Positions 1 to 58,339 of a stretch of DNA of 58,339 nt are shown one piece after another. The notes beneath the pieces are model-generated. The model worked only from the letters and a program-made list of their open reading frames with translations. It had not been told where the DNA came from and made no database searches. Position 1 is the first letter of the stretch. Each line of letters starts with the position of its first letter. This stretch comes from an uncultured Burkholderiaceae bacterium (GTDB lineage: Bacteria; Pseudomonadota; Gammaproteobacteria; Burkholderiales; Burkholderiaceae_E), in the NCBI GenBank assembly GCA_963976885.1, contig CAXBNM010000001.1:1-58339 (forward strand). The letters are read 5' to 3'. The position numbers and the translations under genes are program-made.

Positions 1-502
1 CCGACGGTTCGGTTGAGTGATTTAGGTCGTTTGCTCCGGGTGTGCTGGAAAGATCTGGTTGAGGTCCGCTGGGTAACTGCAGAACGAACACTAGGGTCTC
101 AGTTAACAGTTGACAATGACTGCAAGATGGCTTGGGTCAAACGGGCTAACCAACTAGCCCAGTTACTCTTCGGTATCACTCCGTCACGGACTGTTTCGTC
201 CATTGGGGCAACGATAGGCGCTAATTGCCACATGTAGAAATACCCAATTGCCGGTAGTGAGGGTATTCTTTGCCATATTATGAAATTTTGGTACTGGCTG
301 GATTGGTGCCCTCGGTTTTGCAAATTTACATTTGTTTGCAATTGTTGACTCCTTCCGGTGGCCGTTGCAGCGTGATTGGCGCGGATTTTCGGTAACTGGG
401 GGCTGTCATGCCGGGAACGCGGGATGGGCAGCTCTGACCCATTGGCCGACACTGCGGGGATACCAAAAACAGGCGACTGCGCCTGATAAAGAGAGAAACT
501 CC

Positions 503-3500
503 ATGCCGACTTCATTGCCCATCGATCGCTATGGCCTGCTTGGTGCCGCCGCCCTCAGTCTCGCCCTTGCCGCCTGTGGCGGCGGGGGTGGCGGCGGATC
601 CAGTGTGGCCGGCGGGGGCGGCGTGACGCCGGGCCAGGGGAGTGGTTGTACCGTTGAGGTCAAGTCCGGGTTTTCCGGGGCCGGTCCGATCGATGCCAAT
701 GGCCTGGAGGGCGAGGGTGAGGGCGGCGACGGCGGCGACGGCGGCGGCGGCGGTGATGGTGGCGACGGCGGCGGTGATGGTGGCGACGGCGGTGGTATTG
801 GTGCTGGCGGCAGTCTGGGCCAGTTTCGCGATACCGTCGTTGAGGTTCGCGACCCCACCAACGGTACGGTGCTGGGCACCGGTATTACCGACAGCGTCAA
901 GGGGATGGTGACTCTGACGCCGTGTGATCGGAATGGCGCGCTTGAAGTGGCGTTCATCGGTGGCAACGGGGCCACTTACTTTGACGAGGCCCGCAAGGCC
1001 TTCGTGCCTTTTCCCGCCGGCCGCGAACTGCGTGTGCGTGTTTCGAAGGCAACCCAGGATTTCATCGGCATCACGCCGTATACCGAAGCGGCAACCAGTC
1101 TGAGTCAGGAGGGCGAGTCGGCGGGCAGCGTGAGTCTGAAGACAATCAGTCAGGATATTGACGAATCGAATCAGAAGATTGCCAGCATTCTGGCCGACCA
1201 GTTGCCCGGCGTATATCGCTCCTCCACCGCCGACGGTCGCTTCGAAATCACCGGTCTGCCCGTGGTGCTGAATGAACAGAACGTCGATCAGCCCGGCACG
1301 CTGACCGATAACAATCGCGGCCGTTACGGGGCCGCCAATGCTGGCTTGGCGGTGCTGGCAGGTACTTTCCTGGCCGACGATCCGACCCCGGCCCTGACCG
1401 TTGCCGGCCAACTGGGGCGCGATCTGACCGATGGCAAGCTCGACATGGTCGATGCCAATGGTTGTTCGATGGTCAGTGGCTCAGCGGCCAACGGATCATG
1501 CGCGGACGATGCCGGCGATATCGCCTACACCTATGAAACCCTGTGGCGGGCCAAGACCGTTGCAACCAGCGTGGCGAGCCAGCAGGCCGGTGATCAGTCG
1601 CTGGCGGCCAAGAATGCGTTCGTGGCGGTGTATCGGATGGCGGCCAAGCGCAGCTATGAGTCTTGCGCGTTTCCGCGCGGCGCGGGCATCTGTGATCCCT
1701 TGCTGCGTGTGACAACTGCCGCGCAGACGGTCAGACTCGATTCGCGCGGGCGGCTGACCTTGTCGCGCACCATGACGGCGCCCTTTGGCGACCAGCTGCG
1801 CTTCATTACGGCCACGGTCGAAGACCTTGAGGTGGCGGGCGAATATGTCGAGGTCAAAGTGGGCTCGCGCGGCGAAGTGATTGCATTGAGCCGGGACCGC
1901 AGTGCCTTCATGTATATCGATCCGTTGCAGGTTTATCTGGTGACGGGCGAAGAGCCGATGACCGGTGATGGCCTGAATCTGGTGAACAATGTGCTGGACA
2001 CGACGATTCGCACCGTGCAGTCCCGTCGCATTGCGGTGATCGCGCCTGGCGTCACCAATGCGCGGGTTGCCAGCTTCACGCCCAGTCCGGCCGCTCGCCG
2101 TTTTCTTGATGAGCCCATCGGGCAGGGGCCGGCTTTTCTTTACCTGCTGCCCAACGGCGCGTTGCGTGGAGTGCGGCCGGGCGCCGCCAGTGGTTCGTTC
2201 GAGGCTCGTTGGGGGGCACCGCAGCAAGTTGCGCTGCCGGCACCGGCGCGGCTGACCACGGTGGTTTATGACAAATTCGCGTTGCCCGCGCATGAGGCCG
2301 CCTATGGGCCGGCTCCGTCCGCCGCTGTCGCCTTGCCCTATGGCGGGCCACGGCGGCTGTACGGGCTGAACCGGTCCGGCAAGGTCATGGCCTGGCTCGA
2401 AGGGGCCAGCGCGCAGGGCCGGGTGCTCGATATTCCGGGGCGCGTCGTACAACTCGTGGCCGAAGCTCGGGCCGGTGCGTTTGCCCTGAACAGCGAGGGC
2501 AAGGTTTACTGGGTCAACGCCGATCAGGCGTTTGCGACCGATGCCGGCCTGGACGGCCGGACCCAGACCGCGTTTGCGCGTCGCTTCGCATTGAACGCGG
2601 TGCAGACGATCTCGTTGCCCGAAAAAATCTGCTGGCTGGCGCGCACCGAAGCGGTGGCCTGCGAAACCGGCAATGTCTATCGCTGGACCGAAAGCCTGGT
2701 CGAGTTTGCGCAGACACCAACCGAGTTCAATGCCTGTGGTGTCGGGTCGGCCGGCGCGATTACCGCTGCAACCGTCGACGTTACCGAGGTTGGCACCGGC
2801 ATCTCGGCGCCGGTGAAGGTCAACCTGGCTACCGATATCGGCCCGGTATGGCGGCTCAATTCGGCCGACGAGTTCGGCTACGAGCGACGCGGGGCGTTTC
2901 GTGAGGTGTGTTCGGTCGATGGCCTTCGTTATCTGGGCGTGAACGGCAAAGAAACCGATCAGGCGGGGGCCGAAGGGCGGCGTTCGATTGCCGACACGAA
3001 AATTACGTTCAATGGTGAAGAGGTTTCGTTCATTACCGGCCGCCAACTGACCACCGCGCTGGAGTCAGCCAATCAGGCGTTTACCAGCAACGGCGGGCCG
3101 GCGACGCTGGCCTCAACCGGTCCGGTGGGCTTTGAGGCTTCGCTGGACATGCGGGCGCAGGCCGGCCAGCAGGTGATCTCGCACCGCACCGTGGTGACCG
3201 AACCCGAGCGTCTGGCGGTCGCCAATGTCATCAATGCCGAGCGCCCGGAGTTGAGCATTTTTGGTCAGTATCAGCGCGCTGACGGGTCGGCGGCACTTGA
3301 CCTGACCAGCGTGCTCGATGAAACCAACAACCGCCAGATCACGCTCACCGGCGAGTTGCGCAGCTGGTCGGATGGCGACAATATTCCTCTTAACGTCGTG
3401 GGTCTGGGCGAATGGCAGGCATCTGATCCGCAGGCCGGTTGCGGGACGGCCTGTACCGATGAGCGCGGTCAGAACCAGTTGTGGCAGGTGCTGATTCTGC

Positions 3501-3694
3501 CCACCAACGATTCGGAAGACGTCTACGGATTCCGATTGTGCTGGCGGATCCGGACCGAACAAGAGGTCACGGCCAACATCCGTTTTGCCTGCACCAAACA
3601 CGACAATGATGGTCAGTACATTGGCGTGTCCATGACCGACCGGGTATTGCGCCGTGATGGTCGGCTGGATCTGGTTGACTTCCTGCACTTCTGA
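503..3694 (+). CDS. Large hypothetical lipoprotein (about 1063 aa) with a Gly/Asp low-complexity linker
   Basis: Long ORF 332..3694. An internal ATG at 503 is preceded by gagaga. The N-terminus MPTSLPIDRYGLLGAAALSLALAAC carries a lipobox (LAAC), followed by poly-Gly and a GGDGGD tract. No catalytic motif recognised. Overlapping antisense ORFs are Arg/Pro-rich shadows. Confidence 0.7.
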   Translation: MPTSLPIDRYGLLGAAALSLALAACGGGGGGGSSVAGGGGVTPGQGSGCTVEVKSGFSGAGPIDANGLEGEGEGGDGGDGGGGGDGGDGGGDGGDGGGIGAGGSLGQFRDTVVEVRDPTNGTVLGTGITDSVKGMVTLTPCDRNGALEVAFIGGNGATYFDEARKAFVPFPAGRELRVRVSKATQDFIGITPYTEAATSLSQEGESAGSVSLKTISQDIDESNQKIASILADQLPGVYRSSTADGRFEITGLPVVLNEQNVDQPGTLTDNNRGRYGAANAGLAVLAGTFLADDPTPALTVAGQLGRDLTDGKLDMVDANGCSMVSGSAANGSCADDAGDIAYTYETLWRAKTVATSVASQQAGDQSLAAKNAFVAVYRMAAKRSYESCAFPRGAGICDPLLRVTTAAQTVRLDSRGRLTLSRTMTAPFGDQLRFITATVEDLEVAGEYVEVKVGSRGEVIALSRDRSAFMYIDPLQVYLVTGEEPMTGDGLNLVNNVLDTTIRTVQSRRIAVIAPGVTNARVASFTPSPAARRFLDEPIGQGPAFLYLLPNGALRGVRPGAASGSFEARWGAPQQVALPAPARLTTVVYDKFALPAHEAAYGPAPSAAVALPYGGPRRLYGLNRSGKVMAWLEGASAQGRVLDIPGRVVQLVAEARAGAFALNSEGKVYWVNADQAFATDAGLDGRTQTAFARRFALNAVQTISLPEKICWLARTEAVACETGNVYRWTESLVEFAQTPTEFNACGVGSAGAITAATVDVTEVGTGISAPVKVNLATDIGPVWRLNSADEFGYERRGAFREVCSVDGLRYLGVNGKETDQAGAEGRRSIADTKITFNGEEVSFITGRQLTTALESANQAFTSNGGPATLASTGPVGFEASLDMRAQAGQQVISHRTVVTEPERLAVANVINAERPELSIFGQYQRADGSAALDLTSVLDETNNRQITLTGELRSWSDGDNIPLNVVGLGEWQASDPQAGCGTACTDERGQNQLWQVLILPTNDSEDVYGFRLCWRIRTEQEVTANIRFACTKHDNDGQYIGVSMTDRVLRRDGRLDLVDFLHF
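709..797 (+). repeat. In-frame GGC/GAC/GGT simple-sequence tract encoding (G/D)n, including a near-perfect 21-nt tandem duplication (752-772 and 773-793)
   Basis: The direct read ggtgatggtggcgacggcggc occurs twice in tandem with one mismatch at the last base, embedded in ggcggcgac repeats. Confidence 0.85.
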
Positions 3695-3713
3695 GCAGGC
3701 CTGAGCCTGAGCC

Positions 3714-3756
3714 GTGCAACACGGGCACCGATCGGGTGCCCGTGTTGCACGTGTTT
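3714..3756 (+). terminator. Putative intrinsic terminator downstream of the lipoprotein gene
   Basis: Perfect 16-bp inverted repeat gtgcaacacgggcacc (3714-3729) / ggtgcccgtgttgcac (3735-3750) with a 5-nt loop, followed by gtgttt. It lies 20 nt after the stop at 3694. The T-tract is short. Confidence 0.6.
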
Positions 3757-3809
3757 GCGGCGCGGCTGATACGGGTTGTGTTTCAATGGAGTCCTTGCAG
3801 GAGGAAGCC

Positions 3810-4235
3810 ATGAAAATCAACCGTCTTAACGATCAGATCAGCGTCAGCCCCCAGATTGCCGCGGCCGATGTTGCCGAAGTCGCTCGCGCTGGTTTCAAAA
3901 CCATCATTTGCAATCGACCCGACAACGAAGCGCCCGATCAGCCGAGCATTGAGCAGATTCGTGCGGCAACCGAGCAGGCCGGACTTACGTTTGTTGAAAT
4001 TGCCTTCACCGGCGGTCGTCAGACGGCTGCCGACGTGCAAGCCTTCGCGCAGGCGCTCGAGGAGCAGGCCGCCCCGGTGCTCGCCTATTGCCGCACGGGC
4101 ACCCGGTCGGCAACCATCTGGGCCATGGCGCAGGCGGCTAAAAGCTCGCCCGATGAGATCATCGCGGCTGCGGCGGGTGCCGGCTACGACCTGGCCCCGA
4201 TGCGGCCGGTGCTGGCAGCATTGGGCAAGAGCTGA
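3810..4235 (+). CDS. TIGR01244/DUF442-family protein (PTP-loop-like, putative sulfurtransferase)
   Basis: ATG at 3810 is preceded by gcaggagga. The product MKINRLNDQISVSPQI...FKTIICNRPDNE...VLAYCRTGTRS matches my recollection of the DUF442 / Blh N-terminal domain family, with a Cys-Arg P-loop. Confidence 0.7.
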   Translation: MKINRLNDQISVSPQIAAADVAEVARAGFKTIICNRPDNEAPDQPSIEQIRAATEQAGLTFVEIAFTGGRQTAADVQAFAQALEEQAAPVLAYCRTGTRSATIWAMAQAAKSSPDEIIAAAAGAGYDLAPMRPVLAALGKS

Positions 4236-4266
4236 AACACGGCAAGAGCTGAGGCACGGCAAGAGC
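4224..4266 (+). repeat. Three direct copies of ggcaagagc at a 17-bp period, spanning the stop codon of the preceding gene
   Basis: ggcaagagctga at 4224-4235 (contains the TGA stop), ggcaagagctga at 4241-4252, and ggcaagagc at 4258-4266. Confidence 0.8.
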
Positions 4267-4286
4267 CGCCTCGGCTTGTGGTGTGG

Positions 4287-7200
4287 TCAGGTTGTGGTGA
4301 GCCGGGCGATGGCGAAGTCGGGAATCCCGATGGGGGATATCGTGACCGGTGTCTGCCGGCCTTCGGTGAGCCGGCTGACTTCCTCCGAAATGAAGAAGTC
4401 CAGGCCCTTGTAGGTAATGCGGCCGGTGCGGGTCAGATCTGCCCGCCCGCTCAGGCCTTCAATGAGTGCTTTGGTAAAGGCGCCATTTCCCCAGGCGTCA
4501 TTTTCTTCGGACAATTGCCGGCCCGAACTGGACGCAAAGACGATGACGCCGTTTTCGGCTGCCGCCAGATTGTTGGCCAGCCGGGCCAGTTCACGACTGG
4601 CGGTCTGGAAGTTGCCCAACGCGTTGCCGGCATAACAGGTATCGACAAAGAACAAGGCCTTGCCGCGCATGCTGCCCAGCGTGTTGCGGATTGACGCTTC
4701 GGGCACGCCGGTGGCGGCCAGTTGCAGATGGTTGCCCTCGTAGGGCATGAAGTAGTACTGGCCATCTGGGGCATTGATGCCGTGACCGGCCATGAACAAC
4801 ATGCCGACATCGTCGGGGCCGACGCTCTGACTGAGCCAATCGAGTGAGGCCAGTACGTTGGCGCGTGTGGCTTGTTCGTTGGTGACCGAGCGGCTCTGCA
4901 CATCGGAGTAATAGCGGCCCTTTTGCGCAATTACTGCCGCGGTGAAGTCGCGCGAGTCTTTGGCGGCCAGGCCAAGCTGGTACTCGGGTTGGCGATATTC
5001 ACTGATGCCGATGGACAGCACGAACAAGCGGGGGCCGGCAGCGGCGCTTGGCGATGGCGGCAGCGTGGGTACGGTTGGCGCCGGCGCATAGGCGCGCGCG
5101 CTGGAGGGGCTGACCGGGCCGCCTTGTGGCGCGCTGGGAGCCGGCGCACTGATGACCGGCATCGATTGCAGGGCGGCGGTGCTGACGGTGTTGGGGCGGG
5201 CGGCGAGCTGAAAGCTCAGCGGCTCGGACACGCCGTATTGATCGCGACCGATCAGTTGAATCAGCGAGCCGGGCGGGGGCGTGGCCACGCTGGCCATGGC
5301 CTGCGCGGTGCCGTCGAAGCGCTGCGGCAGTTGCACGGCCGCGCGTTCGGCCGGACGGCCATTGATGCGCACCTCGATGCTCGCTTCGCCCTCGGCGCGA
5401 ATCGTGAACGGTATCTGCAGGTTGTTGCCGGCCGCTTCCAGCGTGGTCAGGCCGACCGCATTGAGCACGGGCGGAAAGCGAATGGCTTCGATGCTGAGGG
5501 GGCGGGGCGGGCGCAGCGGCGTGACGACGGCGGCCGGTGGTGGTGGCACCGGCGGGATGCTGGCCGGTGGCTTGCTGACCGAGGGCCTGGCCACTGTGCG
5601 TTGCTTGATCTGGGTGCCGAGCAAGGTGTCGATTGCGTCAGGGTCGCTGAATTGATCGCGAAACCGGTTGAGCGAGAAGAAATCGGCCACCGGGGCATCG
5701 GCGCGGTTGACGCTCCAGCCGACATTGCGATCGGCCCCCGCGCTGGCATCGAACTGACCGGTCGGGGTCCAGATCACCCACTGGCCATTGCGCTGCGGCA
5801 TCAGCGCCATCATGGCTTTGCCGTCGCCGGCCTGCCACCAGCGAATGGTGCCATCGGACATGGCGGTGACGATGATCCGGTCGTCGGCGGTCAGGTTGAC
5901 CGCGCGGGCTTCGGCGGCCAGTGGCACGCGCCAGCGTATCGCGCCGTTGTCGGCGATGCGGTACAGCGCCTTGCTGGTGCCAAAGACGGCCTCGTCGCTG
6001 GTGTTGAATGAAGCCAGCGAGCGGCCAACCTCATCGCTGTTGATCTTGATGCTGGCGCCATTGATTTCGGGCCGTGCGGTGTTTTCCCACACGGGCTTGC
6101 TGAAAAATCCGCTCTTGATGGTGGCTGGGCGCAGCGTCTCGGGCAAAGGGCCCAGCGTGAGCAGGCGTTTTTCAAAGTCGAACCAGGCGGGGGTCTGGTC
6201 GTGGTCGAAGTTGAAGCCGATCCGGCCCGAGGTGGCGTCGATTTTCAGATTGCCGGCACCGCGCAAATCGGCCAGCTTGGCGCCGGTGGCGCGCACGCCA
6301 CCGTGGCCGGTGTCCAGCGTGCCCCAGGAGCCGTCATAGCTTGCATAGACGAGGCGGGTGCCATCGATAGGAGCCAGGTCATTGATGGTGTTGGCGGCCA
6401 GGAGTTGTTCGCGCAGCAATTGGCCGGTGCGGGCGTCGTACTCGTAGGCCTGAAACTCGCCGCTGCCTTTGTAGGCCGAGCCAGCGGCAATGATGCGCTG
6501 CCCGTCCGGCGAATAGGCCACGCTCATCAGATTGCCTTCCTTGCGCTCGGGCATCTCGAGGCGCAGTGCTGAGCGGCCGGATTGCAGGTCGAACACTTCG
6601 GGGTCATCGGTATTGCGGCGTGCATCGAAGTAGCCGACAACAAGCCGGTCGGCGGCGGGCGAGAAGGCCACGGCAATGGGCCGGGCACCGCTGGTGCGCA
6701 AGGTGGTGTCGGCGCGCAGACTGCCCAGTTCGATGCGCAAGAGATGAATCTTGCCGTCCATGGAGCTGGCCGCAACGCGACCGTTGGCCGCCACATCCAG
6801 CCCATAGGCGGGGGCCGCAAACTTTTGCTGATAGACCAACTGGCCGTGTGAATCGAAGGCGCGCAGCGCGTTGTCGCCGGCATAGGTGGCCAGCAACAGG
6901 CGGCCGTCGGGCGCGTAGGCGAGATTCTTGATGTCGCCGCCGCGGGCATCGATGGTTTGAATCAGCTGGCCGGTGACGACGGAGAACAGCAGTATTTTGT
7001 GACCGCTTGAACCCTGACCCGTGGTGCCGGCCACCGCCACCAGATTGCTGGTGGGGTGAATGGCGGCGCCATACATACGACCGATTTCGCCGGCGCCAAT
7101 GGCCGGCCGCAGAATCTGTTTCAACTCGCCGGTGGCCAGGTCCCAGATGCGCGCGGTTTTATCGTCAGAGGCGGTCAGCACGATGCCTTTGCGCACCGAT

Positions 7201-7355
7201 ACCGCAATGCGACGTACCGGGCCTGCGTGAGCGCCCAACTCGATCTGAATCTGCGGCGTGCTGGCGGCGGTTTGTGCGTAGCCCGGCGTACCAGTGCCTG
7301 CGGCGATGATGCCGAACAAGACCAGCTGGCTGAGACGACGGATGAATCGGATCAT
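4287..7355 (-). CDS. Secreted WD40/beta-propeller repeat protein with a C-terminal caspase-fold (peptidase C14) domain
   Basis: ORF 4287..7397; the preferred ATG at 7355 gives MIRFIRRLSQLVLFGIIAAGTGTPGYAQ, a signal peptide. WD-like blades are present (e.g. LTASDDKTARIWDLATGE) along with a Pro-rich linker. The C-terminus carries the caspase dyad contexts LFMAGHG (His) and FFVDTCYAG (Cys). Confidence 0.85.
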   Translation of the reverse strand: MIRFIRRLSQLVLFGIIAAGTGTPGYAQTAASTPQIQIELGAHAGPVRRIAVSVRKGIVLTASDDKTARIWDLATGELKQILRPAIGAGEIGRMYGAAIHPTSNLVAVAGTTGQGSSGHKILLFSVVTGQLIQTIDARGGDIKNLAYAPDGRLLLATYAGDNALRAFDSHGQLVYQQKFAAPAYGLDVAANGRVAASSMDGKIHLLRIELGSLRADTTLRTSGARPIAVAFSPAADRLVVGYFDARRNTDDPEVFDLQSGRSALRLEMPERKEGNLMSVAYSPDGQRIIAAGSAYKGSGEFQAYEYDARTGQLLREQLLAANTINDLAPIDGTRLVYASYDGSWGTLDTGHGGVRATGAKLADLRGAGNLKIDATSGRIGFNFDHDQTPAWFDFEKRLLTLGPLPETLRPATIKSGFFSKPVWENTARPEINGASIKINSDEVGRSLASFNTSDEAVFGTSKALYRIADNGAIRWRVPLAAEARAVNLTADDRIIVTAMSDGTIRWWQAGDGKAMMALMPQRNGQWVIWTPTGQFDASAGADRNVGWSVNRADAPVADFFSLNRFRDQFSDPDAIDTLLGTQIKQRTVARPSVSKPPASIPPVPPPPAAVVTPLRPPRPLSIEAIRFPPVLNAVGLTTLEAAGNNLQIPFTIRAEGEASIEVRINGRPAERAAVQLPQRFDGTAQAMASVATPPPGSLIQLIGRDQYGVSEPLSFQLAARPNTVSTAALQSMPVISAPAPSAPQGGPVSPSSARAYAPAPTVPTLPPSPSAAAGPRLFVLSIGISEYRQPEYQLGLAAKDSRDFTAAVIAQKGRYYSDVQSRSVTNEQATRANVLASLDWLSQSVGPDDVGMLFMAGHGINAPDGQYYFMPYEGNHLQLAATGVPEASIRNTLGSMRGKALFFVDTCYAGNALGNFQTASRELARLANNLAAAENGVIVFASSSGRQLSEENDAWGNGAFTKALIEGLSGRADLTRTGRITYKGLDFFISEEVSRLTEGRQTPVTISPIGIPDFAIARLTTT

Positions 7356-7459
7356 GAGACGAGCTTTCACCGGTAGGGCAATCAGTTGGCAGGGCATTGA
7401 AACAATACCGCAATACCGTGAACTGAGTCGGCCGGCGAGCCCGTTCGGTTCAGATTGGC

Positions 7460-9265
7460 TCAGCCTTCGCCCACCACTTTGACCTCAAGGCCAAGGTGCA
7501 GATACTGCTGGCGCAGCAGATTCAGGAAATGATCGGCCGGGATGGGCTGGCTGCACAGAAAGCCCTGGTACACGTCGCACTTGGCCGTACGCAGAAACTC
7601 CAACTGCTCCGGTTCTTCGACGCCTTCGGCCGTGACTTCAAAGCCCAGACTGCGCGACATTGCCAGCACGGCCAGGACGATTGCACAGCTGTCGGTATCT
7701 TCCGGAATACCGGAAACGAAGGACTTGTCGATCTTCAATTCGTCCAGACGCATGCGCTTGAGGCTGCTCAGCGACGAATAGCCGGTGCCGAAATCATCGA
7801 TCGAGGTCCGCACGCCGAGCGTTTTCAGTCCTTCGATGGTCTGCGTGTTTTCCTCCGTATCGTCCATCATCATCGACTCGGTCACTTCGATGGTCAGCAT
7901 GCTCGGATGCAGGCCGGTCCGGTGCACGGTTTCCTGAACATCCAGCAGGAGACGGCCATCGGCAAAGTGCGGGGCGGAGATGTTGACCGCCACCGTGCAG
8001 TCCGTAATGCCTGCTTCGCGCCAGCGAACCGCTTCACGGCAGGCTTGTTCCAGAACCCATGTGCCGATGTCGGAGATCAGGCCGAGTTCTTCGGCCAGCG
8101 GAATGAAATCGACGGGCGAGACTCGGCCGTGTACTGGATGATTCCAGCGAATCAGGGCTTCGGCACCGCAGATAAGATCGCTTTCGATGTCTACCTTGGG
8201 TTGATAGTACAACTCAAACTGGCCCGAATTGAGCGCCTTGCGAATATCGCGCTCCATCTCGAGGCGCCGCAGGGCTTGTTCGTTCAGAACCGGCGAGAAG
8301 AATCCGTACTGATGCATCCCTTGCCGACGGGCGCCAGCGAGGGCGCCATGGGCGGCCTGCAACAAACCATCGGCACTGCTGGCGTCCATAGGCGCGGCAG
8401 CGATGCCGACCGCGGAACTGAGATGAAACTCAAGTCCCTCGTGCGGGATGGACTGAGCCAGCGCCCGATTGATGCGTCGGGCAATATCGGCGCCGTGATC
8501 GGTGCTGTCTGTGCCTTGCAAAATTACCGCAAACTCGTCGCCGCCAATGCGGGACAAGGTCAGGCGGAGCGCTTCATTAGTGCGCGGGTCGCTGGCTTTC
8601 AAACAAGCCTGAATGCGTCTGGCGGCAATCTGTACGACATGGTCGCCAACTCGCCGGCCGACAGTTTCATTGATCTTCTTGATGCCATTGATCTCGATTT
8701 GCAGCAAGGTGCAAGGCGAGTCCGGGCCCTTGGCGCGGCGAATGGCGGAGTCAAGCTGATTGTTGAACATCCGTCGGTTGGGCAGATTGGTCAAGCCGTC
8801 AAAGTAGGTAAGCCGGTCCTGGTGCGCCTTGAAGGCCAGTGTGTTGCGCAGCCGGAGGATCAGTTCGCTCGGGTCAACCGGCTTGGCCAGAAAGTCGGTA
8901 GCGCCCATTTCCAGAACCTTGAGCTTGGTCTGAGCGTCGCTGGCCGAAGTCATCACGATGACAGGCAGCATCCGGGTATCGGGAGCGGCCTTGACCGTGC
9001 GCAAAATTTCAAAACCGTCAACCCCAGGCATCATCAAGTCCAGCAGCAATACGTCTGGTCGTTTGGCGTGTACGGTGGCTACTGCCTGGCGCGGATCGTT
9101 CAGCGCGATGAAGTCGAGGTAGCCCGACTCTTCCAGGAACGCCCGTACCAGTTCGGTCAGGATGGGCTCGTCATCGACCATCATTACACGGGCGCTGGTG
9201 GCCAATGAAACTTCAATGGGGTCAATGCCTGCAAACTCGGTCATGGATACATCGGGTTGATTCAT
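7460..9265 (-). CDS. Response regulator with REC-GGDEF-EAL architecture (c-di-GMP turnover)
   Basis: REC domain (MMVDDEPIL...DVLLLDLMMPGVDG). GGDEF motif intact (RIGGDEFAVIL). EAL motifs intact (EALIRW, DDFGTGYSSL, EGVE, YQGF). Its ATG overlaps the upstream stop as ATGA (9262-9265). Confidence 0.92.
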   Translation of the reverse strand: MNQPDVSMTEFAGIDPIEVSLATSARVMMVDDEPILTELVRAFLEESGYLDFIALNDPRQAVATVHAKRPDVLLLDLMMPGVDGFEILRTVKAAPDTRMLPVIVMTSASDAQTKLKVLEMGATDFLAKPVDPSELILRLRNTLAFKAHQDRLTYFDGLTNLPNRRMFNNQLDSAIRRAKGPDSPCTLLQIEINGIKKINETVGRRVGDHVVQIAARRIQACLKASDPRTNEALRLTLSRIGGDEFAVILQGTDSTDHGADIARRINRALAQSIPHEGLEFHLSSAVGIAAAPMDASSADGLLQAAHGALAGARRQGMHQYGFFSPVLNEQALRRLEMERDIRKALNSGQFELYYQPKVDIESDLICGAEALIRWNHPVHGRVSPVDFIPLAEELGLISDIGTWVLEQACREAVRWREAGITDCTVAVNISAPHFADGRLLLDVQETVHRTGLHPSMLTIEVTESMMMDDTEENTQTIEGLKTLGVRTSIDDFGTGYSSLSSLKRMRLDELKIDKSFVSGIPEDTDSCAIVLAVLAMSRSLGFEVTAEGVEEPEQLEFLRTAKCDVYQGFLCSQPIPADHFLNLLRQQYLHLGLEVKVVGEG

Positions 9266-11850
9266 CGAACTGCCTCAGCAGCATTGGCTTTGCCAGTGGG
9301 CGGGCCATCGGCTGGTGGGGGTGCCTGAATTCTGATGGCCAGCAAGACTATTTCTGCCATTGCAACCTGGGCGCCCGCCAAGTCGCCTGCCTTTGCGTAC
9401 TCTTCCAGAGTTCGGGCCGGTTCGGTGAACGAATCAAAGCCCACCGAGCCGGCTGAACCTTTGAGCCAGTGCGCTGATCCGGCCAGATCGTCCATTCGTT
9501 CTTCCAGGATCTCTTCTTGCATCTGGTCGATTCGTAACGGCAGGTTGTTGACGAAGCTGCGGATGATGTTGTGCAGTCGTGGTTGTGTATGCAATCGTGA
9601 CAGCAAGGGCTCAGGGGCAGCTTCAGGAGCGGCTACTGCGGCCGCTGTGGTCACTGCAGGCTTGGCGGCGGCCTCGATCGACGCGCTCTGGGCCGGCGGA
9701 TTGGCCGGCGCTGGCTGATGACTGGTTGCGGCTTTGGTGCCGCCGATTTCATGCGCGAGTCGCTCGAGCAGCAGATCGATGTCGATCGGTTTGGTCAGAT
9801 AGCTGTCGCAGCCAACTTCCTTGATCTCTTGCTCGAAGCCGGCCAATGCATGGGCGGTGAAAGCGATGATGGTGGTGGTAAAGCCTTCCTTGCGAAGCGT
9901 GCGTGTGGCCTCGTAGCCATCCATGACCGGCATCTGCATATCCATCAATACGACATCGAACGATTCGGCTCGTACCTTCTCGACGGCCTCCAGGCCGTTG
10001 CTGGCTTCCACGACATCAATGCCGGCGTCGGTCAGAACCACATTGACCAGTTGGCGGTTCTCGGGCGAATCGTCAACCACCAGCACACGACCGGAGTCGA
10101 ACTGCCAGGTTTCGTTCGATTGCTCGTCCGGGGCCGATGTCTGCATGGCCTCGGCCGCATCGATGAGTGTCAGCAACGCGTCGCTTTGCTCGGCCGCGGC
10201 GAGGGGCAGGGTAATCCTGAACTCGCTACCGTGCCCCATCTCGCTGGTCACGGTGATGTCACCCCCCATTGCGCGGGCAAACTTGCGACTGATGGTCAAA
10301 CCCAGACCGGTTCCGCCGAAGCGACGAGTGGTTGAGCTTTCGGCCTGGGTAAAGGGTTCAAAAATGCTCGCCAGCTTGTCCTGCCCGATCCCAATGCCTG
10401 AATCGCGCACGCAGATTTCCAGAACGCCACCGTCGCTGTTGTCCCGGTAGGCCTCGGTAATGGTGACCTGGCCCTGCTCGGTAAACTTGATCGCATTGCC
10501 GGTGAGATTGGTCAGAATCTGCCGCAGGCGGGCCGGGTCGGTTTTGATGGCGGCCGGTACCGGTGTCAACACCTCGAAGCTCAGGCCAACCGCTTTCTCA
10601 TCGGCGCGAACCCGCAGTATTTCGATCACATCGTGGATGATCTGATGAGGCGGATGGTCGATTTGCTCAACCTTGAACTCGCCGGCCTCTACTTTGGACA
10701 AATCCAGAATGTCGTTGATCAGTTCCAGCAGATGTTTGCCGTTGCGGTGAATGGTCTCAAGGTATCGGTCTGCTTCACCCGCGTTCTGTGTCTTGCCGCG
10801 CCTGATCAGTTCGGTAAAGCCCAAAACCGCATTCATCGGGGTGCGGATTTCATGGCTCATATTGGCCAGAAATTCAGTCTTGGCGCGGTTGGCCTGCTCG
10901 GCGTGTGCGGTTGCGGCCAGTAGTGCAACTTCCTTCTCTTCCAGTTCGGTAACGTCGTCGAGACTGATCATCGCGCCGTTGACGGTTTTATGGTCGCCCA
11001 TGATGGCCGCGCTATTGGCCAGGAAGGAACGAGAGATGCCGTCGGCGCGGCGAATCGATACCGGCAGATTGCGGGTGGAGATACCATCACGCATGGTCTG
11101 CGCCCAGGGCAAGGCATCGGCGGCTATTGCTTCGCCGTCACGGTTGTGCCATTCGAATCGGGCCGCCGGTGTGCCGATCATATCGTCGGCCTGTTCCCCG
11201 ACCAGTTCACAGAAGGAGCTGTTGGTCAGCACGATCTGGCCTTGTGCATCGATCAGCATCAGGCTTTCGGCCAGCGTATCCAGCGCGTTTCTGACCCGGG
11301 CCGGGACGGTCCGGGATGGGTCGAGATGGCGCAACATGCGGCCGAGATAGAGAAAGAACGCAACGAAGCAGATGGCGCACAGCGCGACCACCGACAGCAC
11401 TCGGTCGTCCAGCAGAAAGCCGATCACGCCGGGCCGGGTTACCGGCTGAAAGAGCAATTCCATTTGGCCCCAGCGGTCGCCGCCGCTGAGCAGCGGCACG
11501 ACAATCTGGGTTTCGGTGGATTCAGCGTCTGCCGGTGGCGACCAGCTCTGGGCATGATCGCCCGTCTGAACCAGCAAGGAGCTGTCGGCCTGGCGAACCG
11601 CCAGACTGGTCAGTGCCGGATCGCGCTCAACGGCAAAGTCGAGCATCTGTTGAACCGAGTTGGTGTCATCATGAATCAGTGCGGACATGGCGCCGGCAGC
11701 GACCAGTTCGGCGGTAGAGATCCGGTTCAGACGCTCGAGCTTGGCCCGATCGGGCAACATGCCGAGAAAGTAGACGATCAGCATCGCGCTCGAGACCAGC
11801 GAGACCAGTCCCAAAGTGAGCAAGACGCGTGCAGTTTGCTTGCGCTTCAT
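9262..11850 (-). CDS. Hybrid sensor histidine kinase (2 TM sensor, PAS, HisKA, HATPase, REC, Hpt)
   Basis: Two TM segments flank a region of about 130 aa. PAS-like LMLIDAQGQIVLTN. H-box FLANMSHEIRTPMN. G-boxes DSGIGI and GGTGLGL. REC VLVVDDSPENR...VLMDMQMPVMDG. Hpt HWLKGSAGSVGF. ATGA overlap with the giant gene stop (11847-11850). Confidence 0.93.
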   Translation of the reverse strand: MKRKQTARVLLTLGLVSLVSSAMLIVYFLGMLPDRAKLERLNRISTAELVAAGAMSALIHDDTNSVQQMLDFAVERDPALTSLAVRQADSSLLVQTGDHAQSWSPPADAESTETQIVVPLLSGGDRWGQMELLFQPVTRPGVIGFLLDDRVLSVVALCAICFVAFFLYLGRMLRHLDPSRTVPARVRNALDTLAESLMLIDAQGQIVLTNSSFCELVGEQADDMIGTPAARFEWHNRDGEAIAADALPWAQTMRDGISTRNLPVSIRRADGISRSFLANSAAIMGDHKTVNGAMISLDDVTELEEKEVALLAATAHAEQANRAKTEFLANMSHEIRTPMNAVLGFTELIRRGKTQNAGEADRYLETIHRNGKHLLELINDILDLSKVEAGEFKVEQIDHPPHQIIHDVIEILRVRADEKAVGLSFEVLTPVPAAIKTDPARLRQILTNLTGNAIKFTEQGQVTITEAYRDNSDGGVLEICVRDSGIGIGQDKLASIFEPFTQAESSTTRRFGGTGLGLTISRKFARAMGGDITVTSEMGHGSEFRITLPLAAAEQSDALLTLIDAAEAMQTSAPDEQSNETWQFDSGRVLVVDDSPENRQLVNVVLTDAGIDVVEASNGLEAVEKVRAESFDVVLMDMQMPVMDGYEATRTLRKEGFTTTIIAFTAHALAGFEQEIKEVGCDSYLTKPIDIDLLLERLAHEIGGTKAATSHQPAPANPPAQSASIEAAAKPAVTTAAAVAAPEAAPEPLLSRLHTQPRLHNIIRSFVNNLPLRIDQMQEEILEERMDDLAGSAHWLKGSAGSVGFDSFTEPARTLEEYAKAGDLAGAQVAMAEIVLLAIRIQAPPPADGPPTGKANAAEAVR

Positions 11851-14800
11851 AGTGTGGCCCTGGGGGAATCGGACGCAAGGTCCGGCGCATCAGCAGGCGA
11901 GTCGTCCGCCGCTTGCTGGCGTGCCTGTTCAAGCATGGATTCAATGGACTCATCGTCGCCGGTGCCGCCTTCGGCAACCGGCATATTGCTCAGAACCGGC
12001 AACGGATCAATTGATCGCCATGCGGGCATCGTCGCCAGCACGCTGCTGAGCAGGGCGCCGCTGCGAATCAGCCAGAGTACATAGCCGATGGAAAGGGTTG
12101 AGCTGAGGGCAAACGACGAGGTAACGATCTGGCGATCAAATGACGTTTGCGCTTGGATCTCATCTTTGATGGATTGAAGCTGGCGACTGAAGTATTCGCT
12201 GGAAAAATCTACCTGCTCGATGCCGTAGCTGCGTTCGGTCTGGAGCTGATCGACGGGCAGATCAAAGCGTCGTTCACTCTCCTGATTATCGGACAGACCT
12301 TGTACGGCAGGCGGTATCTCGCGCCGGCCGGCCAGCAGCGCCGATTGGGCGTTGCGCTCGATCGGGCTCTGGCCGTCCGATGCCGAGTCTTCGACGAGCG
12401 CGGCCTGCGCCCGGCCACTGGCATTGTCGCTATCGCCGCCTGGTGTGTCGGCTCGTCCGTCGTTGTTGATCTCGTCGTCGGCATCGTCATCGCCGTCGGC
12501 ATCGTCGTTGTCCGTTGCTGAGTCATCGGCTACCTCATTGTCCGGTGCTTCGGCGGGTTCATCGGGAACAATGCTCGGTTGCAGGCTTTCGATGCCTACT
12601 TTGATAACGCCGCTGCGGCCGCCCTCGCTGTCTTCGATCTGGATTTCGAAGCTGTCATTGCTGCCAGTGGCTTTATCAGCCAGGTAGCTGACCTTGCCCT
12701 CGCTCAGTTGCTGCTGCGTGAACCGGTCACCCGTGTTGAGCTTGACGCCATCAAGAAGCAGGCTTCCCTGGCTTGGTGTGTTCAACACAACGAAGTGCAA
12801 CTCACTGGCATCGTCCTCGATGTCGGTTGCCGACAGCACGGCAGTGCTGAGAACCCGTTCGGTGCCGGGCTCGGCTGACGTCCACATGGATCCTGCCGGG
12901 CTTGGGCTGTCATTGACCGCAATGATTTCGATTGTGGTGCTGATCGTTACCGAGCGGGTCGGATCGTTCGGATCGATGAAGCTGGCTTGCGCGGCCCAGT
13001 TGCCGTTAACGTCCTGGTCGGGGCGGTAGTCGAGAGTCAGCAGGGCAGCGGCAATGTCGCTGACCGACCCACTCAAGCGCATGCTTTGATCGGCGACGCC
13101 GTCACCTTGAGTGAAGGTCAAGCCAGTGGTCTGTCTCAACGATAACGACCCGGACGACACCGCCAGGTTCAGCTCCAGCACGCTGGCGTTCAACGGGTCC
13201 GCGAAGTTCAGGCTTTGACCCCATGGGCTGGTCTGATCTTCCATGATCTGCCGGTTGCCCGACCATTGCGCGGTCAGGCCGTCGGGGTTGACTGCTACCC
13301 CGACGCGCAAAGACTGGGTGTCGGCTCGGACTCCGTCCGACGCGCTGACCAGGACGTGATAGATATTGTCGCCATCAGCATCCATTGGATTGTCCGCCGT
13401 TGGCAGGAAGCGAAAACTCAGAGCGCCGGAGGTGTTGTTGATGTTGAACGCCGCGGCATCTGTGCCTCCGGCGATCGTGTAGAACAGCGTCGGAGAGTCC
13501 GGGTCGTTTGCCCGTACCGTGGTCACAGCTGTGGTGCGGTCGGGCAGCGTGATACTGGCTGAGTCACCGCCGTTGTTGCTCGTGATCGTCGGCGAATAGT
13601 CGACTGTATTGATGACATTGAAAGTCAGGAGCGCGCCTGAGGTACTGAACAGGCCGGCGCTGTCGGCTACCTGGAAGCGAAAGCTTGCATAAGGTGAACC
13701 CACGCCATGCTCAACCGGGGTGAATACCAGCTCGCCGGCTGTCAGGCTGGCCTGGGAGATCTCCTGGCCGACAGCGACGCCTGTGCCGTTCAGGGACAGT
13801 GTGCCAAGGGTTGGCAGGGTATCAATACGTACGGCGCTGAGTGTGTCGTATGCATCCTGGTCGGCAAAGGCGAAATCTGCAACAGTCAACGCGGCAGAAG
13901 TTGATTCGTCGATGGTGCGCGTGTTGCCGTTGGAGGAGGGGGCCTCATTGACGTCGCTGACAGCAATGGTGAAACTGCGCTGGATTGTCGATCCATCGGA
14001 GGAACGCGCCAGTACATTGATTTGATGGGGCAGATCCGTCTCGAAGTCAAAGACAGCCGCATCGCTCACCGTGACCACACCGGTGTTTGCATCAATCGCG
14101 AACAGCGCGTCAGGGTTCGAATTGAGCTCGTAAGTAATGATGCGGCCGTTGTCTGTGTCAGTGGTCTGCACGGTAATGCCGACCGGGGTTCCTGCAACAG
14201 CATTCTCCGCGACGGCATCGGGCGTGGCGTCGCTGTCGATGATGGGATTCAGCCCTTCATTGACATTCGTCACCGCGACGTTGAAGGTTCGAGTGATGGT
14301 TGACCCGTCATTGGAAGTGGCACGCACGGTGATCTGATGCGATTCACTTGTTTCAAAATCGATGTTCGCGCCATTGCTGACAGTTACCACGCCGGTGTTG
14401 GCATCAATGCCAAACAGCGGACTGCTGTCGGGGTCGAGCGAGTAGGTGATGGTTCTACCCTGGTCGGTGTCGGTCGCACGAGCCGTAATGCCCGTGGCGG
14501 TGCCTGCGACTGAGTTCTCGGCGATGGAGTTGGCTGCGCCGTCGAGGTCCGCGATCGCCGAGAGGCCTTCATTGACATCGATGACATCGATCGAAAAGAT
14601 TCGAGTCGCCGTGGAGCCGTCGTCCGAACTTGCCCGAACGGTAATGAAGCGTTGTGCTGATGACTCGTAGTTGATGGTGGCGCCGCTATCAACGCTGACG
14701 ACGCCGGTATTGGCGTCAATGACGAACGCACTGTCGGAGCCCGGCTCGAGCGAGTATGTGATGGTGCGACCGCTATCAGTATCGGTCGCGTGAGCAGTAA

Positions 14801-17800
14801 TGCCTACCGTGGTGCCTGCCGCTGAATTCTCAAGCACCTGATTGTTCGCGTCGTCACTGTCCGTGTCGACGATCGCTGAGAGCGGCTCGTTGACATTGGT
14901 TACGTCGATGTCAAAAGTGCGTGTAACCGTGGAGCCATCGCTGGAAGTGGCTCGAATCTGAATCTGGTGTTGAGTGCCGTTTGGTGCCTCGTAGTTGATC
15001 TCGGCTCCGGTGGCCACCGAGACGACGCCCGTTGTCCCGTCAATTGCAAACAGGCCGCTGGGGTCGGACTCCATGGTGTAAGTTATGGACTGTCCGAGAT
15101 CGGCATCGCTCGTATGTGCTGTGATGCCAACCAGTGTTCCCTGGCTGGCATTCTCATTGACTGAGTTCGTGGCGCCATCGTCATCAATGATTGCCGATAA
15201 AGGCTCGTTGACATTATTGATCTGAACAGTGAAGTCGCGTTCGGAGTAAGAGCCGTCTGAAGAATCAGCTCGTATGCGTATCGTATGTTCTGTCGCGTTT
15301 TCGTAGTTGAAGCTTGCTCCGTCATTGACGGTCACTACGCCAACCGTGTCGTCCGCAATCTTGAACAGATTGCCAGGGTTGGAACTGATCGAATAGGTTA
15401 CTGTATCGCCGGCATCGGGGTCCGTGGCCGATGCTGTAATACCGACAGGCGTATTGGCGGCGGCGTCCTCTGAAATCGCGTCGACCCCTGCATTCGCATC
15501 AATGATCGCGGATATGTCGTCGTTAACGTTGGTCACGGAGATGGTGAACGTACGCTCGGTAAACGTGCCGTCGCTGGATGTGGCACGCACGACTATCATG
15601 TAGTCATCACCAGGCGTCCACGTGAAGCTTCCGGCCTGATTGACGGTCACGGTGCCGTCTGCGGGGTCGACAATCTCGAATCGATTGCCAGGATTACTGG
15701 TCAGGCTGTAGCTGATCGTGTCGCCATCGTCAGGATCGATCGCCAACGCGGAAATGCCAACCGATGTACCTCCGGTGGCCGTTTCAGGGATCAGATTGCT
15801 CGTGCCGTCAATGTCTGCAATTGCCGAAACGCTTTCATTGACATTGGCTATGCTGATCGTGAACGTCGCGGTCGTGAAGCTGCCGTCCGTTGATGTTGCC
15901 CGTACCTGGATCTGATGTTGCTGGGCTGCTTCAAAGTCAAGAGAAGCGGCCGCGACGACACTGACGACACCGGTAGATCCGTCAATGGCAAATCGGTTGC
16001 CTGCGTTGTCGTCGAGGGTATAAGTGATGGTTTCGCCTTCAGGATCCTGCGCCATCGCCGTGATCAATGCCAACGTCCCCGCAGGCGAGTTCTCTGCCAC
16101 TGTGTTCGGCGACGCGTCAGCGTCGCTGATCGGCCCCACAGATTCGTCGATATCGGTCACGCTGATCGTAAAGATTTTCGTTGTACTGCTGCCGTCCGAT
16201 GAGCGGGCTTCGACGGTCACATCATGAGTATCGGCGTCTTCGAAATTGATGGGTGTATTGCCACTGACGGTGATGATGCCGGTATTGGCATCGATGATGA
16301 ACCGATCCCCCGCATTGTCGATGAGAGAATAGGTGACGCTGTCACCGTCCTGATCAAGCGCTGCTGCCGTCACGCCGACAGTGGTTCCTGCTGCGGCGTT
16401 CTCGGCGATCCGGTTCACCGTAGCATTGTCGGCATCGCTGATTGCCGAGACCGGATCATTGGCATCGAGCACATTGATGGTGAAGACTCGATCACTGTAG
16501 TCGCTGGGCGACCCGGAAGACTGGGCGCGCACTTCGATGTCGTGCTGTTGGGCTGCTTCGTAGTCAATAGGCGTATTGCCGCTCACCGTCACGACACCGG
16601 TGGCGACATCGATGACGAAACGCCCTCCGGCGTCATCGAGCAGCGAGTATTCGACGGTCTCGCCGGCATCTTCGTCCTCAGCGTATGCCGTAATTCCTGT
16701 CAAAGTTCCTGCGCCGGCATTCTCGGTGACACTGTTCGGTTCGGTGATATCAGTGTCCGTGATTGCTGATACCGGATCATTCGCGTCGGTGACGGCGATG
16801 GTGAAGTCTTGTTGCGTGGAATCATCCGGGGACGTGGCCGCGACTGTTATCTGATAGCTGCCCACTCCTTCAAATTGAAGAGGCGTGTTGCCGGTATAGG
16901 TGACGACGCCGGTATTGGCGTCGACTGCAAAGCGGCCTCCCGCGTCATCGGTCAGCGAATAAGACACCGTTTCTTCGTCGCCATCGATTGCGTAGGCGGT
17001 AAGGCCGACTGCAGTGCCTGCGCTGGCGTTTTCGGCTATTGCGTTGGCGTCCGCTGTGTTGGCGTCGGTAACCGGCGAAAGTGGCTCAGGGACATTGCTG
17101 ATGCTGACGACGAAAAAGGCCTCGCTGAAACTGCCATCCGTTGAACTGGCGCGTATCTTGACCTGATGGGAGTCGTCGTTCTCGAAATCGAAGCTCGCCG
17201 TGTTGCTTACGGAAACCACGCCGCTACTGGCATCGATGACGAATCGGTTTCCAGGGTTGCTTATCAGTTGGTACGTAACGGTATCGTCGGGGTCAGGGTC
17301 GGTTGCCTGGGCGGTGATGCTGGTCTGCGTGCCGGCGGTGGCATTTTCGGGCAGTTTCGCGTCAGACGCGTTGCTGTCGGTTACCGCTCCAACCGTGCTG
17401 TCGTTATCCCGATTGGTCCATGGAATAACGACATCCGGCATCGCCTGATAATTGACGTCCGTACTGCCGGCAGTTGAAAAGGTGATGTTGTAAATAATGT
17501 CGCCGTCAATGATTCCGTCTTCGACCGGCGTAACAGAGAATGTTTGCCACGCGCTCCAGTTGCCCGAAGTGACGTTAAGCGTGGCCTGGCTCAGCGTACC
17601 TTCAGTTGGATCCGAGATCGTGGCGGTGATTGTGACGTCTGCGGTCGGCTGTGAGCTCAGTGCTACCCGAAAATCGACGCTGTTGCCTCCTTCGACAGTG
17701 AACTGACCACCAGGAAAATCAAAGTTGAGCGATACCGGCTCGAAGGCGGAGTTTGCCAGAAGCACACCTTGAGTGTCCGCATCGCTCTTGCCGCTGTAGA

Positions 17801-19622
17801 ACACTGTGCTGGTGGTGCCGTGAAGCACGATTTGCGGATTACTCTGTAAACGATGGGAGCTGACATTGATGCGTTGCGGATCGCTTATCGCGACGCCGGC
17901 AGCGTTGAAGTGGCGAACATAGACGTCGCTGTCGGACGTGAATGCTGGTATGGAATCCCAGGCAACGACGATGTTGCCACTGGCATCAAGCGCAATGCTC
18001 GGACTCGACTGATACTTGTCAAAGGATTGAAAATATTCGGTGTCTGATCCGATTTGATCCAGATTGGCGTCAAGTCTCTTGAAATACATGGCGTTGTCCA
18101 GAAAACCTTCCTGCCATGCCACGACGATCGCACCATTGTCGTTCATTGCTATTGCTGGACGTGCCAGAAAACCATGGCTGTGCACGTTGAGCTTGACTGT
18201 GTCTACCAGCCCGTTGCTGCCAATCTTCGCCAGTTCAAGATCGGGTGTTCCGGTGCCGGGGTCTTTGACGAACGCAATGACCGCCGTCTGGGTAGTGTTG
18301 TTGATGGCCACCACCGGAGTTTCATACTGTCGATTGTCGTTGGTCGACGCCAGCTGATCAGAGTTCAGCTCCTGATTGCCCTGGTCGTCAAAGGTCGCAT
18401 ACAGTATCTGGTCGTCGTCGCCGCCTTCTTCCTGCACCCACGTAATGATGAATCGTCCGTTATCGAACAGTGCGACTGCCGGTGTGCGCTGATCGTCCTT
18501 TGTTTCACGGCTGATGCGGAATTCGTACGGGTTCTCGTATACGGCGCCGCTCTTGCCAGCGCTCAGCGCGAGGCTTGGGCGGGCCATTGGTGTGCCATCT
18601 GCTGCGAAGCGCTGGGCATACAGGCCGTTGTTGTCGCCGTCCTGGTCTTCGGCCTCCCACACGACGATGAACTGTCCGCTGGCGTTCATGGCGACCACCG
18701 GGTTGGAGCGTTCCGTGCTGCCGCTTCGCGCTATTTCAGTGGCATTGCCGGTCGGCTGCCCATTGGTGTCGTACAGCCGGAAGTACACCTGATTGTTCTG
18801 ATCACTCTCCCAGACGACGACTACCGATTGGCCATTGGTGGCGATCTGATTGGCGCCGGTGGCTTCGCTGACATGTTGATTTCCTGCGGTACTCTGATTG
18901 ACTTGCTCGGTACGGGGGTTGTCGCCGAAGTTCAGGGTGCCGAGCCAGTTGTCGGTGGTCGCAGTGCTCAGGCCCGTAAAAGACTCGATGAGGCCGGTGC
19001 TGTCTTCCAGTTCCCAGTCGCCGCCCAGCGACTCATGGCCGGTGGTGTCGTTACTTGCCGCAACGTCGGCGCCGGTCAACTCGCTCAGCTCGTCGATCAG
19101 TGCCAGACCGGAGCCATCGGCGGTGAGGTCGCAGCCAAAGATCAGCAGATCGGCGTCGGTGCTCAGCAGCGGACGCCAGGAGGCAAATTGTTCGGCGAGT
19201 GCAGGCAGGGTGGTGTTTGACACCGATTGATTGCCCAACTCGAAACTGCCCGCCGCGCCATGGGTATAGATCTGTACGGATTGATATTGCTGATCGCTGC
19301 CAGTCAGGGCCTCGGTGACCGCCTGCAGGCCGTCGCTGTCTGCATCAAGCACCAGGTACTCGATCTGTACGCCGGCTTCAGCCTGGGCGGTGATGTCGGC
19401 AACGAGTGAATCCAGGTCAGGCAGGCGCTCATCGAAAACGGCCAGGGTCCAGGCATTGGCTTGCTGCTGACTTGCCGTGTTGGCGCTCTCTTGCGGTTCG
19501 GTGTGGGCGACGATGCTGGCATCTGCCGGCATCACATCAACCGGGCCGAGCAGCGCGGCGGCGTCGGCCGAATACAGGATGCGCTGGGCAACCTGTTCCG
19601 CAATGGGTGGGCGACCGCTCAA
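11847..19622 (-). CDS. Giant surface/adhesin-like protein: DUF4347, propeller-like repeats, Calx-beta-like domain, 11 cadherin-like repeats, acidic tract, C-terminal TM region
   Basis: Uninterrupted ORF 11847..19703 (2618 codons from a GTG). The preferred start is TTG at 19622: GGAG lies 8 nt upstream and the start sits 4 nt after the upstream stop. Alternative starts are GTG 19703 (77-nt overlap) and ATG 19532. The DUF4347-like segment reads LAVFDERLPDLDSLV...IYTHGAAGSFELG...LLIFGCDL...GGDWELE. The roughly 102-aa repeats follow the pattern VNEPLSAI.D.D...EN..AGT.VGITA.A.D.D.G.T.TYSL...F.ID..TGVVTV. Confidence 0.93.
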   Translation of the reverse strand: MSGRPPIAEQVAQRILYSADAAALLGPVDVMPADASIVAHTEPQESANTASQQQANAWTLAVFDERLPDLDSLVADITAQAEAGVQIEYLVLDADSDGLQAVTEALTGSDQQYQSVQIYTHGAAGSFELGNQSVSNTTLPALAEQFASWRPLLSTDADLLIFGCDLTADGSGLALIDELSELTGADVAASNDTTGHESLGGDWELEDSTGLIESFTGLSTATTDNWLGTLNFGDNPRTEQVNQSTAGNQHVSEATGANQIATNGQSVVVVWESDQNNQVYFRLYDTNGQPTGNATEIARSGSTERSNPVVAMNASGQFIVVWEAEDQDGDNNGLYAQRFAADGTPMARPSLALSAGKSGAVYENPYEFRISRETKDDQRTPAVALFDNGRFIITWVQEEGGDDDQILYATFDDQGNQELNSDQLASTNDNRQYETPVVAINNTTQTAVIAFVKDPGTGTPDLELAKIGSNGLVDTVKLNVHSHGFLARPAIAMNDNGAIVVAWQEGFLDNAMYFKRLDANLDQIGSDTEYFQSFDKYQSSPSIALDASGNIVVAWDSIPAFTSDSDVYVRHFNAAGVAISDPQRINVSSHRLQSNPQIVLHGTTSTVFYSGKSDADTQGVLLANSAFEPVSLNFDFPGGQFTVEGGNSVDFRVALSSQPTADVTITATISDPTEGTLSQATLNVTSGNWSAWQTFSVTPVEDGIIDGDIIYNITFSTAGSTDVNYQAMPDVVIPWTNRDNDSTVGAVTDSNASDAKLPENATAGTQTSITAQATDPDPDDTVTYQLISNPGNRFVIDASSGVVSVSNTASFDFENDDSHQVKIRASSTDGSFSEAFFVVSISNVPEPLSPVTDANTADANAIAENASAGTAVGLTAYAIDGDEETVSYSLTDDAGGRFAVDANTGVVTYTGNTPLQFEGVGSYQITVAATSPDDSTQQDFTIAVTDANDPVSAITDTDITEPNSVTENAGAGTLTGITAYAEDEDAGETVEYSLLDDAGGRFVIDVATGVVTVSGNTPIDYEAAQQHDIEVRAQSSGSPSDYSDRVFTINVLDANDPVSAISDADNATVNRIAENAAAGTTVGVTAAALDQDGDSVTYSLIDNAGDRFIIDANTGIITVSGNTPINFEDADTHDVTVEARSSDGSSTTKIFTISVTDIDESVGPISDADASPNTVAENSPAGTLALITAMAQDPEGETITYTLDDNAGNRFAIDGSTGVVSVVAAASLDFEAAQQHQIQVRATSTDGSFTTATFTISIANVNESVSAIADIDGTSNLIPETATGGTSVGISALAIDPDDGDTISYSLTSNPGNRFEIVDPADGTVTVNQAGSFTWTPGDDYMIVVRATSSDGTFTERTFTISVTNVNDDISAIIDANAGVDAISEDAAANTPVGITASATDPDAGDTVTYSISSNPGNLFKIADDTVGVVTVNDGASFNYENATEHTIRIRADSSDGSYSERDFTVQINNVNEPLSAIIDDDGATNSVNENASQGTLVGITAHTSDADLGQSITYTMESDPSGLFAIDGTTGVVSVATGAEINYEAPNGTQHQIQIRATSSDGSTVTRTFDIDVTNVNEPLSAIVDTDSDDANNQVLENSAAGTTVGITAHATDTDSGRTITYSLEPGSDSAFVIDANTGVVSVDSGATINYESSAQRFITVRASSDDGSTATRIFSIDVIDVNEGLSAIADLDGAANSIAENSVAGTATGITARATDTDQGRTITYSLDPDSSPLFGIDANTGVVTVSNGANIDFETSESHQITVRATSNDGSTITRTFNVAVTNVNEGLNPIIDSDATPDAVAENAVAGTPVGITVQTTDTDNGRIITYELNSNPDALFAIDANTGVVTVSDAAVFDFETDLPHQINVLARSSDGSTIQRSFTIAVSDVNEAPSSNGNTRTIDESTSAALTVADFAFADQDAYDTLSAVRIDTLPTLGTLSLNGTGVAVGQEISQASLTAGELVFTPVEHGVGSPYASFRFQVADSAGLFSTSGALLTFNVINTVDYSPTITSNNGGDSASITLPDRTTAVTTVRANDPDSPTLFYTIAGGTDAAAFNINNTSGALSFRFLPTADNPMDADGDNIYHVLVSASDGVRADTQSLRVGVAVNPDGLTAQWSGNRQIMEDQTSPWGQSLNFADPLNASVLELNLAVSSGSLSLRQTTGLTFTQGDGVADQSMRLSGSVSDIAAALLTLDYRPDQDVNGNWAAQASFIDPNDPTRSVTISTTIEIIAVNDSPSPAGSMWTSAEPGTERVLSTAVLSATDIEDDASELHFVVLNTPSQGSLLLDGVKLNTGDRFTQQQLSEGKVSYLADKATGSNDSFEIQIEDSEGGRSGVIKVGIESLQPSIVPDEPAEAPDNEVADDSATDNDDADGDDDADDEINNDGRADTPGGDSDNASGRAQAALVEDSASDGQSPIERNAQSALLAGRREIPPAVQGLSDNQESERRFDLPVDQLQTERSYGIEQVDFSSEYFSRQLQSIKDEIQAQTSFDRQIVTSSFALSSTLSIGYVLWLIRSGALLSSVLATMPAWRSIDPLPVLSNMPVAEGGTGDDESIESMLEQARQQAADDSPADAPDLASDSPRATL
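13945..17395 (-). repeat. Array of 11 in-frame tandem cadherin-like repeat units (about 306 bp each) inside the giant gene
   Basis: Eleven successive protein units are counted from GAVTDSNASDAKLPENATAGT (about 17395) to AVSDVNEAP (about 13945). The units are clearly diverged at the DNA level. Confidence 0.85.
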
Positions 19623-19626
19623 GTTT

Positions 19627-20583
19627 TCAGCTCCGTGCTGCCGGCGCTGGCCCGGTATCAAAACTGACCCGGCATCGGGCGCCTGCCGGTACCGTGAGCG
19701 CACTGTTGTCGACCAGCATCTGCGCCCGGAAGGTCGAGCTTGCCGGATCGATGAAGGCGTCGACCTGATCGACGATTGCGGTCAATTCCATCGGCTCGGC
19801 GGTCTCGGTATTGACCGTGCCGATCATGCCGGCGGCGATGCGCCCGTAGTAACGCGCGGGGGCCACCACTTCGACGCGCAGCATATCAAGGCGGATCACC
19901 CGTGCAATGGTGCGGCCATCGGCACGCTCGCCGGCGCTGACCATCTGCTCGGCCACGACGCCGTCGATCGGACTGCGCACGTAACGCTGATCCAGTTGCT
20001 GGGCGGCAACCTGATGCTCGCGGTCGGCAATGCGGTGGCGTTCACGGGCCTGCTCGATGCGATAGGTGGCGACGTCGAGCTCGCCCTCGGCCAGTTCCAG
20101 TTCGAGTTGAGCGCCGTAACTCAGTTCATTGAGTGACTTCATGCGCGCGACCTTGCGTTGGGCCATCTGATGGGTAGCCCGGGCCGCGGCGATTTCGGCA
20201 CGGGCGGCTGCGCGTGCCTCGGCTGCGAGCAGCAAGGCCTGTTCAACCGAGTTGTCGAGCACGGCCAGGATCTGACCGCGTCTGACCCGATCGCCACGCT
20301 TGACGCGCACCTCGGCAAGAATGCCGGGGGCACCGGCGCCGATATCGGCAGCGGTATGGGGCGTAATCAGACAGCCGAACCCATCCTCGGAATAGTTGCC
20401 CGATTTGCCGTGGGCCGGATTGCCGAGCTGTTTGCGGCTGGAGGCATTGGCCGGACGATTCGGCATTTCCATCGCACGCGGTGTGTCCGGGCGTGTCTGC
20501 GCGCTCGATAATCCTGTGCTCACAGCAAGCAGGCCGGAGGTGAGGGCGACGGCGATCAGGCCCGTGTGTCTGATACGGTTCAT
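19627..20583 (-). CDS. Periplasmic membrane-fusion / adaptor protein (HlyD/RND-MFP family)
   Basis: Signal peptide MNRIRHTGLIAVALTSGLLAVSTGLSSAQ. Lipoyl-like hairpin GILAEVRVKRGDRVRRGQILAVLD, a coiled-coil stretch, then VRSPIDGVVAE. It starts 13 nt after the SecA-like stop. Confidence 0.88.
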   Translation of the reverse strand: MNRIRHTGLIAVALTSGLLAVSTGLSSAQTRPDTPRAMEMPNRPANASSRKQLGNPAHGKSGNYSEDGFGCLITPHTAADIGAGAPGILAEVRVKRGDRVRRGQILAVLDNSVEQALLLAAEARAAARAEIAAARATHQMAQRKVARMKSLNELSYGAQLELELAEGELDVATYRIEQARERHRIADREHQVAAQQLDQRYVRSPIDGVVAEQMVSAGERADGRTIARVIRLDMLRVEVVAPARYYGRIAAGMIGTVNTETAEPMELTAIVDQVDAFIDPASSTFRAQMLVDNSALTVPAGARCRVSFDTGPAPAARS

Positions 20584-20596
20584 TTCTCGACTTCCA

Positions 20597-22543
20597 TTAT
20601 TGACGGCTCAGTGTAGAAAAGTGCAATTCACGCGAGTTATTGAGATCTGCCCGGAGGCGTTTGACTCTTTGTGAGCGGTCATGCCACTGCCAGAGTTGTT
20701 GTCTGAGATGCACAATGACAGCCGCCAGCGGTCGGTAACGAATGACCGGATGGAGCATCCGTAGCAGTCGACTGCTTGTGTCAGCGCGGTAATTTGCTTG
20801 TTCGTGTTGATTCAGAACACACCAGTGCTCTGCGCTGCCTGGTTCACCCTGGCGGGCCGCACGGCCCGTCATTTGCCGGTCGATTCGAGCACTGCGATTC
20901 GATTGCAGGTTCAGCACGTGCAGCCCACCGGCCTGGAGGGCCACCGAATCGGGTTTGATGTCGGTACCGCGACCGGCGATCTGGGTTGAAATGGTGATAC
21001 GGCCCGCTTTGCCGGCCTGACTTATCTGTTCGGCTTCGGTGTCGGCATTGGCGGCGTCGAGCAGATTCGCCTCAATGCCGGCGGAATTGAAGGCCAGTGC
21101 CAATGCACGGGCTTGAGCAACGTTATCGGTGCCAATCAGTACCGGCCGGCCGTGGGCGGCAAGCGTTCGGGCGCGTTGGAGAACGGCGACGCAGAGTTGT
21201 TGCTGGTTTGAAAACAGGCGATGACCGAAGTGACGCCGTTGCGAGGGCTGGTGTGGTGCTACTCGACTGACGCGCAGGCCATAGGATTTTCGGATTTCGC
21301 CGCGAACCTCATGCAAGGTCCCCGAAAGACCACACAAGTGGTGGTAGCGGGCAAAAAAGCGTGGATAACTCAGACCGCTGCGAGCGCTGGATTCGCCGGG
21401 AGGCGGCAGGGATTCCTTGGCGCAGATCAGGGCTTGCAACAGGCCGGGCAAAACCCGGCCTTCGGCAACGCGGCCGGTAGCGGCGTCGATCAAGGCGATC
21501 GATTCATCACGCACCAGGTAATCAACATCGCGGCGCAAGACGTACAAGGCGACCAGCGCATGGCTGATGACCTCGGTACGGTAGTCGGCATGAAACCAGA
21601 GCTGATCGAAACCCGGGTGCAGGGCGGCCAGGCGTTTCATTGCCTGCGGCCTGATGGTGGCACTGCGCCGTTCGGGGTGACAGTCAAAGTCCTGGCGCGG
21701 CGTCAGTTGCCCGGCCAGGGCCAGCGCCAGGGCAGGGTCGACATCAACCAGGGCCTTGGCGACCGGTTCGGCAAGGACCAGCGGAATCGACGCTTCGTCG
21801 ATCAGCAGACAATCGGCTTCATCGACAATGGCAACGCACAAACCGCGCAGCAAATGCGACGGCGTGCCAGGCGGATCGGCGGCTTCCTTGCTGTCCTGAT
21901 CGCGCAGGTAATCAAAGGCGCAGGTTTTGGCGGTCGCATAACACACGGCCTGCTGCCAGGCCTGGCGTCGTTGCGGCGGCGTCATGGTGGCGGTGGCGGC
22001 GGCGCAGTTCAGCCCCAGTGCTGCAAAAAAGTCCTGATGGTCGGCGGCATCACGGCTGGCCAGATAGTCATTGGCGGTGAGTACATGGACCGGTGCTCCG
22101 GTCATGGCCAGCACCGCCGCGGCCAGCGCCGCGGCCAGGGTCTTGCCCTCACCGGTAGCCAACTCGACCAATTGCTGGTTCAGGAGCAGGGCTGCGGTGG
22201 TGAACTGATTCGGATGAGGGCTGAGTCCGCGGGTGCGCGCATAGTGCTGGGCAACACAGGCCAGCGCAAGCGCACAGCTTGCTTCGTTCAAACCGAGACG
22301 GGCCAGCGCCCAGCGCACACGGCTGCTATTGATCGGGGCGCCGCCGGCCAGTTGCAAAGCCCGCCGGGCGACCCGGTGCGGGTTGCGCAGCGGTTGGCGG
22401 CGAGCGCGTACCGGATAGTCGGTTTCGCGGGCTTGCGGGTAGACACCCCACACGGGGCCGGGCACGGCCGGGCGGCAGGGGCGTTGGCGACGCGATGACG
22501 CTTGGGCCGGCGGGCGGAGCCGGGGGGCGGTCAGTGTGCTCAT
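20597..22543 (-). CDS. SecA-like DEAD-motor ATPase lacking the SecA C-terminal scaffold/wing/CTL domains
   Basis: LVELATGEGKTLAAALAAAVLAMTGAPVHVLTANDYLASRDA matches the SecA NBD1 Walker A region. VAIVDEADCLLIDEASIPLV is the Walker B / DEAD motif. DYLVRDESIALIDAATGRV is PPXD-like. LSGTLHE...PVLIGTDNV...GRGTDIKP...GGLHVLN...RIDRQMTGRAARQGEPG is NBD2. The protein ends about 50 aa after NBD2. ATGA overlap with the upstream gene (22540-22543). Confidence 0.88.
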   Translation of the reverse strand: MSTLTAPRLRPPAQASSRRQRPCRPAVPGPVWGVYPQARETDYPVRARRQPLRNPHRVARRALQLAGGAPINSSRVRWALARLGLNEASCALALACVAQHYARTRGLSPHPNQFTTAALLLNQQLVELATGEGKTLAAALAAAVLAMTGAPVHVLTANDYLASRDAADHQDFFAALGLNCAAATATMTPPQRRQAWQQAVCYATAKTCAFDYLRDQDSKEAADPPGTPSHLLRGLCVAIVDEADCLLIDEASIPLVLAEPVAKALVDVDPALALALAGQLTPRQDFDCHPERRSATIRPQAMKRLAALHPGFDQLWFHADYRTEVISHALVALYVLRRDVDYLVRDESIALIDAATGRVAEGRVLPGLLQALICAKESLPPPGESSARSGLSYPRFFARYHHLCGLSGTLHEVRGEIRKSYGLRVSRVAPHQPSQRRHFGHRLFSNQQQLCVAVLQRARTLAAHGRPVLIGTDNVAQARALALAFNSAGIEANLLDAANADTEAEQISQAGKAGRITISTQIAGRGTDIKPDSVALQAGGLHVLNLQSNRSARIDRQMTGRAARQGEPGSAEHWCVLNQHEQANYRADTSSRLLRMLHPVIRYRPLAAVIVHLRQQLWQWHDRSQRVKRLRADLNNSRELHFSTLSRQ

Positions 22544-24735
22544 GACCAGCCCGGCGCCAGGCGCGTGTTGAATGTATGGCCGAGACTGCGCGCCGCTTGC
22601 AGCAGCGCACTGGTATAGCCGAAATCCAGCCGGACCCAGACTCGCTGACCCGGTACCAGTGAATTACCTGCTTGCGCGGGCAGCTTGAGATCGAGCTGAA
22701 AGGTGGGCGCCGCCGGGCGCAAGGCTGCGTCGGTGGTGCGGTCCAGTTCCACCGAGCCGCCAGCGCTGGCGGCAAACGCCTCGGCGGGCAGGGTGCTCAG
22801 TGCGGCGGGGGTAAAGCCACTGACCTCGGCCCGAACCGGCTTGGTGTTGTCGCGCGTGGCAAGCCGCGCCCAGATCGCGGGCTGGCCAGTCTGCCACTGC
22901 GGTAACAAGCGTGCCGCCTGGCTTGCATCGAGCATCGCCCGCAACTGCACCTGGCCTGGCGGCGGCGCTATGCCCAGAAGTTCACCGGCGGCCACGAAGC
23001 GGCCCGGCAAGTCGCTCGCGGGCGCAATGAGTCGGAACCGATCTGCGGTAGCCGGCTCGCGCACGCGGACCGTGAGTTGCTCGCGGCGCTCGCGCAGTTG
23101 GGTCAGGGTACGTTCGGCCTGGCGCAGCGATTCCGGATTGCTCCGCTGCGCGGCCGGCTCGGCCATGTTGCTGATCCATTGGCTGCGCGCTGCGTTAACG
23201 ACACCGCTCTGAACGCCGATGCGCGCATCAAGGAGCGGGTCGTGCATTTGCACGAGTGCTTGATTGTCGGTCTGAGCAGAGGCCGCGTCGCCGTGTACCG
23301 CGACAATATAGCCGGGTTGGCGGGCGCGTATGCGGGCGTCATCGGGCAGCCAGACGACCGCTTGTGCCAGGGAACGATCGGGCAGTGGCAGCAGCGCTGC
23401 GCCGAGCAGGGCACCGGCCAGCAATCCGGCGCGCAGGCCGAGTGTGGCGTTGCGGCCCGGCGAGCCGGTCAGTTGCAGTGCGCCGCGCAGCAGGCGCACC
23501 ACAGGCATGACGAACAGCATCAATATCGCCATCGCCATCAGTGCCAGCCCGGCAGCCCGAAAGTGGCTGCCGATCCAAAGCGCGAAGGTCGTGAGAATCG
23601 CCACGCGATAACACCAGGCAAGTGGCGCGTAGGCCAGCTGCCAGTATCGTTCAGTGGCATCGCAGGCCGGCATTGGCTGCGACACGCCGGTCAGCAGACG
23701 TAACCATCCCTGATGCCAGCGTTGATTGCTGCGTTCGCTCAGATTGGCCAGGCCGGTCAGATCGGTGAGGACATAGTAGCCATCGAAGCGAATGAGCGGA
23801 TTGCCGTTGAGAAAAACCGTCATTACGCTGCCGATCAGTGCTACCGCCAGCATCAGTTCGCGCCAGAGGCCGTCGGCCAGCAAGGTCCAGGCAATCAACG
23901 CCAGACTGGCCAGCAGCAGTTCGACGACGATGCCGGCGGCACTGACCGCGGCACGTTGTCGACCCGAAGTCAGCAGGTTGGCGTCACTGGCATCGACATA
24001 GGGGGCGGGCATCAGCATCAGCAGCGCGACGCCAAGTTCGCGGGTAGTGCCACCGAAATGGCGCAAAGTGATGCCGTGCGCCAATTCATGAATGATCTTG
24101 ACGAAGGGGTAGGCACACCAGAGCAGCAACCAGAATGACGGCCGGGCTGTCGCTTCGGAGATGGCCGGCGCCAGGGTGTCGAATTGCTGCAGCGCGCAGA
24201 GCAATGCCAGAGCGACGATCAGCGCTGCGCTGGCCAGTGCCCACGGACCCATCAGGTGACCGCCAAGGGCGTGCAAGCGTTCGATCAGTGCCGAGGGGTC
24301 GGCCAGGCGCCAGCGCGGTGCCAGCAGGTTGTGTTGCTGGCGCCGCGCCGCGGCGGTGTCTTCATCCCATTGTTGCTGGCGTTGGTCGAGATCGGGCCAG
24401 CTTTCGCAGTGCAGATAGCCTTGTCTTACCAGGCGGGCCAGAATCGGCATCAGTGCTTGCTGAGCCGGTAATTCGTCGGGCTGATGGCTGGCAACCCATT
24501 GCCAGATTTCATTGAGCGTGCGTTGCCCATCGCAACGCGCCACGATCGCCCAGGCCGCCTGATTCAAACGCAGCTGACCGCGTTGCTCGGGCCGGCTGAG
24601 CATGATCCAATGGGCGCCGCGCATGCGCTGCGCGGTAATCCGCACCTGGCGGACCAGGGCAGGTTTCAGGCTGCTCAGCCGGTACCATTGCGGGCTGTAC
24701 AGGCTGGTGGGGGCATCGGAGCGGGTCATCACCAT
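22540..24735 (-). CDS. Fusion protein: PqqD/RRE-like N-domain, polytopic M50-type zinc metalloprotease core, HlyD-like C-terminal region
   Basis: N-terminal segment LRLNQAAWAIVARCDGQRTLNEIWQWV...ILARLVRQGYL follows the PqqD pattern. Multiple TM helices carry HELAHG (HExxH) and NGNPLIRFDGYY (the M50 NxxPxxxLDG-type motif). The C-terminal third resembles an MFP barrel. Candidate starts are ATG 24735, ATG 24729 and GTG 24753; all overlap the upstream stop at 24729-24731. Confidence 0.85.
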   Translation of the reverse strand: MVMTRSDAPTSLYSPQWYRLSSLKPALVRQVRITAQRMRGAHWIMLSRPEQRGQLRLNQAAWAIVARCDGQRTLNEIWQWVASHQPDELPAQQALMPILARLVRQGYLHCESWPDLDQRQQQWDEDTAAARRQQHNLLAPRWRLADPSALIERLHALGGHLMGPWALASAALIVALALLCALQQFDTLAPAISEATARPSFWLLLWCAYPFVKIIHELAHGITLRHFGGTTRELGVALLMLMPAPYVDASDANLLTSGRQRAAVSAAGIVVELLLASLALIAWTLLADGLWRELMLAVALIGSVMTVFLNGNPLIRFDGYYVLTDLTGLANLSERSNQRWHQGWLRLLTGVSQPMPACDATERYWQLAYAPLAWCYRVAILTTFALWIGSHFRAAGLALMAMAILMLFVMPVVRLLRGALQLTGSPGRNATLGLRAGLLAGALLGAALLPLPDRSLAQAVVWLPDDARIRARQPGYIVAVHGDAASAQTDNQALVQMHDPLLDARIGVQSGVVNAARSQWISNMAEPAAQRSNPESLRQAERTLTQLRERREQLTVRVREPATADRFRLIAPASDLPGRFVAAGELLGIAPPPGQVQLRAMLDASQAARLLPQWQTGQPAIWARLATRDNTKPVRAEVSGFTPAALSTLPAEAFAASAGGSVELDRTTDAALRPAAPTFQLDLKLPAQAGNSLVPGQRVWVRLDFGYTSALLQAARSLGHTFNTRLAPGWS

Positions 24736-26105
24736 GGTTGCCAGCGCCACCACTGACGCGCCAGCGCATCGAGCAGATCACCGGCCCAGCGGGTAAGCAG
24801 ATTCTGGCGTGGACCGGGCAGGTGAACCGTACCGCGCTGGCCGGACTTGAGCGCATGCGTCGAACCGATCAGACGCGCATGAACCGGGACGACGTTGCGG
24901 CCATCAATGACACTGGCCACAGGCGCTACCCGGTTGACCTCGATATCGATCCGGTCCCAGGGCAGGGCGCTGGGCGCAAGTTGGCCACGCTGCCCGATGT
25001 GTACCTGCGCAATGTCGTTCTCATCGACTTCGATAAGTACCCGCAAGGAATCGTCCGGGGCCAGCGTGAACAATGCCTCGCCGCGCGTGACCGGCATGTT
25101 CAGGCGTTCGATCAGATCACCGTGCAGGACGGGGGCCGCCATCGGGGCCCGAATATCGGCCTGAGCGATCTGCATGTCCAGCAAGGCAATACGGGCGTTG
25201 GCCTGGTCGATCTGAGCACGCGCAGTGGCCATGGTCGATCGGTCGTTGCTCACCATGGCGGCGTTCACCGCAACCTGATGCTGAGCCAGGTCGGCCTGCA
25301 ACTGATTGCGCTCGAGTTCAAGTTCATCGGTACGCAAAGTCGCCAGCAGCTGGCCGGCTTGCACGATATCGCCGGGTCGGACCTGAACTGATTCGAGAAA
25401 GCCGTCGACCGGTGCGGTGATTTCACGTTCGATGGCGCCTTCCAGATGCGCCTGACTGCTGATGGGTTGCTCGAACGGAATCAGCAAACCCACGGCGACG
25501 CCAATCGCACCGGCCAGCAACCAGCGACGGCGTCGGCGCGCTGCCGGTCGGGTGTTGCGAGCCTGGCGCAGCAGGCGAGCCCATAGCAGGCGATGAACAG
25601 GCTCATCGGTTTGTTCGTTCAGGCGCAGCAGTCGCGAACACGGTGCCAGCAAGTGCTCGAGAAAGCTGATCAGCAAACCCAGACGTTGCCGGCTCTGAGC
25701 GCTGGCGGGCGGTAAAGTCGCGGCGGGCATTTCCACACAGAGCGCGCCGACCGCCTGGTTATCGAGCGCCATCGGCACGCTGAGTACGCTGCCGCCACTC
25801 TGGTGGGCCAGGGCGCGTTGCGCGGCGGTGATGGCGCCACTTGGATGCTGACCGAGGCTGTGCACACTGCATTGCGCGAACATGGCTTCATCGGCGGCGG
25901 CCAGCAGGCTGTTGCGCAGCTCGGTGTTCAGTGCGGCAACTGGCGCGTTCGAGACGGCAACCAGTTCAACTTGCTGGCTTTGCGCGTGCTGCCACGCCAG
26001 ACTCACCCGACTGGCGCCAACCGCCTGTGCCACGCCGGCACACAGCGCCGCGGCGGCGGCGGTAAAACCATCGCCTTCGCTGACCTGCTGATGAATCTGC
26101 AGCAT
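24729..26105 (-). CDS. GAF-domain-containing membrane-fusion protein (HlyD family)
   Basis: Cytoplasmic GAF-like N-terminus (GASRVSLAW...VELVAVSN...LSVPMALDNQAVGALCVEM). Polybasic RRRRRW followed by TM helix LLAGAIGVAVGLLIPF. HlyD hairpin LESVQVRPGDIVQAGQLLATL, coiled coil, then IRAPMAAPV. The ATG at 26105 is preferred. The ORF extends to a TTG at 26231, but that extension is Arg/Pro/Ala-rich. Confidence 0.82.
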   Translation of the reverse strand: MLQIHQQVSEGDGFTAAAAALCAGVAQAVGASRVSLAWQHAQSQQVELVAVSNAPVAALNTELRNSLLAAADEAMFAQCSVHSLGQHPSGAITAAQRALAHQSGGSVLSVPMALDNQAVGALCVEMPAATLPPASAQSRQRLGLLISFLEHLLAPCSRLLRLNEQTDEPVHRLLWARLLRQARNTRPAARRRRRWLLAGAIGVAVGLLIPFEQPISSQAHLEGAIEREITAPVDGFLESVQVRPGDIVQAGQLLATLRTDELELERNQLQADLAQHQVAVNAAMVSNDRSTMATARAQIDQANARIALLDMQIAQADIRAPMAAPVLHGDLIERLNMPVTRGEALFTLAPDDSLRVLIEVDENDIAQVHIGQRGQLAPSALPWDRIDIEVNRVAPVASVIDGRNVVPVHARLIGSTHALKSGQRGTVHLPGPRQNLLTRWAGDLLDALARQWWRWQPW

Positions 26106-26455
26106 CCGGGCCGCGGTCAGGCCCGATGTTTCGTCCGGGTTACTGGTCGTGCCGCCGTTGCGCACAGGCGCGGCTCCGCCGGCGCGGGGCGCAGGCGATC
26201 GCAGCGGTCGGGAACGCAGAGCAACAGACAAGATTTTGGCTCAAATGACACTTGGAATGCCTAGTTTGGGCGGTGCGGCGCGGCTGCGGCGAGACTGGCC
26301 GGTGAGTGTCCGATAGGTGGTCACCGGACAGGTACCAGCGGCTCAGAATGCGATGTGAATGCAACCGGTATCCTTCGGGGATTCCGATTTTGCTCGGGCC
26401 GGCACAGGCCGCGGGCTTTCTACCCCTTTGATTGCACGTTAGCAAGGAGACAGCA

Positions 26456-27223
26456 ATGAAATTATTTGACATGACTGGCCAGACCGCCGTGGTGACGGGT
26501 TCCAGTCGCGGGATAGGCCTGGCCATTGCGCATGCGTTGGCCGCTGCCGGCGCCAATGTGGTGGTGTCCAGCCGCAAGGTCGACGCCTGCGAAGCGGCGG
26601 TCAAGGAAATCACCGCCGCCGGCGGCAAGGCCATCGCGGTGCCGGCCAATATTTCGCGTCGTGAAGACCTCGAAAATCTGGTCGCTGAGACCAAAAAGCA
26701 GTTCGGGCCAGTCAATGCGCTTATCTGCAACGCCGCCTCAAACCCTTACTTCGGCCCCAGTTCGGGCATGAGCGATGAGGTTTTCAGCAAGGTGATGCAG
26801 AACAATGTACTGAGCAATCACTGGTTGTCGCAACTGGTGTACCCCGACATGAAAGCCGCCGGCGGTGGCGCGATTGTTATCGTGTCTTCGATTGGCGGTC
26901 TCAAAGGCTCGTCCGAGATCGGCTTGTACTGCATCTCCAAGGCGGCCGATATGCAGCTGGCCCGCAACCTGGCGGTGGAGTGGGGCCCGGACAACGTTCG
27001 CGTCAACTGCATTGCTCCTGGCCTGATCAAGACCGACTTCGCCAAGGCCTTGTATGAAGACCCGAAGCGCAAGGCCGCGGCCGAAGCCCGTTATCCGTTG
27101 CGTCGTCTGGGTGAGCCCGACGATATTGCCGGCGTTGCCGTCATGCTGGCCAGCCGTGCCGGTTCGTTCCTGACCGGTCAGACGCTGGTTGTGGATGGTG
27201 GCGTGACCATTTCTGGCACCTGA
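26456..27223 (+). CDS. SDR-family oxidoreductase
   Basis: aaggaga RBS precedes the ATG at 26456. TGSSRGIG cofactor motif and YCISKAA (YxxxK) catalytic motif. Confidence 0.9.
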   Translation: MKLFDMTGQTAVVTGSSRGIGLAIAHALAAAGANVVVSSRKVDACEAAVKEITAAGGKAIAVPANISRREDLENLVAETKKQFGPVNALICNAASNPYFGPSSGMSDEVFSKVMQNNVLSNHWLSQLVYPDMKAAGGGAIVIVSSIGGLKGSSEIGLYCISKAADMQLARNLAVEWGPDNVRVNCIAPGLIKTDFAKALYEDPKRKAAAEARYPLRRLGEPDDIAGVAVMLASRAGSFLTGQTLVVDGGVTISGT

Positions 27224-27240
27224 GCAAGTGCGCTGACGGG

Positions 27241-27262
27241 CCGGCGCTAGCGGTAGCGCCGG
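27241..27262. terminator. GC-rich hairpin between convergent genes (possible bidirectional terminator, no T-tract)
   Basis: ccggcgcta (27241-27249) / tagcgccgg (27254-27262) with a 4-nt loop. It overlaps the stop of the minus-strand small ORF. Confidence 0.35.
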
Positions 27263-27594
27263 ATGCCGCGCGCACTGATGCGTTTGTGCGGGGCTTGTTC
27301 CCCGTACAGACAGCCATTGATACCGAGCAACCAGGATAAGGTAATCAGGGCGCAACCAATATCAATGATCAAACCGAAGTGATAGAACTGTTCGACATCG
27401 AACAGCGCATGGCTGAGCCGGACCGTCAGATAGCCGACCACAATTGTCGTCAGGACGTGAACAGTCCCCGACAAAGCGGTGCTTTCGAAAAAGTCGCGTA
27501 GTTCCTCGGCGATCAGGGTGGAGACGAAAAACAAACCGCACGGCACCGCGAACATGACGAGGAACAGGCCTAGCTGTAGCAAGCCGTTGGTCAA
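27247..27594 (-). CDS. Small hypothetical integral membrane protein
   Basis: The translation has 3-4 hydrophobic helices (LLQLGLFLVMFAVPCGLFFVSTLI, VHVLTTIVVGYLTV, GLIIDIGCALITLSWLLG). TTG start at 27594, or ATG at 27555. No recognised family. Confidence 0.45.
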   Translation of the reverse strand: MTNGLLQLGLFLVMFAVPCGLFFVSTLIAEELRDFFESTALSGTVHVLTTIVVGYLTVRLSHALFDVEQFYHFGLIIDIGCALITLSWLLGINGCLYGEQAPHKRISARGIRRYR

Positions 27595-27832
27595 CCTGAT
27601 GCCCCAAAGATGAAACGAGTCAAGGGGAGTGTGACCATTTTCCCACGCTGTTTATAGCAAGCGCGGGGCTAACGGCTGATGTTCGCTGATCGGTGGTGAG
27701 TGCTGCGAGAGTGCGTTGGTGCCAGCAGAATTCGGCCGGCGGCGGGCGGACCGTTCATCGGGCGCGCCCGTCCGCGCAGGGCCAAAGACGGGCCTCGCGC
27801 AGGTGTGGCAATCGGGTTAGAAGCTCAGTGTC

Positions 27833-28705
27833 TCAGGACTTGGCTTCGCCGATGGTGCCGGCTTTGACGGGCAAGTCGACAAATTTTGGCGCCCGCTTCT
27901 CGCGCTGGGCAAGCATGGCTTCGCCGATTTCTTCCAGATTCAGAAAACTGGCGTTCCAGATGCTGATGTAGTCGAGGGTGGCGGCCGTTGGATTGTCGCG
28001 AGCATGCGTGATGATTTTCTTGCAACCATAGACTGCCATCGGCGCCTTGCTGGCAATTTCGGTGGCGGTGGCCATTACCGCCTCCAGCATCGCATTCTGA
28101 TCGGGGTAAACCGCATTGACCAGACCCACCGATTTGGCTTCGTCGGCACTCATCCGGCGGCCGGTATAGGCCAGTTCCCGGGCAACACCTTCGGGAATGA
28201 GCTTGACGATGCGCGGAAAGGTGCCGACGTCAGCGGTCATGCCGATGTTGGTTTCAAAAATCGTGAAGAACGCATCGGCGGTGGCATAACGCATGCAACA
28301 AGCCGTGGTCAGATCGACGCCGGCGCCAATGCAGCCCCCCTGAATGGCGGCCAGTACGGGAATTCGGCATTGCTCGAGCGCGGTGAAGCTTTCCTGCATC
28401 ACCCTGACCCGATTGTAGAAATCGGCGCCGTGCTGAATGCGACGCTGGCGCTTGCCTTCGGGCGTGTCGTCAGCCGCGTTCTTGCCGTGCTGGCCGAACA
28501 TGTTGACATCGATGCCGCTGGAGAAATGCGGTCCCGTTGAGGAAATCACGATGACCCGGGCCAGCGACTGGCTGTCAATGTGTTCAATCACGCGCGGCAG
28601 TTCGTCCCAGAACTCACGCACCATGGCATTGCGCTTGTCGGGTCGGTTCAGCACGATATGCGCAATCTGATTTTCAATCGTCAGGTCAAAACAAGTCGCT
28701 TGCAT
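27833..28705 (-). CDS. Crotonase-family enzyme (enoyl-CoA hydratase / dienoyl-CoA isomerase-like)
   Basis: IAHIVLNRPDKRNAM...VISSTGPHFSSGIDV...LAAIQGGCIGAGVDL are typical crotonase-fold motifs. Confidence 0.88.
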   Translation of the reverse strand: MQATCFDLTIENQIAHIVLNRPDKRNAMVREFWDELPRVIEHIDSQSLARVIVISSTGPHFSSGIDVNMFGQHGKNAADDTPEGKRQRRIQHGADFYNRVRVMQESFTALEQCRIPVLAAIQGGCIGAGVDLTTACCMRYATADAFFTIFETNIGMTADVGTFPRIVKLIPEGVARELAYTGRRMSADEAKSVGLVNAVYPDQNAMLEAVMATATEIASKAPMAVYGCKKIITHARDNPTAATLDYISIWNASFLNLEEIGEAMLAQREKRAPKFVDLPVKAGTIGEAKS

Positions 28706-28797
28706 GAGACTTCCTTGTGGCTAAAGGTGAGAATGGATCGGGCAATCCGGATGGGCCGCTTGCTATTGGCGGCCTGGCGGGCATGGCCGGTGCGACT

Positions 28798-29481
28798 TCA
28801 GCGCTGCACGTTGCTGCGTGCGCCCTCGGAAAACGCCTTGGTCGCGTCTTTGTCGTTCACGATATTGGGCGTGGCCGCCGGCTGGGCGATGCCACGCTGC
28901 GCGGCGGGGCGTTCGCGGATCGCGTCGCGCCAGCGCTTCAGATGGGGCAGGCCGTCGGCACTGACCCCCGACCACTTGTAGGTGCGCACCCAGCACCAGT
29001 TGGCGATGTCGGCAATCGAATACTCGTCGGCCAGCCACTCGCTTTCGGCCAGCCGGGTATCGAGTACCTCGAACAAGCGACGCGATTCGTTCTGAAAGCG
29101 GTCAATGGCTGCCGGCACCTGCTCGGGGAAGTAGCGGTAGAACACATTGGCATTGCCCATCATCGGGCCGATGCCGCTCATCTGAAACATCAGCCATTGC
29201 ATCACTTTGGCTTTGCCGGCCGGGTCTGCGGGCATGAGCCGGCCGGTTTTCTCCGCGAGATAAACCATGATGGCGCCCGACTCGAAGATCACCAGATCGT
29301 TCGCATCACGGTCGACGATGACCGGAATCCGCCCGTTCGGATTCATGCGCAGGAACTCGGGGGTTTTCTGCTCCTGCTTGCGCAAGTCGATGGCGTGCAC
29401 GGTGTAGGGCAGGCCGAGTTCTTCGAGCGTGACCGAGGCTTTGTAGCCGTTCGGCGTTGAGGAGGTGTACAGGTCGATCAT
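28798..29481 (-). CDS. Glutathione S-transferase (Nu-class, YfcG/YghU-like)
   Basis: [26 protein letters not shown]...[16 protein letters not shown] resembles the YfcG N-terminus. The ATG at 29481 is chosen by homology over the ORF start at 29502. Confidence 0.85.
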
Positions 29482-29502
29482 CGGTTTACTCGCGGGACGC
29501 AA

Positions 29503-30288
29503 TCAGCTCTTGCGCTCTTCAAAGAAGCGGGCAATCGACGCATCGTGCTCGCTGGTGTGGTGGGCCAGCGCCTGCAGACTTGCCGACAGCGTGAGCGTGT
29601 CATCAAGACGGCCGGTCTGGGCCTGGCGCATCAGGCGCTTGGCCATGCGCAGGGCCGGGCCGGAGTTGGCGGCCATGCGTGCGGCCAGACCCTGGGCGGT
29701 GGGCAGCAACTGGTCGGGGGCAACGACTTGCGACACCAGCCCCCAGGCCAGCGCCGTCTGCGCGTCGATCATGTCGCCGGTGAAGCTCATTTCAGCGGCC
29801 CGCTGATAGCCGATGGCACGCTGCAACAACCAGGCGCCGCCGTCGCCGGGAATGATGCCCAGCTTGACGAAGCTTTCGGCGAAGCGGGCTTTCTCGGAAG
29901 CAATGCGGATGTCGCACATGCAGGCCAGATCGCAACCGGCGCCAACGGCAGCACCGTTGACTGCGGCAATCGTCGGCACTTCGAGGTTGTGCAAGGCCAG
30001 CGGAATGCGCTGAATGCCGCGCAGATAGCCCTCGGAAATTTCAAACGGCGTGCCGGCCGCGATGCCTTTCTTGTCGCGCATGTCCTTGACATTGCCACCG
30101 GCCGAGAAGGCGCTGCCGGCACCGGTCAGCACGACGGCGCGTATGCTCGAATCGGCACCGATACGTTCGCAACACGCGACGATTTCATCCCATTGCGCTT
30201 GCGTACTCAGCGCGTTGCGCTCGTCGGGGCGGTTCAGGGTCAGGGTGGCGACGCCTTCGTGCGCCTCGAATTGAACGAAATCACTCAT
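29503..30288 (-). CDS. Enoyl-CoA hydratase/isomerase family protein
   Basis: ggaga RBS precedes the ATG at 30288. VATLTLNRPDERNAL...VLTGAGSAFSAGGNV...IAAVNGAAVGAGCDLA. Confidence 0.9.
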   Translation of the reverse strand: MSDFVQFEAHEGVATLTLNRPDERNALSTQAQWDEIVACCERIGADSSIRAVVLTGAGSAFSAGGNVKDMRDKKGIAAGTPFEISEGYLRGIQRIPLALHNLEVPTIAAVNGAAVGAGCDLACMCDIRIASEKARFAESFVKLGIIPGDGGAWLLQRAIGYQRAAEMSFTGDMIDAQTALAWGLVSQVVAPDQLLPTAQGLAARMAANSGPALRMAKRLMRQAQTGRLDDTLTLSASLQALAHHTSEHDASIARFFEERKS

Positions 30289-30377
30289 GAATGAGTCTCC
30301 GGTAGATCGCCCGCTCAGACAAATGAGCGGGTCATTGTGGTTTGAGAAAAGCAAGGCCGGCTCAGTGCCGGCCAGAC

Positions 30378-31256
30378 TCAGGCTGGTTTGTTCAGACTGG
30401 TCGTGTCGGTGATGAAGGCCCACAGCGTGTCGGCGGCCAGAACTTTTTCGCCAAGCGCTTCGGCGCAGGCCAGTGAGCTTTGTTGCAAGTGGCCGAGTTC
30501 ATCGCGCCAGCGCAGCAGATTCAGGCTGTGCCGGTGCAGGAAATACTCCTGCGTGAAACCGATGGCGCCATGCACCTGATGACTGACCCGGTGGACGTTG
30601 GCAATCGCATTGGCAACCACCAGAGTGGCCGCCTGCAACAAGGGTTCAACGCGGTCGGCCATCAGACCGGACTGGCCGACCGCAGCCAGCACGAGATCGG
30701 TAGCCGTCGTGGCGGCGGCCGCTTCTGCGGCGGCCACGGCCAGCTCGTGCTGAATGGCCTGAAAGCGCGCCAGCGGCCGACCGAACTGCACCCGGTCTTG
30801 CGCATAGCTAATGGACAGATCGAGCGCAGCCTGCATCGCGCCGGTGGCTTGCGCGCAGCGGGCCAGGGTCAGGCCGCGCCGGGCGGTCGCGTCGAGGGCG
30901 TCAACCCATTCGGCCGGGCCGGCACGGTAGGGCTCGGGGGCGGCCATGATGGCCAGTTGCTGATTGTTCATGATCAGCAGCACCGCCATATCGACCGGCG
31001 TGGCGTGGCGGGCCTGTTCGCGCAGGATGGTGGCGGCGTCCGGCCAGGCTTCATGGTCGGCGGCCGGATCGTTCAAGACCGCATCAAAACCCAGTTCGGT
31101 CAGTTGCTTGAGCAGCTTGGCGCGCTGCGCCAGTGTGCTTTCACCGGCGGGCAGGCTGGCGGTCAGATCATGAAAGGTGCGCCGGGCGGCTTCGGTCAGA
31201 ATCGGATCGGGCTGCGCCAGCGGCGTGAGTTCCGGTGTGTTGTCGGTGGCAGTCAT
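30378..31256 (-). CDS. Acyl-CoA dehydrogenase-like protein, short form (C-terminal helical domain, probable non-catalytic partner subunit)
   Basis: The 292-aa product aligns by eye to the ACAD C-terminal domain (AQDRVQFGRPLARFQAIQHELA) but lacks the N-terminal half. Its start overlaps the upstream ACAD stop by 1 nt (TGATG at 31254-31258). Confidence 0.75.
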   Translation of the reverse strand: MTATDNTPELTPLAQPDPILTEAARRTFHDLTASLPAGESTLAQRAKLLKQLTELGFDAVLNDPAADHEAWPDAATILREQARHATPVDMAVLLIMNNQQLAIMAAPEPYRAGPAEWVDALDATARRGLTLARCAQATGAMQAALDLSISYAQDRVQFGRPLARFQAIQHELAVAAAEAAAATTATDLVLAAVGQSGLMADRVEPLLQAATLVVANAIANVHRVSHQVHGAIGFTQEYFLHRHSLNLLRWRDELGHLQQSSLACAEALGEKVLAADTLWAFITDTTSLNKPA

Positions 31257-32395
31257 CAGCGTAGTCCCAGGCCGCGCGCGACGACGCCGCGCAGAATTTC
31301 TCGGGTCCCGCCGCGCAGCGACCAGGACGGTGAGTACAACGTGGCCTCGGTGAGCGCGTCGTACAACTCGGCGCTCGGTTGAGCCACCTCGGCTACCAGC
31401 TCGCGCAGGATGTCGATTTGCTGTTGCTCAAAGCTGTTGCCCAGGTCTTTGATGAACGAAGCTTCGAGATTCGGCGTGGCGCCTTGTTGCAGACTCGCGG
31501 CTACCGACACCGACATCGTGCGCAGCGCAATCAGTTTGGCGGCCAGGCGTCCGATGGCTGCCTTGATGCGCGGACTCGGTTGCTGGCGGGCGGCGTCAAT
31601 GATGGCCTCGGCCAGGCGGATGCAGGTCAGGTAGCGCTCGGGGCCGCTGCGCTCGTAGGCCAGTTCGCTGGTCACCTGCTGCCAGCCGTTGCCGGGTTCG
31701 CCAACCATGTTCTCGGCAGGAACGAAGGTGTCATCGAAGACGACCTCGTTGAATTCGCGATGGCCGGCCATGTTGATGATCGGATTGATCTGTACCTTCG
31801 GGTCGTGCAGATCGACGATCAGTTGTGACAGACCTTCGTGGCGTGATTCGCCGGCATCGCCGGTTCTGACCAGCACGATAGCGTAATGGTTCACATGGGC
31901 GAAGGTCGTCCAGACCTTGCGGCCGGTCACTTTCCAGCCACCCTCGACCGGTACGGCCCGGGTGCGCACCGAGGCCAGATCCGAGCCCGAATCGGGTTCG
32001 CTCATGCCAATGGCAAAAAAGCACTCGCCGCGGGCGATTTTCGGCAGGTAGGTCTGGCGCTGCTCTTCGCTGCCAAAGCGCAGCAATAACGGGCCGCTCT
32101 GCCGGTCGCCGATCCAGTGGGCCGCCATGGGCGCGTTGGCCGCAATCAGCTCTTCGGTGACGACCAGTCGTTCGAGGGTGGAGGCGTCCTGACCACCATA
32201 GGCCTTGGGCCAGGTCATGCCAATCCAGCCGCGAGCGCCCAGACGGGCCGAAAAACCGGCGTCGTGGGCCGTACTGAAATCACCGCGGCGCTGCCAGTGG
32301 CCGGCAGCCTTTTCATCGGCAATGAATTGTCGCACCTGGGCGCGCAGCGCATCGGCGGCGGGGGGCAGGGCGTAAATGGGAAAGTTAACGTTCAT
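31256..32395 (-). CDS. Acyl-CoA dehydrogenase
   Basis: ATG at 32395 (MNVNFPIY...). GWIGMTWPKAYGG, FAIGMSEPDSGSD, and a full-length ACAD layout. Confidence 0.88.
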   Translation of the reverse strand: MNVNFPIYALPPAADALRAQVRQFIADEKAAGHWQRRGDFSTAHDAGFSARLGARGWIGMTWPKAYGGQDASTLERLVVTEELIAANAPMAAHWIGDRQSGPLLLRFGSEEQRQTYLPKIARGECFFAIGMSEPDSGSDLASVRTRAVPVEGGWKVTGRKVWTTFAHVNHYAIVLVRTGDAGESRHEGLSQLIVDLHDPKVQINPIINMAGHREFNEVVFDDTFVPAENMVGEPGNGWQQVTSELAYERSGPERYLTCIRLAEAIIDAARQQPSPRIKAAIGRLAAKLIALRTMSVSVAASLQQGATPNLEASFIKDLGNSFEQQQIDILRELVAEVAQPSAELYDALTEATLYSPSWSLRGGTREILRGVVARGLGLR

Positions 32396-32532
32396 AACCC
32401 GATTCTGCCCGATTCCCGGTGAAGGGTTCGCGGACGCGCAGCCAGCCGCTGAAACGTCAGGCCAGACCTGCACTGGCAACTTTGCGACAAAGCGGGCTCG
32501 ACGCGTGCAGCGGGCATGAAATAATCGCGCTC

Positions 32533-34023
32533 ATGACCATGCCCCGACTTCTTTACTCCGCAGCATTGAAACTGCGCTGCCTGCCGTTGCTGTTGCTGAC
32601 CGTTTGTGTCCTGGCTGGCGGGCCGGTACTGGCGGCTGCACCGGGGAGCGACGCCCAGCAACAACTCGTCGGCCAATGGTTGCAAGACGTTGGCGCCGGC
32701 GGTGATCAGGTCAGCGTGCAGGTACGGGCGCTGGATAACGGCGAGTCATTGCTGGCCGTCAATGAAGCAGCGACCCTGAACCCGGCCTCAAGTATCAAAC
32801 TGCTGACCACTTACGCCGGCTTGTTGCAACTGGGGGCCGATTACCGCTGGCAGACCCGTTTCTATCTGGACGGCAAACTTGTCAATGGCGTCTTGCAGGG
32901 CGATCTGGTGCTGGTTGGCGGCGGTGACCCCAAGCTCGTGATCGAAGATCTGCTGGCCGCGCTCGGGCAGATGCGCAGTGCCGGCCTGCGGCACATTACC
33001 GGCGATCTGCGGCTGGACAATGCCTTGTACGCGACGCCGGCCGCGGCTCGTGTGGTGTTCGACGGCCAGGCGTCCGAGCCCTATAACGTCTGGCCCGATG
33101 CGGCGATGCTCAACTTCAAGTCGACCAAATTCGTGGTCACGCCGCGGCGCGGCAAGGCTGAGCTGACACTTGATCCGCCATTGGCGGGAATTACCGTACA
33201 TAACCGTATCCAGCTTACCCGTGGGGGTTGTCGTTTCCGGGCCAGCGGTCTGAGCATCCGCGAGCAGATGCCGGCCGGCCAAACGGCCGGCGCGCCGCTG
33301 CTTGAGGTTGGCGGGCGCTACTCGCAGGGTTGCGGACAAGGGCATTCCTTTCATGCCGTGCTCGATCATGTGAGCTTCAGTGGCGCGTTGTTTCGGGCCG
33401 CCTGGGAGCAACTGGGCGGGCGCTGGGATGGCGTGGCCAGGCGCGAGCCGCGCCGCCAACAGCCGCGCAGCGAGGCACCCTGGTACACCTGGCAGTCGCC
33501 GCGGACACTGGCCGACATCGTCACCGACATCAACAAGTTCAGCAATAACGTGATGACGCGCCAGCTGATGCTGCAACTGGCCGCCGAACGTGGCGAGCCG
33601 GTTGTCGATGAGGCCTCGGCCCGCCGTCAGGTGACCGCGACCCTACGTTTGCAAGGCCTGGCCTTGCCGGGTCTGGTGCTCGATAACGGTGCCGGTCTGT
33701 CGCGTCATGCCCGGGTGTCGGCGGCCGGTCTGACAGAACTGCTCGCCCATGCGGCCGCCGGCCCGTTTGCCGATGTGTTGCGTTTGTCGTTGCCGGTAGT
33801 GGGCGTGGATGGCACGATGCGCGCGCGCCTGCGCAAGCATCCGGTGGCCGGCAATGGCTGGATCAAGACCGGCAGCCTGGCCGATGTGCGTTCGATGGCC
33901 GGTTATGTCGATGCGCAATCGGGGCGGCGCTATGCGCTGGCGTTGATCGTCAATGGCGCGGGCGCGCGAGCCAGTCTGCCCATGCAGGACCGGCTGCTGC
34001 GCTGGGTGTACGAAAACGGCTGA
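32533..34023 (+). CDS. dacB: D-alanyl-D-alanine carboxypeptidase/endopeptidase (PBP4, peptidase S13)
   Basis: Signal peptide after the ATG at 32533. SxxK (ASSIKLL), SxN (FSNNVM) and KTG (IKTGSL) motifs. Confidence 0.88.
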   Translation: MTMPRLLYSAALKLRCLPLLLLTVCVLAGGPVLAAAPGSDAQQQLVGQWLQDVGAGGDQVSVQVRALDNGESLLAVNEAATLNPASSIKLLTTYAGLLQLGADYRWQTRFYLDGKLVNGVLQGDLVLVGGGDPKLVIEDLLAALGQMRSAGLRHITGDLRLDNALYATPAAARVVFDGQASEPYNVWPDAAMLNFKSTKFVVTPRRGKAELTLDPPLAGITVHNRIQLTRGGCRFRASGLSIREQMPAGQTAGAPLLEVGGRYSQGCGQGHSFHAVLDHVSFSGALFRAAWEQLGGRWDGVARREPRRQQPRSEAPWYTWQSPRTLADIVTDINKFSNNVMTRQLMLQLAAERGEPVVDEASARRQVTATLRLQGLALPGLVLDNGAGLSRHARVSAAGLTELLAHAAAGPFADVLRLSLPVVGVDGTMRARLRKHPVAGNGWIKTGSLADVRSMAGYVDAQSGRRYALALIVNGAGARASLPMQDRLLRWVYENG

Positions 34024-34035
34024 GGCCGGCCGAGC

Positions 34036-35598
34036 CTATAAGTCCATTTGCTGCATCAGCGCATCGACCTTGTCGCGCACCGTTGCGGTCATCGCAATGG
34101 GCTCTCCCCATTCGCGATTGGTTTCGCCCGGCCACTTGTTGGTGGCGTCGATGCCCATTTTTGAACCCAGCCCCGACACCGGTGAGGCGAAGTCGAGATA
34201 GTCGATCGGGGTGTTTTCGACCATCGTCGTGTCACGCATCGGATCGACGCGCGTCGTCATCGCCCAGATCACTTCCTGCCAGTCGCGAATATTCACATCG
34301 TCATCGGTGACGATGATGAATTTCGTGTACATGAACTGACGCAGGAAACTCCAGATGCCGAACATCACGCGTTTGGCATGACCGGGGTATTGTTTTTTCA
34401 TCGACACCACTGCCATCCGGTACGAGCAACCCTCGGGCGGCAGATAGAAGTCGGTGATCTCCGGAAACTGCTTTTGCAGAATCGGCACGAAGACTTCATT
34501 CAAGGCTACGCCGAGCATGGCCGGTTCGTCAGGCGGTTTGCCGGTGTAGGTGGAGTGGTAGATCGGCGCATCGCGATGGGTGATCCGATCGATGGTGAAC
34601 ACCGGAAACCAGTCCTGCTCGTTGTAGTAGCCGGTGTGGTCTCCAAACGGGCCTTCCAGCGCCATTTCCCATCCAGTAAGTGCATTGGCGGGCAGGTCGA
34701 ACTTGACGCCCTGGCGTTCGGCGTTGGCGCGCGTCAGGCTGCCATCCGGGTCGGGGCGAATACTGCCTTCAAGCACGATTTCGGCGGTGGCGGGCACTTT
34801 CAGTGCGTTGCCCAGACACGTGGCCAGTTCGGTTTTGTTTCCGCGCAGCAGGCCGGCAAACTGATACTCCGACAAGGAGTCGGGCACGGGGGTGACGGCG
34901 CCGAGAATCGTGGCCGGGTCGGCGCCAATGACGACCGATACCGGAAAGGGCTGCGGGTTATCGGTGGGCAGTTTGGTGTGTTCAAGAAAATCGAGCGCGC
35001 CGCCGCGATGGGCGAGCCAGCGCATGATGGTCTTGTTCGGCGCAATGCATTGCTGCCGATAAATGCCCAGGTTCTGGCGGGGCCGGTGCGGCCCACGGGT
35101 GACCACCAAACCCCAGGTGATGAGCGGGCCGGCATCGCCGGGCCAGCAGGTCTGAACGGGCAGGTGATTCAGATCGACCGCATCGCCTTCAATGACATGG
35201 CGCTGACACAGCGGGCTGGACACCTCTTTGGGCGCCATGCTCAAGACCTGGCGCAACACCGGCAGCTTGTCCCAGGCATCGCGCAGCCCGCGTGGCGGGT
35301 CGGGTTCTTTCAGAAAGGCGAGCAGCTTGCCGATCTCGCGCAGCGCTTCGGTTTCATTCTCGCCCATGCCCATCACCACGCGACGCGGCGTGCCAAACAG
35401 ATTGACCAGCACCGGCATTGACGCCGGCTGGCCATCACGCGTGGCATTTTCGAACAGCAGGGCCGGCCCCTGGGCGCGCAGCACCCGGTCGCCGATTTCG
35501 GTCATTTCGAGCGTGGTATCGACGGCGGCTGCGATGCGGCGGCATTCGCCTGCGGCCTCAAGCTTCTGGATGAACTCGCGTAAGTCTTTGTATTTCAA
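34036..35598 (-). CDS. ubiD: 4-hydroxy-3-polyprenylbenzoate decarboxylase
   Basis: [14 protein letters not shown]...GPALLFEN...[13 protein letters not shown]...[12 protein letters not shown]... shows near-collinear similarity to my recollection of E. coli UbiD. Confidence 0.93.
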
Positions 35599-35835
35599 TG
35601 TTCTTTTGCCGGTTCAGGGAGGGTGTAAAAGGGCGTGTTACCGATTGTCGCACCATTTGGTTTGACGGTGAGTGGGCGCAAACATAAAATGCCAATGACC
35701 GAGGCGTTTCGATAGGGCGGTTCGATCAAAAAGAATCCGGGCACTAGATGTTGTGGTCGCCTGGGCATACTGCGGCGAATGTAGTGTCCGTCGCGGGATG
35801 ATTGATTTCTCTGGAGAAACGCCGGTGTTGGCAGG

Positions 35836-36906
35836 ATGATTAAAATCTTCCGTTATCTGCCCCATCTTCCGTTGGGTGTCGTGATTGCTGCAGGTGGCCT
35901 TGTTCTCGGCCTTTCAGAAGAACCCTCAGCCCGGTCGGTAGACGGGATTGCGATGGGGGTGATACGCGCCCCCGACCCCGATGTCGTTCTGAACCCTGAC
36001 GAACTTTCCAGCGCCGTTGATGCCGCCCTGATGCGAGCTCGCGCTGACATCACCCCCGATACGGCCACCGCCTGGCAACATGCCCATATCCCCGATCTGA
36101 CCGGCCTCAGCGAGGCCCAACCGGTGCCCACACTGGCCTTGCTGGATCGCTCGATTGTTGCCTCCCCGGATGCCTCGATGGCCGATGTTGGCGTTGGCAG
36201 CATGCCTGTGAATGCTGACACCGGACGCTTCCAGAAGGTTGATTTCTCGCCTGAGCAACCGGCGTTTGCCGAGGGCAGCAAAGACGCGGCCGATGAGCCG
36301 ATTGCCGCGCCCAAACCGGCTGTCCGTGCGGCGGCCAAGCCGCAGCAACCCGATCGCAACACCCGAATCCGCAACATCGCCAAATGGCTGGCCCGTTATT
36401 ACCGCGCCGACCCCGAGGCAGTGGCCAATTACGTTCGCTATGCGCATGAGGCTGGCGCGCGGCACGGCCTCGACCCGATGCTGATCATCGCGGTCATGTC
36501 GATCGAATCAAGCCTGAATCCGCGGGCCCGCAGTCACAAGGATGCCCGTGGCCTGATGCAGGTTCTGGTCAAGGCCCATCCGGAAAAATTCGAGCGCTTC
36601 GGCGGTGTCGACAAGGCGTTCAACCCGCGGGTCAGCGTTGAAGTTGGCGCCACCATTCTGAAGGGCATGATCGAGCGCACCGGTTCGGTGGAAAAAGCCC
36701 TCAAGCATTATGTCGGCGCCGCCAACCTGAGTTCGGATCGTGGTTACGGCGCCAAGGTGATTCGCCAGCGCGACCGGATCTGGGCCGCTTCGCTGGGCCG
36801 CACGGTGCCGCAGAAGCCGCCGTTGCAGGCAGCCATCGAACGGGCCAATCAGGCCCAGCAGGCGATGGCGGCGCAGGTATCGGTGGTCGCCAGCAGCGGC
36901 CAGTAA
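35836..36906 (+). CDS. Lytic transglycosylase (SLT domain) protein
   Basis: N-terminal TM/signal anchor. C-terminal SLT motif LIIAVMSIESSLNPRARSHKDARGLMQV with the catalytic Glu-Ser. Confidence 0.85.
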   Translation: MIKIFRYLPHLPLGVVIAAGGLVLGLSEEPSARSVDGIAMGVIRAPDPDVVLNPDELSSAVDAALMRARADITPDTATAWQHAHIPDLTGLSEAQPVPTLALLDRSIVASPDASMADVGVGSMPVNADTGRFQKVDFSPEQPAFAEGSKDAADEPIAAPKPAVRAAAKPQQPDRNTRIRNIAKWLARYYRADPEAVANYVRYAHEAGARHGLDPMLIIAVMSIESSLNPRARSHKDARGLMQVLVKAHPEKFERFGGVDKAFNPRVSVEVGATILKGMIERTGSVEKALKHYVGAANLSSDRGYGAKVIRQRDRIWAASLGRTVPQKPPLQAAIERANQAQQAMAAQVSVVASSGQ

Positions 36907-36997
36907 CGCGATTTCAATGCATTCAGCATCGCGCTGAGCTTTCTGCCTTCGACCGGGCGTGCGCTGCACTGATACCGCGTGTGCCGGGAAAGTGCGC

Positions 36998-38824
36998 TTA
37001 ATCGAGCGGCGGCGGATTGCCTCGAAATTCCTCAAGCGACAAGGGTTGGACCGGTCCCTGGTAATCAACGCGAGCATTGCTGATTGTCGCAAAGTTGAAT
37101 GATTGCCACTGCGCAGTGATTTTTTTGGATCGACTCAGGCCAGCGCCAGGAGGCACTGCGTCATATACCGGCACGCCAACCCCTGGGTAAAAGTCGGCGC
37201 CACTTTGCCACAGCCACAGCGCACGATCACGATCATCCGGCTGCGCTGCATCGTTGACGACCAGGCGGGCCTCGACTGTTGTGTATAGCGCGCCAATGTC
37301 GTGGGCAACACCGGCGATATCGATTACACCCTGCGGCCACACGCCGTGATAGGAGTGCGGTGCGCCGCGGGTAACCAGCAAGCTGGTGGCACCGTCCGGG
37401 CTGACTGCAGCATCCACACCGCCCGGTGTGTACACAAGATCGGATTTCGTGGCCAGGAACCAGCTGGTCGTTGCGTCCTGACCCAACAGCTTCCATTGCC
37501 CGGTGCTTTTGCTCAGGTACCAGGTCCGGGGGTTTCGGGATTCCACCCGTACATTGTTTGCCGCATTACCCTGTCCTTCAAAAATAACGAACCACTGCAC
37601 GAAGGCCGTCCAGTATTCGCAGTCCTTGTAGGCGGCCCGCACGGAGGCAAGGTTTTGCCACCATTGCGGTGCATGACAACCCCGGCTGTCCGCGCCCATG
37701 GCGATCTGGGCGGGCAACTTGTTGGTCGCCCAGAAGAAGTCGGGAATGCCGTCCAGCACGCCGTCATTGGGCAAGCCCATATCGCCGATGATGGTTGCAA
37801 CGGAGTTGAGGGTTTCTGCGACGCCAGGAATGTCGCTCTGTTCCGGTGTCGTCGTCGGTGCCGGCGCTGACGGCGTGGCTGGTGCACTGGCGATGATGGC
37901 TTCGACAGGTATGGTCGTTTGTCCGGTGTCGTTGTTCGAGGTCAGGATGAAATTGCGTTTCGACTCCGTGCCCGCCCAGCCGTTGGTATCGATCGTTACC
38001 CGATAGTTCCCGTGGATGCCGGCGTAGGCAACCGTCGCCCAGGACTGATTGGTCCAGGCCTGATAGCCGCCGTCTGATCGCACCGGACCGCTGATACTGA
38101 ATTCAGAAACATTGTTGGCCGTGGCACGCCTGACCTCGATACGAGTCTGAGCGGTCAGGGTCGGTCTGCCATTCACGCCGGCAATGGTTGCCGCTGATGC
38201 CGGGTCGGATGAAGTCGGCATAACCGGCGTTGGCTCGGTAACTGGTGTCGCTGCCGGCGTGGGTTCGACCGATGGGGGCGGCGTTGCAGTCAGCGGTGTC
38301 GAGATGATGGCCGACACCAGCTGTGTGGTTTGACCGGCGTCGTTGTTGGCTACCAGCTGAAAGTTTCGCGAGCTTTCGCCGTCAGGCCAACCCGATGTAT
38401 CGATGGTGACGCGGTACTGACCCAGCTGGCCGCGATAGCTGACTTGCGCCCAGCCAACATTCGTCCAACCCTGATGACCGCCGCTTGCGCGTTGGGGGCC
38501 GGTAATCGAAAAATCGAAAGTGTTATTTTCGAATGATCCGAGGACGGAGATCTGGCTGGCGGCGACGATTGTTGGTCGGCCATCGACGCCGGCAACCGTT
38601 GCCGGGGTCAGCGCGACGCTGTCGGATGCGACGATCTGCTTGTCGTTCAAGCCGCGATTGACATCCTCCCCAGCCGTTTCGTTCCGGGCATCGCCACAGG
38701 CCGACAGCGCAGATATCAGGATCAAGCATGAACTGAAGTATCGCCAGCAAAGCTTAAATCGGTTCGTCGCGCAATGACGTGTCGAGTGCTCTGTTGCTAC
38801 TGAATTTGGAAACACTGTGGACAC
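36998..38824 (-). CDS. Hypothetical lipoprotein with two tandem domains of about 115 aa and an uncharacterised C-terminal domain
   Basis: Lipobox LISALSAC. There is an internal duplication: TVAGVDGRPTIVAASQISV...YRVTIDTSGWPDGESSRNFQLVANNDAGQTT versus TIAGVNGRPTLTAQTRIEV...YRVTIDTNGWAGTESKRNFILTSNNDTGQTT. Confidence 0.7.
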   Translation of the reverse strand: MSTVFPNSVATEHSTRHCATNRFKLCWRYFSSCLILISALSACGDARNETAGEDVNRGLNDKQIVASDSVALTPATVAGVDGRPTIVAASQISVLGSFENNTFDFSITGPQRASGGHQGWTNVGWAQVSYRGQLGQYRVTIDTSGWPDGESSRNFQLVANNDAGQTTQLVSAIISTPLTATPPPSVEPTPAATPVTEPTPVMPTSSDPASAATIAGVNGRPTLTAQTRIEVRRATANNVSEFSISGPVRSDGGYQAWTNQSWATVAYAGIHGNYRVTIDTNGWAGTESKRNFILTSNNDTGQTTIPVEAIIASAPATPSAPAPTTTPEQSDIPGVAETLNSVATIIGDMGLPNDGVLDGIPDFFWATNKLPAQIAMGADSRGCHAPQWWQNLASVRAAYKDCEYWTAFVQWFVIFEGQGNAANNVRVESRNPRTWYLSKSTGQWKLLGQDATTSWFLATKSDLVYTPGGVDAAVSPDGATSLLVTRGAPHSYHGVWPQGVIDIAGVAHDIGALYTTVEARLVVNDAAQPDDRDRALWLWQSGADFYPGVGVPVYDAVPPGAGLSRSKKITAQWQSFNFATISNARVDYQGPVQPLSLEEFRGNPPPLD

Positions 38825-38996
38825 CGGTTGCTTGGTTCAATGACCCGCAAGCTATTCGGTAGCCCTTGCGAAAACGATGCAAATGCGCTGAACGGCCTGC
38901 ATCGAATGATCGCAGGCCGGCGACTGTGGTTTGATTTTGGCCCAGAGCCAAAGTATTGGAATTTATGGTGCTTTCGGCACTCTATAAGTGCGTAGG

Positions 38997-40169
38997 CTAA
39001 TTCAGCGCACGGAGGTAGTCACCGATGCGCCGGACCGCTTCGCGCAGATTCTCCATCGAGTTGGCGTAGCTCATGCGCACATACCGATTGGGATCATGGC
39101 GACCGAAGTCCTTGCCGGGGACCAGCGCGACGCCGGTTTTTTCGAGCAAGTCATAGGCAAACGCCGTACTGTCGTCGCTGAAGCGGCTGATGTCGGCATA
39201 AATGTAGAACGCACCATCCGGCGTGACCGGGATATCGAGGCCGACTTCACGCAGCGCCGGTACGAGGTAATCGCGGCGCGCGCGGAAGGCTTCGCGTCGC
39301 TCTTCGAAAATTCGCTGGCTTTCCGGATCAAAACAAGCGAGCGCTGCATGCTGCGACAGCGTCGAGGCGCAGATGAGCAGGTTTTGCGTGAGCTTTTCAA
39401 ATGCCGGTTGCCACTCCTGGGGCACGACCAGCCAGCCCAGCCGCCAGCCGGTCATGTTGAAGTACTTGCTGAAGCTGTTGGTGATGATCATGTCGTCGCC
39501 GTGCTTCAGGGCGCTCTGCACGCCATCCTGGTAGGTCAGGCCGAGATAGATTTCATCGACGATTGAAAAACCGCCACGGCCCCGCACGATATCGAGAATG
39601 GCGGCCATGGTCGAGGTGTCTATCGAGGTGCCGGTCGGGTTGGACGGTGAAGACAGCAAAACGCCGCGCGTGTTGTCGCGCCAGTACTGCTCGATCAGCT
39701 CGGGGGTGACTTGAAAGCCCGTCTCGGGGCCGGTGGGAATCAGTTGCGCCTCACCATCGAAGGCGGCGACAAAGTGTCGGTTACACGGGTAACCCGGATC
39801 ACCCAGCAAGACGCCATCACCCGGATTGACCAGGGCGGCGCAGGCGAGGGTAAGCGCCGCCGAGGCACCGGCGGTGATGATGATCCGATCCGGGTCGACA
39901 TTGACATCCCAGCGCGTGCGGTAGTCGTTGGCGATGGCTTCGCGCAGTGGGCGAATGCCGACCGCTTCGGTGTACTGGGTGCGCCCGGCCGTGGTGGCCC
40001 GGTGCAGCGCCGCCAGAACCGGGGGTGGTGCGGTGAAATCGGGTTCGCCGATCGTCATGTGGATGACCGACTGGCCAGCCGCCTCAAGTGCAAGAGCATG
40101 CTTGGCAAGCTCCATGACGTGAAACGGGTCGATATGCTTGTTGCGATTGGCCAGTACGGGCAGCGACAT
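38997..40169 (-). CDS. PLP-dependent aminotransferase, class I/II
   Basis: IHMTIGEPDFTAPPPV..., NPGDGVLLGDPGYP, SPSNPTG and SFSKYFNMTGWRLGW (PLP-binding Lys). Confidence 0.9.
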   Translation of the reverse strand: MSLPVLANRNKHIDPFHVMELAKHALALEAAGQSVIHMTIGEPDFTAPPPVLAALHRATTAGRTQYTEAVGIRPLREAIANDYRTRWDVNVDPDRIIITAGASAALTLACAALVNPGDGVLLGDPGYPCNRHFVAAFDGEAQLIPTGPETGFQVTPELIEQYWRDNTRGVLLSSPSNPTGTSIDTSTMAAILDIVRGRGGFSIVDEIYLGLTYQDGVQSALKHGDDMIITNSFSKYFNMTGWRLGWLVVPQEWQPAFEKLTQNLLICASTLSQHAALACFDPESQRIFEERREAFRARRDYLVPALREVGLDIPVTPDGAFYIYADISRFSDDSTAFAYDLLEKTGVALVPGKDFGRHDPNRYVRMSYANSMENLREAVRRIGDYLRALN

Positions 40170-40185
40170 GCGGTTTTAATTCCTT

Positions 40186-41385
40186 TCAGGTGGCGGTATC
40201 GGCGAGGTAAGTCATGGCGGTCTGGACGCCGCCGCGATGATGCGGAACGTCGGCCAGGCCAAGGCCCATTTCGACCCCGGCGAGGGTGCCGAGTAAAGTC
40301 AGATCATTGAAGTCGCCGAGATGACCAATGCGAAAGACCTTGCCGGCCACTTTGCCAAGTCCGGTCCCGAGCGACATATTGAAGCGTTGCAGGATGATTC
40401 TACGCAATGCGTCGGCGTTATGCCCTTCAGGCATAAGGACACCGGTCAGCACCGGGCTGTAGCAGGCTTTGTCGTTACATAGAATTTCCAGTCCCCAGGT
40501 TTCAATCGCCATGCGGGTCGCCAGAGCGTGGCGCTGATGGCGGGCAAATACTTGCTCAAGCCCTTCGGTTTGCAGCATATCGAGCGCTTCGGCCAGCCCG
40601 TAGAGCAGATTGGTGGCCGGGGTCGAGGGCCAGTAACCATTGGCGTTGGCGGCAATGATTTCGTCCCAGGCCCAGTAGGCGCGGGGCAGACTGGCTTGCT
40701 GGCTGGCGGCCAGTGCTTTTTCGCTGACGGCGTTGAACGACAGGCCGGGCGGCAGCATCAAGCCTTTCTGTGAGCCCGAAATCGATACATCGACCCCCCA
40801 GGCGTCGTGCTGGTAGTCGGCGCAGGCCAGACCCGAGATGGTGTCGACCATCAGCAGGGCGGGGTGGCCGGCGGCGTCAATGGCGCGGCGCACCGCGGCA
40901 ATATCGCTGGTGACGCCGGTTGAGGTTTCGTTGTGAACGACGCAGACCGCCTTGAAACGGTGCCCGGTATCGGCGCGCAAGGCCTGCTCGATGCGCTCGG
41001 CATCGGCGCCGCCGCGCCAATCGGATTCGATGACGGTGGGCTTGAGGCCCAGCCGGGCGGCAAGCCGGTGCCACAGCGCGGCGAAATGGCCGGTTTCGAA
41101 CATCAGCAGTTCATCGCCGGCGCTCATCGTGTTGACCAGCGCGGCTTCCCAGGCGCCAGTGCCCGAGCCCGGATAAATGATGACCGGCTGCTTGGTCTGG
41201 AAGATTTTCTTGATGCCGTCGATGACTTGCAGGCCCAGGCGCGCAAAGGCCGGGCCACGATGGTCGATGGTGGCATTGTCGATGGCGCGCAGAATGCGGT
41301 CGGGAACCGGGCTGGGGCCGGGGATTTGCAGAAAATGGCGACCGCTATGGTGGTCGTTGAGATCGATTCCGCTAGGCAGTTTCAT
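40186..41385 (-). CDS. Class-V aminotransferase (serine-glyoxylate / alanine-glyoxylate aminotransferase family)
   Basis: The ATG at 41385 has GGAG 8 nt upstream. FLQIPGPSPVPDRILRA... and SGSQKGL (PLP-binding Lys). The upstream 225 codons of ORF 40186..42060 are antisense to the GntR gene and were rejected. Confidence 0.88.
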   Translation of the reverse strand: MKLPSGIDLNDHHSGRHFLQIPGPSPVPDRILRAIDNATIDHRGPAFARLGLQVIDGIKKIFQTKQPVIIYPGSGTGAWEAALVNTMSAGDELLMFETGHFAALWHRLAARLGLKPTVIESDWRGGADAERIEQALRADTGHRFKAVCVVHNETSTGVTSDIAAVRRAIDAAGHPALLMVDTISGLACADYQHDAWGVDVSISGSQKGLMLPPGLSFNAVSEKALAASQQASLPRAYWAWDEIIAANANGYWPSTPATNLLYGLAEALDMLQTEGLEQVFARHQRHALATRMAIETWGLEILCNDKACYSPVLTGVLMPEGHNADALRRIILQRFNMSLGTGLGKVAGKVFRIGHLGDFNDLTLLGTLAGVEMGLGLADVPHHRGGVQTAMTYLADTAT

Positions 41386-41420
41386 GGGAGAGCTCCGGGT
41401 GTCCTGACAAGATGATAGAT

Positions 41421-41430
41421 TTGTATACAA
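41421..41430. promoter_or_regulatory. Candidate GntR/FadR-type operator palindrome TTGTATACAA
   Basis: A perfect 10-bp palindrome in the AT-rich divergent intergenic region between the class-V aminotransferase and GntR genes. It fits the GT-N-AC core typical of GntR-family operators. Confidence 0.5.
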
Positions 41431-41472
41431 AATATAGCCGTTTCCGTTAGGATAATCCATAGCATTTCCAAA

Positions 41473-41482
41473 TCGTATACAA
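41473..41482. promoter_or_regulatory. Second operator-like site TCGTATACAA
   Basis: A near copy (9/10) of the 41421 palindrome, 52 bp downstream in the same intergenic region. Confidence 0.45.
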
Positions 41483-41544
41483 AAACCTTTGGCCATCTTG
41501 AATCTCTTTGTCGTATTGAAGCCTTGTCTCAAACAGGAAACCCG

Positions 41545-42270
41545 ATGACTGTTGCTCAATCGCCGGCGGCCACCCCGCCCGTCGGATCTGCCCGCGGGCT
41601 GATGCATGCCGATGTCGCCACACGACTGCGTGAAATGATCCTCACCGGTGAACTGGCGCCTGGCGTGCGGCTGAACGAACGGGTGTTGTGCGACCACCTG
41701 CAGGTTTCGCGCACGCCGCTGCGCGAGGCTTACCGGGTGCTGGCGGCCGAAAAGCTGGTGGTATTGCATCCGAACCGGGGCGCCAGCGTGGTGGCCTTGT
41801 CCGCGACCGATATCGGGCACCTGTTCGAGGTCATGGTCAGTCTGGAGGGCTTGTCCGGGGCGCTGGCCGCGCGACGCGCCACCGACGCGCAGATTGCCGA
41901 GATCCGGGCGCTGCATTTCGAGATGCTCGCTGCCCATGCCCGCGATGATCTGCCGGCCTACTATCGGCTCAACCGACAGATTCACGAGGCCTTGAACCGG
42001 GCCGCCGACAACCCGGCGCTTACCGAAACCTATGATTCGATCAATATCCGGATTCAGCATCTGCGTTTCCGGTCAAACTTCAACCGTGACAAATGGGATG
42101 CCGCCGTGCGCCAGCATGGCGTCATGATTGATGCGTTGAGCCGCCGCGATGGCGCTGCCCTGCAGGCCTTGCTGGAACAACACCTCATCGACAAGCGCGA
42201 TGCGGTGCTGGCCGCGATGGCGGAGTCGTCGCAACCCGAGACAGAATCGCTTACTGAGACTTCATCATGA
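41545..42270 (+). CDS. GntR-family transcriptional regulator (FCD C-terminal domain)
   Basis: The ATG at 41545 follows aggaa. The wHTH reads LNERVLCDHLQVSRTPLREAYRVLAAEKLVVLHPNRGASV. An FCD-like helical C-terminus follows. ATGA overlap with the downstream gene. Confidence 0.9.
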   Translation: MTVAQSPAATPPVGSARGLMHADVATRLREMILTGELAPGVRLNERVLCDHLQVSRTPLREAYRVLAAEKLVVLHPNRGASVVALSATDIGHLFEVMVSLEGLSGALAARRATDAQIAEIRALHFEMLAAHARDDLPAYYRLNRQIHEALNRAADNPALTETYDSINIRIQHLRFRSNFNRDKWDAAVRQHGVMIDALSRRDGAALQALLEQHLIDKRDAVLAAMAESSQPETESLTETSS

Positions 42271-45200
42271 ATGCCCCCACTTCCGCGCAGGTATTGCGCA
42301 CGCCCTCTCTGGAACGCAGCCGGTTGGCGCAACGATTGCGACGCGTGTTGCGTGGTGATGTGATGTTCGATGCGGCGTCGCGCGGTCGTTATGCGACCGA
42401 TGCGTCGATTTACCAGGTCGATCCGATCGGCGTAGTCGTGCCCCGTGACGACACCGATGTGCAAGCCGTTTTCGACATCGCCCATGAAATGAAGGTGCCG
42501 ATTCTGCCCCGTGGTGCCGGGACGAGTCAGTGCGGGCAAACCGTGGGCGAGGCGCTGGTCATCGATAACAGTCGTCACCTGCGTGCGGTCACCGATCTTG
42601 ATGTCGAGGCGCGTACGGTCTGCGTGCAGCCCGGTGTCGTGCTCGACCATCTCAATGCGCAACTCAAGCCGCACGGCCTGTGGTTTCCGGTGGATGTATC
42701 CACCAGCGCCCAGGCTACGCTGGGGGGCATGGCTGGCAACAATTCATGCGGGTCACGCTCCATTGCCTACGGCAACATGGTGCATAACGTGACCGGCATC
42801 GATGCGATGCTGGCCGATGGCACGCGGCAGTTTTTCGGGCCCTTCGGCACCGATGGCAGCGCCGCACTGAGCAGCACCCGCACCAGCAAACTGGTGTCGG
42901 CCTTGTTTGATCTTGCCGAGCGCGAGCGCGACGAGATCACCCGGCAGTGGCCGCAGGTATTGCGCCGGGTGGCTGGCTACAACCTCGATGTTTTCAATCC
43001 GCGCTCACCGCGCCCCTATACCGACGATGGTTCGGTCAATCTGGCGCACCTGCTGGTTGGCTCCGAAGGCACGCTGGCGTACTTCAACAAGCTGCATCTG
43101 AAGCTGGCGCCATTGCCCACGCACAAGGCGTTGGGCGTGGTCAACTTTGCGCGCTTTCGCGACGCGATGGCGGCCGCGCAGCATATTGTGACGCTGGCAC
43201 CGTGCGCCGTCGAACTGGTTGATCGCACGATGATTGATCTGGCGCGCCGCAACCCGGCGTTTGCGGCCGTCATGGAGACCGCGCTGGTTGACCCGTCGGC
43301 ACCCACGCCCGAGGCCATTTTGCTGGTGGAATTTGCCGGCGACGATGCGACCGAACAAGCCGCGCAAGTGGTGCGGCTGGCCGAGCTGATGGCCGACGCC
43401 GGCCATCCCGGCAGTGTCGTGGCGATGCCTGAACCGGCCCGCCAGAAGGCGTTGTGGGATGTGCGCAAGGCGGGTCTGAACATCATGATGTCGCTGCACG
43501 GCGACGGCAAGCCGGTCAGCTTCATCGAAGACTGTGCGGTGCCGCTCGAACACCTCGCCGACTACACCGACCAGCTTACCGAAGTGTTTGCGCGTCACGG
43601 TACCCGCGGCACCTGGTATGCGCATGCGTCAGTGGGCACCTTGCATGTGCGGCCGATTCTCGACATGCGCCGCGATGGCGCGGCCAAAATGCGCGCCATT
43701 GCACAAGAGGCCTCCGAATTGGTACGCAAGTACAAAGGCGCATTTTCCGGCGAGCACGGTGATGGCCTGGTGCGCAGCGAGTGGGTGAAGTGGCAGTTTG
43801 GTGACCGGCTCAATCGCGCTTTCGAGGAAGTGAAGGATTTGTTCGATCCCGACGGCTTGATGAATCCGGGCAAGATCGTGCGCTCCTCACGCATGGATGA
43901 CACCAGCCTGTTCCGCTTTCCGCCCAGCTACAAGGTGACGCCGGTCAGCACGGTTCTCGACTGGTCGGCATGGGACGTGCAAGCCGATCCGCAGACCGAG
44001 GTGCAGACGGCGCCGGGCACCGGTGGTGATCCGGCCGGCGGCTTTGCCAAGGCGGTCGAGATGTGCAACAACAACGGCCATTGCCGCAAGTTCGATGCCG
44101 GCACGATGTGTCCGAGCTACCGTATAACGCAGAACGAGCAACACCTGACCCGGGGCCGGGCCAACACCTTGCGACTCGCCTTGTCGGGAGCCATTCCGGG
44201 CGGCGTAGCCAGCGAGGCGGTACAGGAAGCGCTGGCGCTTTGCGTGGGCTGCAAGGGGTGCAAGCGTGAGTGTCCGACCGGTGTGGACATGGCGCGCATG
44301 AAAATCGAAGTGGCCGGCCAGCGGCGGCGCAAGTATCCGCTCAAATTGCGCGAACGCCTGGTTGCCTATCTGCCGCACTATGCGGCCAAAGCGGCGCCGT
44401 TTGCCGCACTGCTCAATTTGCGCGACAAGTTGCCCGGCATGGCGGCGCTGAGCCAGGCGGTGTTGGGAATTGCCAGTGCCCGTTCAATGCCGCGCTGGCG
44501 TTCCGACACCTTCTGGCGTCGGCAACGCCGCAGTGCCGCGCCGATCGTGCCGATGGCCGACGCCGATCTGGTGCTCTGGGTTGATACCTTCAATAACGCG
44601 TTCGATCCGCAGATTCTCGAGGCTGCGCTGACGGTCTTGCAGGCGGCCGGCAAGCGGGTTGCGCTGGCGCAGCCACCGGCTGGCGAGCGACCGCTTTGTT
44701 GTGGCCGTACCTTCATGGCCAGTGGGCTGATCGATCAGGCTCGCGAGGAAACGCGCCGGGTGCTGGACGCGCTTGCGCCGGCCATCGCCAAAGGTTTGCC
44801 CGTGGTCGGGCTGGAGCCTTCGTGCCTGTTGACCTTGCGCGATGAGACGCTGACCCTGGGCCTCGGTGAGCCGGCCGAAAAGCTGGCCGAGCTGGCCCGG
44901 ACCTTTGAGGAATATCTGGCCGCCGAGCATCAGGCCGGCACCTTGCCACTTGCCTTGCAGCCGCTGGCCGCCGGCAAGGTGTGGTTGCATGGCCATTGTC
45001 ACCAGAAGGCGCATGATGCGGTCCGGCCGATTCAAACGGTGCTAGGGTTGATCCCGGACCTGGAGCTTGCGCTGATCGAGTCCAGTTGTTGCGGGATGGC
45101 TGGTGCGTTCGGCTTTGAAGCCGAGCACTACGACGCCTCGATGGCGATGGGCGAATTGTCGCTGTTGCCGGCGGTGCGCAAGGCCGAGCCCAATGCGCTG

Positions 45201-45314
45201 GTGGTCGCCGACGGCACAAGTTGCCGCCATCAGATTCATGACGGCGCCCAGCGCGAGGCCTTGCACGTGGCGCAGATATTGCAAATGGCGCTTGCCGATA
45301 AGATGCCGGGCTGA
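42267..45314 (+). CDS. ydiJ: FAD-binding and Fe-S-binding oxidoreductase, YdiJ-like (GlcD-GlcF type fusion; D-2-hydroxyacid dehydrogenase family)
   Basis: The 1015-aa product has an FAD-PCMH N-domain (PRGAGTSQCGQ), GSEGTLA, a Cys cluster CNNNGHCRKFDAGTMCPSYRITQNE... and CVGCKGCKRECP, and C-terminal CCG-type Cys motifs (CCGMAG). The layout is collinear with my recollection of E. coli YdiJ. Confidence 0.85.
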   Translation: MNAPTSAQVLRTPSLERSRLAQRLRRVLRGDVMFDAASRGRYATDASIYQVDPIGVVVPRDDTDVQAVFDIAHEMKVPILPRGAGTSQCGQTVGEALVIDNSRHLRAVTDLDVEARTVCVQPGVVLDHLNAQLKPHGLWFPVDVSTSAQATLGGMAGNNSCGSRSIAYGNMVHNVTGIDAMLADGTRQFFGPFGTDGSAALSSTRTSKLVSALFDLAERERDEITRQWPQVLRRVAGYNLDVFNPRSPRPYTDDGSVNLAHLLVGSEGTLAYFNKLHLKLAPLPTHKALGVVNFARFRDAMAAAQHIVTLAPCAVELVDRTMIDLARRNPAFAAVMETALVDPSAPTPEAILLVEFAGDDATEQAAQVVRLAELMADAGHPGSVVAMPEPARQKALWDVRKAGLNIMMSLHGDGKPVSFIEDCAVPLEHLADYTDQLTEVFARHGTRGTWYAHASVGTLHVRPILDMRRDGAAKMRAIAQEASELVRKYKGAFSGEHGDGLVRSEWVKWQFGDRLNRAFEEVKDLFDPDGLMNPGKIVRSSRMDDTSLFRFPPSYKVTPVSTVLDWSAWDVQADPQTEVQTAPGTGGDPAGGFAKAVEMCNNNGHCRKFDAGTMCPSYRITQNEQHLTRGRANTLRLALSGAIPGGVASEAVQEALALCVGCKGCKRECPTGVDMARMKIEVAGQRRRKYPLKLRERLVAYLPHYAAKAAPFAALLNLRDKLPGMAALSQAVLGIASARSMPRWRSDTFWRRQRRSAAPIVPMADADLVLWVDTFNNAFDPQILEAALTVLQAAGKRVALAQPPAGERPLCCGRTFMASGLIDQAREETRRVLDALAPAIAKGLPVVGLEPSCLLTLRDETLTLGLGEPAEKLAELARTFEEYLAAEHQAGTLPLALQPLAAGKVWLHGHCHQKAHDAVRPIQTVLGLIPDLELALIESSCCGMAGAFGFEAEHYDASMAMGELSLLPAVRKAEPNALVVADGTSCRHQIHDGAQREALHVAQILQMALADKMPG

Positions 45315-45570
45315 AGCCGCCGCGCCGGTTGCCGCTCTGCTGAGTGGATCGACCCGTTGGCGCGGGTCGACGCCCGGTGCGTTTCGCGTGGCAGAAAATG
45401 GCGGGTGAGGCATTGCGCCAAATTCCGCGAAACCGCATTTTCGACACGCCGTGCCGCGCGATCGCGGCGAAGTCGGCTTCAGCGCTTGTCTCTGCCGGCC
45501 GATCAAAATAAAGTGGTGCTGCAACACCGTGCAAAACGGTGATCGACAGAACCAACGGAGAGCGCATTCC

Positions 45571-46404
45571 ATGCCGGAACAACGCGAGGCAAATCTCAAC
45601 AGGCTACGCAATGAGGCCTTGAAAATCAGGCGCAATATCTGGCGCGCCCTGCATGCTTCAGGCTCGGGCCATATGGGCGGCTCCTTGTCGGCAGCCGATC
45701 TGCTGGCAGCTCTGTACTTTCATCACATGCGTTTACGCCCGGCCGAGCCTGACTGGCCCGGCCGCGACCGCTTTGTGTTGTCCAAAGGGCATGCCAATGC
45801 GGCGCTCGGCGCGGTACTGGCGCAGGCCGGCATCATCGACGACGCCATCATCGACAAGTTCTATGCCTATGAGTCCTTGTTCGGCATGCATCCGGACATC
45901 AAGCTGGCCGGCGTGGAAATGAGTACCGGCGGCCTGGGCCACGGTCTGTCGATCGGTCTGGGCATGGCCCTGGGCGCACGATTGCAAGCGCGCGACTTTC
46001 GCGTGCTGGTGATGATCGGTGATGGCGAGTTGCAGGAGGGCTCCAACTGGGAAGCCGCGATGGCCGCTGCGCACCAGCGCGTAGCAAATCTGACCGCCAT
46101 TCTCGATTACAACAAGGTGCAACAAAGCGGCAGCGTCGAAACCATGATGTCGCTCGAACCCGTTGCCGACAAATGGCGGGCCTTTGGCTGGGAGGTACGC
46201 GAAATCGACGGTCACGACATGGCACAGATTGTGGCCACGCTCGATGCGCTGCCGCTGGCTGCCGACAAGCCGTCGATCATCATCGCCCATACCGTGAAAG
46301 GCAAGGGGGCGAGCTTTGCCGAAAACAATTATCTGTGGCACAGCAATATGGTTACCGACGACGTTTACCGCGATGCGTTGGCCGAACTGGGAGAGCCAAC
46401 ATGA
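45571..46404 (+). CDS. Transketolase, N-terminal (TPP-binding) subunit
   Basis: acggagag RBS. GSGHMGGSLSAADL, SKGHANAAL and GDGELQEGSNWEA. Confidence 0.92.
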   Translation: MPEQREANLNRLRNEALKIRRNIWRALHASGSGHMGGSLSAADLLAALYFHHMRLRPAEPDWPGRDRFVLSKGHANAALGAVLAQAGIIDDAIIDKFYAYESLFGMHPDIKLAGVEMSTGGLGHGLSIGLGMALGARLQARDFRVLVMIGDGELQEGSNWEAAMAAAHQRVANLTAILDYNKVQQSGSVETMMSLEPVADKWRAFGWEVREIDGHDMAQIVATLDALPLAADKPSIIIAHTVKGKGASFAENNYLWHSNMVTDDVYRDALAELGEPT

Positions 46405-47369
46405 GCGCGACGAGCACCACCGACGATTGGGTCGCAAAGGTTCAGAATCAGTCGCGCCTGTCTTTCGGTCTTGCCGTTACCGACATGGCCGAGCGGGACG
46501 AACGGGTCGTGGCCATCTCTGCCGATACGCTTGATCTGCTCGGGTTGCGGGCCATGCAGGCGTCCAGTCCGTCGCGGGTCATCGAGGCCGGCATTGCCGA
46601 ACAGAACGCCATGGGGATGGCCAGTGGTCTGGCAACTACCGGCATGCGGCCTTATCTCTGCGGCTATGCGCCGTTCATTACCGCGCGCTCGATGGAGCAA
46701 TTGCGCAACGACGTGGCCTATGCTCGTCAGCGCGTTGTTATCGGTGCGGCCTGTTCAGGGATTACGCTGGCCGTTTCCGGCGGTACCCATCACGCGGTTG
46801 AAGACATTGCGATCATGCGAAGTTTGCCCGGGATGACCGTGGTGGTGCCCGCCGATGCCATTCAGGCCTGGCATCTGACTCGGGCAACCGAGTCACTTGA
46901 TGGCCCGTGTTATGTGCGGCTGGGCGGACGCTACGAAGAAAAACCGATTACTGCGGTGGCGGCGACACCCACAATCGGCAAGGCCGATACGCTGCGCGAG
47001 GGCAATGATGTGACGGTGATTGCCTGCGGCGCGTTGGTGCCCGAGGCGGTTGCGGCGGCCGACGAATTGGCGAAAGAGGGGATCGCTGTGCGCGTCATCA
47101 ACATGCACACCATCAAGCCGCTCGACCGGGATGCGGTGCTTGCGGCCGCGGCCGAAACGCGGGGCATCGTCACCGCCGAAGAGCATCACCTGACGGGGGG
47201 CCTGGGCGGCGCTGTTGCCGAGTTGCTGGCCGTTGAGCACCCGGCCAGAATGCGCTTTGTCGGGCTGCGCGATGAATTTGCAATTGTCGGGCCAACGCCG
47301 GTGGTGCGCGAGCACTACGGCATGTGTGCGAGCAACATCGTTGCCCAATGTCGTGAGTTGCTGGGCTAG
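46401..47369 (+). CDS. Transketolase, C-terminal (pyrimidine-binding) subunit
   Basis: ATGA overlap with the N-subunit stop. EAGIAEQNAMGMASGLA, and a C-terminal domain with VRVINMHTIKPLD. Confidence 0.92.
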   Translation: MSATSTTDDWVAKVQNQSRLSFGLAVTDMAERDERVVAISADTLDLLGLRAMQASSPSRVIEAGIAEQNAMGMASGLATTGMRPYLCGYAPFITARSMEQLRNDVAYARQRVVIGAACSGITLAVSGGTHHAVEDIAIMRSLPGMTVVVPADAIQAWHLTRATESLDGPCYVRLGGRYEEKPITAVAATPTIGKADTLREGNDVTVIACGALVPEAVAAADELAKEGIAVRVINMHTIKPLDRDAVLAAAAETRGIVTAEEHHLTGGLGGAVAELLAVEHPARMRFVGLRDEFAIVGPTPVVREHYGMCASNIVAQCRELLG

Positions 47370-47410
47370 CGGCCATGGGCAGCAGGCGGCGTTCCGGCCT
47401 GACAAAGCAT

Positions 47411-48262
47411 TCAGGCCTGGCGTTGCCCCATCCCGCGTAAATCCTGAACGACCTCGCGCATGACCTCTTGTTGAATCGAGATCATTTCCTCCCCCAGCGA
47501 TCGTACGAACTGTCTTTGCATGCTGGTCACGGCCGGATTCTCCTGCAGCGCTACATACGCTTGCAGATCGGCCAGTGACAAGTGGCGATAAAGATATAAA
47601 TAAGTGAGTTGCACCTGGCGGGCATGCTCTGGTCTGGCGCGCTCGGCGTATTGCTTCATCCGGACCAGGGTTGCCTCGGTGGTTGCCAGCGGGGCGTGAC
47701 CGGCCAACTCTTGTTTGGCGATATGCGCACCATACACATTGGTGGCGGCAATGGTTACCGCCATATCCGTGACACCAATGGCTTTGTCAAGGCGCTTGAT
47801 GGCCTGCAATCGAACCCGGCCCTCGTTCGTCTTGCGCAAGCGTGCCGCGTGTTCGATCAGTACCTCGGACGGCACTGCCTGAAAAGCAAGTTCATGGCGG
47901 AGTGCTTTGCGGGCGACGGGCGATTCAGACAGCGCCAGCAAGGCCTGCAGTTGTGGCGTGCTGGCCTGCTCGAGCGTCTGGCGCAGTGCGTTGGCGAAAC
48001 GTTCAGCGCGGGTGTAGTGCCGGTAATGGGCGAGCAGGCGTTCACGACGTTCGGGGCTCAACGCAAGCATCTGCGGATGCTGCTCCATCCCGGCAATCAG
48101 ATTGTCCACCATCGATTCGCTCAGGGCCGCCAGGCGTGTGCTCTGCCAGACCTGCTGCACCAGTTCGGGATTGCTCTCATGGGCGGCACCGGGCACGGGC
48201 AGCCAGAGCATGGTCAGCACCAGAACGGTCAGTCGAATCAGCTTGGAGAGGCGCTTGAGCAA
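47411..48262 (-). CDS. Hypothetical secreted protein
   Basis: A TTG start gives MLKRLSKLIRLTVLVLTMLWLPVPGAAHE, which is signal-peptide-like. The product is helical and repeat-like. No family recognised and no clear SD. Confidence 0.5.
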   Translation of the reverse strand: MLKRLSKLIRLTVLVLTMLWLPVPGAAHESNPELVQQVWQSTRLAALSESMVDNLIAGMEQHPQMLALSPERRERLLAHYRHYTRAERFANALRQTLEQASTPQLQALLALSESPVARKALRHELAFQAVPSEVLIEHAARLRKTNEGRVRLQAIKRLDKAIGVTDMAVTIAATNVYGAHIAKQELAGHAPLATTEATLVRMKQYAERARPEHARQVQLTYLYLYRHLSLADLQAYVALQENPAVTSMQRQFVRSLGEEMISIQQEVMREVVQDLRGMGQRQA

Positions 48263-48410
48263 GAGGAAGTGTGTCTGTGAACGGAGTGCTGCAAGCGTAC
48301 GTTGCGCAGACGCGACCGGGCAATATGTGGCGCGACCGTCCAGCCCGGTGATTTTGCCGTCGGCCGGTCAGTCCAACGGCGTGCTCTGAAAAGGGGGCAT
48401 TTCTGCCCGT

Positions 48411-50492
48411 TCAAACAGCCGGCGCACGGACCCAGACGGCGGTGTCGTGGAAGACCGCACCGCCGCTCGGATAGCCCGGCTCGGCAGACGTGAGCGTGTT
48501 GACACCAGCACCGCCGGCAAACGCCTGGTTGGGCCAGATGCCCTCGAGAACGACAACCCCGGTTTGCTGGCCGGGCGAGGCACTGGCATGCGCCAGCACT
48601 TGCCCTTGTTCATTGCCGAGTTCGACGAGCTCGTCTTCGGCGACGCCCAGCGCCGTCAAATCATCGGGATGCAGGCGGGCGGTGGGGCGTTGTTCGCGCT
48701 TGCGTGAACTTTCCGTTTCGGTGAACGTGGTGTTCAGAAAGGTGCGGGCCGGGGCAGCCACCAGGCGGAAGGGCTTGCTGGCGGTGGCCTTGTCGATGAC
48801 ATCGCAATGATCGGGCAGCACCGGCATTTGTTGCCAGCGCCCGCCCAGCGCCTGCCAGTCGGGTTTGAAGCGAAAGCGCTTGTCGGGCCAGCCAAAGCCG
48901 TCCAGAAAATGGGCGGTTTCAAAAGGCAGAGAGAAATCCTGGCCGCCCTGGGCGATATTGGTGGCCACATCCCACATGCCCGAACTGGCGAGAGAGGCTT
49001 CCATCATTTCAAGGGCGGTCATCGCAAAGCCGGGATGGGTGCCGCCGAGTCGGCGGCCCAGTTCGTTGTTGACGAAATGGTTCTCGCGGCATTCGCCCGG
49101 CGCGTCGACCACCTTGCGAGTGACCTGAAAGGTTGGGTGGCCCGACGCGGTATAGAAATCGTCATGCTCGAGAAACATCGTCGCCGGCAGTACGACATCG
49201 GCCATCTGCGCGGTTTCGGTCATGAATTGTTCGTGCACACAGACGAACAGATCGTCACGCGCAAAACCGGCGTGTACCTTGCGCTGTTCGGGGCAGACGA
49301 CCGCGGGGTTGGTGTTCTGAATCAGCATCGCGGTCACGGGCGGGCCGTTATGCAAAGCGTCTGCGTCGCCGGTAAGAATCGGCCCCAGGCGCGACTGATC
49401 GAGCGCCCGGATCGATTTATCTTCAACATCGAGCCCTTCGATCAGCGTCTTGTCGATCGGGTAGACGGCGTTGTGCGCATAAAGCGCGCCGCCACCGCGG
49501 TGCTGCCAGGCGCCGGTGACGGCCGGCAGACAAGTGACCGCATGCATGTTGGCGGCACCGTTGCGCGAGCGGGAAAAGCCATGGTGGCAACGGATGTAGC
49601 TGGCTTTGTGTTGCCCGTACAGACGCGCGAATTCGATGATGCTTTGTTCGCTCAGCCCCGTAATGGCCGCCGCCCAGGCTGGCGTGCGGGTTAGCAGGTG
49701 GGCGGCCAGTTCGTCGGGGGCGTCGGTGTGGTTGCGCAGATAGTCCAGGTCGGCCATGCCCTCGGCAAACATCACATGCATCATTGCGCAGGCCAGCGCG
49801 CCATCGGTGCCGGGTTTGAGGGCGATGTGCAAGTCGGCGCGGGCCGCGGTGCCGGTGCGGTACGGGTCGACCACCACCAGTTTGGCGCCGCGCTTTTTGG
49901 CGCGCATCACATGGGTCATCACATTGACCTGGGTGTTTACCGGATTGCCGCCCCAGATGATGATCAGTTCGGCGTGGTCGGCGGCTTCGCGCAGATCGAC
50001 GCCGCGTTTGGCACCGGTGCCGGCGATCCAGCCGTTGTCGGCCAGTGTCACGCAGATGGTCGAGTAATAGCGCGAAAAGCCCAGCGCATGGCGCAACCGG
50101 TTGATGCCATCGCGTTGAATGAGCCCCATCGTGCCGGCGTAGTAGTACGGCCAGACGGTGGTAGCGCCATGGCGAGCCGCTTTGAGGGCGAACTGTTCGG
50201 CGACCAGATCGAGTGCATCGGTCCAGCCGATGGGCTCGAACGTGGCCGGACCTTTGCCGGGCCGGCGCCGCAGCGGCTTGAGCAAGCGATCGGGGTGGTG
50301 GATACGCTCGGCGTAGCGGGCCACCTTTTCGCAGATGACGCCGTCGGTATAACTGTTGCGGCGTGAGCCCTTGATCCGGCCAATCGTGTTGGCGTCGATT
50401 TTCTCGACTTCGAGGGCACAGGTGCTGGTGCAGTCGTGCGGGCAAACCGACGGAGCGGTCTGCATGGGCTTGGGCGCGCGTGTCGTTGTCAT
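48411..50492 (-). CDS. Molybdopterin-dependent oxidoreductase (bis-MGD family, cytoplasmic)
   Basis: N-terminal 4Fe-4S motif CPHDCTSTC. Full-length collinear MopB-type product of 693 aa. No Tat signal. Confidence 0.88.
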   Translation of the reverse strand: MTTTRAPKPMQTAPSVCPHDCTSTCALEVEKIDANTIGRIKGSRRNSYTDGVICEKVARYAERIHHPDRLLKPLRRRPGKGPATFEPIGWTDALDLVAEQFALKAARHGATTVWPYYYAGTMGLIQRDGINRLRHALGFSRYYSTICVTLADNGWIAGTGAKRGVDLREAADHAELIIIWGGNPVNTQVNVMTHVMRAKKRGAKLVVVDPYRTGTAARADLHIALKPGTDGALACAMMHVMFAEGMADLDYLRNHTDAPDELAAHLLTRTPAWAAAITGLSEQSIIEFARLYGQHKASYIRCHHGFSRSRNGAANMHAVTCLPAVTGAWQHRGGGALYAHNAVYPIDKTLIEGLDVEDKSIRALDQSRLGPILTGDADALHNGPPVTAMLIQNTNPAVVCPEQRKVHAGFARDDLFVCVHEQFMTETAQMADVVLPATMFLEHDDFYTASGHPTFQVTRKVVDAPGECRENHFVNNELGRRLGGTHPGFAMTALEMMEASLASSGMWDVATNIAQGGQDFSLPFETAHFLDGFGWPDKRFRFKPDWQALGGRWQQMPVLPDHCDVIDKATASKPFRLVAAPARTFLNTTFTETESSRKREQRPTARLHPDDLTALGVAEDELVELGNEQGQVLAHASASPGQQTGVVVLEGIWPNQAFAGGAGVNTLTSAEPGYPSGGAVFHDTAVWVRAPAV

Positions 50493-50510
50493 GCGTCGAT
50501 TATGGCGGCA

Positions 50511-50555
50511 AAAACAAAAAAGCGCCCGCCCGGTACTTGTAAAACCGGACGGGCG
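50511..50555 (-). terminator. Intrinsic terminator downstream of leuA
   Basis: On the minus strand: stem cgcccgtccggt, 9-nt loop, stem accgggcgggcg (12 bp, one mismatch), followed by cttttttgtttttg. It begins 40 nt after the leuA stop. Confidence 0.75.
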
Positions 50556-50594
50556 TTTGTCTGGCGCGGGCGGGCGCCTGTTACTGCAATGGCC

Positions 50595-52283
50595 TCAGGC
50601 GGCCTTGCGTACACCGCCGCGCGTGGCGCGTCGGGCGCCGGACAGAATGGCTGCCAGCGAGGCGGTAATAATGTTGGCATCGATGCCAACCCCAAATACC
50701 GCCTCACCACCGTCAACGCGCATTTCAACATAAGCGACGGCCTGGGCGTCGGAGCCGGCGCCGGTGGCATGCTCGTGATAGGTCAGCACTTCAACCTTGT
50801 GGCCGCTGGCCTGATTGAAGCCTTGCACGAAGGCGTCTATCGGACCGGAACCGCTGCCCTTGATCGTAATGTCCTTGTCGTTGAAGCGTGCGGTGGCAGA
50901 GATGGTCAGTTCGCTCTTGCTGTCGGCGCGCCGCGACTCGTTCATTTCATACGCAGGGGCAATAGCCGGGTCCACCGAGTACTCGGTGCTGAACAGATCC
51001 CACAACTGCTGCGCGGTCAGTTCCTTGCCCTCGGTGTCCATCACCTGTTGCACGGCGCCGCTGAATTCGATCTGCAGACGACGCGGCAATTCGAGGCCGA
51101 ATTCGGCCTGCAACAGATAAGCGATGCCGCCTTTGCCCGACTGGCTGTTGACGCGGATGACGGCCTCGTAGCTGCGACCGACGTCTTTCGGATCGATAGG
51201 CAGATACGGAATGCCCCAGGTATCGCCTTCCTTGAACGCATCGAAGGCCTTCTTGATGGCATCCTGGTGCGAGCCGGAGAACGAGGTGTAGACCAGGTCG
51301 CCGACATACGGATGGCGCGGATGGACCGGAATCTGGTTGCAATGCTCGACGGTGCGACGGATGTCGTCGATGTCGGAGAAATCGAGCCCCGGATTGACGC
51401 CTTGCGTGTACATGTTGAGCGCCATGTTGACGACGTCGACGTTGCCGGTACGTTCACCGTTGCCGAACAAACAGCCTTCAATCCGGTCGGCGCCGGCCAT
51501 GATTGCAAATTCGCCGGCGGCGGTGCCGGTGCCGCGGTCGTTGTGCGGGTGGATCGACAAGATGATGGAATCGCGCCGCTCAAGGTTGCGGTGGGTCCAC
51601 TCGATCATGTCGGCAAAGATGTTCGGCGTTGAGTATTCGACGGTGGAGGGCAGGTTGATGATGCAGGGATGCTCGGGAGTGGGCTGCCAGATGGCGGTGA
51701 CGGCATCGATGACCCGTTTGCCGAATTCCACTTCGGTGCCCGACCAGTGTTCGGGCGAGTACTCGAAGGTCCATTTCGTGTCGGGTTGCTCGGCGGCCAG
51801 CGATTGCAGCAAGCGGGCGTTATCTTCGGCCAGCCCGACGATTTCGTCCTTGTTCATGCCGAGCACGACTTCGCGCATCACCGGCGAGGTTGCGTTGTAC
51901 AAATGGACAATCGCCGCCCGGGCCCCACGCAGCGACTCAAAGGTGCGCCGGACAAGATGCTCGCGTGCCTGAGTCAGGACTTGCACCGTGACGTCGTCAG
52001 GAATCAGATTTTCTTCAATGAGGGCGCGCAGAAAGTCGAACTCGGTTTGCGACGCACTCGGGAAACCCACTTCGATGTGTTTGAACCCGATCTTGACCAG
52101 TTGCGCAAACATGCGCTTCTTGCGGTCGATGTCCATCGGCTCGATCAGCGCCTGGTTGCCATCACGCAGATCGACGCTGCACCACAACGGCGGCTTGGTG
52201 ATCACCGTATCCGGCCAGGTGCGGTCGGACAATTTCATCGGCTCGAAGGAGCGATATTTTTGAGAGGGGTCGTTGAGCATCAT
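50595..52283 (-). CDS. leuA: 2-isopropylmalate synthase (long form)
   Basis: The start [13 protein letters not shown] is at 52283. [22 protein letters not shown], and a C-terminal LeuA dimerisation/regulatory domain. Confidence 0.95.
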
Positions 52284-52332
52284 CTGGGGTCTCGCTGGCG
52301 TGTCGGTTAAGTTGTGTGCCCCGGTTCTCAAG

Positions 52333-52375
52333 CACCAAAACCAAAACGGCCCGATGCTGGAGAGCTATCGGGCCG
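52333..52375 (-). terminator. Terminator-like hairpin in the leuA leader (candidate attenuator)
   Basis: On the minus strand: cggcccgat, 11-nt loop, atcgggccg, followed by ttttggttttggtg. It lies 50-90 nt upstream of the leuA start. Confidence 0.55.
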
Positions 52376-52395
52376 TGGGTAGAAGAAGTTGAGCG

Positions 52396-52515
52396 CTACC
52401 GTACCTGCCCGTGATGGCAAATCAGCAGTAGCGCCAGGTCGCTGAAGGCGACGTGCTCGCTGCGTTGGTTGTAGCAGGCGCTATGGCCTGTTTCGCGGAA
52501 ATCAAACTTGTTCAT
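52396..52515 (-). CDS. Candidate Leu-rich leader peptide (39 aa) of the leuA attenuator
   Basis: Hand translation gives MNKFDFRETGHSACYNQRSEHVAFSDLALLLICHHGQVR. The run CTG-GCG-CTA-CTG-CTG-ATT ends about 45 nt before the terminator stem. There is no convincing SD. Confidence 0.4.
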   Translation of the reverse strand: MNKFDFRETGHSACYNQRSEHVAFSDLALLLICHHGQVR

Positions 52516-52551
52516 GGCCCAAAGTTAGCACAGGCTCCCGAATCGGGCAAC

Positions 52552-53490
52552 ATGCAGGCACGACACCTGGCTGAGGCGCTGATGAAGCAGCAACAAAATT
52601 CCGTCACCGGACTGCCCGCGAGCACCGATTCGGCCGGCGCTGACCAGTCTCGGTCGGCTCCGGTGCGGCCGTTCTGGCAAGCGCTCGTGACCCATGTGGC
52701 CGAGCAGGCTCGCACGCTGCCGGTGCCCGCTATCAGACATCTCGAACTGCCGCCGGCCAGTCCAACCGGTACGGGGCGCAATAATTTTGCGGCGCTGGTG
52801 CTTGCCGATGGCACCGTCGGCCTGACTTATGTGGCGCTCGACGATGCGCTGGCCGGGCTGCGGGCACAGGCTCCAGCCGGCGGACCGGCGCTGACCGGGC
52901 AAAGCCCGCTGGCCTTGCTGGCTCATTATGAAGCGTCGACGGGTTGGCAGCGCTCGCTTGGCATGGCGGCAATCAATGCGATCAGTCAGTACGTTCTGGC
53001 CGCCGGTGCTCCGCTTGAGCCGATGCCCGATACGCTGGCGATGCTCGCGGTCAAGCCCGGCGAGCACATCGGCATGGTGGGTTTTTTCGGCCGTCTGGTC
53101 CGGCCGATTCTGGCCGCTGGTGCCCGTCTGACGGTCATCGAACTGGATCCGTCACTGACCCGCGAGGAACCCGGCCTGAGCGTGACGCTGGATCATCGGC
53201 AGTTGCGCACTTGTACGAGCGTCATCGTGACCGGCACGACGTTGCTCAATGCCAGTCTCGATACCGTGCTCGGTCATTGCGCGCCCGGTGCTCAGGTCAA
53301 TCTGCTGGGGCCGTCGGCCAGTTGCCTGGCCGAGCCGCTGTTTGCGCGCGGCGTGACTCGGGTGGGTGGTTTTCAGGTGCGCGATACCGAGGCCTTTCTG
53401 GCGCTTTGGCGCGGCGGTCAGCGCTGGCGGGACGCCGGCCTGCGCTATCAGCTTATTGCCCCTGCGGGCGTCGCGGCCGGCGCGGCCTAG
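52552..53490 (+). CDS. DUF364/DUF4213-like Rossmann-fold protein (putative metal-chelation family)
   Basis: ATG at 52552. LGMAAINAISQY...GMVGFFGRLV...VIELD...VIVTGTTLLN fits my recollection of the DUF364 family. The assignment is tentative. Confidence 0.55.
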   Translation: MQARHLAEALMKQQQNSVTGLPASTDSAGADQSRSAPVRPFWQALVTHVAEQARTLPVPAIRHLELPPASPTGTGRNNFAALVLADGTVGLTYVALDDALAGLRAQAPAGGPALTGQSPLALLAHYEASTGWQRSLGMAAINAISQYVLAAGAPLEPMPDTLAMLAVKPGEHIGMVGFFGRLVRPILAAGARLTVIELDPSLTREEPGLSVTLDHRQLRTCTSVIVTGTTLLNASLDTVLGHCAPGAQVNLLGPSASCLAEPLFARGVTRVGGFQVRDTEAFLALWRGGQRWRDAGLRYQLIAPAGVAAGAA

Positions 53491-54127
53491 CTGGCTTGCG
53501 CCGAACCCGGACCGAGCTGCGAGGCCGCGCGCGCCAGTTCGGTAATTTGAGCCCAGTCGCCGCGGGCGATCGCATCGGCCGGCACCAGCCAGGAGCCGCC
53601 AACGCAACGGACATTGGCCAGCGCCAGATAGTCGTTGGCATTTGACTGACCGATACCACCGGTAGGGCAGAAGGTGACATCGGGAAATGGGCTCGCCAGA
53701 GCCGACAGCAGCGGAATGCCGCCAGCGGCCTGCGCGGGGAAAAATTTCAGAAAATGAAAGCCTTCTTCCGTGGCCTGCATGACCTCGGCGGCGGTTGCGG
53801 CGCCGGGCAGCAACGGCAACGATTCGTTGCGGCAGGCCTGACCCACCAGTGGCGTGAAACCGGGGCTGACCGCAAACGATGCGCCGGCGGCCTTGGCGCG
53901 AGCCGCGTCGTCGGCGGTGCGTATCGTGCCGGCACCGACGATGGCGCGTGGTACGGCCTGGGCTACAGCCTTGATGGCATCAAGCGCCACCGTCGTGCGC
54001 AAGGTGATTTCAAGCACCCGGATACCGCCGGCAATCAGGGCGTGGGCAAGATCGACCGCGCGTTCGGCGTCGTCGATCACGATTACCGGAATGACCGGCC
54101 CCTGATCGGCCAGTTCGGTTGTATTGG

Positions 54128-54140
<13 letters not shown>
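53487..54140 (-). CDS. eda: KDPG / 4-hydroxy-2-oxoglutarate aldolase
   Basis: PVIPVIVIDD...GGIRVLEITLRT...VGAGTI...LKFFPA (Schiff-base Lys context). It overlaps the edd stop. Confidence 0.92.
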
Positions 54141-55897
<1,757 letters not shown>

Positions 55898-56095
55898 GGC
55901 AGAAGAGTGGATTCGGTGCGGAGAATTGGAAACGCCGGCCCGGCTCAACAGCGGCCCGGCCTTGCGCGGAAGTTTCACCCCAGCAAAGCGGCTGAGGCTT
56001 CACAATACTACGTTCAGGTTACGTGCTGTGCACCGCGGTTGTATAAGATCGGCCTGTCGTCTCTTTCCCACTGACCCCTACGAGTCGCCATCATC

Positions 56096-57004
56096 ATGCA
56101 GCCGATTGCGCAGACCTGCGGAGCCCTGACCGAATCGCCGTTCTGGCACCCCGACGAGCAGGCACTTTACTGGTGCGATATTGACGGCCGGCAGATTGGC
56201 CGTCGCACCGAATCGGCGGCCGGCGCTGTGGTGCAACATTGGCCAATGCCTGCCGAACCGGGGTGTATTGCGCCACTGCGTGATGGCGGGCTGATTGTGG
56301 CGATGCGCGACGGCATCTACCGGTTTGACCCCGATGAACCCGGCGCCGTGCCTGAGCGGCTGCTTGCCGCGCCTTACGACACAACGCGCTTCCGGTTCAA
56401 CGACGGGCGTTGCGACGGCGCGGGGCGTTTGCTGGTCGGCACGCTCAATGAGGCCAAGTCGGCCAGCGACGCGCAGCTTTATCAGGTCTGGCGTGAGGGT
56501 CAGGCATGGCATTGCGACGCGGTTGCCGGCGGCGTCATGACCGCCAACGGCCTGGCCCTCAGCCCGGACGGGCAATGCCTGTACTGGGCCGATACGCGCG
56601 CCCATCGCGTCGATTGCTTCGACTACTCGCCGGCGACCGGCAGTCTGGGGCGGCGGCGCGAGTTTGTCGCCTTCAGCCCGCCGGCCGCCAATGCCGCGCC
56701 CGGTGCCTATGGCGGCCGTCCGGACGGCGCGGCGGTCGATGCCGAAGGCTTTTACTGGGTGGCGATGTGGGAGGGGGCGCAATTGCTGCGCATCAGTCCG
56801 GCCGGCGAGATTGTTCAGCGGCTGCCGGTGCCGGTGCAATGCCCGACCATGCCGTGCTTTGGCGGGGCTGACTTGCGCACGCTGTATGTAACCAGCGCCA
56901 GCAAGGGGCGGCCGGCCGCCGAACTGGCCGTCCAGCCCGGTGCCGGGGGGCTGTTCAGTACCCAGGTGGCGGTGCCCGGATTACCGGTCGCGTTCTGCGG
57001 CTGA
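56096..57004 (+). CDS. SMP-30/gluconolactonase/LRE-family lactonase
   Basis: ESPFWHPDEQALYWCDI, FNDGRCD, NGLALSPDG, YGGRPDGAAVDAEG, and PTMPCFGG near the C-terminus. Confidence 0.85.
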   Translation: MQPIAQTCGALTESPFWHPDEQALYWCDIDGRQIGRRTESAAGAVVQHWPMPAEPGCIAPLRDGGLIVAMRDGIYRFDPDEPGAVPERLLAAPYDTTRFRFNDGRCDGAGRLLVGTLNEAKSASDAQLYQVWREGQAWHCDAVAGGVMTANGLALSPDGQCLYWADTRAHRVDCFDYSPATGSLGRRREFVAFSPPAANAAPGAYGGRPDGAAVDAEGFYWVAMWEGAQLLRISPAGEIVQRLPVPVQCPTMPCFGGADLRTLYVTSASKGRPAAELAVQPGAGGLFSTQVAVPGLPVAFCG

Positions 57005-57021
57005 GACGCAGCCCGGCAGGC

Positions 57022-58339
57022 TCAGACTTCTTCGGGCCAGCTCACGCCGGCGCGTGCCGCCAGCGCACTGGAGGCGGCCGGCCCCCAGGTGCCGGCCCGA
57101 TAAGGACGCGGTCCGGCAGTGTCCTTGTCCCAGGCCTCCAGAATCGGCATCACCCATTCCCAGGCCGCGAGCTGCTCGTCCAGGCGTACGAACAAGTCGA
57201 GCCGCCCCGCGATCAGTTTGCGCAGCAGTCGTTCGTAGGCCTCGATGGTTTCGGTGCCGAAGGTTTCGCGAAAATCGAGATCGAGGCGCACCGGCGCGAG
57301 CCGGCCTTGTTCGGCCTTGGCCCGGTTCGAGGCCTTGGCCAGCAGATGCATCTCGATGGAATCTTCGGGCTGCAGTTTGATGACGAGCCGGTTTTGCGGC
57401 GAGGACTCGGCGCCATCAAAAATGGAATGCGGCACCTGGCGAAAATTGATGACGATCTGCGCACCGCGGTCGGCCAGGCGTTTGCCGGTGCGCAGAAAGA
57501 ACGGCACACCGGCCCAGCGCCAGTTGTCGATTTCGGCGCGCAGTGCGATGAAGGTTTCGGTGTGGCTGTCGGCCGGCACACCGTCTTCCTGCTGATAGCC
57601 CTTGACGCTGGTGCCGGCGATGGTGCCGGCCTGGTACTGGCCGCGCACCACGTAGCGGCTCACGTCGCCCGGCCCGTAGGGGCGCAGGCTGCGCAAGACC
57701 TTGAGTTTTTCATTGCGTACATCGTCGGGGTCGCTGGAAATGGGCGGCTCCATCGCGACCATGCACACCAGTTGCAACAAGTGGTTCTGCAGCATGTCGC
57801 GCAACGCACCGCTGCGGTCGTAGTAGCTGCCGCGCTTTTCGACGCCAAGATCTTCGGCCAGCGTGATGTGGACGCTTTCGATGGATTCGCGCCGCCACAA
57901 GGGCTCGAAAAAGCTGTTTCCGAAACGCAGCGCCATCAGATTCTGCACGCTTTGCTTGCCCAGATAGTGGTCAATGCGGAAGATCTGCTGCTCGTCGAAG
58001 TCTTCCAGCACCGAGGCGTTGATTTCGCGGGCCGAATCCAGATCGCGTCCGAGTGGTTTTTCGAGCACCAGCCGGACTCGCGGTTGGTTCAGTCCTGCCT
58101 TGGCGACGCCCTTGGCGATCTGTTTGAACAGACCCGGGGCCGTGGCGAGGTAGATCACCACCGCCTCGGCCTGCGCCTGGCCGATCCAGTCGGCCAGTGA
58201 CTGATAGCCATCGTCTTCGTTCAGATCGGCCGCCCGGTACTCGATCATGCGCGCGAAGTCATTGAACTCGTCATCGCTGAACGGCTCATCCCAGCCCAGT
58301 TGCCGAAAATGTTTGAGCAGCCATTGCCTGTAGTGCTCA
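57022..58339 (-). CDS. zwf: Glucose-6-phosphate dehydrogenase (5' end runs off the window)
   Basis: RIDHYLGKQSVQN, EPLWRR, and EKRGSYYD. The reading frame stays open from 58248 to the window edge (..EHYRQWLLKHFRQLGWDEPFSDDEFNDFARMIEY), so the gene is 5'-truncated. Confidence 0.93.
   Translation of the reverse strand, partial: EHYRQWLLKHFRQLGWDEPFSDDEFNDFARMIEYRAADLNEDDGYQSLADWIGQAQAEAVVIYLATAPGLFKQIAKGVAKAGLNQPRVRLVLEKPLGRDLDSAREINASVLEDFDEQQIFRIDHYLGKQSVQNLMALRFGNSFFEPLWRRESIESVHITLAEDLGVEKRGSYYDRSGALRDMLQNHLLQLVCMVAMEPPISSDPDDVRNEKLKVLRSLRPYGPGDVSRYVVRGQYQAGTIAGTSVKGYQQEDGVPADSHTETFIALRAEIDNWRWAGVPFFLRTGKRLADRGAQIVINFRQVPHSIFDGAESSPQNRLVIKLQPEDSIEMHLLAKASNRAKAEQGRLAPVRLDLDFRETFGTETIEAYERLLRKLIAGRLDLFVRLDEQLAAWEWVMPILEAWDKDTAGPRPYRAGTWGPAASSALAARAGVSWPEEV

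Follow-up and report, generated by a model that had tools for sequence, protein, structure and literature searches.

The window, by which we mean the whole 58,339-nucleotide stretch of DNA analysed here, carries on its minus strand a cassette of four genes with a giant gene and two regulator genes downstream of it. The features discussed below are as follows.

24729..26231 (-): PAP-A, an HlyD-family adaptor of 500 aa (HMM, homologues)
22540..24735 (-): RRE-M50-PAP fusion gene, 731 aa and stop
24406..24681 (-): cytoplasmic PqqD/RRE-like winged-helix domain of the fusion, residues 19-110 (HMM, profile, AF2, Foldseek)
23386..24258 (-): seven-transmembrane (7-TM) M50/site-2-protease core, residues 160-450 (HMM, alignment, AF2, Foldseek, topology)
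24076-24090 (-): HELAH motif of the M50 core
23986-24009 (-): PAPYVDAS motif of the M50 core
23779-23808 (-): NGNPLIRFDG motif of the M50 core
22543..23385 (-): periplasmic adaptor (PAP/MFP) domain, residues 451-731, with lipoyl, alpha-hairpin and beta-barrel parts (AF2, profile, Foldseek)
20597..22543 (-): SecA-like ATPase of 648 aa, with NBD1, preprotein-binding domain and NBD2 only (HMM, structure-profile alignment)
19627..20583 (-): PAP-B, an HlyD/RND-type adaptor of 318 aa (HMM, homologues)
11847..19622 (-): giant cadherin-repeat protein, ~2591 aa from TTG 19622, the proposed substrate
19542..19622 (-): N-terminal leader of the giant, (M)SGRPPIAEQVAQRILYSADAAALLGP, a degenerate LEPR-XLL-type motif that the RRE is proposed to bind and the M50 site to cut
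18933..19442 (-): DUF4347 domain of the giant
11931..12125 (-): conserved C-terminal module of the giant, with a TM helix, SIGYVLWLIRSGALLSSVLATMPAWRSIDPLPVL and the acidic DDESIESML
9262-11850 (-): hybrid histidine kinase
7460-9265 (-): response-regulator-GGDEF-EAL protein

Architecture of the fusion protein

The open reading frame of the fusion gene was called at 22540..24753 (-), where the upper end is a GTG at 24753; the ATG at 24735 gives a protein of 731 aa with the N-terminus MVMTRSDAPTSLYSPQWYR, which agrees with the N-termini of the homologues. A preliminary description of this DNA had read the product as a PqqD/RRE domain, an M50 protease and an HlyD-like tail in one protein, and HMM, profile and structure tests uphold it: a cytoplasmic PqqD/RRE domain, a 7-TM M50/site-2-protease core and a periplasmic membrane-fusion (PAP/HlyD) domain are confirmed. 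The AF2 model has a pLDDT of 88.7, and the strings LNQAAWAIVARCDGQRTLNEIWQWV, LARLVRQGYL, HELAHG and NGNPLIRFDGYY are all present in the translation. Homologues amount to 624 database matches and at least 545 genome matches, and those listed or fetched have the same length and architecture, so that the fusion is not a product of chance.

For the N-terminal domain, the matches to Pfam PqqD (E 1e-3) and NCBIfam TIGR03859 PqqD (E 1e-6) are both below cut-off, and a profile built from 40 family sequences matches the PqqD crystal structure 3g2b over positions 19-103 with E 3e-6. Residues 32-104 are modelled by AF2 as strand-strand-strand-helix-helix-helix, and Foldseek brings the domain close to the lasso-peptide RRE TbiB1 with bound leader (5v1u_B, prob 0.95, TM 0.64). 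The comparison with the PqqD fold, which had been suggested earlier, thus returns an RRE-like model.

The two M50 signatures noticed earlier, HELAHG and a second one, are both present in the core, and H216, E217, H220, N310, N312, P313 and D318, as well as HExxH, NxxPxxxxDG and the PAPYVDAS strand, do not vary among 40 homologues (30-48% identity). Among NCBIfam families, daptide_HExxH covers residues 33-427 with nearly its whole profile (E 1e-44, 153 bits, below the family cut-off of 300) and YydH/LiaK follows with E 4e-10 (40 bits, below its cut-off of 225), while the model of residues 1-450 has as its best structural match in Foldseek the M. jannaschii S2P 3b4r (prob 1.0). By the positive-inside rule the topology is N-in/C-out, with K+R counts of 20, 4, 5 and 2 in the predicted cytoplasmic segments and of 1, 1 and 1 in the periplasmic loops, and the catalytic motifs lie at the cytoplasmic ends of TM2 and TM4. 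The last part of the protein, earlier described as some 300 MFP-like residues, matches the adaptors MexA, AcrA, MacA and TMexC over residues 451-731 (Foldseek E down to 5e-11; profile E 2e-7).

The four-gene cassette and its conservation

The fusion gene is the second in the order PAP-A / RRE-M50-PAP / SecA-like / PAP-B. Neighbouring genes overlap at both of its ends, the ORF of the fusion with the stop of PAP-A and the stop of the fusion with the start of the SecA-like gene. The cassette is tightly coupled, with translational coupling of the fusion to two further adaptor genes and a SecA-like ATPase gene. PAP-A carries an N-terminal extension of ~250 aa, in which many homologues have a GAF domain. 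The SecA-like ATPase aligns only to SecA residues ~48-569 and has no scaffold/two-helix-finger, wing or C-terminal domains; its Walker A, DEAD and arginine-finger motifs are intact and the preprotein-binding domain is kept, showing that the motor and the preprotein clamp are retained without the SecY-docking parts. It falls below every SecA/SecA2 cut-off, its nearest sequence match being mycobacterial SecA2 (4uaq, E 5e-75; TIGR04221, E 1e-106).

The same four-gene order was recovered in 83 non-duplicate loci from several phyla, the hosts being beta-, gamma-, alpha- and 'delta'-proteobacteria, Myxococcota, Nitrospira, Methylomirabilia and one Flavobacteriales MAG. The cassette is widely conserved and undescribed; we found no literature on it. 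In 76 of the 83 loci it includes the SecA-like gene, and 4 of the 7 exceptions are truncated contigs; since this gene is absent from three loci and from a Nitrospirales variant, the motor is not universal.

As to the surroundings of the cassette, no modification enzymes recur among the neighbour genes. No conserved small ORF occurs in the window or in the 70 loci without a DUF3467 gene; in the other 13 loci a small DUF3467 gene, which could encode a different cargo or a chaperone, lies directly upstream. The preliminary description had likewise seen no small precursor ORF upstream (26232-26455), and this stands, the gap being a ~200-bp divergent promoter region that adjoins an SDR gene. No OMF gene occurs in the window's own cluster, and a TolC-type channel is presumably encoded elsewhere in this genome. 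In two relatives, L026 and the variant L092 that lacks the SecA-like gene, the cluster itself contains TolC-like OEP genes. Kinase-like genes adjoin the cassette in 18 loci, and the histidine kinase and GGDEF-EAL protein of the window (7460..11850) are probably c-di-GMP-linked regulators.

Giant proteins beside the cassette

A small-ORF search at homologous clusters, as had been proposed earlier, brought up no small precursor but giant genes instead. Of the 44 cassette loci whose two flanks each extend for 3 kb or more, 33 show a same-strand ORF of 1200 aa or longer as the immediate neighbour of the cassette (22 downstream, 12 upstream). Giants adjacent to the cassette start with a basic stretch followed by ELEPRILYSAD, that is, the NCBIfam LEPR-XLL motif (NF012209), which scores above cut-off in all five homologous giants tested. 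For the giant in the window the mechanical ORF start is GTG 19703; the true start is probably TTG 19622, with which the motif would span residues 8-27 and not 35-54. The preliminary description had pointed to a conserved-looking stretch before DUF4347, and 'AEQVAQRILYSADAAALLGP' aligns indeed with this highly conserved motif as a degenerate copy that, with the corrected start, comes to lie at the very N-terminus; the window's own leader gives no score for NF012209.

The motif is specific in position. Matches to a regular expression for it fall in the N-terminal 90 residues of 33 ORFs, each a cassette-adjacent giant, with only two more in the other 764,859 residues, and residues after the motif are variable in the N-terminal alignment. 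Sequence inspection found no hydrophobic signal peptide at the N-terminus of the giant. In Nitrospira a different giant family upstream of the cassette begins with ...ESLEPRLLLSA. N-termini were obtained for a minority of the upstream ('type 2') giants, and the single complete one among these shares the LEPR-type N-terminus with the DUF4347 giants. In a reverse check, an independently chosen LEPR-bearing DUF4347 protein has the cassette directly upstream, and L092 is flanked by two DUF4347 genes with ALEPRILFDG-type N-termini. However, the association in cis is not obligatory, since no giant adjoins the cassette in L001 (the closest relative, 49% identity) or L006, and there is no cassette within 10 kb of the proteobacterial LEPR/DUF4347 gene L093 or near the PVC-group ones L089 and L090. 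The C-terminal module of the giant is probably an inner-membrane anchor.

A putative export machine and its closest relatives

The preliminary description of the fusion made no use of the SecA-like ATPase and the two further adaptors, nor of the probable true start of the giant. With the ATPase and these adaptors, the story of a protease turns into that of an export machine. Judging from sequence, we put at slightly better than even the chance that the cassette, with the 731-aa protein as its hub, is a tripartite T1SS-like machine which recognises, trims and exports tagged giant adhesin-like proteins, and we infer on the same basis that leader binding, cleavage and export would all be carried out by it. 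The RRE would capture the N-terminal tag by strand addition, like RRE domains with RiPP leaders, and the SecA-like motor would feed the unfolded chain, N-terminus first, into a membrane assembly of M50 TM domains and adaptor TM helices, with the tag being clipped off by the M50 site. The three adaptor types would then form a periplasmic tunnel to a TolC-type outer-membrane channel, and the conserved C-terminal TM module may serve as a stop-transfer anchor by which the adhesin stays tethered; expression or activity is probably tied to c-di-GMP signalling via the adjacent kinase and GGDEF-EAL genes. No S2P-type core is known to form a protein-conducting channel, and inner-membrane crossing is therefore the weakest step of the model.

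Alternatively, the M50 core might act by regulated intramembrane proteolysis on the C-terminal TM anchor of the giant or on some other membrane protein, for instance an anti-sigma factor, with the N-terminal tag recognised elsewhere, e.g. by the SecA-like clamp. TM helices are the cut sites of classical S2Ps, the DUF4347 giants share the strongly conserved C-terminal module, whose acidic cytoplasmic tail could be RRE-bound, and a SecA preprotein-binding domain is present. This is nevertheless unlikely: BLAST did not detect the C-terminal module in the type-2 giants, whereas the LEPR-type N-terminus occurs in both kinds; S2Ps prefer N-in/C-out segments and N-first export would leave the anchor the opposite way; and the nearest characterised relatives are N-terminal leader peptidases. 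It is quite unlikely, too, that the core is a non-proteolytic membrane platform or gate whose bound leader is never removed and acts, for example, as a plug or retention element. A cleavage site is not definable from the sequence, the residues beyond the motif vary, and T1SS adhesins such as LapA have an N-terminal retention module that stays uncleaved, but the complete catalytic set (H216, E217, H220, D318), NxxP and the PAPYVDAS strand are invariant in the 40 homologues at 30-48% identity, which argues for selection on catalysis.

We regard as very doubtful a two-step route where the ATPase delivers the giant to the housekeeping SecYEG channel, in the way of mycobacterial SecA2, and the M50-PAP and PAP proteins act only between periplasm and surface or in quality control. 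The match to mycobacterial SecA2 is consistent with it, and accessory SecA2 systems do export large adhesins in Gram-positive bacteria; against it, the ATPase has no helical scaffold/two-helix finger and wing domains, which canonical SecA uses, the giant has no hydrophobic signal peptide, and the ATPase gene shows translational coupling to the fusion gene, together with which it is inherited in 76 of the 83 loci. That the fusion matures and exports a small ribosomal peptide, like EpeP/YydH or the daptide peptidase, with the giant a mere neighbour, is highly improbable, for although its top family matches are RiPP leader peptidases, RRE domains are typical of RiPP pathways and a DUF3467 ORF precedes 13 cassettes, the scores are far under the cut-offs, a conserved small ORF is absent from the window and 70 of the loci, modification enzymes do not recur beside the cassette, a translocation motor with preprotein clamp would be unusual company for a short peptide, and the position-specific leader sits on giants.

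Among known systems, the closest relative of the fusion is the daptide RRE-S2P leader peptidase MpaP/DapP (NF041824), which has the same order of an RRE followed by an intramembrane site-2 protease and recognises and removes a leader with the motif ELExMEAP, acidic and hydrophobic as is ELEPRILYSAD in the giants. MpaP differs in having no periplasmic adaptor domain, and it acts on short peptides whose production involves decarboxylase, aminotransferase and methyltransferase genes. No such gene lies by the cassette, in which the fusion is accompanied by a SecA-like ATPase and two adaptors, with giant proteins as further partners. EpeP/YydH/LiaK (NF058609) is likewise an intramembrane HExxH protease for a ribosomal peptide, which EpeP is thought to both cleave and export, but its clusters encode a radical-SAM epimerase along with a small precursor, and an RRE-PAP fusion is absent from them. 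For LEPR-XLL proteins (NF012209), with which the cassette-adjacent giants score above cut-off and the window copy aligns without scoring, we found no partner machinery described.

A divergent SecA motor is also tied to the export of very large proteins in accessory SecA2 systems and where truncated SecA domains without scaffold and wing are embedded in giant proteins, whose export they are proposed to drive (bioRxiv 10.1101/2023.11.21.568195). The latter share with the cassette ATPase the DEAD motor and preprotein-binding domain, whereas the cassette ATPase is a stand-alone protein of 648 aa in an operon with adaptors and a protease, and SecY2 and Asp genes are not found with it. Finally, T1SS for giant adhesins (LapA/LapBCE, SiiE/SiiCDF) resemble the cassette in that their cargo, like the one proposed here, is a giant repeat adhesin and their adaptors are of the HlyD type, and also in a TolC-type outer channel, which is implied here and encoded in the relatives L026 and L092, and in c-di-GMP-linked regulators; in contrast to them, the cassette has a SecA-like ATPase as its putative energy source in place of an ABC transporter, three adaptor paralogues of which one is fused to a protease, and a conserved putative targeting motif at the N-terminus instead of a C-terminal secretion signal.

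Domain architecture of the fusion protein

The fusion protein is encoded by a minus-strand ORF spanning 22540..24753, whose ATG at 24735 gives 731 aa; this start agrees with where the homologues begin, and the stop of the preceding gene overlaps it. The preliminary description had read the protein as a PqqD/RRE domain joined to an M50 core and an MFP-like tail. All the sequence strings quoted in support were found in the translated ORF, and the architecture was borne out in full by HMM searches, a family profile, an AF2 model and Foldseek comparisons. A protein search returned 624 matches to the fusion, nearly all of 705-760 aa among the matches listed, under source names as inconsistent as "putative peptide zinc metalloprotease", "PqqD family peptide modification chaperone" and "efflux RND transporter periplasmic adaptor subunit". 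With the single sequence as query, the HMM matches are weak or under the cut-off, as with Pfam PqqD (E 1e-3) and NCBIfam PqqD TIGR03859 (E 1e-6), both under it, and Pfam Peptidase_M50 PF02163 (E 2.6e-3, 17.6 against a cut-off of 27.2). A family alignment of 40 members with 30-48% identity served as the input for AF2, and the resulting model of the fusion (pLDDT 88.7) combines an RRE topology, a helical membrane core and a C-terminal part with lipoyl, alpha-hairpin and beta-barrel domains.

The N-domain is modelled, as had been expected, as a winged-helix RRE in which a three-stranded antiparallel sheet (strands 32-38, 41-47 and 54-57) is followed by three helices (59-65, 74-84 and 92-104), with pLDDT about 90. 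Its likeness to PqqD comes from the family profile, which matches PqqD 3g2b among PDB sequences with E 3e-6, and Foldseek aligns the model of residues 1-450 with the RRE protein TbiB1 in complex with its leader (prob 0.95, TM 0.64). The best Foldseek match of the same model is the M. jannaschii site-2 protease MjS2P, 3b4r (prob 1.0, TM 0.47). The two M50/S2P signature motifs lie on the polytopic core at HELAH 216-220 and NGNPLIRFDG 310-319 and are unchanged across the 40 homologues; H216, E217, H220, P243, P245, V247, D248, A249, N310, N312, P313 and D318 are invariant in the alignment. Judged from the conservation of the ligands, the core is a putative zinc-dependent protease. From hydropathy and the K+R counts, seven TM segments are predicted in N-in/C-out orientation, a topology which places the RRE and both catalytic motifs in the cytoplasm and the adaptor domain in the periplasm.

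The tail contains, after the membrane anchor, the lipoyl, alpha-hairpin and beta-barrel domains of an MFP, with hairpin helices at 500-522 and 527-552 of the model. Foldseek relates the adaptor part to TMexC, MexA, AcrA and MacA, with E from 5e-11 (TMexC) to 1e-8 over about 280-300 columns, and for the full model it returns periplasmic adaptors only. The profile also finds MexA/MacA among PDB sequences (E 2e-7).

The cassette in the window and across genomes

The fusion is one of four consecutive genes, referred to here as the cassette: two periplasmic adaptors, PAP-A and PAP-B, enclose the fusion and a SecA-like protein, and the gene of a giant protein lies 3' of PAP-B.

Cassette and neighbouring genes in the window
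24729-26231, minus strand: PAP-A, 500-aa HlyD-family adaptor
22540-24735, minus strand: fusion protein
20597-22543, minus strand: SecA-like protein, 648 aa
19627-20583, minus strand: PAP-B, 318-aa adaptor
end at 11847, minus strand: giant DUF4347/cadherin-repeat protein
9262-11850, minus strand: hybrid histidine kinase
7460-9265, minus strand: response-regulator-GGDEF-EAL protein
4287-7397, minus strand: WD40-caspase protein

Since the gene ends overlap or almost abut, translational coupling is suggested. On the 5' side of PAP-A a gap of only about 200 bp precedes a divergent SDR gene and thus leaves no space for a precursor gene. A scan of the operon for promoters and terminators gave counts not above those of shuffled sequence. 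NBD1, the preprotein-binding domain (PPXD) and NBD2 are all present in the SecA-like protein, and its ATPase motifs are intact. It can be aligned to SecA residues ~48-569 only, so that the scaffold/two-helix finger, the wing and the C-terminal domain are missing; with these domains absent and a best NCBIfam score of 358 against a cut-off of 725, it does not qualify as a full SecA/SecA2 translocase.

The genomic contexts of five homologues all present the same cassette. A scan of a genome collection then found at least 545 relatives of the fusion, the best 80 of which were examined as further loci; the ORFs of all loci were called by us and searched with the window proteins, so that the neighbourhood statistics follow our own ORF calls and BLAST thresholds. 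In this sample (best 80 of at least 545) the order PAP-A / fusion / SecA-like / PAP-B is kept over 83 non-duplicate loci from beta-, gamma-, alpha- and "delta"-proteobacteria, Myxococcota, Nitrospira, Methylomirabilia and one Flavobacteriales MAG. The SecA-like gene is present in 76 of the 83, four of the seven exceptions being truncated contigs, and is truly missing from L023, L041 and L069. Where at least 3 kb could be seen on both sides (44 loci, again from the best 80 of at least 545), 33 have an ORF of 1200 aa or more on the same strand right beside the cassette, downstream in 22 and upstream in 12; several of the other 11 contain DUF4347 genes in fragments or long ORFs on the opposite strand. 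Cultured carriers include Zoogloea dura, Ramlibacter alkalitolerans, Piscinibacter sakaiensis 201-F6, Uliginosibacterium flavum, a Pseudomonas isolate and Neptuniibacter caesariensis, and the cassette also occurs in Accumulibacter and Zoogloea MAGs.

Clustering of small ORFs around the cassette left DUF3467 as the sole real recurring family, the others arising from real genes read antisense or out of frame. DUF3467 (PF11950, E down to 3e-21; 105-165 aa) is encoded directly 5' of PAP-A in 13 loci among the best 80 of at least 545 relatives (L026:7629-7970, L033:7692-8024, L065:7712-8035 and 10 further loci), where the giant is mostly upstream or not adjacent. We found no description of it in the literature and no relative by sequence among solved structures in the PDB. 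The protein may assist the SecA-like motor as a chaperone, or may itself be a small cargo; given the lack of a structural relative, a SecB-like role is no more than a guess. The cassette of Labrenzia alba is followed by a radical-SAM gene (L033:16732-17742) and two genes without a Pfam match; the trio was not seen in the other loci and hence is probably unrelated to the cassette.

Several neighbours recur beyond the window. The hybrid histidine kinase and response-regulator-GGDEF-EAL genes (7460-11850, minus strand) come after the giant gene; kinase-like genes adjoin the cassette in 18 loci (best 80 of at least 545), L001, L003 and L006 among them, and many PAP-A homologues carry a cytoplasmic GAF domain. 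Together these features hint at cyclic-nucleotide or c-di-GMP control. The WD40-repeat protein (4287-7397, minus strand; 1036 aa), with a C-terminal caspase of the EACC1-associated Peptidase_C14 type, is syntenic in the closest relative (L001:19991-22199). The latter, at 49% identity, keeps the four-gene cassette with no giant between PAP-B and the kinase (L001:15133-15468), and fragmented SecA-like or DUF4347 genes occur in other loci (L016, L029, L009), which suggests cargo loss or pseudogenisation.

Giant proteins and their N-terminal motif

The mechanical start of the giant ORF, GTG 19703, overlaps PAP-B by 77 nt. TTG 19622 lies 8 nt after GGAG and just past the PAP-B stop, and gives MSGRPPIAEQVAQRILYSAD..., a beginning similar to that of the closest homologue; it is probably the likelier start, which would place the leader motif at the extreme N-terminus. 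Aligned N-termini of the downstream giants, namely those of DUF4347 type, show a basic stretch, P-h-h-E-x-h-E-P-R-I-L-Y-S-A-D, a variable linker and DUF4347. The copy in the window giant, IAEQVAQRILYSADAAALLGP, is degenerate, and its candidate leader peptide is MSGRPPIAEQVAQRILYSADAAALLGP. As a regular expression the motif matched 33 ORFs within the first 90 residues, every one a downstream giant, and only 2 places in the other 764,859 residues of all ORFs. It corresponds to NCBIfam NF012209 "LEPR-XLL", an N-terminal motif of ~24 residues with a cut-off of 17 bits, which five giant homologues exceed at 17.9-27.2 bits. NCBIfam gave no relevant match on the N- and C-terminus of the window giant, and its leader copy has no NF012209 match at E<=1, yet aligns column for column with the five scoring copies. 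On this comparative-genomic ground, the tag is a candidate ligand of the RRE.

The giants encoded upstream (type-2) mostly have their N-termini out of view, because flanks were examined to 10 kb, and a protein search with the Neptuniibacter type-2 fragment as query returned fragments only, with no full N-termini. The sole complete type-2 giant, from Nitrospira (L026), belongs to a different family and its start also reads ...RRRARRTYRQKPSSPRASHFMMESLEPRLLLSA. Many type-2 giants (L018, L025, L033, L056, L066, L067, L085) end in a metzincin-like "MDLLSVxxHELGHxxGLEH", which would be a putative zinc-protease domain on the cargo itself. A common C-terminal module of the DUF4347 giants consists of a TM helix, PAWRxIDPLPIL and an acidic tail, "DDESLESML". 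In the window it lies at 11931-12125 (minus strand), with DDESIESML as the tail, and among the other DUF4347 giants examined it is kept in those that are complete or whose C-terminus was sampled. The module is possibly an inner-membrane anchor or a second recognition element.

In reverse, the motif was found in 74 of 120 DUF4347 homologues, cyanobacterial members being without it, and the genomic contexts of six DUF4347 proteins were inspected.

Contexts of six DUF4347 proteins
P0194 (L088), proteobacterial-type leader: LEPR-positive; cassette directly upstream
P0175 (L093), same metagenome sample as P0194: LEPR-positive; cassette not found within 10 kb
Lentisphaerae protein (L089): LEPR-positive; cassette not found nearby
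Planctomycetota protein (L090): LEPR-positive; cassette not found nearby
Microcoleus protein (L091): LEPR-negative; cassette not found nearby
Nitrospirales protein (L092): ALEPRILFDG-type; adjoins OEP, HlyD, GAF-HlyD and M50-PAP fusion genes, without SecA

In the Nitrospira locus L026 a TolC-like OEP gene follows straight after PAP-B. The OEP genes (PF02321) are at L026:15020-16441 (E 1e-44) and L092:7488-9227 (E 2e-28), and their presence in both clusters supports an envelope-spanning assembly. From these two loci and the look-ups, the broader unit therefore consists of an outer-membrane factor, two adaptors and an M50-adaptor fusion, the SecA-like motor being an addition in a large subfamily which includes the window, with substrates encoded in cis or, presumably, in trans.

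Proposed export route and known systems

The architecture, topology, catalytic residues, cassette, giant neighbours and position-specific N-terminal tag are observed; all functional statements derive from sequence, predicted structure and gene neighbourhood. In the route we propose, the RRE would dock the N-terminal tag of the giant, the SecA-like motor would thread the chain, the M50 site would cut off the tag at the cytoplasmic face, three adaptor types would bridge to a TolC-type channel, and the C-terminal TM module would anchor the exported giant. Precedents support this logic by analogy: the daptide RRE-S2P peptidase takes off a leader bearing an ELExMEAP motif, EpeP is believed both to cut its peptide and to export it, and truncated SecA domains that have neither scaffold nor wing are found within giant proteins, whose export they are proposed to drive (bioRxiv 10.1101/2023.11.21.568195).

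Four other readings were weighed. A cut at the C-terminal anchor, for which the TM module would be the target, instead of the N-terminal tag, is unlikely. That the core is a non-proteolytic scaffold is distinctly unlikely, the invariant ligands pointing to a protease. The inner-membrane route is the weakest step of our own proposal because we know of no S2P core that forms a channel. That the SecA-like protein hands the giant over to SecYEG is quite improbable. A small-peptide RiPP system in place of giant export is very improbable, as no recurring precursor-like small ORF or modification enzyme was found near the cassette in the loci from the best 80 of at least 545 relatives.

It is quite possible, if somewhat short of probable, that the cassette is a secretion system of an unrecognised type, widespread in diderm bacteria and working in one step, in which a RiPP-style recognition/peptidase-adaptor module and a truncated SecA motor replace the ABC transporter of type I secretion, and giant adhesins are exported N-terminus first with LEPR-XLL/ELEPRILYSAD as the signal. 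To our knowledge, export of proteins of thousands of residues over two membranes is understood only for type I systems powered by ABC transporters and for a small number of others. The LEPR-XLL tag, an orphan on giant proteins without assigned machinery, is now linked to a specific conserved machine. RRE-dependent leader recognition is thought of as a natural-product device, and it may also serve protein sorting. Moreover, the cassette offers a concrete, genetically tractable setting for truncated SecA motors, the cultured carriers make it testable, and it bears on floc and biofilm formers such as those behind the Accumulibacter and Zoogloea MAGs, for which giant adhesins are important.

No description of the cassette was found by full-text literature search. 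The nearest known families are the daptide metalloprotease (equivalog NF041824), which matches residues 33-427 of the fusion with E 1e-44 and 153 bits against a cut-off of 300, and the YydH/LiaK epipeptide protease NF058609, with E 4e-10 and 39.7 bits against 225. Near the cassette we found neither daptide enzymes or precursors nor a radical-SAM epimerase with a small precursor, and membership of either family was rejected because the scores are under the cut-off and the context is wrong. Type I secretion systems are defined by an ABC transporter. They have adaptors in common with the cassette, but the latter is without an ABC transporter in every locus examined, for which reason a classical T1SS was rejected; the cluster includes an outer-membrane factor only at L026 and L092, and the conserved signal is N-terminal here whereas that of the T1SS is C-terminal. 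By analogy, the closest description of how the cassette would work is a tripartite exporter to which an RRE-dependent leader peptidase has been joined.
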